Part shown: piece by piece, positions 1-64,000 of the stretch
Position numbering within the stretch: the first letter of the stretch is position 1
How the letters are laid out: each line of letters begins with the position of its first letter
Origin: Schmidtea polychroa
Taxonomy: Eukaryota
Reading direction: 5' to 3'
Assembly (NCBI GenBank): GCA_044892525.1
Contig: CM097885.1
Span: 31,808,001 to 31,872,000 of the forward strand
Length of the DNA stretch: 64,000 bases
Notes under the pieces: generated by a model
The model's input: only the letters and a program-made list of their open reading frames with translations
Databases searched by the model: none
Told to the model about the DNA's origin: nothing
Program-made: the position numbers and the translations under genes

Positions 1-1007
1 TCTGATTTTGTAACTGGAAAACATGAAATACTTAAAATTTAATAATTTAGGAATTCGGAGAGAAAAATCAGTTAATTTTACGCGTTTTTAGTTGGTTTTC
101 ATTTTAAATGTGACAAAAACTATCATTTGTTTATTTATGTTTTTTTTAATTTAATTCATGTTTATGAGAAACTCTTACAGTTTATGGTTGGAATAATATA
201 TGATTTCAATGAATGATGATAAACTGGATTTAATTAATTTTTTAAAGACAATTAGAAAATAGAAATTGGAGATTTTGCCTTTTAACTATATAATTAAGTA
301 AATATTTAAAGAAGAAATGATTTCCATTTTTGAAAATAACTTTTTTATATCTATTAAAATTTAATTTTTTGTTTTTACATTGAGATTTAGAGAATTTGTG
401 ATAATCTTTTTTGCCCTTGATTTGCCCTTTTATATTCTCACTGATTTTATCATATGTTGGCGTCATGATTAACTCATTTATAGCCAGTGTTTCAAAATGG
501 GAGCAATTTGAAATAATTGTTTATCTTACAGAATATTTTCACATTGGCGTCAAAAATGTGCGCAGATTATAAATATTTAACCTTTTACTTTAGTCTACTA
601 TATATTTTACAGATGTATTGTGGTTTCTCCTGGATATTCAATACTTTGTTTATAACATTTTTGTCACTTACCTTTTAGAAAATATTTTGTACAAAATTGG
701 TTATAGATTATTGGAAATTATAAGTTGATAGTTTTGTATAAAACAAAATTCTGTAATAAAACTGTTAATTTTGAATTTTATTTAATAATTCTTACTATTT
801 TAAAAATTTGCTTGTTCTCGCCGGCATATATCTTCCTATCAATAATATTATTTGTTTTAGTTTGTACTTTTGTATTTTAATTATATAATTTTATAATTTT
901 TATATAATAATTTTATAATTTTTTTAAATTATTTTGTAATTTTAATTATATTTCGACTTTCATAATTTTAAATTATATATTTTTTACAATAAATTACTTT
1001 TTAATAG

Positions 1008-1599
1008 CATTAGTTTTGACGTACCGTCTTCTCCGCCGAGTGCAAACGGTGTTTCAAATTATTACAGTCATCTTTATTTGGATACAATGCACCTGAAATT
1101 GGAAACAATACAAAACAATACCGTTTCCATGCAAAACCAAATAAATGATCTACAGAATGCAATATTTCAACTGTCTTCCAATTTCGAAATTTTATTTAAT
1201 AGTTTTATCAATCAGAATAATGAAAAATCAGACCATCCGACTGAAAACTTCTATAGAGCTCCTCTGTCGTACGACAACGTTCCATATGTTGATGACAGTC
1301 CGACTTCTGAAATTGGAACAACAGAACCCATTTTAATGTCAAATCAGGAATCAAACTTTCACTCCCGCAATTGCTCAAGAGTTAACTCGCTAACGTGTCA
1401 ACCTTCTAATGGATCAGATGTCCATGTAACATTTGATTTAAACCCCACAAATATTGACCCTCCAAATCGAACTAAAATGTCAATTCCTTTATTGTCAAAA
1501 AAATCAAACTTTTCTACAAAGAAATTCAAATCAAAAATTTTCAGAAATAATTCTTCGTCCGGTGGAGTGACTAGAAGGTATAGATGCAGTAATTTGTAA
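1008..1599 (+). CDS. Probable terminal coding exon of an unidentified gene that begins upstream of the window
   Basis: T-rich acceptor ending TAG at 1005-1007. The frame is open from 1009 (ISFDVPSSPPSANG...) into the 173-aa ORF, with a coiled-coil-like stretch (LETIQNNTVSMQNQINDLQNAIFQL) and a Ser/Asn-rich tail. AATAAA at 1694-1699. No family recognised. Confidence 0.5.
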
Positions 1600-1906
1600 A
1601 TCGTATTGCAAAATTTGGTCTTTCTTCTCTTGGTTGTTTTCCACAATAAGCGTTTTCTGGTCAAAGTTCGTTGTACGTATCATATTCAACTATAATAAAT
1701 TTGATATTTTTGAAATTTATTTTAATTTAAATTTACATTGACACACTTTTTAAATTCGTACAAAACATATTTTAACCCTTACAAATCGATGGGTTTTCAA
1801 TTTCTTTTTCATTCTTGCTGTTAAAGAGAAAGAATCGTTTAAAACTCATTTTATTGAAAACATACAAAATGTCACATTTTAATAAAGAAAAAATATATTT
1901 AAACAT

Positions 1907-2114
1907 AAATAAAAACACAAATATTTTCACTGTTGACAATTTGTGATGTTTTTATAATAAATCGAAATTATTGTTTCATATTCCATGACTAGATGAATTA
2001 TTGTTGTTTTTAAAGGTAATAATTTAATATCTAAATACATAATTTTCTATGTAACAATGTATAGCTGTAACGCTATTTAAATGTTGAAATGAATACTAAT
2101 TAATTATTAGTTAT
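1907..2114. repeat. Segment duplicated in inverted orientation at 13258-13477
   Basis: 13258-13477 reads as the reverse complement of 1907-2114, near identical apart from one short internal rearrangement. Confidence 0.9.
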
Positions 2115-2992
2115 TATCAGTTATATAACAGTTTTCGTTTTATATAAAAACTTTGAATATAAAAATAACTTTTTAGAAGAGAATTGCATGTTTTGATTTA
2201 AACGCTGTTTGACCATAAAATTAGCTAATTATCTAAAGTTGAAATATAAACATGAAAAGTCCGTCATTTTAACAGGTTATGTTTAATAATTTTTTCCTGG
2301 CGGCTTCGCGCGTTGCACTGATCACAATTTTGGTTATTTCCTCTCCATTCAAAATCCTAATTCTTTCGTTATACTTTTATTAATTTTGCTGTTAAATAGT
2401 TAAATGTAAATGGTTTGTTTAAACTTTTTAAAAAACGAAAAAAAAATAGGTAAAATTGTCTTAAATTATTAATGTTGATGTTGATGGAATAAAGCTGATT
2501 AGAGTGGTTTGTCATTCTACATATGATGAAAGGGAAGGGACACGTTTCTTAGTCACGAACCCTTTGAACATTTCCAAGCCTGTTGTGAACCGATAATCAA
2601 ATATATAACTTCTATCGACTGTATCTTCGTTACTCCTGGTTATATGGAAAATGCTTCATAAAGCAAATAATATTTTCCGGTTTCGACCAAAATGGTAATT
2701 CTGAGAATATATATTATAAGAACTTTTTTCAAATTTCACCACTGATTTGGATTTGTTGTCGATGATTCTATTTTACTTAAGGAACTAACTCAATCTAAGA
2801 AAATAGTTCACATCATCCCTTATTTAGTGAGTTTTAATCTTGTCAAAAATTAATTTTTTTCTATTTTACAATTATTGATGAGATAAAGAATATTTTAAAA
2901 ACTTAATTTATTACTATGTATGTTTCTATTTATAGCTCTTATAAACTCTCAATCTAATTTGATATATTTGAGGAAGAAAATGAACGAACATA

Positions 2993-3507
2993 AGTAGGGT
3001 AATGTGTGGACCCGGGAACAAAGAACTATTAAGTAATCGATGATGTCACAAAAGAAATTACGTCATACCCCACCCCTCCCCGGAGTAATTTTTTAAAAAT
3101 GTAACAAAGACATGTTATGTAATAATGGCGTATTATATAATACGTGTATATTACGTAACCGACAGATATGATATAGCAAATACATATTATATAACAAATA
3201 CGTATTATGTAACGAAGAAATTTTAAGAAACAAAGACATATGACTCATCATTTTTTACGGAACAAATGCATATGACTCATCAATTTAAACAATACTATTA
3301 CGTAACAAAGATATTTTACCAAACAAATAGATATGACTCATCAATTTAAACAAAGAACTATTATGTAACAAAGACATTTTACCAAACAAAGAGATATGAC
3401 TCATCAATTTAAACAAATAACTATTGTGTAATGAATATGTATTATGTAATAAAGACATATTATGTAATAAAGATATATTAAGTAACGAATGGATATTGTG
3501 TAATAAA
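2993..3507 (+). mobile_element. Orphan Polinton/Maverick-like left terminus with subterminal repeats
   Basis: Begins AGTAGGGTAATGTGTGGACCCGGG, then a C-run (CCCCACCCCTCCCCGG) and ~20-nt degenerate repeats (aacaaagacatattatgt). Architecture mirrors the ends at 13257, 16434, 37433 and 17575/25945. Confidence 0.5.
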
Positions 3508-3699
3508 GAGGAAGAAAATGAACGAACACAAAATTTAAAAATTGAAATTATTTTGAAATTTAAAAGGGTTTTTCATATATTTATATTAAAGAGAGGTAAA
3601 AAAACAAATTTTTAAAATTTAAAATGTAAACTACACCTAATCCTCAATTTATACTAATGATAGGTTCAGCACAAAACCTTGTAAATCGAAATCTTGGAT

Positions 3700-3960
3700 T
3701 TCTCTTACTAATAAGATTCCTTAAATTCCCTATATTTCTACCCTTAATTCATATTATTACAAATATTTCACTAAAATCATCAAATTTCCCTTAAATAACT
3801 CTATCTTTAAAGATTAGTATTTTATCGATAAATACTTTTAAAAGGATATATATTTCCCTCAAACTAATAAGATTTCTTAAAATCCCTTTAAATGACTATA
3901 ATTATATCTTTAATTCCTATTATCACACATATTTCACTAAAATCATCAAAAATCATTAAC
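3700..3960 (+). repeat. Degenerate ~180-bp repeat shared with the foldback spacer (21370-21850)
   Basis: Both places contain aaataactctatctttaaagattagtattttatcgataaata and ctaataagattccttaaa...aatgactata. Confidence 0.75.
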
Positions 3961-4089
3961 TCTAAGCAATTTATAAAATCTAATGATAAAACCAGTTATA
4001 ATTAAAAAATAATTAAAAATAATTAAATTTTTGTTCTACTCGAAATTAAAAATAAATATTACTGTACAATATAACTGACTAGGTCCCAT

Positions 4090-5003
4090 TGAAAGATTAA
4101 ATTTATCCATTCAATAAAATATATTTCTTCAAATGATCATTTTACCGATAATTACTGATTAAAATCACTCGATAAATTTCTTCCAAAAAAGATCAATTTT
4201 CTTTAGTTGTTGTCGATGTTTTAAGTGAATATTTCTCAACTTTTGTTTGCCTATAACATTTACATAAAGATAAAAATAATTTAAAGTTGATGTCAATCCC
4301 AATTATCTGTAAATATTTCATTGCCAAAACCAAGTAAATCGATCATTATACCTACTTAATAAAACATTGTTCTAAACCATAAATCTAAATTAATTTACTG
4401 TGCATTCATTACAATCTAATAAAACAATATAATTTCAAATTATTATTTATTCATAACTGACTAATATATTGCCATTTCCCTTAAAACATTGATATTTACC
4501 AACATTACTCATTTAAATATTCAAAAGATTCCCACATTAACCGATACCCCATTAAATCCAACCGACTATATTCCTTTTAAAAGATCATATTTTCACACCA
4601 TATCCTATCCCTCATTAAATCCGACTGCCTATATTCCCTTTAAAGATCATATTTTCCCATCCTTACCGATCTCTTATTAAATCTAATCGACAATATCCCA
4701 TCTTAATCGATCTCTCGCCAAATATTTCTACCCCTTTAAACAATCTAACCGACTATATCCTTTAATTCTAATTCAATCAATCCTCTTAAAATTCTTAGAG
4801 AATTCTTCAAAAATATGAATTTTCATTAACTGTTATCGACATCCAACATACATCTATGAAATAATTTAGTAACTAAATTCATGTAGTAAAAGATCAAAAT
4901 TCACTAAAATAAATATTTTCTACAAATATTTCACCCATCAAATATCTAACTAGAAATGTTATATATTGATTGATCATATATTCTTCATCGATTCAGCCAA
5001 TCA
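4090..5003. repeat. Diverged ~0.9-kb inverted repeat, partner at ~9225-10075
   Basis: Collinear reverse-complement matches: ttcttcatcgattcagc / gctgaatcgatgaagaa; aaaaccaagtaaatcgatcatta / taatgatcaatttacttggtttt; aaagatcaattttctttagttgttgtcgat / atcgacaacggctaaaaaaaattgatcttt. Confidence 0.8.
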
Positions 5004-6055
5004 TTTTCAAGCAATAATAACAAACTAAATCATAGATATCATTTAATCATAGTTTTTACAAAACAATGAATTAGTATATTTCGTTAAATGTTTCCAGTCT
5101 CCGTTTTCTTTGATCCATGGATAAATTTTAATATTTCTCCTGCTGGCTAATTTAAATATTTCTTATGTTCATTTGGACATAAAATAAGAAATTTTCGAAT
5201 GTACATTAAACTTGTGATAACTTTGGATCAACGAATACCATCTCCAAATAAAGAGTTAAAGAATTTTCTTTTATTTGCGAGTCTTTGGAACTTCAATTAG
5301 TGCAAAATTATGAAAAAAATTAAAATTTAAAAATATTTTTTATGTTATGAAAATTATTTGTTGTGCTTCGTTGAACCTCAAATTTTCATATTCTCATTTT
5401 TTGTATTTATACTTCAAAATAAATAGAAATTATAAATTTTTCTTAGAAAACTGAACCTAGTAAGTGCCTATCTTTGCCTATAGCATAAAATTGTAAAAGA
5501 CCAACCCTGGCTCCAAGTTATTATCGGTTTGGAAAATTATCAAGGGAAAATAGTAATTCCTTGTTGATGTTGTTCTAGAATTTTAATTTTATTGCGACTA
5601 AATATGTAAAACCAATTTTTATTTCATTTAATTAAAGACCTAATTGACAAAAAACATTTATTACGTGGTTAATTATTTACAAATTTTGAAAGCAGAAACT
5701 GAATTATTTTTATCAAAAACTTAGTAATTTCATAAAACTTTTGTTTATATGCATCAATGAACTAAATTTACTATCATTAATGTTGGCAAATATTAATCAC
5801 AAATGAAGAATTCATTTGAAAATAATGCGCAACATGAAATTTTCTTCTAGAAAATCACAATGAATTCTAGATAGATGTGGAAAATATCCTATTATATTTT
5901 TCAGGAATGTAAAATGTCGTGTTATGGGTTCTAAGAGACCTAGTGAAAGTTTACATTCTGACATAAAGGATTTCAAAAATATTTATACGTATGTTACCAA
6001 ATTTCACTTGATTAAAGAAAAAATAAATTCCTCATCCTGTTTTCTAAGAATTTTC

Positions 6056-6410
6056 GGTACTTCCGTGTTATCTTACCCCCCAAAATTAAATTATAAAATA
6101 CAATTAAAATAATAATATAAAAATTGAGAGAATACATTATTGATGACGCTATTGAACATTATTGAACATGAATTTATTAAGGCTATCTGTGATTTATGTG
6201 AGTTTATGTGGCGCAAACGTGTTCTAAGCAACAGTGCCGATGTGTTCGACACTATTCTCAACGACATTGTGGTTTTCTGGCCACCTGGATGACCATTTAC
6301 AAACTCTTTACAAACATTTGCTGAGTTTGTAACTGTGATTTAGAAAATAAATATAATAATTGTGTTCTTTTTTAATTTAATTTTTGGTGGTAAGATAACA
6401 CGGAAGTACC
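6056..6410 (+). mobile_element. Non-autonomous Merlin (IS1016-related) DNA transposon, internally deleted
   Basis: TIRs GGTACTTCCGTGTTATCTTACC...GGTAAGATAACACGGAAGTACC. Perfect 8-bp TSD GAATTTTC (6048-6055, 6411-6418). Internal peptide LCEFMWRKR...DVFDTILNDIVVFWPPG* resembles the Merlin transposase C-terminus. Confidence 0.85.
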
Positions 6411-7659
6411 GAATTTTCCTATGTTGGTAGTTATCGAAGTAATTTAGTGAGTTTCTTAAATAATATTTGGGTTCAAATGAAACTTTACTCTGTACTGATT
6501 AGAATATTTGATTTCTCGATTTGGTTTAACCAGTATTATCAATCCAAATTCTATATTAAGATTTTTTTAATCCTGACAGTTGATCATTTGTACATATGAT
6601 CACTGTGTCCTCAGCATTATGATAGCTGACTTGTTTTACAAGGGTAAAAATCATTTTACTCGCTTTTTTATAACTTCGCCTTAGACCAAATTATTTAATA
6701 ATTTTAAAAACAAATTTAAGATCATTTAAACAAAAATTCAAATTGGCAACGAAAATATTAAATGAACGCTTACTAAGTTAAAACAAAATTTCAAAATGGT
6801 TATCACTTCGTTTAAACAAAAAAAAACAATATTGTTTGAAATTATATAATCACATGAGATTTTACATCACTAATTTAGTATCTAGTAGCTACATATTTGA
6901 GTTGAAGTGTTTGTTTTGATTATATCGCCATTACTTACTCAATGATTAAGCATTATATATACAGGTAAGGAGTATTTTTTTCTGTCAAGTGCTCACTTAT
7001 TATTGACATACAGTCAAAACAATGTGGCAAATGGAACATTAAAACAATTTGGATATATTCAGTAAGACCACCAGCTGATTTAATCTAACATTCTATATTA
7101 TATATACAATTGAGTACACAAATTAGCATGATTTGTAAATTCACAATTTTTCAGTCATTAACCTTTTGGGCTCCGTTGGCGACTTTATGTCGACATGATA
7201 GATTCCTGTGTCGCCACTTAATGTCACTATTTATAAGTTATAAAACTTATAAATAGTTATCGATTGTTGCTATTTTTGTTTAAATTAATTAATTATTTGC
7301 ATGATATCATTTTTTTAACTAATTTTGTCTTAAGTCTACTATTTTTGCTTAAAATTTCAAAAATGTATTCTGCAATTGCAGTTATGTCATACAAAAAAAT
7401 TCAAGAGTTGAAAGGGTTTAATTACAATTAAATAAGTTAGAGGTTAACATATTGTCGATCGATTGAGGAGATATCCCCGTTTTGTATTGTAATGCAACAC
7501 AGCACTTTATAGATTATTTTCAGGATATATCTAATATATTTTGATGTCCCTTGATCACATTAAATTATCACTACATTTTTTATCTAATACAAATAGTAAA
7601 ATAAAAACATTATGGAAGAAGAAAGTTCTATAAGTGGTGAAAGAAAAAACTGTCACCAA

Positions 7660-7825
7660 GTTATGATCGACCAGAAAGGCTTTCGATGGACATGAAAAAA
7701 CACAAACTTGTCCAATTGTTATCGGAGGTAACAAAAAATATCCTCAGAGATAATGTAAGGTCTGTTCTGCTAATAAAATATCTGGATATACTCGATATAT
7801 TTGTGAAAGCTGTACCATTATACAA
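7660..7825 (+). pseudogene. piggyBac (PGBD4-like) transposase C-terminal Cys-rich remnant
   Basis: RLSMDMKKHKL / IVIGGNKKYPQR*CKVCSANKISGYTRYICESC, with a frameshift and a stop. Confidence 0.6.
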
Positions 7826-10800
7826 ACTTACATAATATCAATGAAATCACCATTAAAAATACTAAATTTTACGTCATTTGAATTAAAATATATGAATATT
7901 AATTATCCCATTATTATTTTGTTATTTTAAATGTTTATAAAAACTTCATTGCTGCCTACATTTGAAAATGTCACTCGTTGTCTGTGTAAAAATGTGTGGT
8001 GGTTACCTCATGCTCAGGAGTAATTCGTTCGTTCGGTAATGTGTTAAATATCACTGGAGTATGATTAATAAATTTGTTGTGGTTGTCAGTGAAATTATTA
8101 TTTAACAATAATAACATGCTCCAGGCAGTATACATTTTTATTGATTGACACAATTGTTTGCCAATTTACAGTGGCACTGATAATTCAATATTACAACTTT
8201 GACTACTTTTTGCAACCCTTTGAGGTGAATAGCGCGTTTACAATATAACTTTGAATTCACAACTACTTGACTACTGTTTGGTTTCAATGATCGGTAAAGT
8301 CGATCTAGTTGCTTTCTTAACTTTAACTTGAATTTACTCGATAGCTTTAATATATTTTAAATCACTTCTCCTATAACTTCATAATTCACCATGAGTTTCG
8401 TTTTAATTCTGTTTTCTTCTTTTCTTTAAAACTTTGTTTCCTTTTTACTTTACAAATTTTGTCTCATTTTCTCCATTAGAAATTGCGTCTTTCGGCTCAG
8501 GTTGTGTTTCCTTTTATAGTCTGCAATCTAATGACACTAAATCCTATTGACTTCAGTTTAGATACCTTCTTCCCGTACATTCCCTTCGATAATCTACATT
8601 CTTCTATTATCTCTGGTATTATCTCTGTGTTATTAAAATTATCTTTCGACTTTACGCTTCTTAACATTTTAGAATAAGATTTTTTATCAAAATTTGTGTT
8701 AATTTGACTGATTCAATTTGATGGAGTTATTGTTAATTCGTTTTATTATATATACTCTGAGTTTATCCGACAAGATATTTTCTCCCTCTATGGGTACTGC
8801 TCACAATTGGTACTGCTCGTAAGGGTACTGGTCGTAAAGGTACTGGTATGTTTTAATGATTTTATTTAGGCAAATTTTTGGTTATTATTTAGCATTAAAT
8901 TCATTGGTAATTTTTAGAGTTAGCGGGATTTTACTAACATTATTACTAACCTTTTTGTGAATAATTGAAAGAATATTTTGAAATTTAACGTTTTAGTGTT
9001 AATTCTAAGACAAATTTAATTAATTTCTTGATAATTTGCTATATTTTATTGACTTTTTTTTAAATTTACTTTTAAATAAAAATTATTTTTAATGACAGTT
9101 AGGTTAATAATTAGAGTTTTTACAATAATCAAGTGATTATTATTTAATTTTTGTAAAAATTATTGTAAAATATACTGAAATTTGTGATTTTGAAAGATAT
9201 ATCACGTTATAATTGCTATATAATTAGCTGAATCGATGAAGAATTATGATAAATCAATATATTTCATCTCTAGTTAGGTATTTGATGGTAAATGTGGTGA
9301 AATATTTGTAGAAAATATTGATTTTAGTGAATTTTGATCTTTTAGTGGGCTCTTACTACATGAATTTAGATACTAAATTATTTCAATGGAAGGATGTCTG
9401 TAACAATTAAATAAAATTCATATTTTGAAGAATTTTCTATGGATTTTAAGAGAATTGATATATTAAAGGTCTGATATATTAAAGTCGGTTGGTTAAGATG
9501 GTAATATATGATTTTTAAGGGGGTGTTTAAAATGATAGAAATATTTGGTGAGGGATCGGTTAAGGTGGAAATGTTTGAAATCTCTATTTAAATCGACAAT
9601 GTTCTTATTGGTAAAATTTTAAAGGGAAATAGTCAGTATTTAGCTATGAATTAATAATAGTTCCTGTGAAATTATATCGTTTTAGAGGTTTATTAGGTTG
9701 TGATGAATGTTATTGCACAGTAATTTAGATTTATGTTTTAGAACCAGTTTTTTTATTAATTATCCACTGTTTTATTAAGTCGTTTAGGGTTAATGATCAA
9801 TTTACTTGGTTTTCACAATGAAATATTTGAAATCTTTAGAATTAATTGGGATTGATATCAAAGGTTATTGCTTTAAATTATTTACTTAAGAAGTTATTTT
9901 ATTCATTGTGGGGACATCAGTGACAAAACTTGAGAAATATTGACTTAAAAGTTGGAAATCGACAACGGCTAAAAAAAATTGATCTTTATTGAAGGAATTT
10001 TATGATTTTAATTAGAAATTAAATCGGTTGAATATCAGTTAATCTATTGAAGGAATATTGTTATCGGATGGATAAGTGATATTTTGCCAAATTACCTTTG
10101 CTAAATATTATTTTAAATCACTAAAAATGAGAAAATTAAGCACTATTCATAAATTGATGACCCAAAATATCAATGTTTTGGTTACTCAAACATCTTAAAT
10201 TTCTCGCAAAGATATATTACGTCTAATGATCATCTAATTAAATTAGAAAAGAATTGTAACCCTATATAAATATATATTTTTAACTAATAAGCACCTTATT
10301 TGGTTAAATGATAACCATATTTCTATTATGACTCCTTTAAATATTTTTGCCTCAAACAAATTTACTCCAAATGATAAAGAATTTAAAATTATCAATGAAT
10401 AATGACCATGTTTTTCTCATATTATTATCTATTGTAACGAACATTAGATGAATAAATTAATTTTTGCTTTAAATGACTACAAAGTTAACCAATAAATTAG
10501 TCGCTCGACATAAGTGTAAAGTTACATTTAAAATATTCACGATCATCTCACTAAATTACCTAAGAATTTCTAAATGATTAATATACCCTTGCGACATGTT
10601 GAATGTGACCAGTACCCTTGCCACCATTACCCTTAGGGGGACAGAATATCTTGCCGGATAAACTAGGAGTATATGGTCTTTATTGATATATCAAAATACT
10701 GTTATTTATAAATCAACTAAAAATACTCAAAAATACTATATTATTTTACTGAATGATACCTTAAATGTTTTTAATATACATATTTCTAAAATAAATCAAC

Positions 10801-11399
10801 AGTTCAAACCAACAACATGTATGCAAGACCACCCATTGTTAATTTATTCCCAGTGTCACGTCCCTCAAAAATACCGTGAGTGTTTTAACAAAACTGAGCT
10901 CAAAGAAACTTTCCAGATAACAACTCACCTGAATGTTTTGAACAAAAATGAGCGAAATTGAGAACAAACGATTAGATGGCGATTAAATTCTGGCCATAAC
11001 CCTAACAACATGAAAATTAAGATTTTAATTATTGAATTCGTTGTTTACTGCCTGGAAATACTAACAGAATATTTTTTAATTCAAAGAATCTTCATTATAA
11101 ATATTTGAATTTAAAAAATTAAATGAAGGATATATAAGTGTACATAAAATTATAATATTATATAAAATTATACTATATAATAATGTTAATGTTTAAATAT
11201 GCTTAAATAACTAAATTTACTACAATATTTTAATTATTTTACTTAGTAATGAAGAAAATGAATTATATGATTATGAAGAAGATGAACCAGACAAAATGGT
11301 GAAACACTAAATGACTTATGTTCTGGATTTAGAAATTTCTTATTAAAACATGAATTATAGAAGAAAATGAACCAGACAAAATGGTGAAACATTGCTATG

Positions 11400-11880
11400 T
11401 TCTATATTTTTTAAATGAATTAGCTGATTGTGGGTGTCCTTCAACATGAATTATCAGACTTAAATTATGTAAACTTTCAACGAATGTCAAGAAAAATGGG
11501 AGAAACCGATGTTTTAGCAATTAGATATTGTAAAGTACTACCTGAAGAATATTATTATTAATGTAAGACATGAATTAATTCTTTAAAATATATATATTAT
11601 ATTTAGGTATCTGTTTTATGGTGGGAAATGACATTGAAAAGTATACCACAAATAACAGTTGCCTAATTTATCAAGCCTGTGATGATAAAATGTTAGATAA
11701 TGTAAGTTAATTGCTTTTAAATCAATATAAATTTTAGCAATGATAGTTGACACCACATCAGAAACTAAGAAATATGTCCAATTCGCAAGATGTATTCCAT
11801 GAAATCACTATCAAATGGCCTGATGGAGAGATTAATTTTGAGATAGATTACCAACAGAAGAGCGAGAAAAATTTGTAAAT
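11400..11880 (+). pseudogene. Possible decayed spliced gene fragment (RING-finger-like Cys pattern)
   Basis: Two short GTAAG...TTTAG introns (11563-11606, 11702-11737) flank an exon reading CICFM...ACDDKM. CPIRK follows in a shifted frame; stops are present. Confidence 0.25.
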
Positions 11881-12072
11881 TAAATATAATAGGGTTGGGT
11901 GGGTCCTCTTTATCCCTTAATTAATATATATTTACAAGCTGATCGTCGTGGTGGGCGGTTGTAATCCAACTAGTGGGAGGCCTCTGTAAATATATATTTG
12001 TGTTAGTGAAAACATTAATTAATTTGGTTATAGTGCCAATGACGCATGTATTTTGAAATTATACGTTTCGAA

Positions 12073-12215
12073 TGTGCTGGTAGTTGACTACCCATGCTAG
12101 GCGTAATGTTCCGTACGGAAAGCTATAATGCCCAGGTTCTTCTGACCCCACTTGGGGGAGGCACAGACGACCCTTGTGGACGCGAACAAATATCCACCGT
12201 GTCTTTCAGGCACAG
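12073..12215. other. GC-rich multi-hairpin island, candidate structured RNA or retroelement UTR relic
   Basis: Stems: GGTAG/CTACC (12079-12092), TTCCGTACGGAA palindrome (12109-12120), CCCC/GGGG (12146-12157), GTGGA/TCCAC (12176-12197), GTGTC/GGCAC (12199-12213), and a closing TGTGC/GCACA (12073/12165). Confidence 0.3.
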
Positions 12216-12344
12216 ATATTTGGTCACTGCTCATTAGGCCTGGCAATACTAAATGCATAAACTTTGCCTTGTCCTCTCTTGTCTTGATTTTTATCGTTTA
12301 AATATAAAAGTGTGTGTGATAGGTTTTATTTACTAACCATAATT

Positions 12345-12472
12345 AATATACCCTTGCGATATGTTGAGTGTCAGTAGTAGCTTTGTGAGCAATACCCATA
12401 GGGGGATAGAATATTTTGTCGGATAGATTAAGAGTATATATGATAATAATATTCCCCGTGCGCGTAATAATA

Positions 12473-12518
<46 letters not shown>

Positions 12519-13257
12519 TGAACTTGTATTTGAAATAATAATAATAATAATTTACGACATATTGAGTGTGAGTAGTACCCTTGTGACCATTACCCATAGG
12601 GGGACAGAATATCCTGTCGGATAGATTATAAATAATAATAACAACTTCCACGCGTGCGTTAATATTTTAAAAGAAAATATTGAAAATTAAAAAATAATAA
12701 TATGTAATCAACGATTAAAACAAATTATATTATTACGTATTCGATAATTAAAACAAAAAATTATATAATCAATGATTAAAACAAAATTATATAATCAACG
12801 ATTTAAACAAAATTAAATTATTATGTAATCGATAATTAAAACAAAATTATTAGTTCGGAAAATAAGAGGCATCGTTCTAAAAGTATGACGTAATCGTTCT
12901 AAAAATATTAGGCATCATTCTAAAAATTATTACGTAATCATTCTAAAAATATTAGGCACCGTTCTAAAAATATTAGGCATCGTTCTAAAAATATGACGTA
13001 ATCAATCTAAAAATATTAGACATCGTTCTAAAAATATTAGGCATCGTTCTAAAAATATGATGAGTCATTGTCTTTGTTCTAAAAATGTTCGGCATAGATT
13101 ACGTAATAGTTCTAAAAATATTAGGCATCGATTACGTAATAGTTCTAAAAATATTATGCATCGATTACGTAATAGTTCTAAAAAAAAATTTTCTCGGGGG
13201 GAGGGGGTATATGTGGTCTGGAGGGCCCCTGGTCTGGATGGCCCACATCCTACTACT
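12345..13257. mobile_element. Polinton/Maverick-like right terminus, copy A
   Basis: 21-bp subterminal array (GTTCTAAAAATATTAGGCATC), a G-run, then the end ...GGCCCACATCCTACTACT (reverse complement AGTAGTAGGATGTGGGCC). Confidence 0.65.
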
Positions 13258-13673
13258 ATAACTAATAATTAATTAGTATTCATTTCAACATTTAAATAGC
13301 GTTACAGCTATACATTGTTACATAGAAAATTATGTATTTAGATATTAAATTAGATATAATAATTTAGATATTAAAAACAACAATAATTCATCTAGTCATG
13401 GAATATGAAACAATAATTTCGATTTATTATAAAAACATCACAAATTGTCAACAGTGAAAATATTTGTGTTTTTATTTTGTCGGATAGACAAGGAGTATAT
13501 ACACCCATGTTAAACAACGTATGTGTATATAGAATGTGTGTGTAAAATTATCGCTCCTTATTGACAACTTCCTGTAAAGGCAAACACAGAATACTGCAAA
13601 CATAATAATACTCTACCCCATAACTTAGTATGTAAAAATTATTTAAGGTTTTTTCACTAATAATAATAATAAT

Positions 13674-13724
<51 letters not shown>

Positions 13725-14040
13725 GTTTAATGGGTTGTATATGTGTGTAAAAAATATTTGAGGTTTTCACTAATATTGATAATAATAATGGTTTATGAGT
13801 GTTTTTATGTTTTTGACTAATATTTGCAATAATAATAATGGTTAATGGGTTGTGTGTGTGTGTGTGTAGAAAATATTTTAGGTTTTCACTAATATTGATA
13901 ATAATAATTGTTAATGGGTTGTGTGTGTGTGTAAAAAAAAATTTTAAGTTTTTGACTAGTATTTGCAATAATAATAATATTGATAATAATAATTGTTAAT
14001 TGGTTGTGTGTGTGTTTTTATGTTTTTGACTAATATTTGC

Positions 14041-14127
<87 letters not shown>

Positions 14128-14240
14128 GTTTAATGGGTTGTATATGTGTGTAGAAGATATTTTAGGTTTTCACTAATATTGATACAAATAACTGTTAATG
14201 GGTCGTGTGTGTGTGTGTAAACCATATTTTAGATTTTTTG

Positions 14241-14330
<90 letters not shown>

Positions 14331-14695
14331 TGAAATTGTATTTGAAAATAATTTGCGACATGTTGATTGTGAGCAGTACCTTTGTGACCATTACCCTTAG
14401 GGGGACAGAATATCTTGTCGGATAGACTAGGAGTATATATAATAATAATCATAATAATAATATTAATAATCATAATAATATTGATTAAAACTTTGAAAAT
14501 AATTCTTTGAAAATAATACTTTGAACAATATTTGATGTAAAAGTTCCTGAAATAATCATGAAAATGTTGAAAATCGTGAAAATATTGAAAATGTAGAAAA
14601 TTATGAAAATATTGATAATTATTAAAAAATGCAAATGATGAAAATGTTGAAAATCATGAAATTGATTTAGAAATTAAGTTTTATGAATAATTGCA

Positions 14696-14760
<65 letters not shown>
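14041..14760. repeat. (AAT)n microsatellite tracts (14041-14125, 14240-14327, 14696-14760; also ~12470-12513, 13660-13722, 19816-19920, 22990-23070)
   Basis: Direct inspection. Confidence 0.95.
14353..14445 (+). promoter_or_regulatory. Type copy of a recurrent dyad+TATA cassette (nine copies between 8741 and 22545)
   Basis: 15-bp-period units (agtacc(c/t)ttgtgacc) + GGGACAGAATATCTTGTCGGATAGACTAGGAGTATATATAA. The repeat is seen directly; regulatory function is inference. Confidence 0.4.
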
Positions 14761-14761
<1 letters not shown>

Positions 14762-14957
14762 TTTGAAAATAACATCTTCCACACGGGCGTTAATATTTTA
14801 AAAGAAAATATTGAAAATTAAAAAATAATAATATGTAATCAACGATTAAAACAAATTATATTATTACGTATTCGATAATTAAAACAAAAAATTATATAAT
14901 CAATGATTTAAACAAAATTAAATTATTATGTAATCGATAATTAAAACAAAATTATTA

Positions 14958-15845
14958 GTTCTAAAAATATTAGGCATCGTTCTAAAAATATTAGGCATCG
15001 TTCTAAAAATATGACGTAATCATTCTAAAATTAAGAGGCACCATTCTAAAAATAAGAGGCACCATTCTAAAAATATTAGGCATCGTTCTAAAAGTATGAC
15101 GTAATCGTTCTAAAAATATTAGGCATCGTTCTAAAATTATTACGTAATCATTCTAAAAAATATTAGGCATCGTTCTAAAAATATGATGTAATCATTCTAA
15201 AAATATTAGGCATCGTTCTAAAAATATTAGGCATCATTCTAAAAATATTACGCATCGATTACGTAATAGTTCTAACAATATTATGCATCGTTCTAAAAAT
15301 ATTAGGCATCGATTATGTAATAGTTCTGACAATATTAGGCATCGTTCTAAAAATATGACGTAATCAATCTAAAAATATTAGGCATCGTTCTAAAAATATT
15401 AGGCATCATTCTAAAATTAAGAGGCACCATTCTAAAAATAAGAGGCACCATTCTAAAAATATTAGGCATCGTTCTAAAAGTATGACTTAATCGTTCTAAA
15501 AATATTAGGCATCGTTCTAAAAATATTAGGCATCGTTCTAAAATTATTACGTAATCATTCTAAAAATATTAGGCATTGTTCTAAAAATATGACGTAATCA
15601 TTCTAAAAATATTAGGCATCGTTCTAAAAATATTAGGCATCATTCTAAAAATATTAGGCATCGATTACGTAATAGTTCTAACAATATTGGGCATCGTTCT
15701 AAAAATATGACGTAATCAATCTAAAAATATTAGGCATCGTTCTAAAAATATTAGGCATCATTCTAAAAATATTAGGCATCGTTCTAAAAATATTAGGCAT
15801 CGTTCTAAAAATATAATGAGTCATTGTCTTTGTTCTAAAAATGTG
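14958..15845. repeat. 21-bp minisatellite (consensus GTTCTAAAAATATTAGGCATC), also at 12853-13185 and 16207-16367
   Basis: Dozens of head-to-tail copies with interspersed variants (atgacgtaatc, gattacgtaata). Confidence 0.95.
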
Positions 15846-16434
15846 ATGAGTCATCGTATGATAAAAATCTATATCTCATTAGAAAGTTCTTGCACAGAGC
15901 TTTAAAATAAGCTATCGATCAATATAATATGTTGGCGGGAACATTAATCTTTGGGATGAAAAAAAGTGTGAGCCCGCTGGGCCAATTAATAATATTTTGA
16001 CAAATAATAATAATTTAACTTTGAAAAGATGGTGGTCATTAAATGTTAATAACATTAAAACTATTAAATATATATAAAATACCTATAGCACATCTTAAAG
16101 GTCCTGCACTGGGCTTTAAGATGAGGTATCGTCCAATAAAATCTGATGGCGGGAACATTAACTTTTGGGATGAAAAAAAGTGTGAGCCCGCTGGGCCACT
16201 AATAATATGGCATCGTTCTAAAAATATGTGGCGTCGATTACGTAATAGTTCTAAAAAATATGTGGCTTCATTCTAAAAATATGTGGCATCGATTACGTAA
16301 TAGTTCTAAAAATATTAGGCCTTGATTACGTAATAGTTCTAAAAATATGTGACATCGTTCTAAAATTTTTTTTCCGGGGGGGGGTATATGTGGCCGGGGG
16401 AGCTCCTGGTCTAGATGGCCCACATCCTACTACT

Positions 16435-17530
16435 CAGGTGGTGTATATAATTATTCGGAGAAATTGCTCCACCATGAATTGAAGCATTGTCATGAATGAG
16501 ACGGTATCCTGTCCCATTCAATTTTATACTTAATTCATTAATAAAATTTTGGTAGGTATCCTTTTTGTAGGATCCTACAATTAATTGGTGATGAATTGCA
16601 CCTTTCACACCTATTGCTAACAGAAATGACATGTTTTTTCCTCGATTATTTGAAACTATGGAGTATATTCTTTCTCCTTTTTTCTTCCTTCCGTAGGTTT
16701 GTGTAGTCCACGTATTGAAGCCGCATTCATCAATATAAACGAGATTTTTATCTCGCCAGACTTCTTCGAGAAAGCGTGTGACATACTCCATTCGGATTTG
16801 AAGTACGCGATCTGAATTTCTTGCTTCCACACATGGCCTTACCTTTTTAACCGTTATTAAGTGATTTTTTAGAAATCTTGAAATAGCAGTTGTGGATGCC
16901 GAGCAATTTTGTTGTAAAAGGAAAATTCGCATTTCTTCTAACGTTGCATAAAAATTGGCTTCGACAAAATCCAAAAAACTATTTCCCTGTTCTTCTGAAA
17001 TAATTTGTTTTCTGCCACTTCTTTTTCCTTTTGTAATTTCGGCATATTTCTTATATTTGTAAATTATTGAAATAATTGAATTTTTGGGGATTCCGAGCAA
17101 TCTTCCAAATTCTTTATAATTGTCCCCATTTTCAAATGCATTAATAAGCCGAATTTTGTCTATTTCTGTAATTCTTTGAAAATATTAATTTGTTAAAATA
17201 ATTTATTAAAATTTACGATTTGCGATTTTTTTTCTGCAAATTCGAAGTTGTCGAAGGACCTTCTTCAATATTTGAAATGGTACCTTCACGCAAAGAAATA
17301 TCTGTTATACTGTAAAATATTTTAATATTTTATATTTTAATGAATAAATCATACATTGTCAGATCTTCAACTTCGAAAAAAGCCACTGTGACCTGTGAAA
17401 TATCTGTAAATCTAAAGAAATTTTATATTCCAAATTATTTTATAATTAAATCTTACGATGTATCTTCTCTTTTTTCCCTAAAGCTCAACGTAGAGCAGTC
17501 GGAATCTGATTCAAAAGTTTTTTTGTACAT
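16435..17530 (-). pseudogene. Spliced Tc1/IS630-family DDE transposase, 3'-truncated by a Polinton-like end
   Basis: Exons 17530-17457, 17411-17355, 17309-17217 and 17173-16435 join in frame over GT-AG introns of 45, 45 and 43 nt. HTH region, GKRSGRK, LVYIDECGFN (D1) and LIHDNASIHG (D2) are present. The sequence breaks at YIHHL, just before the expected PPYSP..NPIE motif. Confidence 0.85.
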
Positions 17531-17574
17531 AATTTTTTAAATAATTTAAAAATATTGATATGTTAATTATATGT

Positions 17575-19814
17575 AGTAGGTAGATAGTGGCCCACTGCCG
17601 CAACCGCCCCCTCCCCCCCTTGCGGCAACTTTTGATTACGCAATTGTTCCACACTATAGTGAGAGGGTCTCGATTGATCCAGGGATTTTCAATACAAAAA
17701 AATTTTTTCAATACAAAAATCCGACTATCACTAAAAAAGCCAAGGATTTTTCAGACTATAGTGAGGGGGTCTCGATGGTCCTGGGATTTTCAATACAAAT
17801 AAAATTTTTTCAATAGAAAAAGGCGGTCTTCAATAAAAAAGCATGGATTATTCTGACTATAGTGAGGGGGTCTCGATGGTCCTGGGATTTTCAATAGAGA
17901 AAGGCGGTCTTCAATAAAAAAGCATGGATTTTTCGAATTAAATTAAGGTGGGTCTCCTTGGTCCTGAGAATTTCAATAGAAAAAGGTGGTCTACACTAAA
18001 AAACGTGGTAAATTTTTCAATTAAAGTAAATAATGGTCCTAAAAAATTAAATTACAGTAAATTATGGGTCAAAAAATTAAATTCAAGTAAATAATGGTCA
18101 AAATTTTTGAATCAAAGTAATGAATGGGCTCAAATAACTAAATTAAGGTTCAAATTTTTAAATTAAAGTAAATAATGGTTCAAATTTTTAATTAATGTAA
18201 ATCAATGTCCAAATTTTTGAATTAAAGTAAATAATGGTCCAAATTTTAAAATTAAGTAATCAAAGTAAAAAATTAAAATTAAAGTTAAATAAGTAAATTA
18301 AAGTAATAATTTTTTAAATAAGTAAATTAAAGTAAATTAAAGTAAGATTTTAAAATTTATTAACAAAAAGTTGAAATAATAGAAGGTGTTTGAGAATTGA
18401 AATTTTTTAATGAAAATTTTAATGAAATATTTTTCAATGGTAATTTTTAATGGAAATTTTTATGGAATAATTTTTTAAGTTAATTTTTAATGGAAATTTT
18501 TAAGAAATATTTTTCAATGATAATTTTAGATGGAAATTTTTAAGATAATTTTTAATGAAAATTTTTATGAAATATTTTTCAAAGACAAATTTTAATAATA
18601 ATTCAACAACAAACCAACAACTTAGTACCAACAACCAGTAACTTACGAACATGTATTTGCAACCAGTACCTACAACTAGATACTAACAACCAGTTACCAG
18701 ATACCAAGTACAAGATACCAAATAATAACAACCGACAATTACCAAGTACTAAGCCATGTCAATTAGATACCAAGTACTTACAACCAACATCAACCAGATA
18801 CCTACAACTAGTTACTAACAACCAACTACTTACAACTAGTTACTAACAACCAGTTACCTGCTACCAAGTACTTACAACAAGATACCAAGTACTAAGCACT
18901 GTCAAATAGATACAAAACACTTACAACTAGATACCACGTACTAACTAACTCTCAAACAACTAGTTACTAACAATCAGTTACCTGCTACCAAGTACTAACA
19001 ACCAAAAACAAGCAACCAACTAGGTACTAGATACCAAGTACTAACAACCTACAACAACTAAGTACTAAGCATTATCAACCAAGTACCTAAAACCACCTAA
19101 CAAATACATACAACCAAGCATTAATTACCAACTACTAAGTACCTACCAAGTACATACAACCAACATCAACCAGATACCTACAACTAGATACTAACAACCA
19201 GTTACCAAGTACCTACAACCACCTACCCATTAACTAGCTACAACCAGCTAACAACTAGCTACCAACTACCAAGTACTAACAACCAACAACCAGCTAACAA
19301 CTAACTACCAGATACCAACTACTTACAACCAACAACTAAGTACTAACAACCAGCTAACAACTAGATACCTAGTACTAAGCATTGTCAACTAGATACCAAC
19401 CAGATGACCACATGAAATTATTGGTTAAATAAGTAAATTAATATTTAATTTTTAAATTAACTAATCAATGGTCTAAAATATTAAAGTCAATTTAAGATGA
19501 AAGTTTTCTGGAATTTTCAATGTTAATTTTAGATGCAAATCTTCGTCAATTAATCAATGACCACATGAAATTATTAGTTAAATATGAAAATAAGGATTAT
19601 ATTTAGTTGTTAAATTAAGAAATAAAGGATAAATAGGTAAATTAAGGATAAGTAAATTAAAGAAAACAATGGTTTAAATTTTTAATTAAAGCTAAATGAG
19701 TAAATTAAAGTAATGTAATAAGTAAATTAAACTAAGATTTTTAAATTTATTATCAAAAGATTGAATAACCACCAACTTTTTTGAGAAATGTAATTTTTAA
19801 TGAAAATTTAAATG

Positions 19815-19878
<64 letters not shown>

Positions 19879-20632
19879 TATAATAATAATAATAAAATTA
19901 ATAATAATTATAATAATAATTAAACATTTACCAACAATCGATTACTAAATATTTTTAACTAGGTGCTAACAAATAAGTACCAAATACTTACAACTAGATA
20001 CCAAGTACTAACTAACTCTCAAACAACCACATACTTACAACTAACTACTTACAATCAACTAAATATTCTTTATTATATTTTATGAAATGTATTTTTTAAA
20101 ATTAATTTTTTATCTATCTTCAAAAATATATTTAATTACAATCAGTAGAAAAACCTTTTCAAAATGTCTAAATTTAGCAAAAATGTTGATTTTCATCAAA
20201 AAACCACAACTTAACCACTTTTAAACATCACGTGAAATTCAAAATAATTTAAATTACAATGAAAGACTAATGAATTCTAATTTACAAAACATTCTTCTTT
20301 TAAATGATAACTACTGAATTATTATGACAAAGTAAAAATCACATTCAATAAATACTTATTGTTGATCAGTTTTATTATATATACTCTGAGTTTATCCGAC
20401 AGGATGTTTTGACGCCCCTAAGGGTACACGTCGTAAGGGTATTAGTCGTAAGGGTACTGGTCGTAAGGATATTGCTAACTCTCAACCCCCACCTACCCAT
20501 TAACTACCTAACAAGTACTAACAACCAAGTCTCAAACAACTAAATACTAAACACTTACAATCAACTAACAACCAGGTACTAAGCATTATCAACCTACAAC
20601 TATATAACAACAATCAGTAAACAACACTGGAC
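17575..20632 (+). repeat. Left arm (3058 bp) of the giant inverted repeat
   Basis: Reverse complement of 22278-25945, apart from scattered substitutions and repeat-copy differences. Confidence 0.95.
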
Positions 20633-22277
20633 CAACTACCAAATACAAGATACCAACAACTTAGTACCAACAATCAACTAACAACACATAAAAATAATAG
20701 CAATTAAATACAAAATACTCTTCATCACATACACTATCTTCTTATCAAAATCTAAAAAGTCAACCAACTACTTACAACCAACAACTATGTACTGACAAAT
20801 AGATCTTTAAAAGAAAATACTCATCACTTGAAAAATTGGATGAAAAATTAATTGAACTCAAAACATCAATAACTTGATAAAAATTGATTAAATAATTGTA
20901 AAAATTTAAATTATTCAAAATATACCAAATAATTATTATAAAAATTAAATTAATGGACAAGAAAAAATTCTAGTCATTAATCATCCAGTAAATAAAAAAA
21001 ATATTGATCATTCAAGTTAATATGAATCAACTAAGATAATAAATTAATAAAAATTTTGAAATAAGATCTAGTAGATAATTGATTTAGATTGAATAAATTA
21101 ATTAAAATAAAATTAATTTTAAGTATTTTTTTTAAAGTAATACATGTACTCAAATTGATTGACTGATTTCTCAATATATTCAAAAAATCAGTATAAATTC
21201 ATTACAATTATCAAAGTCAGCAATCTACAATAAAAATAATTATCATTAAATTCCAAAAGAGACTAGTTAGTTAATGATAACATCTAATAAACCAGTAAAT
21301 TCATTTAAATGACAATAATTGGTATATCCAAGTGTATTCTCCAATAAAAACATCTAAAAAGAATCATTTCCCCCAAAATATATCAATATTTAAAGATTGG
21401 TATCTTATCGATAAGTACTTGTTAAAGATCATATATTCCCCTCAAACTAACAAGATTCCTTAAAATCCCTTAAATGACTATATTTCTACCCTTAATCCAT
21501 ATTATTACAAATATCATCAAAAAAGCATCAAATTTCCCTGAAATAACTCTATCTTTAAAGATTAGTATTTTATCGATAAATATCCTTAAAAGGTTATATA
21601 TTTACCTGACTAACAAGATTCCTTAAAATCTCTTAAATGACTATATTTCAACCCTTAATTCGTATTATTACAAATATCATCTAAAAAGCATCAAATTTCC
21701 CTGAAATAACTCTATCCTTAAAGATTGATATTTTAATGATAAGTACCCTTAAAAGATCATATATTCCCCTCAGACTAATAAGATTCCTTAAAATCCCCTT
21801 TAAATGACTATAATTCTAACTTTAATTCGTATTATCACGAATATTTCCCTATAAAACATGTATAGGGACAGAATATTTTGTCGGATAAACTCCGAGTATA
21901 TATAATAAAACTCATTCAAATTTATCATTGAATCAGTAAAATTATCATAAATTTCGATAAAAATTCTAAAGTGGTAAGCAATGAAAAGAGAAATATTCTT
22001 TAAACTTTGATAAAATTAACAATGAAGGTGGTAAGAATCTTCATTAAAGTGAGGAAATTATTCATTACTCGATGATAAATTCAAATGGGTGAAAATAATT
22101 GGTAGAATAATTCATTAATGGATCATTGAATCGGCATAGATAAGAAGAAGGTTGATAAAAATGGAAATATATTAATTGAATTTATTTAAAAATAATTCAT
22201 AAAATTCATAAATTTAATAAAAAAATCTTAAAAGAAATATTTGTGGGGAATAATTAATCAAAATCAGCGGAATATCA

Positions 22278-23031
22278 GTCCAGTGTTGTTTACTGATTGT
22301 TGTTATATAGTTGTAGGTTGATAATGCTTAGTACCTGGTTGTTAGTTGATTGTAAGTGTTTAGTATTTAGTTGTTTGAGACTTGGTTGTTAGTACTTGTT
22401 AGGTAGTTAATGGGTAAGTGGGGGTTGAGAGTTAGCAATATCCTTACGACCAGTACCCTTACGACTAATACCCTTACGACGTGTACCCTTAGGGGCGTCA
22501 AAACATCCTATCGGATAAACTCAGAGTATATATAATAAAACTGATCAACAATAAGTATTTATTGAATGTGATTTTTACTTTGTCATAATAATTCAGTAGT
22601 TATCATTTAAAAGAAGAATGTTTTGTAAATTAGAATTCATTAGTCTTTCATTGTAATTTAAATTATTTTGAATTTCACGTGATGTTTTAAAGTGGTTAAG
22701 TTGTGGTTTTTTGATGAGAATCAACATTTTTGCTAAATTTAGACATTTTGAAAAGGTTTTTCTACTGATTGTAATTAAATATATTTTTGAAGATAGATAA
22801 AAAATTAATTTTAAAAAATACATTTCATAAAATATAATAAAGAATATTTAGTTGATTGTAAGTAGTTAGTTGTAAGTATGTGGTTGTTTGAGAGTTAGTT
22901 AGTACTTGGTATCTAGTTGTAAGTATTTGGTACTTATTTGTTAGCACCTAGTTAAAAATATTTAGTAACCGATTGTTGGTAAATGTTTAATTATTATTAT
23001 AATTATTATTAATTTTATTATTATTATTATA

Positions 23032-23071
<40 letters not shown>

Positions 23072-25945
23072 CATTTAAATTTTCATTAAAAATTACATTT
23101 CTCAAAAAAGTTGGTGGTTATTCAATCTTTTGATAATAAATTTTAAAATCTTAGTTTAATTTACTTATTACATTACTTTAATTTACTCATTTAGCTTTAA
23201 TTAAAAATTTAAACCATTGTTTTCTTTAATTTACTTATCCTTAATTTACCTATTTATCCTTTATTTCTTAATTTAACAACTAAATATAATCCTTATTTTC
23301 ATATTTAACTAATAATTTCATGTGGTCATTGATTAATTGACGAAGATTTGCATCTAAAATTAACATTGAAAATCCCAGAAAACTTTCATCTTAAATTGAC
23401 TTTAATATTTTAGACCATTGATTAGTTAATTTAAAAATTAAATATTAATTTACTTATTTAACCAATAATTTCATGTGGTCATCTGGTTGGTATCTAGTTG
23501 ACAATGCTTAGTACTAGGTATCTAGTTGTTAGCTGGTTGTTAGTACTTAGTTGTTGGTTGTAAGTAGTTGGTATCTGGTAGTTAGTTGTTAGCTGGTTGT
23601 TGGTTGTTAGTACTTGGTAGTTGGTAGCTAGTTGTTAGCTGGTTGTAGCTAGTTAATGGGTAGGTGGTTGTAGGTACTTGGTAACTGGTTGTTAGTATCT
23701 AGTTGTAGGTATCTGGTTGATGTTGGTTGTATGTACTTGGTAGGTACTTAGTAGTTGGTAATTAATGCTTGGTTGTATGTACTTGTTAGGTGGTTTTAGG
23801 TACTTGGTTGATAATGCTTAGTACTTAGTTGTTGTAGGTTGTTAGTACTTGGTATCTAGTACCTAGTTGGTTGCTTGTTTTTGGTTGTTAGTACTTGGTA
23901 GCAGGTAACTGATTGTTAGTAACTAGTTGTTTGAGAGTTAGTTAGTACGTGGTATCTAGTTGTAAGTGTTTTGTATCTATTTGACAGTGCTTAGTACTTG
24001 GTATCTTGTTGTAAGTACTTGGTAGCAGGTAACTGGTTGTTAGTAACTAGTTGTAAGTAGTTGGTTGTTAGTAACTAGTTGTAGGTATCTGGTTGATGTT
24101 GGTTGTAAGTACTTGGTATCTAATTGACATGGCTTAGTACTTGGTAATTGTCGGTTGTTATTATTTGGTATCTTGTACTTGGTATCTGGTAACTGGTTGT
24201 TAGTATCTAGTTGTAGGTACTGGTTGCAAATACATGTTCGTAAGTTACTGGTTGTTGGTACTAAGTTGTTGGTTTGTTGTTGAATTATTATTAAAATTTG
24301 TCTTTGAAAAATATTTCATAAAAATTTTCATTAAAAATTATCTTAAAAATTTCCATCTAAAATTATCATTGAAAAATATTTCTTAAAAATTTCCATTAAA
24401 AATTAACTTAAAAAATTATTCCATAAAAATTTCCATTAAAAATTACCATTGAAAAATATTTCATTAAAATTTTCATTAAAAAATTTCAATTCTCAAACAC
24501 CTTCTATTATTTCAACTTTTTGTTAATAAATTTTAAAATCTTACTTTAATTTACTTTAATTTACTTATTTAAAAAATTATTACTTTAATTTACTTATTTA
24601 ACTTTAATTTTAATTTTTTACTTTGATTACTTAATTTTAAAATTTGGACCATTATTTACTTTAATTCAAAAATTTGGACATTGATTTACATTAATTAAAA
24701 ATTTGGACCATTATTTACTTTAATTCAAAAATTTGGACATTGATTTACATTAATTAAAAATTTGAACGATTATTTACTTTAATTTAAAAATTTGAACCTT
24801 AATTTAGTTATTTGTGCCCATTCATTACTTTAATTTAAAAATTTGAACCTTAATTTAGTTATTTGAGCCCACTTTAATTCAAAAATTTTGACCATTATTT
24901 ACTTTAATTTAATTTTTTAGGACCATTATTTACTTTAATTGAAAAATTTACCACGTTTTTTAGTGTAGACCACCTTTTTCTATTGAAATTCTCAGGACCA
25001 AGGAGACCCACCTTAATTTAATTCGAAAAATCCATGCTTTTTTATTGATAGTCGGATTTTTGTATTGAAAATATCCTGAGACGTTAAATTACCATGCTTT
25101 TTTATTGAAGACCGCCTTTCTCTATTGAAAATCCCAGGACCATCGAGACCCCCTCACTATAGTCAGAATAATCCATGCTTTTTTATTGAAGACCGCCTTT
25201 TTCTATTGAAAAAATTTTATTTGTATTGAAAATCCCAGGACCATCGAGACCCCCTTACTATAGTCTGAAAAATCCTTGGCTTTTGTAGTGGTAGTCGGAT
25301 TTTTGTATTGAAAAATATTTTTTGTATTGAAAATCCCTGGATCAATCGAGACCCTGTCACTATAGTGTGAATTATCCATGCTTTTTAGTGGTAGTCGGAT
25401 TTTTGTATTGAAAAAAATTTTTTTGTATTGAAAATCCCAGGACCATCGAGACCCCCTCACTATAGTCTGAAAAATCCTTGGCTTTTTTAGTGGTAGTCAG
25501 ATTTTTGTATTGAAGAAATTTTTTTGTATTGAAAATCCCAGGACCATCGAGACCCCCTCACTATAGTCTGAAAAATCCTTGGCTTTTTTAGTGGTAGTCA
25601 GATTTTTGTATTGAAGAAATTTTTTTGTATTGAAAATCCCTGGATCAATCGAGACCCTCTCACTATAGTGTGAATAATCCATGCTTTTTAGTGGTAGTCG
25701 GATTTTTGTATTGAAAAAAATTTTTTTGTATTGAAAATCCCAGGACCATCGTTTTTGTATTGAAAATTTTTTTTTGTATTGAAAATCCCAGGACCATCGT
25801 TTTTGTATTGAAAAAAATTTTTTGTATTGAAAATCCCAGGACCATCGAGACCCCCTCACTATAGTGTGGAACAATTGCGTAATCAAAAGTTGCCGCAAGG
25901 GGAGGGGGGGGGGGGGTTGCGGCAGTGGGCCACTATCTACCTACT
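22278..25945 (-). repeat. Right arm (3668 bp) of the giant inverted repeat
   Basis: Mirror of the left arm, with extra copies of a ~120-bp subterminal unit at ~25040-25860. Confidence 0.95.
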
Positions 25946-27793
25946 ATATGTTAATCAATCTGAATTTCGCATGAAAAACACTTTACTTAATTTTGTATGT
26001 ATTTTTCATTATGTGTGCTGTGCTTGTATGCTTAATTATTTTCTCTCACTTTTTAGATTCCTATAATAAATATGTTAAATTTCGCAGCATTAAATTTCTA
26101 CACACAGGTAAGTTTGTGTGTTCCTATAATATATATTTATTGATTTTTTTTTAGATTATAGATAATGTTATATTTCGCGGTTAGGTGTACAAGTTGTATT
26201 TAACTCGCGTGCAGTCAGCGGGTTAATAAGTTGCTTTGCTTTAATATTTATCCGACTTAACTTTTGTTATGATATGAAAAATATAAAAAAAAGAAAATAA
26301 AAGAAAATTTTAAAAAATTATATATAAAAAATAAATCTAAGAATAATCTCTAGGGTATGTGATATATATACTAATATTTGCTTATCTATCAAATACCTTC
26401 CTTAAACATCTTAATGTGCTAACTGCCGTTTTTATATATGTGAAGCATTATTATAGCAAAGTTCTGTAGAATTGAATATATGTATAAAAAATTTAATGTT
26501 AAAAAGAAACTAGTATGTAAAATAATAACATAGTAAAGAAATTAGAAAATTTCAAATTTTTTATTAATTTTTATGATTATAGGTACAAAAAAATTTAATT
26601 TTGTTTAACTTTAATTTAAAAAGGCTAAAATGACTTTTTTTACCTAAATCAGAAATTTGCATAAATGCCTTGGGAAAATTTTGTAATTAGAAATTACATT
26701 TTCTCTGAATTTCCTCAAATGAAATAGTTTATCTTCTAAGAAAAAAAGACTAAATTATTTGCAAATGAAAATAATTTAAATTATATTTCATAGTAAAAAT
26801 TAATTCCGGCAATTATAAATTGGGTGAGTATATAGCTCTATCAGCGGTGGGTCCGAGGGGTGGGAGTGGAATCAATTGCCCCCTTGGTTATTCTTCAAAA
26901 TAAGCGAATGAGTTTGATGATTAGCCGTTATGCAGTGAGACGACTTATTCAGTAGGCTTAAGTTTTGGTACAGATTTCACTTGCTGCTGGAGTTTATAAT
27001 AGCCATCTTTCATAGTATTTGTTCCCAACGTACATTTTAAGATTTAATTTCCAATAGTATACCATGTTCGGGAGGGAGGGGAAGTAAGGAAAAGGTGTAT
27101 GATATGGCACAGTATTGATTTTAACAAAATTTAGGGTGAGTGTTTCGTATTTGTATTTCTCCCCAAGGAAGTTTATAGATTCTCCATTGAGCTTTATAAA
27201 TATTAGATTGGATCTTATAAAACAATTTAAAATATGTATTACATATAGTAAATGTATATGATACATTGACATATAATTTACTCTAACCCTTGGTATATAT
27301 GCAAAGTTAATTTCAAGTGTTGATGCCTTCGACATCAAACAAATTCAAATATTAGGATTTAGATTTGCATATGTTGAGTGATGCGTATTGATACACCTTT
27401 TCCAAATTCAATCCGCTATAAGCAGAAAACGTGTAGACTAACCGACGAAGACATATAAAATTATTAAGAGCATACTGTCAAAATCATGGGGGAAAGTGAA
27501 ATATATCGGATTATATCGACAAACATCGTGATAAAAAGTGAGAACACAATTTTGAGTTAATTGCGTGTTGGCGTGTTTTCTATGCAACCACAAAAACTGT
27601 CAGGAGAATATTATGTTCAAATTGTCTGCTTATAGCAAATTCAATTTTAAAATGGTCATATTCATTCACATAGTCATCACAGATTTTTGTCGCAGTAATT
27701 TAATACTTCAAAAAAATTTTGCACTGAAGTGTTAATATTTTAATTTATTATTAAAGAATAATTATTTATAATTATAAAAATATCATCAGCTAA

Positions 27794-27916
<123 letters not shown>

Positions 27917-30329
27917 ATTGAAGTATTTTCCATGTTTGCAGAATTTATGTAATTTATCTATGAAGTTGATGAAAATTAAGATATTTTCGTGTGTAATTAT
28001 TTGACAGGTTTACATAATGAAAGAAACAATAAAAATAATCATGTTAAATTCTATTCCATAACATTTTAGTTGCTATTTACTTAAATTTTTATTATGCAAT
28101 AAACTCCTAATAAAATTATTTATTATAAAAAAATTTCTTTTTAAATTCTAGATAATAAATTTTTGCTAAAATTGTTAAAATATAAATATTTTATTGTAAA
28201 TCAGACTTAATAATTTATAATAATTTTTTTTTAATAATAATTTGCATTTTTCCAAAATATTATTAATATTATATAATTTAATAAGTCGGTTTTATTATTA
28301 TACTTAAAAAATCTATTTTAGTTTTTTTTCATAATTTTTGATTGTTATCTTTTTATTGTTTTCATAAAATAAATACATTTTAATATTTTTTTGACAACTA
28401 AAAATAATAATAACTCCTAGATTTACAAAAGAATCTGCTAAAAAAACGTTCTAAAAATAATTTAGATATAAGTTATTATACCAATAAATTTCTTATTTCT
28501 TATCGGTATGTGTAGGCCATTGTAGGGGTTACCGTGGTTTAATAGCCCAAAGAGTTTGAAATAACAGTTGAATAGAAGCACTGGACATACTTACTTCCAT
28601 CTTGTTGATAATGCACTTTGACTATGGTCTACGAACTTTTAATGATCTACTTAAATTTCAAGCAAAAATAAAAAATACTAGAAAAATTCACAAAAAATAA
28701 TTTATGATGTGTTTTAATAATTCACCAAACTAAAATATGTGAATAGATGTATAACTGAGTGTTGGGTTTCTGGTGTGACTCAAAATGGTTGTAAACTCGA
28801 TTTTACATTCTATTTGAAATTGAAAATGAGAATCGATCAGTGGTGAAAAGAATAAAAGATTTTACTGAAAGTAAGAAACGCTACATAGTTGAGATATAAA
28901 AATAGAAAATATATAAAACAAAATTTATCCATTAAAAATTTGAAATTAGTGTCGGTGTCAGTGCTTATTTAAGGTACCTAAGTTACTAGAATTATGATTG
29001 TCTCGTCCATTCTTAGGCCTTTTACTTTTAAGGTTGCTACCAAGGTTTGGAATCGTTATTGCAATGAGGACTGTGAGCCTATTATTCTTTACTAGGTAAA
29101 GAATAATTTTTGACTAATACTCCATGTTATTCATTTAGCTAAATCATTGCGACCAATTACTAAATTGAGGTAGTCTGGATATATTTAAAAAGCAGCTTAT
29201 ACATCTATCAACGAGCAGTTCATTGTGATAAGGTCATCGTAAGCGTTGGTCAATCTAGCAAAACTAACTGGATCATAATTAATTGAGTTCAAATTCTAAT
29301 TGAGATAATTCCTTTTCTAATGATTTTATTTCTGTTCTATTAAAGAAGTTGTATATCCTATAAGTGCAATACTCGCCAGAAGAAAGTTGAAATAAATGCT
29401 CATTCGAAAGTTATTTAATTACTGTAATTCAAACCGAAATCCACAACCAGTCGAATATACAGCACATTTATTTAACACTGTGACTGTATAACATCTTCAG
29501 TATTTTTTAATATCTTTTATCAGTCAGATTAAAACTACATTTAATGTAGGTGGTAAGTTCTTTATCGGATTCAATTTTTCTCACGTTTAAACTCCCACAT
29601 CATATAAATTGCCTGTCCCTCTGATCTTCAATTTTTAAATGAGGGTTCAACTTGATCTCATAGATTTTGGACAATTCATGGACTATGATACATAGTATCT
29701 TTTTTGCCCTATGACCTCAAATGCAATACAAGAGTGTCACAGTGAAACTCCTTGTCAATGAGAAGCTAGTCTTTCGTTCAGTAGCTTTGTACAATACATG
29801 ATGTATATTACTTATTTTTACTTAATCTTATTTTATTTATTTTTTATTTGATGTGATTGCGCATTTTGAGTTAAACTTCTGGTGGTATTTGTGTATTTTT
29901 ACTTCGATGCATTAATCCTTGTATCGACGCAGTAATATTTTTCTTATTTTCACTTACGATACAGTTTGTAGTCACTTTAAAAATAGAACTAATCTAAAGA
30001 AAAACCCGAGTAAGCAATGAAAGAAGACACAATTACAAAAAGTAAGTCGACATTACACAATACCCCTTTTTTCTTAGAAAATTAGTCAGTGCCGATGTGG
30101 GTAAACAAAAATGAAAATATACTATTACTAATTGTTCGACAATATAGCTGACACTTATGTTGACTGCACTATGACATGTAATCAAGTACATGCAATATAC
30201 TTAGTGTATTTCGTAATGCATTGTAAACAGGACAACAAATAACCGAAAGGATACTTAAATTATGACAGTAATCAGGTTTTGCTTGAGTATGGACTTGAGC
30301 TATGGGAGACGGTTTATGTGCGACTCGAA

Positions 30330-31250
30330 ATCAAATAATCTCGACACATAATTTTGAATTTTTGGCCACCTGCTCTTTTTGTACTTTATAATATACAGTG
30401 TCAGCAGCTAGTTTTTGGGTAAGGTTCCGAATAAATTCAGGTTGTTTCTTTTCATAGTCATTACGTTTCATTAGAATAAAAGTCTGCTATATCGAGAGAG
30501 ATAAATAATAACACAAGCGCCCACTCTGAATTCTTTTGCCTGCTAGTAAATTCTTCTATCATTTCATCAATTATGTCAACACAGTTTTTACTTTTATTAT
30601 AACCCAAGATCATTTGAGTCTTGCGCTTGACATTTATTATGAAATCATGGGTAGAATGGAACGATCTCAGAAGGATGACAGTTGTATATTGCTTAGGAAA
30701 ATACCATATCATAGTTAATGCATTCTTGTGATCACGAACAAAGTGACTCCCGTGTTGCTATAAGTGTCGAATATTCATCAGACATGTCAGTATTTTTTTC
30801 ATGTGATTGTGGATAGTTTCAAGGATCGTTAATCTTTCAGATTGTGACTAGTGAAATGATTGTCACAAATAATAATTATCCCGGTATTGATGTATGACTT
30901 TGAGAGATCCTCTGCCACATTCTTGCCGAGATCTTTTGTAGAACCTTACTGTCAACGACAAATGTAAATTATGCCATTTAAAGTAAAATCAATTTCACTT
31001 TCTGATGCCCAGAAATTTTTTACCCGTATTTACTTCGTTTGGATGACATGTAAGTTCTGATAGGTTCTTAGCCGCGCAATCCGACTAATTGTATGTCAAT
31101 TGTTATATTTATATGTTGTACATAGTTCTTTCATAGCTATGCCCAAAAAATAATTCAACAATCTTGAAAGACCAATAGTGGGTCATTGGTATGTCGTAAA
31201 TCTTTTGTAGCAGTTATCAAATCGACAGTAAATATAAATGTTGGTTTATG
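30330..31250 (-). pseudogene. Degenerate piggyBac transposase
   Basis: ITIDIQLVGLRG*EPIRTYMSSKRSKYG, IICDNHFTS and MILGYNKSKNCVDIIDEMIEEFTSRQKNSEW match, in order, the piggyBac motifs VDEQLVGFRG..YMPSKPAKYG, DNFFTS and YNKTKGGVD..DQ. Confidence 0.8.
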
Positions 31251-31917
31251 AGCAGGTAAGGAACTTGTATGGTCTATGCCAACATAAATCTTGTAAAGCT
31301 ACTAAAGATAGTCAGGTGTAGTAGATAATCGGTTAATTAATTTAAAACGAATTCTAATTTGGGTTCATTTTATTAATGGCGATAGCTACTTTTAAGTAAT
31401 ATAGACCCCAAAAGAGATTTTTAAATCTAACAAATTAGTAAACTTGGCTTCATTTTGTAGTTATGCTTAGATAATTGGGTTAAAACATTTCATGAAAAAC
31501 TTAGTTTTAGTACAGCATTGGGAAAATTTTTTTAATTTAAAATAGATATTTTTCCTATTGAAGGTTCGATAACTGGGTCTAAGTTTTTAAATTTTTATTT
31601 TAATAATTTTAAAACATTCATGATTTCTCTAAAGATATAAGAAAATAAATTACAAACATTTAATATTAAAATATAGTTGAAACATTCTTGGTTAAAAAAA
31701 GTTTTTCAAGTATTTAAATGTTATAAATAAAATTATTAATTGTATAGAATGTTTGTATATAAAAAATGTAAATGTATTGAAATTAAAAATTTAATCTTAT
31801 CTAAATTATTAAAATACATCGAATTTAAATTAATTAATGTTGACTTTGTTTTACTTACTTATAAAGTTTTATTCTGCCATCTTGTTTATTAATTAATTGT
31901 ATCCTATTTAATTTTTA

Positions 31918-32786
31918 ATGTCAAACAGAAATGATAATGATCGATCATCTGAACAATTTAGGAAATTGTTTATTGGAGGATTAAGTTTTGTTACAACCGA
32001 AGATGCTCTCAAGTCTCATTTTGAGCAATGGGGAGAACTTGTCGATGTTGTGGTAATGCGTATGGGTGGCAAAAATGGAAAATCCAGGGGATTCGGATTT
32101 GTCACTTATAAAGATCCTGATATGGTTGATGCAGCTCAAGCCAGTAGGCCGCATATAATTGATGACAGAACAGTTGAGACCAAAAGGGCAATGCCTCGCG
32201 ATGAAGCAAATTCTGCAGAGTCTCATATGACTGTTAAAAAGTTATTTGTCGGAGCATTGAAAAAAGAAGTTGTAGCCGATGATTTAAGAGACTATTTTGG
32301 TCGATTTGGAAATATAACTGAGTGTGAAATTATTACATGGAGAGAAACTGGTGAATCCCGTGGTTTTGGGTTTGTGACATATGACGACTATGATCCAGTT
32401 GATAAAATTTTACTTCTCAAACCACATTATATAGACAACAAGCGCTGTGAAGTTAAAAAGGCACTGAGTAAAGAAGAGGCGAGGTCCTTAAAAGCTAAGG
32501 AAAGCATGAGTACAATTGGTAAGTCCAAATTTCCTTCTATGTCACAATCTAATGGTGGAATGATGGGTATATATTTATTCAATTTTAATATTAGTTAAAA
32601 GTTAATTAAGGCTTTATGGGTGATATGCGAAACGAAATAAATAATCGTTATGATAATTTTGGTTATCAGGATTATGATGATAGGTTTGGTCGTTATCCTA
32701 ATCAGGGTTACAGTGGAGGGCCTGTGAGAGGAAATTTGAGTTACAGGAATCAGCCATATAGTGGAAGGATGAGGCGAGATTATTAA
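31918..32786 (+). CDS. hnRNP A/B (hnRNP A1/A2-like) RNA-binding protein, 274 aa; exons 31918-32566 and 32611-32786
   Basis: Two RRMs (LFIGGL/RGFGFVTY; LFVGAL/RGFGFVTY), RTVETKRAMPR linker, and a 44-nt GT-AG intron. The Gly/Tyr-rich C-terminus has an M9/PY-NLS-like GPVRGNLSYRNQPY. AATAAA at 33061-33066. Confidence 0.93.
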
Positions 32787-33155
32787 AATCCATCTAGCTT
32801 GTAAGAGATCTTAGTGATTTAGAGTGATTATATAGAATGATTAACGATTCTAGGAATACTGAGAGCAGTTACTGAGGGATAAACTATCATATAATTCCAT
32901 AGTTACAGTTATGTTAAGTTTTTGAGCTTAGCTATTGAGTCAGTGACAACTAATCGTATTCAAGCTAGAAGATTGTAATTGTACAATAGTGATTGGCATT
33001 TTATACATTTGACTTTTAATCATTCGCATAGTTAATTTAATGTTTGTTATTTTTTATTGAAATAAAGGTGCCTAAGAATTTAGTATTTTATTAATTGAAG
33101 CTTAGGGTTACGGTTGTTAGTTATTAGTAAAAAATGATAAAATTTTATTTAAATA

Positions 33156-33452
33156 TCAAATAAAAAATAATTTGTCATGATGAAATTCGTTGATCAGAAT
33201 TTGTGATTCACTGGCGTCCGTTCTTGTACTATGTCCTGATGTAGTACTGCTGCTGTCATCATCAGATAGTCCAATCAGTGTTCTTCCTCTGAAAGCTGCT
33301 AAATGTGCGTAGTAAGTGGGTGCAGGATATGAAACGCTTCTGGTGCATCTCGCATAAATATGGCACAAAAAGTAAGTAAAGCTCTGCAATTCATCTGATC
33401 CCCAATTATTTTCATCAAAAAGGACATGGTAATGGGCAGGTTTTGAAGTTCC
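33156..33452 (-). CDS. ago: Argonaute last exon (PIWI end, catalytic His)
   Basis: [55 protein letters not shown]...KLFFI*. Confidence 0.95.
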
Positions 33453-36400
33453 CTTAATAAAATTAATTAATCACTTTAATTTTAGATTTTTATTTGGTAA
33501 TTTAAAGGCAATGAAGTTGAAAATAAAAACTGTTACTGTATTAAATTATTTAATAAATATTTGTCAATTGTAAATATTTTTTACTTGTATGCCTTCGTGA
33601 GAGCAGAGGTAAAAATCAAATTCCCTACAATGTGTTATATCTTTGTCCACTATAGTTCCTGAAGGAACATTGCCGCTTTTACCTATTCCATCTCGTCTAA
33701 AGTAGCAATAAAATAGAAAATATTTAATTATAATTACGGATTTTGAGGAAAAAATCGAATTTTGTGTCTTTTTTGAACAACAATATATGTTATAGGAGGT
33801 TGATAATTCTTTTCCAATTTTTGGCATGCATTTTGAATAGCAATTATTTCATGCTTGAATACAATATCAAATTGCCCTTCAGACACACCGTCTCGGTAAA
33901 AAATCAAACGTTTGGGTTTTAACTGCTTGTTAGCTTTGTAGAATGTCTAAAAATTTCAATGGTAATTATGTTACGAATAAACTTCAATAACTCAAAAATT
34001 GATAATTAAATAGATTTGGCGTCGACAAACCTTTCTATGATTTCCTATATTTTCATTGGCGGATAAAAATACAAATTTTAATGTTGGATTTCCTGGGTTC
34101 TTATAACAACCGCGAGCCTATAATTCTCTTCAGAACCTACTAATGTGTGAACCTATAACTATGATAATGTACCTACTGACTTGCCAAACGTTAAATTGAA
34201 GTCACTCAGTACGGAACAGCAATAGTCAGTGCCCTGAAAATAATAGGGATACAGGAACACTGAATCATTCTTTTGAATGTAGTGAAAGTTAACTAGCCAA
34301 TGTGGTTTTATATATAGGTGAACCGATCATGCAAGGGTGATCGCCACATTAGATCCAGTTATTTCGATACATCCAAAATTGTCGACCCGGTGATTCAACG
34401 CAATGGCTTGTTTAGTCATATGGTCAATCTTCTTTTGACGATGATTACAAATGATCATTAACATTCTCTAAGCCAGAATGTGAAAAATTCACCAGTTAGG
34501 CAAGTCAAGGTCCCAGAAGTATAATTTAATGCACATTAAAATACCCCCAGAATTTACCTTATTAACCAAGTACTTTTAAATGTTTTAGAAACGTCATATA
34601 CGTTTATAGATTAGCAAAAATTTAAGTGAATAATTAACTCATAATGACAATTTACTCTGTCAGAATACGGAATATGCGTAATTAATAATTAGCGAAATTA
34701 TTGTCATGCGCAGTGCGCGAATGGATTCAATTTCATATGAAGCAAAAAAAGAAGGCTAAGAAAAAGGAGAAAAATAATTAGTTAAAATGAAATGAAAAAA
34801 AACACTGAAAAGTATAAAATTCTAAATGGAAACTGGGAAAAGATTCGCAAAATAATAAAAGAAATAGAAAAAGAGGAAATATTTATAGAAAAAATAAAAA
34901 GGCTAAAAAAAGGAGAAAAATAATTAGTTAAAATGAAATGAAAAAACACTGAAAAGTAAAAAATTCAAAATGGAAACAGAGAAAAGATTCGCAAAATAAA
35001 ACAAAGAAAAAATGGAAACGGAAAAGATAACAAAAACTTTTTTGCCGCGAAATTATTCTCCTAAGCGGATGCTACACTATCAAGGCGAAGAAATGAAACC
35101 TGGTTAGCCTAACAGGGCGAAAAAAAGGGTTAATTTTGACTTGACGATTGGAATCAAATATGGAAAAGACAAGCGGAAAGAAAAATAAAAGTAAAACAAG
35201 GAAATGCTTGCACCCGGGTGGCAGATAGGCTAGGCACAACTCTGGAATTTTGTATTGAAATCAATTAGAGACCTAGAACATTTTCAGTAAAAAAATTACC
35301 ATTAATAGGTTATGAACCATATCCTCCATTTCCAATACAATTTCAATTATCGATCTTTCTTTTTTTGATAACTGCTGACGAATAAGAGCACTATACATTG
35401 TTGCATTATGATCTAAACTTCCGACCATCGCAGCAATACTTTTTGATAAATCATTTTTTGTAGAAGCAGGATGTGTAACATCAATTCCAAATACCATAAA
35501 TGAATCTTTAATAGGCGTGAACAATTTATTTCTTATCTGACTTAGTTCCCAATTTATTCCTCCTAATTTACCATTCACCTTCAGCATTATGTTTCCTAAA
35601 TAAATATCAAAATAAATATTTCTATCCTATTCATAAAAATCCCTAAAGTACTAACAAGAAGTGGGCAGGAAACATAAGATAAAAGAGCGAATGCAAACAT
35701 TGTAATCTTTTTTATAATTTCTAAAAATTAAAATTATTTCCTTTTTTTTATACTTTTTGTTAAATATCGATTTTATATAAAATAATTTAAATAAAATTAC
35801 AAAAAATCAAACGCAATTGGAACTTGTAAAATTGTTCTAAGATAGAATTGATGAGAAAAATACCATAAAAGAAACAAATTGTAGAAAAAGCATGAAAAGC
35901 ACTAAAATATTCAATTACAAGAAAATCGAAAATTAATTCATTAATTGAATTATTAGTGTATTAAACATTGGAAGGGTTCTGTTGTCCTAAAATAAGTAAT
36001 CTTTATTTTTAATCTTTATGGCGATTTAATATATTCATGAAAATCAAGAAAGTAACATAGTAAACCATAATAGAGTTTAACAATTAACGTAATTACCATG
36101 AAACTGTTTATGAAAATAATTTGTTTCAAAATTTATTTTAGTGTATTTTTTTAAATTCAGCAACTAAAATAAAGTTTAGTTAATTTTCAGGGATTACATT
36201 TGGGCTGCAGAAATAACTAAGCGAAAACGACAACTTCATTTTGTAAATTAATTAAATTAAATTAAAATTGTCTTTCATAAATAATAATTGTTTGTTAAAA
36301 ATAAAATTGTTTTATGTAATATTTTAATAGCATGAAAAGGTTAACAATGAAGTTGTTGGGTATGTTGTAGTCGCGGTCTGTGATTGTTAACTGCCAATTA

Positions 36401-39400
36401 AATATCTGACTCCGAGCTTGTTAATTAATAACGACAATGTCAAATCCCAACGACGTAAAAATTTATTGATTATCACAATTGTACAACAGTAACAATCCTC
36501 TAAGAACACAACCGCTTGACTACAGCCAGTAATGTGCAATTCGCAAAATTGATCTGGTTGCTTTTAATTTGAGTTTCTCAATTACTTCTGATCCACCAAT
36601 TCAATACACAAGTTTCTTTCAACTGTTCCCTGATTCTCAACACTTTATTTTACTTTCATTATAAATTCAAATTTCTCACAAATTTTCTCTATTTTCATCA
36701 CAAGTTCTCTCGTAACAATTTTCTCTCAACCCATTTTTTTCTCTTTTTCTGTTAATTTGTGTTCGATTTTTTTAGTCTTCCATCTGATGACACTTACTGA
36801 TAATTCATTCTTTCTTTTCACTTTTCCCATTGGTATTCCGTAATCTCTGACAGCTGTCAAGATATGTATTTTTTAAAATCCAGTTTCTCGGCTTATACAT
36901 GCCTTTTCCCCTCTCTATCTCGAATAGGCCATCGAGATAACAGGACAATCTAAATTGTGTTTTGCTTTCTGTTTCGCTTCTTTTGCACTTGTACTTAAAT
37001 GAAATGTACTTATCGTGTACTAAAATGAAATTTCAAAATTTTGATTACGCCATAGACTCATTAAATAGAGAATTTAATTTAAAGCAATAGAGTATTTAAA
37101 ATTCTTATAAAAAAATTAAAATTGGTGATGTAATCGGCGATTTCAAAAAAATTTAAAATATTGTGTAATTGATGGCTAAAACAAAATTAAGAAAGATATT
37201 ACATAATCATTAATTAAAACAAAATTTTAAATATCACATAATCAACGATTAAAACAAAATTTAAAATATTATTTAATCGACGATGCAAACAAAAATATTA
37301 CGTAATCACTGATTAAAATCAAATTAAAAAAAATTTTTATGATGGGCGGTTGCAAAGAAAAACCTATTCACTCAAAAAATGTTTGTGAGAGTTAAGGATT
37401 CCTGTTGGGCTGGAGTCCACACATATATCTACACATATATGGTTTTTATCTTCCCATAGAGAATCAATAGATACTCTATTCTCTAACTTTTGTATCACGT
37501 TTCATGGACAAGAAAATTTAATTTAGTCAACTTTAGAGTTAAATGATGGTTGACTATGGTTGGCTGTGTATAATCTAGTTTATTCACATGTAAATTTTAT
37601 AGTAAAAATTTAAGTAATATTTGTTTTAATAAACATTTATTGAATTTATATTTATCGAGAAAAAAAATCCAGAATTACTAACCAAGGTACTGATCTAAGA
37701 ATTTCTGTTTTATTAGAGTTACATACTTCATGCATTGAGTTACAATTCCAAACATAACATCACCAAACTTCTTTACCTCTTTATAATCTTCGTCATTAAT
37801 AACTACAAATACCAATAAATCGAGTTTCTTTTTTTCCTAAAGACCATTTCATTTAAATATCATTTTTACAAATCACCTTTTCTGATCTTTGAATTGTTTC
37901 AGTTGCAACTTTTTCTATATTTTGATAAGGAACATATGAAAAATAGAAAGATGATTCCATACGTATCCCAACATTATTAGCTGCACCGGGTAATTTGTCC
38001 TCTATGTCATAGAGAATTCTTTCGTTCTAGTTAAAAATAATTATCAATGAAATATTCATATTGCGCATATTACGTGATGCATTTAATAAGTACCCGGATT
38101 TAACAATATTCTACATCAGGGGTGTCCAACTTTTCTGTATAGGAGATCTACTTTTTTGTTAAGAGTGTGTCGAGATCGACTTATTGTCATAATGGGTGTG
38201 TAATGCATACTATGTTTGGACACTGTGTTTCAGCATAAGGTGTATTCCAGCGAGGTATGGGTAGATACGTAAAATATATGTTCAAACCTATTTTTATTTT
38301 CAAATCACTTATTAGTTTTCGAGATTTAGGCTTCCGAAGAAAATAAATTCCCAGAATAAACTTTTGATAGCGCATTCCGTACATGCGGTACCTAAAATAT
38401 TTGATTTTACAACATTTTTTCGAGATAGATTTTTACTAACATAAAATGCAATTTAGTTTTTTTATCAAATGCAATGTATAGTGGTAATATTTGTTCGTAA
38501 ATATAAAAAAGTTGTTATAAAAATGCACAGTATGGCTGATCTTTTGATTACAATATTTCATTTTATTGATCTTTTGGGTCAAACTTTTCACGAGAGAATA
38601 ATATGACTTACTTTTGTTAATTGATCAATAGCTCATAAGTACATCTCGTACTGAAATATAGATATACGGCTTACCTACCTACGTAAAAAACATCAACAAT
38701 AATTATTTAAAGGGCCAAATACTCACGTCCAGGGGAATTAAAAGAACGTCGATAACTATTAACAATATTTATTAATTAAAAGTAGCCACAGTTAAATGCA
38801 GATTTAGAATTTACTTTGTTCCCTTAACATTAATGGGAAGACTGAGTTTGCATGTCTCTAACCAAGGAATCATAATCAGGTGTATATAACAACAAAGATA
38901 TTAATAATGAGTCTTCTGTATAGGAATCAGACAGGACAGAACGTTGTTTAGTATTCGTTAGCTTCAAGTATGAAAATGCCGATTTGCAAAGGTATGTAGA
39001 TCCGAAACAAGAATAGATATATTCGCTACATTTGGTGACATTGGGATATTTTTCTCGGCTCACATATTTCCAAAAATCTTCTTCAGATTTTCTGGCTTGT
39101 CACGATAGTAAACTGAATTTTTCCCAGACATTGCGAGAGATCGACGATCGACGAAAATTGGCCTAATGATCGACTTGTTGGCCACCCCTGTTCTACATAA
39201 TATATTATCTATGACTCCAAAAATATAGTTTGTTTTAATATTCAACTGCATAGAAGCACATTTTCCATTTATTTGTCAAATCATACCACATAATGTCTAG
39301 TATTTAAGTGTGATTAAATTCCTTGTTTTGCGTGGTGATAACGTCAACAAATATGGAATCAGTTGCAGACAACTTATGGTAATATATCCCACTCTTGTAA

Positions 39401-42400
39401 CACAATCTACGATTGGATTATGAAATTCAAACATGGTTGCTAGTCAGTGTTTGATGATGAGAAAGTTGATCGACTGTGTGAAATTTCTAACCAAAAAAAG
39501 GAGGAGTGTTTTCAAATTGTGAAGGAAGAACTCTGAATCACTATCAAGGATATCTCGCCGCGATTGTATGTGAGTACCGGATGTGTGCATGCCATCCTGA
39601 ATGAATCTAGCTTTAAAAAAATGGGCGAAACCCGAAGGGAATGTTGACAGGGAAACCCCATTTTTGATGAACATAGTGACCAATTCCTTATAAATATCAT
39701 AACTGTGACTGAAACCCCTTTAGTTCTGTATATTTCTAAGAGTCTGCGAATGTAAATTCACATGAAAAAACGAATTGTAGGAAGATGAGACCTAGAATAT
39801 GTCATCGGAAATCATCGATATTTACTATTTTTGGAATCAGTGATATAATCTATACGAATTTCATTGAAAAAGGTCTGCGAATTAATCCCACCTAGTACAT
39901 CAACCACGTGATTTCTTTGGCTTCTCCAAGACAACGCCCAAATCCATTTAAATTTGAAAACAATGGTAGTAATTGAGAAAAATGGATTTGTTCTCTTAGA
40001 CTACCTTCACTACAGTCTCAATCTTGCACCCAGCGACTTTTGTCTGTCCAGGCATATGAAAAAACACTTACGATGTAAAATATATCAAAATGTTACAGGT
40101 TTGCAACAGGACGTGGAAACTTTCTTGTTATCATATTTCAATTTTAAAGTGAAGAAGAAAAAACGAGATTATGTTTACTACTTTTTATTCGATTCCAAAA
40201 AATATAACAGAATACACACAACAGAAATATAAAATTATGTTTCACGTGTCATGTTATCCTGACAGAAAATCTTTTCATTTTGTTACAATTTCCAAAAGTG
40301 GTGCAATTAAAAACTGAATGAAGATAATTGAAAGTCTTTGAAAAGACAGATAAAAAGTAAAAAAAAGAATTTTCATTATTTTAAATTAGCCCGAGATAAT
40401 AAAAAAAATACTTTTTTGGAATTCTTGTATCGTTGGGAAAAGTGTATGAATCACAATGGGTCTTATATTGAAAATGAAAGCCTCCAAACCATTGTTGTTC
40501 TTATGGTAAAATATACCGCTCATATTAGTTTCTTTTAGAACCTCGTCCAGGTGTCATTAACGCAATTAAAAAATATATTTTTAATTTTCGATTTAAGCAC
40601 ATTAATTTCAATAATATGCTTAACGTATACTTAAATATACCAATCAACTCTGGTAGTCCAAACGTTAAGTCAGGTTGCATTTTTCAAATATTCTCTAAAA
40701 GATTTAAATCAGGAATTTTTGCAAGCCATTTCAATAATTGCTGTAGTCCATCTGACTTCCACATTAATAAAAATATCAACTTAATAATTAAACTTAAAAT
40801 ATCTTATTAAAAAATAAAATTATTGTTTAAATACTCTTTTTATTCAACAAACATCATAAACAATTCATGCATCTTTCGACATCTCATTCGGTAACTCTCA
40901 TCAAAATCAATAAAAAAATATGCCAAACATTCGAGAAGCTGAAACAATTGTTTTCCTAACTGAGATCTCTCTGTTGATGAGCTTGATTCATCAACACCTT
41001 CTATTCAATCAAAGAAATTTTCCTTAGAATATTAATTCACAATTCTAGAGATTTTCATGATAAAGTTCGTTACGCGAGCCGGATTGACCCATCCATCTTC
41101 AATCGCCAAAAAAGTTAATGATCAAAATTATTCCAGATAAAGATTCCAATACTTTCACATCGTACGATAATGGAGTCGACCTGCCCAAATGTGAGTTTAT
41201 CAACAATCTCAGTCAAATCATCAGATCAAGTACCCATGCGTTCGTGGAAACATTGACATGATCGTTTTCAATGTCATTTTCAAAGTCTTTTTCAATAAAA
41301 ACTTTATGCAAATTATTTTCATTTCTCTACACTAGCAGTTCCAATTTTGTCCAAATGAAGGAAATTCAAAATTTCTTAAAAGATAAAAATAATCCTTATC
41401 AATTTTTTATAATCGATAATTATTTTATTTTATTCAATATATACTTTGCAGCAAAAGTCTTAAATTATCATTTAATTGTTTAACATTTAATTAATGCTGC
41501 TACCAAGAAATCAAATTCTGTTCAAATATATTCAATGAAACTTCTGCTAAAAACGACCAAGTACAGAGCAGAATTCTAAAGTTCGATTTTTTTACAAATA
41601 TTGTCACCAAAAACCAACTTCAGTAAAATATACAGGAGGATTTTCAATGGCTTTTGTATTTCAAATGAAGGTGAATATTCGGAGTTATCTAACGGCTAAA
41701 TCAATAGTTTATTGCCATTTTTATGCGAATTAGTATCTTCAATTCTCTTTAACATGAAAAATAACAAAAACATCGCCAATCACATATTTCACTTTAATTG
41801 TCTTTTTCTTACAAAAAATTTTGATCTGTCAAATATTAGTGCAGTTAAAAAAATAATTCAACGAGGTAAAAATCACTTTTATTTTCTTTATTCATTTCAA
41901 GAGATACAAAATTTACATAAAAAAAACTGAACATAACAAAAAAATTGTGAAATTGCATATATTAGTAAATAATATTGTTATAAAGTAATTATATTATTTA
42001 AAATATTTCCAAATAGCTAATTGATTTTCAGTATATTCTTTCGGTTTAGATTTTTTAACCCTGGTATCATCTGCCGAGTTATGGTTCCTCAACCAAGTTT
42101 TTACATAGGGAACTGCGTTCCAAGTTTCTAATGGACGACCAACTAAGTTTAATGTCATCAAATTTGATACTGTCTGCACTGTTAATCTGGCTCTTATATC
42201 AGCAGTTATGATGTTCATCAATGAAAATCCTTGTCCTGCTTCAGCACTGCCAACGGCAACCGTATTAACTATATTTTTCGCTTTTTGAATGTTTTCTGCA
42301 ATTTTACTAATTTGCTGATAGCCATTGTTTATTATATTTTCTACATAATCACGGAAATCATTCTTATCGATATCAAAATTAAAAACTTTTCGAAATTTAT

Positions 42401-45400
42401 CAAAATTCTTTTCGGCCTCTATCCAGGAACTACAATATCTTCAATTTTCCATGTGCTCGGCTCTAACAAATTGGCTAGCTCACAAATAATGCTATTATCA
42501 ATATTTTTTTTGTTACTATTTGATCCGAGATGAGAGCAATCCATCAATCTTAATTTCATATTTTTTATGATGCTGTCAATAAGGGAATCTCTGGGAAGGT
42601 TTCCATAAATTCTGTTTTCGACGAAGATAATATTTTTGAATGCTTCAGAGTTTATAACTTCATCCACTTTTTTCGTAATGACCGCGACGATCTTTGAGAA
42701 TTTGAAAAGCGTTAATTGTTCTTCTAATCAGTTGATCTCCCCTTGCAACATTTATATTTCTAGCTTGAAGGGCATTAGATAGTAGAGAGCACTCCTGTAG
42801 GATGTCAATCATTAGAGCTAAATCTACTAGAAAACATTTGTTTTGTAGTCGTTTTGCCATTCCTGACATTTTTTGGTTAGAAGAGAACAACGTATACAAA
42901 GCAGGGTAGCTCCGCCATACAGCAAGAGCAGATCTTAGGCTGCACGCAGCCCATCTTGGTCCTAACACTTTTCCAATCTTAATTATTTCAAAACTAAGCT
43001 CCTGGGAAATATTATTCAGTTCTTTTTGGTTTTTATTAGATTGATGAAAAATACAATATATTTTGTCCATGAAAACTTTAAAATGATTAACCTGTTTGAT
43101 ATCGTTTATGGAATCATCTCTTTTATTCGTACGCTGACTCCAGATTTACAACCGAGCATTACGCTAGCACCGTCAGAACAGAATCCTATTAAATTCAGTT
43201 TTAAATAATTTGTATCAAATCCAACAGCAAGCAATACACCCAACAAACTTTGAAAAATAGTATTCGCATCTTGTGCGTCAAGCTCCACAATATCTACGAA
43301 CATTATTGGGGATATTTCAGAAGATTCTACTGTAGAAGATTCTACTTTGATGAAAATTATAAGCGTTGATTTACTGGAAATGGTGGAAGCTTCATCAATA
43401 ACAGTACAAAATTTTAAATTATTCTTAATCGATATAAACAATTCTTTTTTATTTTCTTGCGCGATATGCTCTACTATCTTACTTGCACTATGTCGAGAAT
43501 GAAGTCCGGTTCCAATGTCCAACCCGTTTTGTACTTGAAGCTCTATTACACTTTCTATGTCTGAAAACGGACGGTTTCTTTTCGCTAGGCTGTAAACAGT
43601 GTTGAAGATTCTTGTAGTAGAACTAATAAATTTCTCGTTCATCTTATCGATGCATGATGTAAAAGTTTGTTTCCAAGTATCTTGGCATGTTCAACAGCTA
43701 GTTTGTGTGCTTTTGATGCAAAATGTTCACTCATTTTTTTCCTTAAAGATGCTTGTTGCACTATTTTGTCTTTCCCCGATGTCGTAACTTTACATTTTTT
43801 CCATTCCTGAGATATTAGTTTTGATTCCATTTTTAAACAATACTCACATCCCAATTTCTGATTACTGACAAATAGCCCATCATATTTAATTTTAAACTCC
43901 TTCAACTGTTTCGCATTCCAACAGCTTGGTAAATTATTATTGTCCTCATTTTGGGAACTAGGAATCTCTAGTATTTGTTCCTGTAAAGTTATTGAAACTG
44001 CTTTTGTCTCGGTTATAGTCGACCTGCTATCATTACTTATTGATGTTTCCTCTCTTATTTTTTCGAGAAATATGTGGTTAACATATTTTGTCTCTTCATC
44101 TTCAAAAAATAAAATAGGTATTTAAAAATAAATTATTTAACTTAAAGCAAGAAAATAGTTAATTGAACTTATTAAATTTTATAAAAATCTGCGGTTTTAT
44201 TAGAAATATAATTAACTTAAATGTATAAAAACTGAACAGAACAAAACAAATAATAACCGATAAAATGAAATATTTAGATTGAACTTTTTCAATAGAAATT
44301 AGAAATAGATTTAACTTTTACACATATATCTATCTATGGTAACTTGATAAAATTTTATTTTTTTTAAAATTAACTGAAAGATTTCTATAAAGTAAAAAAT
44401 TAGAATCGCAATGAAAACTAGATAAAATTTTCAAACTGTTTATATAAATTTGCACCAAATGGTAAATAAATTTTGTTTAAATAATTTTTTTTTGCGTATT
44501 TTTTTTTGACAAAGTAAATAATTTTTTTTTCGCTTATTTTAATAGCCGGTTGGTAATTCATTTGATAAATTTTAAAAAAGAAATTACTCTCTGATAGTCT
44601 CTATCAGTTCCTACTCCAAAAAGTGCCCAATTTACTACTTTGTCATACGGCTTTATAAACTTTTTATTTCTTATATCCCATTTCCCACCACGCAAAGGCT
44701 CTGTTCGTTGACCACCAAATATACCTTCTGGCCCATCAAGTACTCTAGCGTCCACACCAATAAGTTGAGGGTTTATTTCTATCATATAATCTTTGAGAAA
44801 TTTATCGCCACTTAAAATCAATTATTATAAATAGAAGCATTATTAATATACAAACCGATTTCCAATTTGCAAAGATGTGATTGCGCTATTTAGTCTATAT
44901 AGCCTGTCAGCGGCAGGTATCGCAGCAGCTTTAATAACTTCTTGAACAATTTTGGGATCAGATTCAAGTACTCTTTGATGAGGAAGCATAGTTAAAAGCT
45001 CTATTGGGACAAATGTAGGCTTATTTGGACTTGTCTAAAATATTTCAAATAAATTAATTTTAACACATCAAAGACGGTATGCTGACATATTACGCTTTCG
45101 GGAAGTATGAAAATATTTTAACATTTTAAACAATTCATTAAGTATTAAATATTTCGATAAGTGAAAGCAAGCTTATTTCAGATAATGAAAAATTACCAAA
45201 AGGATTTGTTTTTAATCAATAACATAATTATCGAATTAAAAAAGAGAGCTTGAAGACTATAAATCAGTAATATATCGATGTTTGTTGATAATCACGAATT
45301 TTCGGCACTGCCTTTTTCAAGTGAATTCGCTTGAAAAAGGCAGTGCCAAAAATTTGTGATTATCAACAAACATCGATATATTACTGATTTATAGTCTTCA

Positions 45401-48400
45401 AGCTCCCTTTTTAATTCAATGGATAAAATAATCAGTGGTGAAATTGGAAAAAATAAAAGTTCTTATAATAATAACATAATTATCCCCTGCACAAGAACAA
45501 TTATCTAACGTTATGACAAATTTCCAATGCCTGATTTATAAAACCTGTCTGATTTCAATAATATAAAGATTTACCAAGTTTCGTTTTACTGCCTCAAAGT
45601 TATGGTATTATTTACACTTGAAAAAGTGAAAAATCGTTAATTATGATGATACAGCATGGTATCATTTCTAATTATAAGATTCAGCCTTTTCCGGATTTAT
45701 TGTTTGAAGTCCATCCCTTTTCTCACTGTATACATTTACAATCACATTTTTCATTTTCATTAGGAAATTCCTTTCCGAATATCTTACAAATAAGGTTGCC
45801 ACCTCAGATTTGGGTCTCACCCGGATAAACTCATTGAAATCCTGAGTCTCCGGGCCAAACCTGGAGAGGTGCCAACCCTAGTCTCTGAATTATAATTAAT
45901 AGAATAGAATTATTACCAGCCTATTATAATCAGCATCAATTTAATTACGTGTAAAGTAACTATCAATATAACTTACCATTTATCATCAATCAACAAGGAA
46001 CACGGATTATCAAATTAGACTAGACTATCATCAATGTAGCACTGACTAAACAGACACAAAAGAGATTATCTATCCACGTGCTTTCACACGTCGTGGTAAT
46101 TTGAACGGTGCAATCGAATGTACGCGTCGATTGTCTCCACAATAGCAATGTTTTGGCGCGAAAGAGTGTTAGTTGTAACGGCTGTTACGAGATGGAGTTG
46201 ACATAATTTTGTGCATATTCAATTTTACTTACGTCGTCCGGAGAAATAATAGTTAAACCTGGAGCCCGGAGAGGGGGAAAGCAGTGTTTAATTATGCGAT
46301 AACCAATCTTTTTAGATTAACACATCGAAACTGATTTCATGAGCAGCCAAAGAGCGGTGTATTTAATTTCACATGTCTCATCTAATGCAATAGAATAATA
46401 CTGGAATGTTTTTTCAATGTTTCTAGAAGATGGTCCCCTATGTGCTCAATTCGTCGTCATTGTAATAGCTGACAAACACACTATATTACTTTTCTTTTTT
46501 CTTAACAAATAATTTCCATAAATTTAACATGCACTTTTTTAAAAAAAACTCACAATCAGTAGATGGTTTCCCAGCCTGGGAAATCAAATATGCTATCTCA
46601 TATCACGAACACCTCTTCATTTTCGTTACTTATTTTCTTAAAAAAAACTTGTCGATGACGCAAAGATCGTTTTAAATTATTTATTTCAATCGTTCTTAGA
46701 CTTCCTAGAAGGCAATCACATTTAACTTTATGCTGTGCGTCATATTGCCGCTTCAAATTATATTCTTTGAAAATAAATGAGCAGTTATTGTAGCTTTAAA
46801 AATTAAACAGTAAGTTTTTTGTTAAATTCTATGAAAAAATAATCATTCGTCCACTGTTCTTTAAAATTTTTTTCTTACAAATAAAAAGCAGCCATATAAA
46901 TATTCAAATTATTATATAAAAGTACAAAATAATCAATATTTATATTAAATTAAATCACACGCAATGAAAACACTCGTCAAAATTTATTTTTCAAATAAAT
47001 TGAAATTATTAATGACAGTAAAATGGCTTAATTAAATATTGTGAAGCTATCTATTTTTTGATGGCTACACTAGATATTAGAGCATTCAAATTAAAAACAA
47101 AGCTAATAAGAGTCGATTTTTTTAATTAAGGATTTTAATATTGGCATATTGGCACACGTTGCCGGCGGCTGGTTTAATTAATTAATTTAATCATATTCTC
47201 TTAACCATCTTGTCATTTGTCACCAGTATCACTTCCTAAATTTACATCTAACATCAAGTGTTTCAAAATAAAACTCAATGATACCCTAAGGTTTCGAATT
47301 TTAAGCTCATGGAAGCCGAGTAATCAACAAGTTTAAGAAGCATTGATTCAGACAATATGAAGTACTTAGGGTATCAATCCATCTTTGAATATAGATTAGG
47401 CCTTTTTATTAATAAAGATATTGGGTAATCCTGATTTACAGTAAGATATTACAAAAAAGTTCTAACTTCAAAATTTTATTATGAAAAAATAATATAAAAA
47501 GAAAAAGTAAAAATATAAAATTTCATCCAGTTACAGTAATAGTTATAAAGAAAAATTAAATTACCTTAACCATAACAAGATTTGGATATTTCAATCTTAT
47601 ATTATATTCTTGTTGAAAATATTGTTCAATAGTTAAGTTTTTTTCAACAATTTTTTCTTCTCTAGCACTTTTAGTAGAAAATCCAAAAATTGTATACTTT
47701 CGCGAATATGGTTTACCTAAGTGTGAAATAAATTAAAAACAAAACCTAACTAAATCATCATGTTTATTGTGCAAGTAAAATTAAATTAATTAAACAACTT
47801 TTTTTAGATAAATGACGACAACGGTTCGTAGGTGCTCACAATTAGTAAAGCTTATTAATTGTCATACGCGTGCTCTGTAATTTCAAATTACTCAAAATTT
47901 TGTATGGAATATGCTGTGTTTTTGTGGAGTGCATAATGCACTCCATAAGTCAGTAACCTATAAATGTGATGCAGTGTTGTTATTTTGAGCATGTACCACG
48001 TAAAACTAGAAACATGGCAACTTTATTAATGTATAATAAAAGTCATAAATGAATTTTTGTGAAGTACTTTGTTTTATCCAGGGCCGGCTCTTCCTTAGGA
48101 CAAAATTGGCATTTGCCAAGAGCGACAAAGAGTTAAGGGTACTCGCTTTGCGTTCAATATTCGAAAATAATTGTTACAAAATGATTTTTTTAAAAGTTAA
48201 TTGTTTTGTATTTTAGGGGTTTTTATTTTTTACTTTCTAAAGTTTTTTTTTAATATTAAATTCATTTCAAAATCAATGTATATATTTCTTTTCATTTGAT
48301 TATATAGGTATACTCGTTTCTTGTTGAAACTATATAAATAAGAAAATAACACGAAAGAATTACGTTAGAATTTTTAATAGCTATTATTTTTATAATGAAA

Positions 48401-51400
48401 AGAATTATATTCTTTTCATTTGTTTATGACGGAGATGCCCGTTATTTTAATTTTTTGAATCGCAAATACAACAATTTATAAATGGTGTTTTAATCCCTTA
48501 GATATGCAAATCAAATTCACTGATGAGAATATAAAGAGTACAAAAAGGGCGCTCCATTACTTATATGCTAAGGGCGTTAAGCGACCTCGAATTGGCACTG
48601 ATATTACCATCTGCATTTGAGTAGCCTGAGGTACATAACTATGTTTGTTAATATATCAATATTAATTTTTCAATTTATAGTGACATAAACAAATAAAGTC
48701 CGCACTAACCTTCACAGAAAAACTTGGTAAACAACCAAATAATCAAAATAAAAATGTGCAAAAAAAGTTCCATTGATTAATGCGTAAAGTTAATGGCCAT
48801 CCTTTCACAATTTTTGAAGACTCTGGCATAAAAGAAACAATAAATTCAATTATGAATGCACTAAAAATATCAGTTGAAAGTCATAATGTAATTTCTCTTG
48901 ATAACGACAAAGCAATGGACATAAGAAACAAAATAAAATCGGAAATATAAAAAAAAATAATTTTAATCAAAATTGATTCTGCTTCTCACAATGGTAGATG
49001 CATTGTAGGAATAAATGCTCAATATATTTTTGACGGAAAAATATAACTACGAACTTCGGACATGCATGAGACTTAAAATCGCGAAACAGGAGTCTACATA
49101 AAAAATCTTATCATCAGTGTTATTAATTGTTATGGCATTAAATTGCATCAAGTTTATTCAATTACGTCAGATAGCGGGAAACATATGATCAAAGCTGTTG
49201 AATTGCTAAAAGACGAGTATGAAAACTTTGAAATGGAAGATAAATTTGACATATATAAAGTTCTCTATCTAATATTGAACAGGAAGGAGCAGAAACATTA
49301 GCATATTTGCACCCAAATATAATTCATTTCGGATGTGTTGCTCAGTGTACAGTTGGCAGCGTTGGATACTATATCTAGACAGTAAATATAATCCAAAAAA
49401 TCGCTGCACACATGAGTAGTAAGAAGTATAAACAAAGTCAACTATACCAGGAAATACAGTTTTACGCAATTGTCATAGAGTATATACCTAGTGAAGGGTA
49501 TTGTATAAAAGTGTGTGTATTCTTTCTGTTATAAAATTCAACACTTTCACTGACATCAAATCACACTAATATCGACAGCCATAACGGAAACTATAACCAT
49601 AATCTCAATTTTGAATTTAAATTCAAACTATTGCTAGTATAACTTCTTGTTGCGAAACAAAATTATTCATATATAAATTCTAAAAAAATATTGGTTTCTT
49701 GTCTAAAATGAATAAAAAATTGAAAATGATAAAGTAATGTTTTTACATTGGTTAAATTGAAAATGAAATTTTATTTGATTAAGTGGGTTTCACTATAAAA
49801 ATTTTTGAAAATGGTAAATCGGCATTTTATGCAATATTCTTAAATAAATTTCTTCAAGCTACAAATACAACAAAAATCATGAATTTTAGATTTTGTTTTC
49901 CCAAAAATTAATTATTTCTTTAATTTCGAGAATTTCCATTTGAACTCAGCCTTTGAACAACATCAATTCAAAACATGTGGATAAACACATCATTTTTGAT
50001 TTCCATTACCTACCAAGGCAAACAATGTCTCTACACTCGAAGCTTATGACCTTGACACATACAGTTTATATGATATTTTTAAATATCATTTATCTTCATT
50101 TCGTTTTTATTCATTATCGATCAATATCTTGTTTTATATTTAACAGGGATTTTCGGCTTTTTAAACTTTCGAAAAAAGCAATATCGAAAATTCGCGTTAA
50201 ATATAAAATAAAGTATTGATCGATAGTTAAACAAGAAATAAAGTTAAAGGAAATTTAAATGTCAATTGTGAAGGAAATTAATTTTTATTGATTTGTAAAA
50301 TAATATAACAAAATCATTTTTGATAAATATTTCCGAAAAACTAAATTGCACTAATGAAAAAAAACCACTTTGGTACAACAATACTCAAACTCATATCTGG
50401 TAAGATAAATACACCACGATAAAAAATATTTACATTCAAAAAATGCGTAATTACTGCTAACAAATTATTGTTCCGGTTTTTGATGAATTTTCTATCCGAT
50501 TATCTGTGGATTTTAATAACAGTTTTTTCAAAAAAAATTTAGAGTTATTTTCAATTGTTAAATTTATTAAATAATTAAATAAATATTGGCAAGATTTAAA
50601 AATCTATTATGTCAATCGCCCATAATTTCTTCTATAATCAAAGATTTTTAATATAGAGAAAATTATTTTATTAAATAATAATTTAACAACAATTATAATT
50701 AATAAACAACTAAAACTCACGAATTTCTTTATTTGCTTTCTCAAAATGAAAGTTTACTTCAAGTATTAACGTAGGAAATATTTCCAATTTCATTTGAATT
50801 TTTTTTTAAATGGGTATCTTTTCTAAGAAGTACATTTTATCGCCTGTTTGCATGCTTGCTGTATTATCGAAATTGTATGCATCATGTTTGTATGTTTCAT
50901 TATTTATTTTTACCTTTTCTTGAAAGCTATAATAAATTGGTAGGTGGAAATGTTAATGAATTTTCAAAACTGAAATGAGTTTGCATGTGTTTCATAATAT
51001 AATTTATTGATTATTCTTTTTTATATTATAAGCGGTTTTATGAATTTCAACGCGGTTACCCTATATTTGTGTAATTAAAAATTATACTAATTAAATCAAA
51101 ATCTAGAGCACATAGATATTTTATACTTAGTTTGATGGGCGGCACCTTAAGATCCAATAATTCCCAAAGGAAATGACTATTTGCTGTTTATTCATTGTAC
51201 CGCGTTAAACTTTTAATTTTATAGCATATAATAAATATAATAATTTTCAAAACTAACCATCTGCGTTTTTTAAATGATTTGCTTGAACTCGAAGTGTTTT
51301 AAGCTTTCTAGTTAACATGCGTATCGTATTAAAATTTAATCGAGACGGATCAATTATTTTTGAAATATAATCATAAAGATTGATGGCCTCATGACAGACA

Positions 51401-54400
51401 ACTTGAGTCTACGTTTGTTAAAAGAAAATTAATAGAGTTATAATTTTTTATAATTCAACTAAATAAATTAAATAGGAATTAATTAAAACTTTTGATAATT
51501 TACAACCACAATCAGTCCTTTACCTATTCTGTATATCAAGGGATGACCAAACTTGAACACAATCAACTAATATCAGTGGACACCTACAATGATTTCTGTT
51601 AAATAACTAACTTATATTTACAAATGGAATTCAAAAAATGAAAAAAACAATTCTTTTGAGCTCCAGAAGAAAAAATTTATACTTGATGTTTTTAACATTC
51701 AATACAATGAGTTATTTAACGTAGAATTGGAAGAAAATGCGCATTGCATAGCTACCATAGAGAATTCCGAATTGTAATTCATACATATTGATAACGATTA
51801 AATTACATTTACAAATGAGTGTCTATTGTCAACTGGAAAGGCAATAATAAAAAACCAGAAACTCTATGTTGCAATAATTTCTTTTATATTAATTTCCGTA
51901 ATCTCACAATGAAACTCAATTTAACCCTAAAATTGGCACACACGATCCACTATTTCATTTTCTATTATTGTAGAATCTGTATCAAGAAAATCACGCATTG
52001 TCAGATTAAGGTCATAACTATATAAAAAAGACAAAAGAGACGTTTTCGAATTGGGAAATTTCCAAAACTCGTACCTAGCCGTTTAGCATATTTGGTATAT
52101 ACATGGTTTTGTATATATCGGAAATTTATCAAGTTATTTCATTTAATTGAGTTACAAGCCGGATTACCAAAGCAAATGAGATCAATCTGCCATTTTTGAC
52201 TTCCTGTTTAGTATATCGTTTTCCTTTTGTATTATATAAATATTATTGTATATTCGTTTGTTTATGGTATGTTGAAATTTTATAATTACATTGCTAGGAA
52301 TATTATTTATATTTAGTTAAATTCTCCACTTATATAATATATTGGAAAATTGACATTCATGACTCGATTAGAATTCAGTAATTTTGAGAATAAGGATATT
52401 TAATCGTTTCCACGAAGATTGCTAATGCTATCAATGATATAAATTTTTCTTTGGTATTTGGAATTATATTTAAATCCCAAGAAGGAAAACTACAAAGACC
52501 ATACTTCAAAATGTGATGAAGGTCGTACCCCCTCAAGTTATGAAAGATAACAGGTAAATGTTTACGAATTTTCCTAGAAAGATTACAGAAACGACAGGCT
52601 GCACCAAGATAACGATTAGAAAGTGATCGTGATCTTTTGTTCAATTTCTAATAGGTTTCTTACAAAGATAACAATTCAAGCAAGTCCTAAAAATTTATTA
52701 TTTGTTTCCTTTATTTTTTGGCTATCTTGCGGTTATACGATTCTACGTTCTGAGTATAAACACTGCTCTCAGAACACATTGTATTTATGCGTTACCTTTT
52801 CATGAGTATAGTCGTCAGTCGAATAGTAAACTCGTAAATAAACTTTCTATTAATCAAATTTAATAGTGAATCCTGGGTTAACTACAGTTAAAATGATTGC
52901 AACGTTTCTTGAGTCATATAAGGAACTAAACATACAAAACTACGACTAGGTAAACTAGTGGCCATAATGCAAAGAACCCGCACTTGTTCAAATGGTTTTC
53001 TACACCTATGACTCTTTACGCTGTGATTTTATTTGGTTTCATCGGCAAATACTATGTTACCCAAACCACCTAGTCGTATTGGATTCCTTTCAAAAAACAA
53101 TCTCATTTTGTTTATGATTATTTTTCTAACTTTCATAATTGATATTTTGGATTCACTTTTTATCAATATATTGTTTCAATATATGAGCTACAATAGATTT
53201 ATTTAGAGTATTTTATAGATTGTGATACTTCCAAGAGAGAAAGATTTCATCCAATTGCATATTTGTTCATCTTTTGTACTTTAATATAATTCCTTTAATA
53301 TGTGATTCATTTATTTAATGATCCAGGCATGTAATTTCATCGATTTTTTAAATTTAAAAATATTTGAATAGAATTAATATTTTCTAAAATAATTCAGGTA
53401 TATTTTTATATTAATAGCATTCGAAATTATATAAAAACTAATTAAGAATTGCAAATGCATTACTAATAAAATAAACAAAAATACTTTGTTTAAATATTAT
53501 TATTCGCCACTTTTTCAGACATTTTTTCAATAATGTTAAAAAAATACAAAGCAAACAATCTCGACCACAAATTAAAATTTCCTATCATGAATCGAACTGT
53601 TAGAAACTAGCTCGATATACAATCGAATCAATCTCAAGACTATGACAGAAGGCTACATTATTATATGCTCAAATTCATATTGGAGATTCTATTTTATTCT
53701 CAATCTAAGACATAATTTTATTACCGAGTTTTAACTCCCACGAAAAGCATCTACAAAAGTCAATATTCTCGACAATATATTTAGTATCAATTGTCCAAAG
53801 TTATCAGATATTGAAGCATATCCAGATCTATCGCACGACTATTACAAACGATTACAGCATACATATTTGAGATCTTATATATTTCATGACCTAGTCTATG
53901 CTATGATTTTGTCTTGGGATTTTAATTCCACTCCGCAGTCCATACACAGATTTTCTAAATCACTGAAAGATATTTGTAAGAAATTCATTATCCTTTTTAG
54001 ACGCAATTAAATTCAAATCTTCTTCAAGCATTTATTTTTATAACAACTTCAAATTTGTGTCGTTTACTAGCGTATTTAAACACCGAGGCGTGATAATTAT
54101 TAATATTAATGTAATTACTGGTCATACATTTAATTGATTTAATTTAATATAATTTAATATAATATGATATAATTTAATATAGAATTTAAATATAAAAATT
54201 TAACAGAAATAATTATTTCTACTAACTGATCTCACTTCTACCATTTAACCATAATAATTTTATATAGGGGTTTACTAACTCCTTACAATCCCGATGAAAG
54301 ATGATTCTTTTCTTTGCTAAATTTGGTGTTTTCGTATTTATGAATTGTCGTTTTAAATGCGACAGCTCAAAAAACTACTGGAGTGAGTCCAGCAGAAATT

Positions 54401-57400
54401 ATATTTGGGAGAAAGATTAATAGATCGCAATGGCATAGTAATAATGAAGTGGATAGAAAGGAAATCATGCGGAAATTAGAGGCTAAAAGACAGTAAGCGA
54501 AAGAAATTGGCACAACTAGGAACTTAGAAGTGGGGGACAAAGTATTGGTGAAACAAGAAATTAGAAACAAAGATCGCGAGAGATATGAAGGACCAGACAC
54601 AGTAATTAAACGATATCATGAAAGAAGTTACTTATTAACAGACGAAAACGGGAGAAAAATAACGAGGAATATAGAAAAGTTAAAGCATTTTAAAGAAGGG
54701 GGATGTAAGGAGTTAGTAAACCCCTATATAAAATTATTATGGTTAAATGGTAGAAGTGAGATCAGTTAGTAGAAATAATTATTTCTGTTAAATTTTTATA
54801 TTTAAATTCTATATTAAATTATATCATATTATATTAAATTATATTAAATTAAATCAATTAAATGTATGACCAGTAATTACATTAATATTAATAATTATCA
54901 CGCCTCGGTGTTTAAATACGCTAGTAAACGACACAAATTTGAAGTTGTTATAAAAATAAATGCTTGAAGAAGATTTCAATTTAATTGCGTTATCATTAAT
55001 AATTCAAAAATCGTTTAAATTTAATTATTTTAATGGAATAAATGTCTTAATTTTGAAAAATAGAAAGTGACGAAATGCCACCAATCAGTGTCACATTGAT
55101 GGTAGATATTGAAAAACTAGCATTCAGTTTGTAACATTAAGTAAAATACGATAAATTTAAAACAAACTGTTTTTTATATTGTGCAAATATTATTCTACAT
55201 CGTTTGAAACAATTTATATGAATTTAGGTAATGGTTTTAAATTTAAAATAAGAGAACGATACATTTTTATAAAATTGTAAATCAATATAATAAATCTATT
55301 TCCACACAATTATAAGAAAAGTGGATAGTGAAATTTAGAATCAAAAGATAGAAACAAAATTTATGAATCAAAATCAGTGAGTAATTAGAGAGAGAGAATA
55401 TTTTTAAGGTTGTAATTTTAAAGGAGAAAAGCTGATAAAAATTGTGAAATTATGGACAGGTTCTGATATTATTGGATGTAGAGTATAGATAAGAATGTAT
55501 ATTGATAAGAAAGTATAGAAAGAAAAATCGTTAACAAGAAATTACTTTGTCAAAGTTGAAGCGAACTTTCCACATATGAGGACGAATTGTAGTTGCGTAA
55601 CCTTCCATTAAAATATATGGACCACATCTCAACGGTACTGATGTTTTAGGATCAAAAATAGCCCGACCACCAATAGTGATTAAATTTTTATTTAAAAACA
55701 TTTCTCGAAATATTGTGTCTAATGCACGCAAAGCTTCCTGAAACATATGAAAATGTTATAATGTAAAATAGGAAGTACCTGCGGCATATCATCACTTCTA
55801 CCTTTTTTAGATTGTATATAATTATTCAAGTTACCTAATTCAATATCCTCTTCCTTTACTCGTTGAATATTAAAATGACAAGTAACATTTTCGGTTTCAT
55901 AATTGAAATTATATGTTATCTTACAACTACCATCATTATATGGCAGTAATTTGTTAGTGAAGATAATTCTTCCTCCATCAAATACCGGTGTCCCTCTAAT
56001 ATAGGAGTATATTTTTTAAAATAAAATAAAATATACTGCTTCAAAAAAAATGTAAAAACGCATTAATGTGAATTTTCATAAAATTGTTTACATTCTTGTA
56101 AATTTCACTTTATTGTTAATAATTATTAATACTTATTAATGATTTTTCGTCAACAATTACAGAAATTCAAGAATGTATTTAGAACAACCTGATAAATGTA
56201 CCAGAAATTATGTACATTAATACTTCACTATTCGACTTAAAAATTCATTTTCAAAAAAAGGTCTAATGATTTTTACTTTTTCCTATGAAAATGAAACGAA
56301 TCGCGCACAATTGTGAGATGTTTTAAATAACTAATATTAAATTATAATGGTATGTTGTATAAACGTATAATTGTTTGTTGAAATCCTTAGTTATTCATTA
56401 TTTTTAGGAAGAGCTCCTCAAACAAATAAGCGATTTGTTTTAATATTGTTGATATAAATAATAATTATTTGAATTTATATTACGGATTTTATTAACATTG
56501 GAAGTGCTCTAGCTAATATACGACAAAATATGAAAAAGTGTGAAATTTAACGTGATCCTTCATTTAAAGTTTATCATTTATCGCAACCGATTTGCTGCGG
56601 CTTGCCACGTGTGCCACAGAACAATGTGATTTCGAAGGTAAACTCGTAAAATATATTATTTCGTATTCCGACAACACCGAATCTAATTAAGAATTTGAAT
56701 GAATTATTACATCAAAAATTCTATTATAATAATAAGGAGTTGCCATATTTATAGTAAATGGGTTCAGTGAGACTGCATGTCGGTTTTTTATACATTATAA
56801 TTTATTTTTATTTAATTAATACGATGATACTGAATTTGAATGTAAGGACAGTTTTGAATTTGCATCATGCATAGGACAACTGAATAAAAATAATGTTAAT
56901 GAGTATATGATTTCGTTTGATGTATGTAGTTTATTTACTAATGTCCCGTTGAAAGAAACAATCGATTTATGTTGTGAATTATGGAATGAAAATATTAATG
57001 CGCCTAATATGTGTGATGGAAATGCATTTAGGAAGCTTTTAGAGTTTGCAACTTCCAAAGTTAATTTTCTTTTTAATAATGAATGGTATGAACAAATTGA
57101 TGGAGTGGCTATGGGTTCGCCCTTAGCACCAACAATGGCGTCAGTATTTTTGGCATGTTTAGAAAAGAAAATTGCTTCTTTTCAATATGAAAAACCAATT
57201 GTGTATAAAAGGTATGTTGATGATATTTTTCTGTATTTAAAAATAAGGAACATGTGAAACCTTTTTTTGCATTACATGAATGGATTGCATAAGAACATTA
57301 AATTCACATGTGAAACTGAGAAGGATTCATCCATAGCATTTCTTGACTTGTTAATTAAACGTAAAAATGAACAACATGAGACAGAAATTTACAGAAAACC

Positions 57401-58381
57401 AACAGATACCGGCCTCCATACTACCCCAAAGTTTTTGTGAATTTAAATATAAAAGAAACATGGTGAAAGGATTGGTTTATCGATCATAGTGCTTATCTTC
57501 CACTTTTAAAAATTCAGTAAAAAGTGTAGATAAATTAGTTGAATTACTGGTGAAGAATGGCTACTCAAAACGGTTTTTATTGTCAACGTTGAAAGAGACT
57601 GTTGATAAATGTATGAATAATGCTAAGGATCGTAGTATGAATGAATGTAAATTGACTGTTATGTCGAATGATGTAGTGAATATGAATATTGATACTACAC
57701 AACAAGATGAGCCAAAATATACAATGGTATTGCCGTATTCTGAAGGATATAAAGATTTCAAAAGAGAGATTGGTAAACAGCTGGGTACATTGAATTATAG
57801 AATTGTTTCAAAATCGTGCAAAGTACGTAATATGTTTGTTAGTAAATCTCAAACACCAATTGGATTGTGTTCGGATCTCGTTTATCAATTCACATGTAAT
57901 GGGTGTAATGCCACATACACTGGAGAGACTTACCGTCATCTCTGTACTCGAGTTCAAGAACACTGTCGACTGAAGGGAGTGTCCATTATTAAGGATCACA
58001 ATAAAGTCTGTATGAGAGAATTAAGAATGTCTGATTTTAAAATCTTATCAAAAAAATTTGTTTTGAGCGTGTCATATGTGAAGCATTATTGATAAGAACC
58101 TTTAATCCTAAAATCAATGTGCAGAATGCAGTGAATACGTGTGTGTTGAATGTTTTTAATCAAGTTTTAGTATGTTGATGTATATTAATAATAGTTATGT
58201 TAAATAATTAAAAAAAATAATTAAAATAATATTTTTAATAATTTTAAAAGTTTAAATATAATTGATTATTGAAAATTATTTTTGAAAAGAATAATTGTTA
58301 AAAATTTTTATTTATAATTTAAAATTTATATATTCATCCGTCGTGAATGTAGGTAACCTGATGATGATAGTGATGCCATCG

Positions 58382-58475
<94 letters not shown>

Positions 58476-61400
58476 ATTTCATTAACATAAAGGAAAAATA
58501 AAATATGATCACATTATTTTTTATAATATACGATTTATTAAAAAATCAAACAGCTCAAGAGGATTCAAGATACGCCAAGCGATATCAAGGATTATGTAAT
58601 GCTAGAAATACTGATATCAGTGGCAAAGAACAATTACTAGGTTTCATTCCATTTATAAATTGAGGCAAAATCAGTGAGTAATTTATATATTGCAAGGAAC
58701 ATGAAGGAACAACAAAAGGTCAAGATGTGTTTGATATATTGACAGAATATTAGGAATAGGAATCTTGTTTTTATACAGATAAATTTATACTACTAAAGTC
58801 ATCAATAGTGCGCTCTCAATGACAAGGGGTTTGTGTTTCTTAAAACAGAAAAACATCAATTGATGACAACACACTGTTTTATTCACAGACAAGCAAGTGT
58901 TGGAAAAACAATAAAAGAAGAGCTAAATATAATTCTAGATCAAGTTGTTAAAAAAGGTGAATTTCATCAAATCAAGGCCGTTGAAATCGTGCTTATTCAA
59001 ACAGTTTTGCGCTGATACATAATCAAATCATGTATGTTGTTGATTTTTCAAACAGAAGTTCGATGGATTTCAAGAGATAAAGTTTCATCTTGGGTGTACA
59101 AGCTGAGATGTGAAATGCTTATCTTTTTTACAAATGATCAACTTTTTTGTGCTTTTCTTATTAATGAAATCTAGTGTGCTAAGCTAGCATTTCTGGCAGA
59201 TATATTTCAGCATTAAAATGCCGTTAGGACTGGTCTTCAATGTCATAATAAAAACCCATTAAGTTCTACTGAAAAACTTGTATCACCGTTGATAGTTGAT
59301 CATTTCACCACTTTTGGAGATAAGATATGATTGAAAACAAATTACAGACAAAACCAATATATTAACACCAACATATTAAAAAATATTTGCATATCATACT
59401 TGTGTGATTTCTGATTTTCATTTCTTACAAATATTAAATACAAAAAGAAAACATTGAAGTGTGTTGAAATTCGAGTTTGTTTATTGGGAATTTGTCCAAG
59501 GATTGAAGAAATTTGCAAGGGACATGAAGACCAGATATCAAATTGACATTGACTTTATTGATATTTGAACAGATCTTATTAACACCGATAATACATACAG
59601 TTTACAATCAGTTTATGTTTAATATTACAAATGTAAAATTCTCTATGGTATATTTGAATCTGTTATAGTTAAAGCAGCTAATTGTTAAAATAAAATATTT
59701 GTTGTGTTCTACTGGCATCACAACTCTAATTTATTTTTGAAAATTATGTAAAACTTCAGATGGAAAATGCTGAAAAGCAAGATCTGAAAACAGAGGCCAT
59801 AATATTGTTTAAAATTAAACACAAAAAATTATTTAAGTCTAATCATTTTATGAAAAAGGGTGGACAAAATTTTAAGATACATTTAGTGTGCCGCAAGTCA
59901 AAATGTTATATTAATATAAAAATATATAATATGACAAATATTAATAAAATTACTGAGATTTCTGCAATAATTCTTTTACTATTAGTCGAATAACGTCTTT
60001 CTTTTTCATTTTTGGTGTGACATCTCTAGTTTTTTTCTTTTCAGTTTTATCTTTATCTGCCACAACAACTTCTGCTTTGGTTAGTTCAATATCATACATG
60101 AATATTTTAATTGGGTTTATTTTAACATCACAACAATTAATTATTAGCTTTATTGGACGACCTTTTTTACCTCCATCATCAGGCCTGGACGGTAAAAACT
60201 TTTGTTGTAAAGTAGGAGATATTTTAATATCAAGAGTAATTCTGAAATTTAAAATAAGAAATATCTTAATTATTTGAGTTTTTCAAATACTTCAAAAGTT
60301 AAAAGTAAAGGGAAGGGTAAAAATTATGAACAATGGAATTGATTTTTGGAATATATTTGACTTTTAAAACGACAGTGTACATACAATATCATATGCGAAA
60401 AATGAATAATAAATAAATTTGAATATATATGTAAAAAGATATGAAAACAAATAATGAATATAATCAACGAAATCTATCTTCCCAGTCTAATATTATACAA
60501 TTTCTACTTCATATTTCCAATGAAGATTCTGAGATTGTTAAACAACTAATTAGACATTTGATGCTTTTATTAATAACTTAAATCTGTGGTAAATCATTCT
60601 GTTAGCACGATGAAGTATAATATAAATAAAGAAACAGATAAGATAATAAGGATGAAATGCGCTTCAAAATAAAATAGGAAAATATTCTTTTTAAGAAGGA
60701 TGAATAGCCAAAAAAATAATAAAAATAAAAACTGCCATATTGAAGGAAAAATGATTCAAGAATGGTATATTAAAGAAGCCTAACAACAAGTAATTTATGT
60801 TCCAAAGAAATGTTTCCAATTATATAATAAAGCTTCAGAAAACCAATTGATGACAATAATCAAGAACTTTTTTGTAAAAAAATCCATGTCAAGAACAAAA
60901 TAGAATTAAGTTCATTTTGTTGAAAACAAAGTTTGTTCCAAACATATTAAGATATTGAAATTGTTATTACTAATATCCTTATAAATATAAATAGGTAAAA
61001 AAACGTACGTTTGTTTCTTATCAATTCATACCATTATTATTTTTATCGATCGATATATTATTGTAATATTAAACAATTAAATGATAATTTAAACATGCGA
61101 AGTATATATTTAATAAAATGAGAAAAAAATTGAAAAGGACAATTTTTATAGTTGAAATTTTTTTCATTTATTTAAATATATACTTCGCAGTAAAAGGCTT
61201 AAATTATCATTAAATTGTTTAACATTTAATTAATGTTGCTACCAAAAAATCATCACTTTATATTAGAGATTTTCAATACTTTTTAGCAACCGAGCACTTT
61301 TTTATATTCTTATATTCACACTAGATACATTAATTTTTTAATACATTAATCCTTAAAAATCCTTAAAGTTTAAGTTACGCATTGCTTGAAAATCTGGTAT

Positions 61401-63051
61401 TATTGGTGATTAATGAAATATCAAATCAAAAATTTCAGAAATTGTGAAATTTTAAAGAGGCTTTTGGAACTTGCCGAGTAGCACACATTGAAAACCACTG
61501 CTTTATACTATTATTGAAATAATAACATAAATAGGCAAATAATTTTACTTCCGTGAATATTCACGGGTTTCAAATAGTATCAAACCATTCTAAAATGTTG
61601 ACTTGTGTGAGATTAAGAGAGAAATAATGAATTATTTCGAAAATTGCGACACCGTTTTAGAAAAAGATTGAAATAAATTCATGGATTATGTCAAAAAATC
61701 TCAGAGATGATTTCCTGTATTATTGAATATCTAATACTTAATATCTGGAAAGGTAAAATTGTTTTTCCTCACAGATATATGAATCATTTTCTGTTCCAAA
61801 AACACTAATTAATTAAGTTACAATGTCTAAATGAAATAATACTCTCTTTTTCCTATAAAAAGGCTGGATCTATGTAAAGCTTAATCCTGATGAATCGAGT
61901 TTTTTCTGGGATGAAGGTAGTAAATAAATTAGTTTAAAATTTGTATTAGCACTGCATTTTTCAATTTCGAAATTTTTCATATCACATGAGATGACGCTAC
62001 TCTATGATAATTTGACTTCAATGATTGCAAATCTGTTATCTATGGTTTTCAACAAATAAGGATTTTGAATTAAATTTATGGGTACAAATCAATAGCATTA
62101 AATTAAAGAAACTTTACATATATAAAAATAATTTATAACAACTATGTTTTCTGTTGGTTTGTTTTTTTCAATAGCAGTTTCATTATTCTTAATATTGTAA
62201 TCGAATGAATCTTTAAATGTATTAGAAACGGGAAAATGTCGAATAACAGATTACAAAATTCGAGCACTTACTTTTCGATGTTTTTTGTGTTAGAAACTTC
62301 TTATACTAGTAGAAATCATCGAAATAATTTTGCAGTCTCCCCCAAATAGCAGGATTTCCAGTTTCTCTACGACCACATTAGGAGTATAATATACAAAATA
62401 ACCTTGAAAGCAGAACGAAATCCTCATTTTATTTTAAAGCCAATTATTAGAAGATTTTATTGAAATCAGAATAAAATAAAGTGTTTGTTAGCAAAAAATA
62501 AACACAAAAATAAGTGTATAAAGTGTTATAAAATTGTAAACCGCCTTATATAAATCAGCTACAGTTAATGTAAATTTTTAATGTAAACATCGAAATGTTT
62601 ATAAACACTATTTCAAGCTGAAGTGTTTAAATATCATGTATAGACTATTTAGACAGGTTTTTGTCGATTACTTTCAACATTGAGTTATCTGAACGTGATG
62701 AAACAAGAAAAACATCAAATCAAGAATCAATTATCAAAAATTTTAACTAACAATGAATACATTGTTCAATAAAAATAGTTTGTGCTTACCGGTATTATTA
62801 AAATCAACAATATTTAAATATTGAAACCAATAGTTAATTATACCGAAACGTTATAATTAAAATAAATAAATTTAAATAGCTTACGAAAACAGGTAGCCAT
62901 AATAGAAAAGATGAAATGAGAATACTTACGGTGTATATGCTTTCCTAGAGTAAATTATATCAATTCAATGTAATAAACTGTAGTACTTGGGCGAAGTTTT
63001 TACTTGAGGTGGCGGAGAGGACACTTTAGTAGCTGCAGGTATAATGGCTGA
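33156..63051 (-). CDS. ago: Argonaute (AGO type, divergent; N-PAZ-MID-PIWI), at least 15 coding exons, 899 aa reconstructed, true start unresolved
   Basis: All junctions are GT-AG and phase-consistent: 63051-62987, 62944-62930, 60241-59954, 55995-55779, 55737-55546, 51408-51258, 47716-47565, 45034-44856, 44810-44588, 38026-37877, 37836-37683, 35595-35300, 33946-33738, 33696-33585, 33452-33156 (sum 2700 nt). Motifs include [32 protein letters not shown] and [18 protein letters not shown]. Confidence 0.95.
33585..33696 (-). CDS. ago: Argonaute exon (PIWI)
   Basis: [37 protein letters not shown]. Confidence 0.95.
33738..33946 (-). CDS. ago: Argonaute exon (PIWI, second catalytic Asp)
   Basis: [41 protein letters not shown]...[21 protein letters not shown]. 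Confidence 0.95.
34750..35000. repeat. Imperfect tandem duplication (~105-bp purine-rich unit) in an Argonaute intron
   Basis: aaggctaa..aaaggagaaaaataattagttaaaatgaaatgaaaaaa..cactgaaaagt...gaaaagattcgcaaaataa occurs twice. Confidence 0.8.
35300..35595 (-). CDS. ago: Argonaute exon (MID/PIWI, first Asp and Glu finger)
   Basis: [15 protein letters not shown]...FGIDVTHP...[10 protein letters not shown]...[17 protein letters not shown]. Confidence 0.95.
37100..37433. mobile_element. Degenerate Polinton-like right terminus in an Argonaute intron
   Basis: aatcaacgattaaaacaaaatt repeats like those at 12700-12850. The end reads GTAGATATATGTGTGGACTCCAG on the minus strand, resembling the 2993 terminus. 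Confidence 0.45.
37683..37836 (-). CDS. ago: Argonaute exon (MID, 5'-phosphate pocket)
   Basis: [33 protein letters not shown]. Confidence 0.92.
37877..38026 (-). CDS. ago: Argonaute exon (MID)
   Basis: [24 protein letters not shown]...; 150 nt, phase 0-0, with a 40-nt intron to the next exon. Confidence 0.88.
38117..39190 (-). mobile_element. Non-autonomous hAT (Buster/Charlie/SPIN type), 1074 bp
   Basis: TIRs CAGGGGTGTCCAAC...GTTGGCCACCCCTG. Perfect 8-bp TSD TTCTACAT (38109-38116, 39191-39198; nnnTAnnn pattern). Retains the transposase C-terminus [15 protein letters not shown]...QSSH. Confidence 0.92.
39292..40546 (+). pseudogene. Degenerate mariner (DD34D) transposon
   Basis: [10 protein letters not shown]...[40 protein letters not shown] and [14 protein letters not shown] in order, with stops, frameshifts and an AT-rich interruption at ~40135-40385. 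Confidence 0.8.
40620..41350 (-). pseudogene. Highly decayed hAT-like transposase fragment
   Basis: VEVRW, DGW and CxxH-like peptides; weak. Confidence 0.35.
41994..44100 (-). pseudogene. hAT transposase of the KIAA1586/ZNF862-like group, frameshifted
   Basis: Consecutive ORFs: [54 protein letters not shown]...RARL. Several frameshifts, and the CxxH region is deleted. Confidence 0.88.
44588..44810 (-). CDS. ago: Argonaute exon (L2)
   Basis: [26 protein letters not shown]...[11 protein letters not shown]...NWAL. Confidence 0.92.
44856..45034 (-). CDS. ago: Argonaute exon (PAZ end/L2)
   Basis: [21 protein letters not shown]...[12 protein letters not shown]. Confidence 0.92.
45233..45469. mobile_element. 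237-bp insertion made of a 185-bp palindrome plus tail, flanked by a 15-bp direct repeat; possibly Penelope-like terminal-repeat derived
   Basis: 45233-45417 is self-complementary around GAATTC (45323-45328). AATAACATAATTATC occurs at 45218-45232 and 45470-45484. Confidence 0.75.
45791..45880. mobile_element. Tiny hAT-like MITE remnant
   Basis: TAAGGTTGCCACCT...AGGTGCCAACCCTA imperfect TIRs; no TSD match. Confidence 0.4.
47565..47716 (-). CDS. ago: Argonaute exon (PAZ)
   Basis: [13 protein letters not shown]...[23 protein letters not shown]. Confidence 0.92.
48079..48600. mobile_element. Old hAT-like MITE
   Basis: CAGGGCCGGCTC...GAATTGGCACTG degenerate TIRs; flanks match at only 5 of 8 positions. 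Confidence 0.35.
48740..49400 (+). pseudogene. Degenerate hAT (Ac/ZBED-like) transposase
   Basis: [12 protein letters not shown]...[21 protein letters not shown]...[20 protein letters not shown], with stops. Confidence 0.75.
51258..51408 (-). CDS. ago: Argonaute exon (PAZ start)
   Basis: [15 protein letters not shown]...[15 protein letters not shown]; phases match both neighbours. Confidence 0.88.
52080..53010 (-). pseudogene. Polinton/Maverick protein-primed DNA polymerase B gene fragment (EndoVII-like Zn motif + exonuclease motif)
   Basis: CYLCKKP / KDHDH / [33 protein letters not shown]...[12 protein letters not shown]; frameshifted. Confidence 0.8.
54001..54287 (-). mobile_element. Inverted copy of the LTR at 54704-54995 (lacks the last 5 nt)
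   Basis: Reverse complement of 54704-54990; one mismatch seen. Confidence 0.92.
54360..54995 (+). mobile_element. 3' end of a gypsy-type LTR retrotransposon: integrase C-terminus, PPT and 292-bp LTR
   Basis: [13 protein letters not shown]...[10 protein letters not shown]...YEGPDTV (GPY/F-like). PPT AAAGAAGGGGGA lies directly before TGTAAGG (54704). The LTR ends TATCA (54995). Confidence 0.88.
55546..55737 (-). CDS. ago: Argonaute exon (N/L1)
   Basis: [12 protein letters not shown]...GRAIF...[19 protein letters not shown]. Confidence 0.92.
55779..55995 (-). CDS. ago: Argonaute exon (N domain)
   Basis: [18 protein letters not shown]...DMPQ. Confidence 0.9.
56818..58384 (+). mobile_element. 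5'-truncated Penelope-like retroelement (RT + GIY-YIG), frameshifted
   Basis: [34 protein letters not shown], then [28 protein letters not shown]. Ends in a hammerhead-like core followed by (TA)n. Confidence 0.92.
58350..58395 (+). ncRNA. Minimal hammerhead-ribozyme-like motif at the Penelope 3' end
   Basis: CTGATGA (58358-58364), stem GATAG/CCATC, GAAA (58381-58384), then self-complementary TATA. Confidence 0.5.
58385..58472. repeat. (TA)n microsatellite
   Basis: Direct inspection. Confidence 0.95.
58540..59545 (+). pseudogene. Degenerate hAT transposase (ZBED5/ZBED8, Buster type)
   Basis: [37 protein letters not shown] and [11 protein letters not shown], with many stops. Confidence 0.82.
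59954..60241 (-). CDS. ago: Argonaute exon (N-terminal)
   Basis: [24 protein letters not shown]...IFMYDIEL. Confidence 0.9.
61066..61225. repeat. Imperfect ~160-bp hairpin; right arm also similar to ~41425-41512
   Basis: aaacaattaaatgataatttaa..tgcgaagtatatattt / aaatatatacttcgca..ttaaattatcattaaattgttt. Confidence 0.6.
62930..62944 (-). CDS. ago: Argonaute 15-nt microexon
   Basis: tctag|GAAAGCATATACACC|gtaagt; phase 2-2; 42-nt upstream intron. Confidence 0.6.
62987..63051 (-). CDS. ago: Argonaute Pro/Ser-rich N-terminal exon
   Basis: tttag|[21 protein letters not shown]|gt; GC-richer than its flanks; ends in phase 2 as required. Confidence 0.6.
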
Positions 63052-64000
63052 CTAAATATAATTAAAGGGTTTAATATTTCTAATAAATCGATATTTATGG
63101 TTAAAACAACGTGTAAGAAGCTTTATAGGCAACCAATAAATCGACAGTAGTTCTGTTTGCACTGTATATCAAAAATTCGATTTTGAACTTGAAGATACAA
63201 ATAATTACGAAAATCCTAAGTTTTATCGGTTTATTTTTAAACTAATTGATCTATTGACTTCTCCTAATCCTTTCATTTGCCCTACTTACAAAAATTTGAT
63301 ATATTTCCTAAAACCCCTATTCTCAATTTCTTCGTCCCTAATTTCGAATGCCTTATAAAGTGGTATATCAATTTGATTAATGGTCTTCAAACTAAATCAC
63401 ATCTATTTGACACTCATCCCCATGCGAATTTCTTTTCATGTTCTCGTCGTGTAACAATATAATTAATTACCCTAACATGCACCTTCCTTATGATAATATT
63501 TTCACACATCTTTCCATCAATCATACTGTCCTGATAATGGGTTTACGATTTATCGTTTGTTTGCTTTCCTTGCTGTTTACCTAACTCAAATTTTCCTTAG
63601 TTAATTAATTAACTATTTCCTGTTTTATTCATTCCTTTTGTTTTCTACAAATGTTGACTAAAAAAAACTTGAATAATGATCTCATATTTATATGGATCAA
63701 AATTCAAGTGTTAAAATTTACTTAAAATTAAATATCTTACCTGAAAGCCATTTAAAAATTGGCTAAAATAAATTTCAAGAAATGAAATTTATTAAATTGG
63801 TGAGTCAATTTAATGATTTACTCCAACCACCACTATAGAAAATTTATCTAAATGGTGTTTGGTTTAAGTGATGTATAGTTGTCTTCTATCAGTATCTAGC
63901 AACGGTGGGCAAATGCGGCTCTTCGTTGAGTAAACTGCGGCTCTTTGATAATTGAATTTTTGATAATTGAATTTGAAAATTGAATTCGATTTTTTTATTT

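Follow-up and report, generated by a model that had tools for sequence, protein, structure and literature searches.

A gene-less, mostly palindromic element with Polinton-type ends in Schmidtea polychroa, a probable passenger of Maverick/Polinton elements

In intact vertebrate copies, Mavericks (Polintons) carry (AGT)2 or (AG)3 ends, 6-bp target duplications and terminal inverted repeats (TIRs) of 46–1447 bp, and initiation by jumping back is expected to make use of their short terminal repeat, as set out in excerpts of PMC8097293. Defective molecules are known from other protein-primed systems; phi29 subgenomic DNA, according to the abstracted account, arises by template switching (PMC4974454). 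Further literature on these systems, likewise represented by excerpts, is found in PMC3014272, PMC4046053, PMC5499653, PMC11886824 and bioRxiv 2024.01.15.575659. In the excerpted literature, replication of Polintons through a panhandle is a proposal, direct evidence of panhandles in the model protein-primed phage is lacking, and the panhandle is a standing, unproven model for restoring end homology in protein-primed replicons. Mavericks are usually reported in low copy number, and one or more of the genomes studied contain no non-autonomous copies, again as far as the excerpted texts go. The nearest published case in those texts is that of butterfly polintons, which have 2-kb gene-bearing TIRs and include mobile copies that lack polB. 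Full-text searching, outside of which lie the founding Polinton paper, Repbase and preprint supplements, returned no published description of gene-less palindromic Mavericks; in the full-text excerpts, the wording ‘non-autonomous' for a Polinton/Maverick was found applied to Tlr1. Non-autonomous Polintons are reportedly listed in Repbase and by Kapitonov and Jurka in 2006, so that an element of this kind may already have been described.

Here we analyse an element that has Maverick-like ends and a Maverick-like insertion footprint and is built mostly of its own inverted repeat. The window, the whole stretch of 64,000 nucleotides of Schmidtea polychroa DNA that was analysed, holds at 17575–25945 an element of 8371 bp flanked by ATATGT at 17569–17574 and 25946–25951. 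Its terminal bases are AGTAG..CTACT and the outermost 31 bases are the same at both termini; the probability of a random 6-bp flank match at the local composition is ~7e-4. The inverted repeat accounts for 80.3% of the element, and tandem repeat for 4146 of its 8371 bp, about half. The main parts are as follows.

17569..17574, no strand: left copy of the target duplication, ATATGT, 6 bp; the uninterrupted target is also present in sequencing run X9
17575..20632, plus strand: left arm, 3058 bp, from the arm alignment
17575..17590, plus strand: terminal word AGTAGGTAGATAGTGG, exact only at the two ends of the element
17596..17627, plus strand: 8-bp stem flanking a C-rich tract
20633..22277, no strand: spacer, 1645 bp, whose initial 150 bp extend the CA-rich repeat of the left arm
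22278..25945, minus strand: right arm, 3668 bp, from the arm alignment
25946..25951, no strand: right copy of the target duplication, 6 bp, ATATGT

A search with AGTAGGTAGATAGTGG at up to 3 mismatches returned four hits, two of them exact. The original prediction had given AGT...ACT termini with an exact 6-bp duplication, arms of 3058 and 3668 bp around a 1645-bp spacer, and an inverted repeat of about 80%; its coordinates proved exact and its sizes were reproduced.

Our best explanation, to which we assign a probability of about 0.55, is that this is a gene-less, mostly palindromic, cleanly inserted member of a high-copy family, likely dependent on a polymerase and an integrase that a Maverick/Polinton of the host genome supplies, with arms that were likely rewritten from one another during copying. 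The link to Mavericks is one that we infer from the ends and the footprint.

The abundance of the family was gauged from public sequencing runs. Of 24 such runs, 20 (from 7 studies) contain the stretch wholly or partly, and 6 contain at least half of its words. Four runs from four studies, X1 (possibly the source sample), X4, X8 and X9 (RNA by guess only), all as contigs, were mapped onto 12800–27700; runs with a small share of the stretch (a second organism and sediment metagenomes) were left out. Summed contig depth across the element, spacer included, comes to roughly 1e6 for X1 and 1e5 for X4, values that are not copy numbers, with a reference depth at 26219–27212 of 92–794 in X1 and 69–137 in X4. 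The whole element, including the spacer, plainly belongs to a very abundant repeat family. The run depths also delimit a host repeat on either side of the insertion, for which no terminal inverted repeat was found.

17376..17568, no strand: left portion of the host repeat, high-copy by run depth; outer limit approximate
25952..26218, no strand: right portion of the host repeat, high-copy by run depth; outer limit approximate

Two X9 contigs pass from 17574 straight to the initial 8 letters of the right flank. In X8, a contig of depth 65.8 lies on 25945–26085 with 90 unplaced letters, and a single contig of equal depth lies at 17533; these two pieces appear to be one contig across an empty target. 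Because such contigs join the flanks, the target exists in uninterrupted form and the insertion duplicated no more than 6 bp; the contigs may represent a different host-repeat copy rather than an allele of this locus that lacks the element. Among the matches listed for X1, X4, X8 and X9, no contig spans the element, its inner junction or either junction between element and flank. The 6-bp duplication expected of a non-autonomous Maverick/Polinton is present in the one copy at hand, with ATATGT on both sides. Insertion as a clean, cis-only mobile unit with Polinton-type hallmarks, as first proposed for this locus, is thus upheld by the AG..CT ends, the 6-bp duplication and the uninterrupted target in X9.

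The two arms are close but not identical. A gap-tolerant refined alignment contains 16 substitutions in ~2980 aligned bases, 8 in the 706 bases of the outer arrays and 8 in the 2274 bases of the inner arms, which makes the outer arrays the more diverged (Fisher p = 0.03, for a split picked post hoc). The arms also differ in length at eight places, all of them within the terminal C-tract or tandem arrays: the right arm is longer by 2, 196, 303, 60, 44 and 59 bp, and the left arm by 30 and 24 bp. A few substitutions plus differences in repeat-copy number had indeed been anticipated. Of the accompanying description ‘recently mobile', mobility is supported by the clean insertion and ‘recently' has to be qualified, as the arms have drifted by 0.5% and undergone 8 changes in array length. 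The repeats concerned give the element a foldback-type build, in which long arms bear subterminal tandem repeats.

17653..17896, plus strand: 101-bp subterminal array, 2.4 units; the right counterpart has 6.2 units and a 48-bp triplication
18019..18292, plus strand: 30/59-bp AT-rich array, in which each arm has a unit absent from or duplicated in the other
18398..18603, plus strand: 13/40-bp array, of equal length on both arms
18600..19400, plus strand: CA-rich degenerate repeat, strand-skewed, from repeat analysis
19816..19920, plus strand: AAT microsatellite, 24 bp longer than its right-arm counterpart
25123..25847, minus strand: right 101-bp array with a 303-bp higher-order unit and the 48-bp triplication, from repeat analysis

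Comparison with the family indicates how the arms came to be alike. Among 40 listed of 372 variant rows, at least 11 lie within the arms, and each was mapped to its mirror position on the opposite arm. In at least 10 of the listed rows, representing 9 distinct sites, both arms carry the same letter, and at no fewer than 7 of these 9 shared sites the alternative letter predominates in X1 and X4 alike, reaching 97–100% at 20228 and 22835. At least one listed row is private to the left arm, the right arm having the family letter. The variant sites near 19443–19461 fall within an internal 80% duplicate. The presence on both arms of letters that are rare in the family requires that, once these letters had come about, one arm served as template for the other; the arms were equalised in cis. 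The shared rare letters attest to one or more such events and do not imply that the arms are equalised in every cycle.

Chromosomal gene conversion would yield the same picture of shared letters, and the same Maverick-dependent element could owe the likeness of its arms to host conversion or hairpin repair after insertion. Long inverted repeats make good conversion substrates, those of the element are only 1.6 kb apart, and its inner arms are more alike than its outer arrays. The 8 inner differences are, however, scattered across the full 2.3 kb with no visible tract edges, and that they have stayed unrepaired means that conversion is at most slow; we therefore regard an origin of the likeness in the host chromosome as unlikely. 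Rewriting during copying, the reading that we prefer, has its own constraint: the more diverged outer arrays and the arm-specific units disfavour a single recent end-to-end copy unless slippage followed, and fast minisatellite slippage could be the source of both.

We next consider whether the ends are those of a Maverick. The base outside the termini is complementary too (T..A), and a 4-bp duplication, TATG, with TAGT ends formally fits this copy equally well. The window contains three other AGTAG ends, and these are preceded by T, G and A; with T at only one of the three, the end is placed at AGT and the 6-bp reading is favoured over the 4-bp one. The element end reads AGTAGG, as against the published (AGT)2 or (AG)3 of Mavericks. 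The canonical (AGT)2 word stands at two of the neighbouring ends, those at 13257 and 16434, and over its first 25 bases each is similar to the element end, with 5 and 8 of 2000 shuffles reaching the score; for the third, at 2993, the likeness is marginal, as 79 of 2000 shuffles score as high. All five ends of the window have a C-tract near the terminus. For each of the three neighbouring ends the partner end is absent from the window, as is the remainder of a Tc1-like gene that is cut at 16434, and a six-frame search for gene remnants in the neighbouring 5000–12003 gave 0 families.

These ends bear on the proposition that the element stems, in foldback form, from one of the cut-and-paste superfamilies, whether FB/MULE- or P-like or, with the duplication read as 4 bp, Academ-like. 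On the 4-bp reading, which formally fits this copy, the ends would be TAG..CTA, those of Academ-like elements, whose duplications measure 3–4 bp. Modular arms with subterminal tandem repeats are, moreover, the classic build of cut-and-paste foldback elements in excerpts of PMC5499845, but the same excerpts give MULEs a duplication of 8–10 bp. With 6 bp duplicated here, T preceding just one of three related ends in the window, and two neighbouring ends bearing the canonical Maverick (AGT)2, we consider a cut-and-paste origin decidedly improbable.

The element has no recognizable gene. Its longest stop-to-stop frame, of 147 aa, is composed of the 101-bp repeat (in 50 shuffles the longest frame averaged 86 aa, with a maximum of 114 aa). 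A six-frame read-through of the left arm and spacer identified no transposon or viral family in Pfam; the sole Pfam match in the six frames was ORC5_C, below the cut-off and on the AAT microsatellite. PHROGs returned 0 families for the six frames of 19400–22293. Frames, Pfam and PHROGs together revealed no gene in the element for a polymerase, integrase, ATPase, protease or capsid protein, an Rfam search of 1–27000 found nothing inside it, and the window has 0 tRNA-like genes. The earlier verdict of ‘no credible ORF' thus holds, the longest frame lying in repeat and neither Pfam nor PHROGs yielding a gene remnant. What the runs and the frames describe is a multi-copy family without coding capacity. 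At 8371 bp, with arms of 3058 and 3668 bp, the element also departs from autonomous Mavericks/Polintons in size and TIR length. Having no genes, it is not a Polinton by gene content and is most likely a Polinton passenger.

The spacer and its boundaries carry information on how this copy arose.

21389..21844, plus strand: 163-bp spacer array, with an 83% homologue at 3712–3950
22277..22278, no strand: abrupt inner junction (2.8% of 8-mers shared), either the point of attachment of the right arm or the closure of a deletion

The opening 150 bp of the spacer share 42% of 8-mers with the CA-rich repeat, and other spacer windows at most 6%, such that the left arm and spacer form a single continuous 4.7-kb piece. 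One end of the element passes unbroken into the interior, and a mirror image of this end closes it off; with the left arm continuing through the start of the spacer and an abrupt junction on the right, it presents the one 4.7-kb piece that copy-back predicts. Copy-back would produce this geometry, and so, no less well, would the loss of sequence by deletion from a gene-less palindrome of greater length. If there were one spacer per two arms, the ratio of arm to spacer depth should be 2; we obtained contig depth ratios, which are not ratios of copy number, of 0.95, 1.05 and 1.10 in three runs and 2.19 in X9. The ratios weakly suggest that most members of the family carry the spacer twice, as a longer palindromic parent would. 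A gene-less parent is favoured over an autonomous one because the 4.7 kb hold no gene remnant and, weakly, because the depth ratio is ~1 in three of the four runs. Folding of 20400–21800, with no shuffle control, gave nothing distinctive.

A one-off copy-back product, made straight from one end of an autonomous Polinton, is a very improbable source. The continuity of left arm and spacer and the abrupt right junction are what such an event would leave, but the 4.7 kb from the end have no gene remnant, where intact vertebrate Mavericks have TIRs of 46–1447 bp with genes inside (excerpts of PMC8097293), and every part of the element is high-copy. The original prediction of extended arms created by template switching, analogous to copy-back genomes, is accordingly supported as to geometry and unsupported as to a defective copy made directly from an autonomous Polinton, since all parts, spacer included, are high-copy and shortening of a longer gene-less palindrome by deletion would leave an identical arrangement. 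On the best reading, the element belongs, as a shortened copy, to a palindromic family that is non-autonomous and dependent on Mavericks, and is not a one-off defective copy of an autonomous Polinton; this copy probably derives from a longer gene-less palindrome through an asymmetric event, either a copy-back switch or a deletion, that closed at 22277/22278.

An assembly artefact, be it a read chimera or a collapsed inverted duplication, is scarcely credible: no element-spanning piece is among the matches listed, but the arms differ at 16 sites and in 8 array lengths, an array unit that the right arm has and the left lacks recurs in loose ends of X8 and X9, and both the exact duplication and the uninterrupted target have been observed.

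We propose the following cycle for the Maverick-dependent family. A protein-primed polymerase supplied by the helper would initiate at the AGTAG end, where the short repeat would suit jumping-back initiation. Strand displacement would then release a single strand, whose 3-kb arms could pair with each other as a long stem closed by a 1.6-kb loop. The growing strand might switch to its own earlier arm, or the stem might be repaired, and in either case one arm would overwrite the other. The retroviral-type integrase of the helper would insert the duplex with duplication of 6 bp, and after insertion the arms would drift through point changes and slippage of the arrays.

A motif within the element recurs among its neighbours and links it to them.

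20379..20399, minus strand: internal motif (CGGATA, 7 bases, GAGTATAT), outward-facing; promoter-like by inspection only
21881..21901, plus strand: diverged second copy of the motif, in the spacer
22511..22531, plus strand: mirror copy of the motif, in the right arm

The module at 21869–22004 is 69% like that at 20281–20411, in inverted orientation. An older, decayed palindrome axis near 21140 was considered and rejected, as only the motif module is similar (the score is otherwise −89, with shuffles at −111 to −71). Fixed-spacing motif sites in the window number eight, three in the element and five in the neighbours, by a pattern derived from these same sites. Downstream of nine motif-like sites there is no long ATG frame, the longest being 71 aa and situated in repeat. 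Exact-pattern scans with the element end, the neighbouring end and the internal motif, in a collection without the source genome, gave nothing relevant and brought up no gene-bearing element with this end; three loci were discarded as chance matches within phage coding genes. A bolder reading, which we put forward tentatively and hold to be doubtful, is that these are the integrated members of a distinct class of gene-less polintovirus satellites with several end types and a shared promoter-like motif, whose giant arms would snap back after strand displacement, letting them out-replicate the helper and have an arm rewritten in every round. Were this so, the panhandle step of Polinton replication would for the first time be recorded in a genome.

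New from this copy is the read-based support for a clean target and for equalisation of the arms against the family. The Maverick-dependent reading suggests that Mavericks can drive abundant cis-only parasites that gene-based screens overlook. If the correction of the arms is replicative, the element would be a record of how Maverick/Polinton elements copy DNA. The panhandle question becomes testable from sequence, as comparing arms within and between copies tells whether they were rewritten during replication or converted in the chromosome, and shows where the switches took place. Should the link to Mavericks fail, the element would be a large foldback transposon of modest interest.

Among known systems, adenovirus 12 SYREC is a palindrome with viral ends, and Drosophila FB is a foldback transposon with long modular arms and subterminal tandem repeats. 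The foldback MULEs (type 2, Muta1), in excerpts of PMC5499845, have the same long modular arms and subterminal tandem repeats of unequal copy number, but an 8–10-bp duplication and a MULE- or P-type transposase, where the element has 6 bp and Maverick-like ends. Phi29 subgenomic DNA (PMC4974454), SYREC (PMC2396429) and the snapback genomes of AAV (PMC10924063), as portrayed in excerpts, are like the element in being cis-only, helper-dependent, and symmetric or end-derived; they are transient products of the laboratory or of infection, whereas the element is integrated, inherited and high-copy, and has tandem-repeat modules of its own. With Mavericks/Polintons, as excerpted from PMC8097293, bioRxiv 2023.08.22.554363 and PMC6431247, it shares AG..CT ends with a short repeat, a 6-bp duplication, long inverted repeats and insertion as a unit; those elements differ in their 13–25 kb, TIRs of 100–1500 bp and core genes, as against 8.4 kb, no genes and an AGTAGG end. 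The butterfly polintons, in the excerpted preprint (bioRxiv 2025.02.07.637071), likewise have TIRs extended inward, to ~2 kb, and polB-less copies that are mobile; they have kept core genes, even inside the TIRs, whereas the element described here is gene-less and 80% palindrome.

Judged from sequence similarity, non-coding modules are common to the family of the main element (the gene-less, mostly palindromic unit at 17575-25945) and to those of the neighbouring gene-less elements on its left. An internal motif is found in both, and twice it is paired back to back, the members lying 1.5-1.9 kb apart. No long reading frame was found 3' of the motif sites in the window; from its sequence, the motif may be a promoter relic, a binding site or a packaging site. 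The segment 3698-3950 is 83% similar to the 163-bp array of the main element's spacer, and an old inverted homology (4103-5021 versus 9206-10075, 67-80%) lies inside the neighbouring stretch.

Element features in the window
8750, 10654, 12419, 13480, 14418, 20379, 21881, 22511: internal motif, fixed spacing with a TATA-like tail
12617: partial copy of the internal motif
2993-3507: third end type (about 515 bp), AGTAGGG word with its own subterminal repeats
13257, minus strand: element end, canonical (AGT)2 word with 21-bp subterminal arrays
16434, minus strand: element end, canonical (AGT)2 word with 21-bp subterminal arrays
12859-13184 and 14958-16357: the 21-bp subterminal arrays of these two ends
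16411-17184, minus strand: Tc1-like DDE_3 gene, interrupted by the element end at 16434

Within the neighbouring gene-less stretch, 11938-12036 matches the Alu portion at the 5' side of metazoan SRP RNA (E = 3e-4, below the gathering score).

The main element itself sits in a very high-copy short repeat (17376-17568 on the left, 25952-26218 on the right), with a small hairpin near 26201-26227. Genes and other transposon remnants lie further to the right, the first two genes listed being arranged tail to tail with short introns. These two genes probably point to an animal genome that is rich in AT.

Genes and transposon remnants
31912-32786, plus strand: hnRNP A/B-like RRM gene
33156-35626 and beyond, minus strand: Argonaute gene
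41994-44121, minus strand: series of broken frames resembling a DNA transposase, with no Pfam match
56820-58092, plus strand: broken reverse transcriptase element (RVT_1 match), Penelope-like by its motifs

Other inverted structures were also present, namely three short palindromes, perfect or decayed (45230-45420, 50078-50259 and 61057-61234), and a 990-bp element at 54001-54990 with inverted arms of 292 bp (99%).

Among the neighbouring ends, the third type has a direct repeat of 21 bp on either side of it, at 2970-2990 and 3508-3528. Just outside the end at 13257, 220 bp of flank (13258-13477) are an inverted copy of 1907-2114 with 94% identity, the inner 95 bp being 100% identical, and this copy begins precisely where the element end stops. 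It looks as if past arm copying overran the element end into host flank, or as if a rearrangement started there. Neither the 13257 nor the 16434 end has a partner within the window; their (AGT)2 word is one of the two published for Maverick/Polinton ends.
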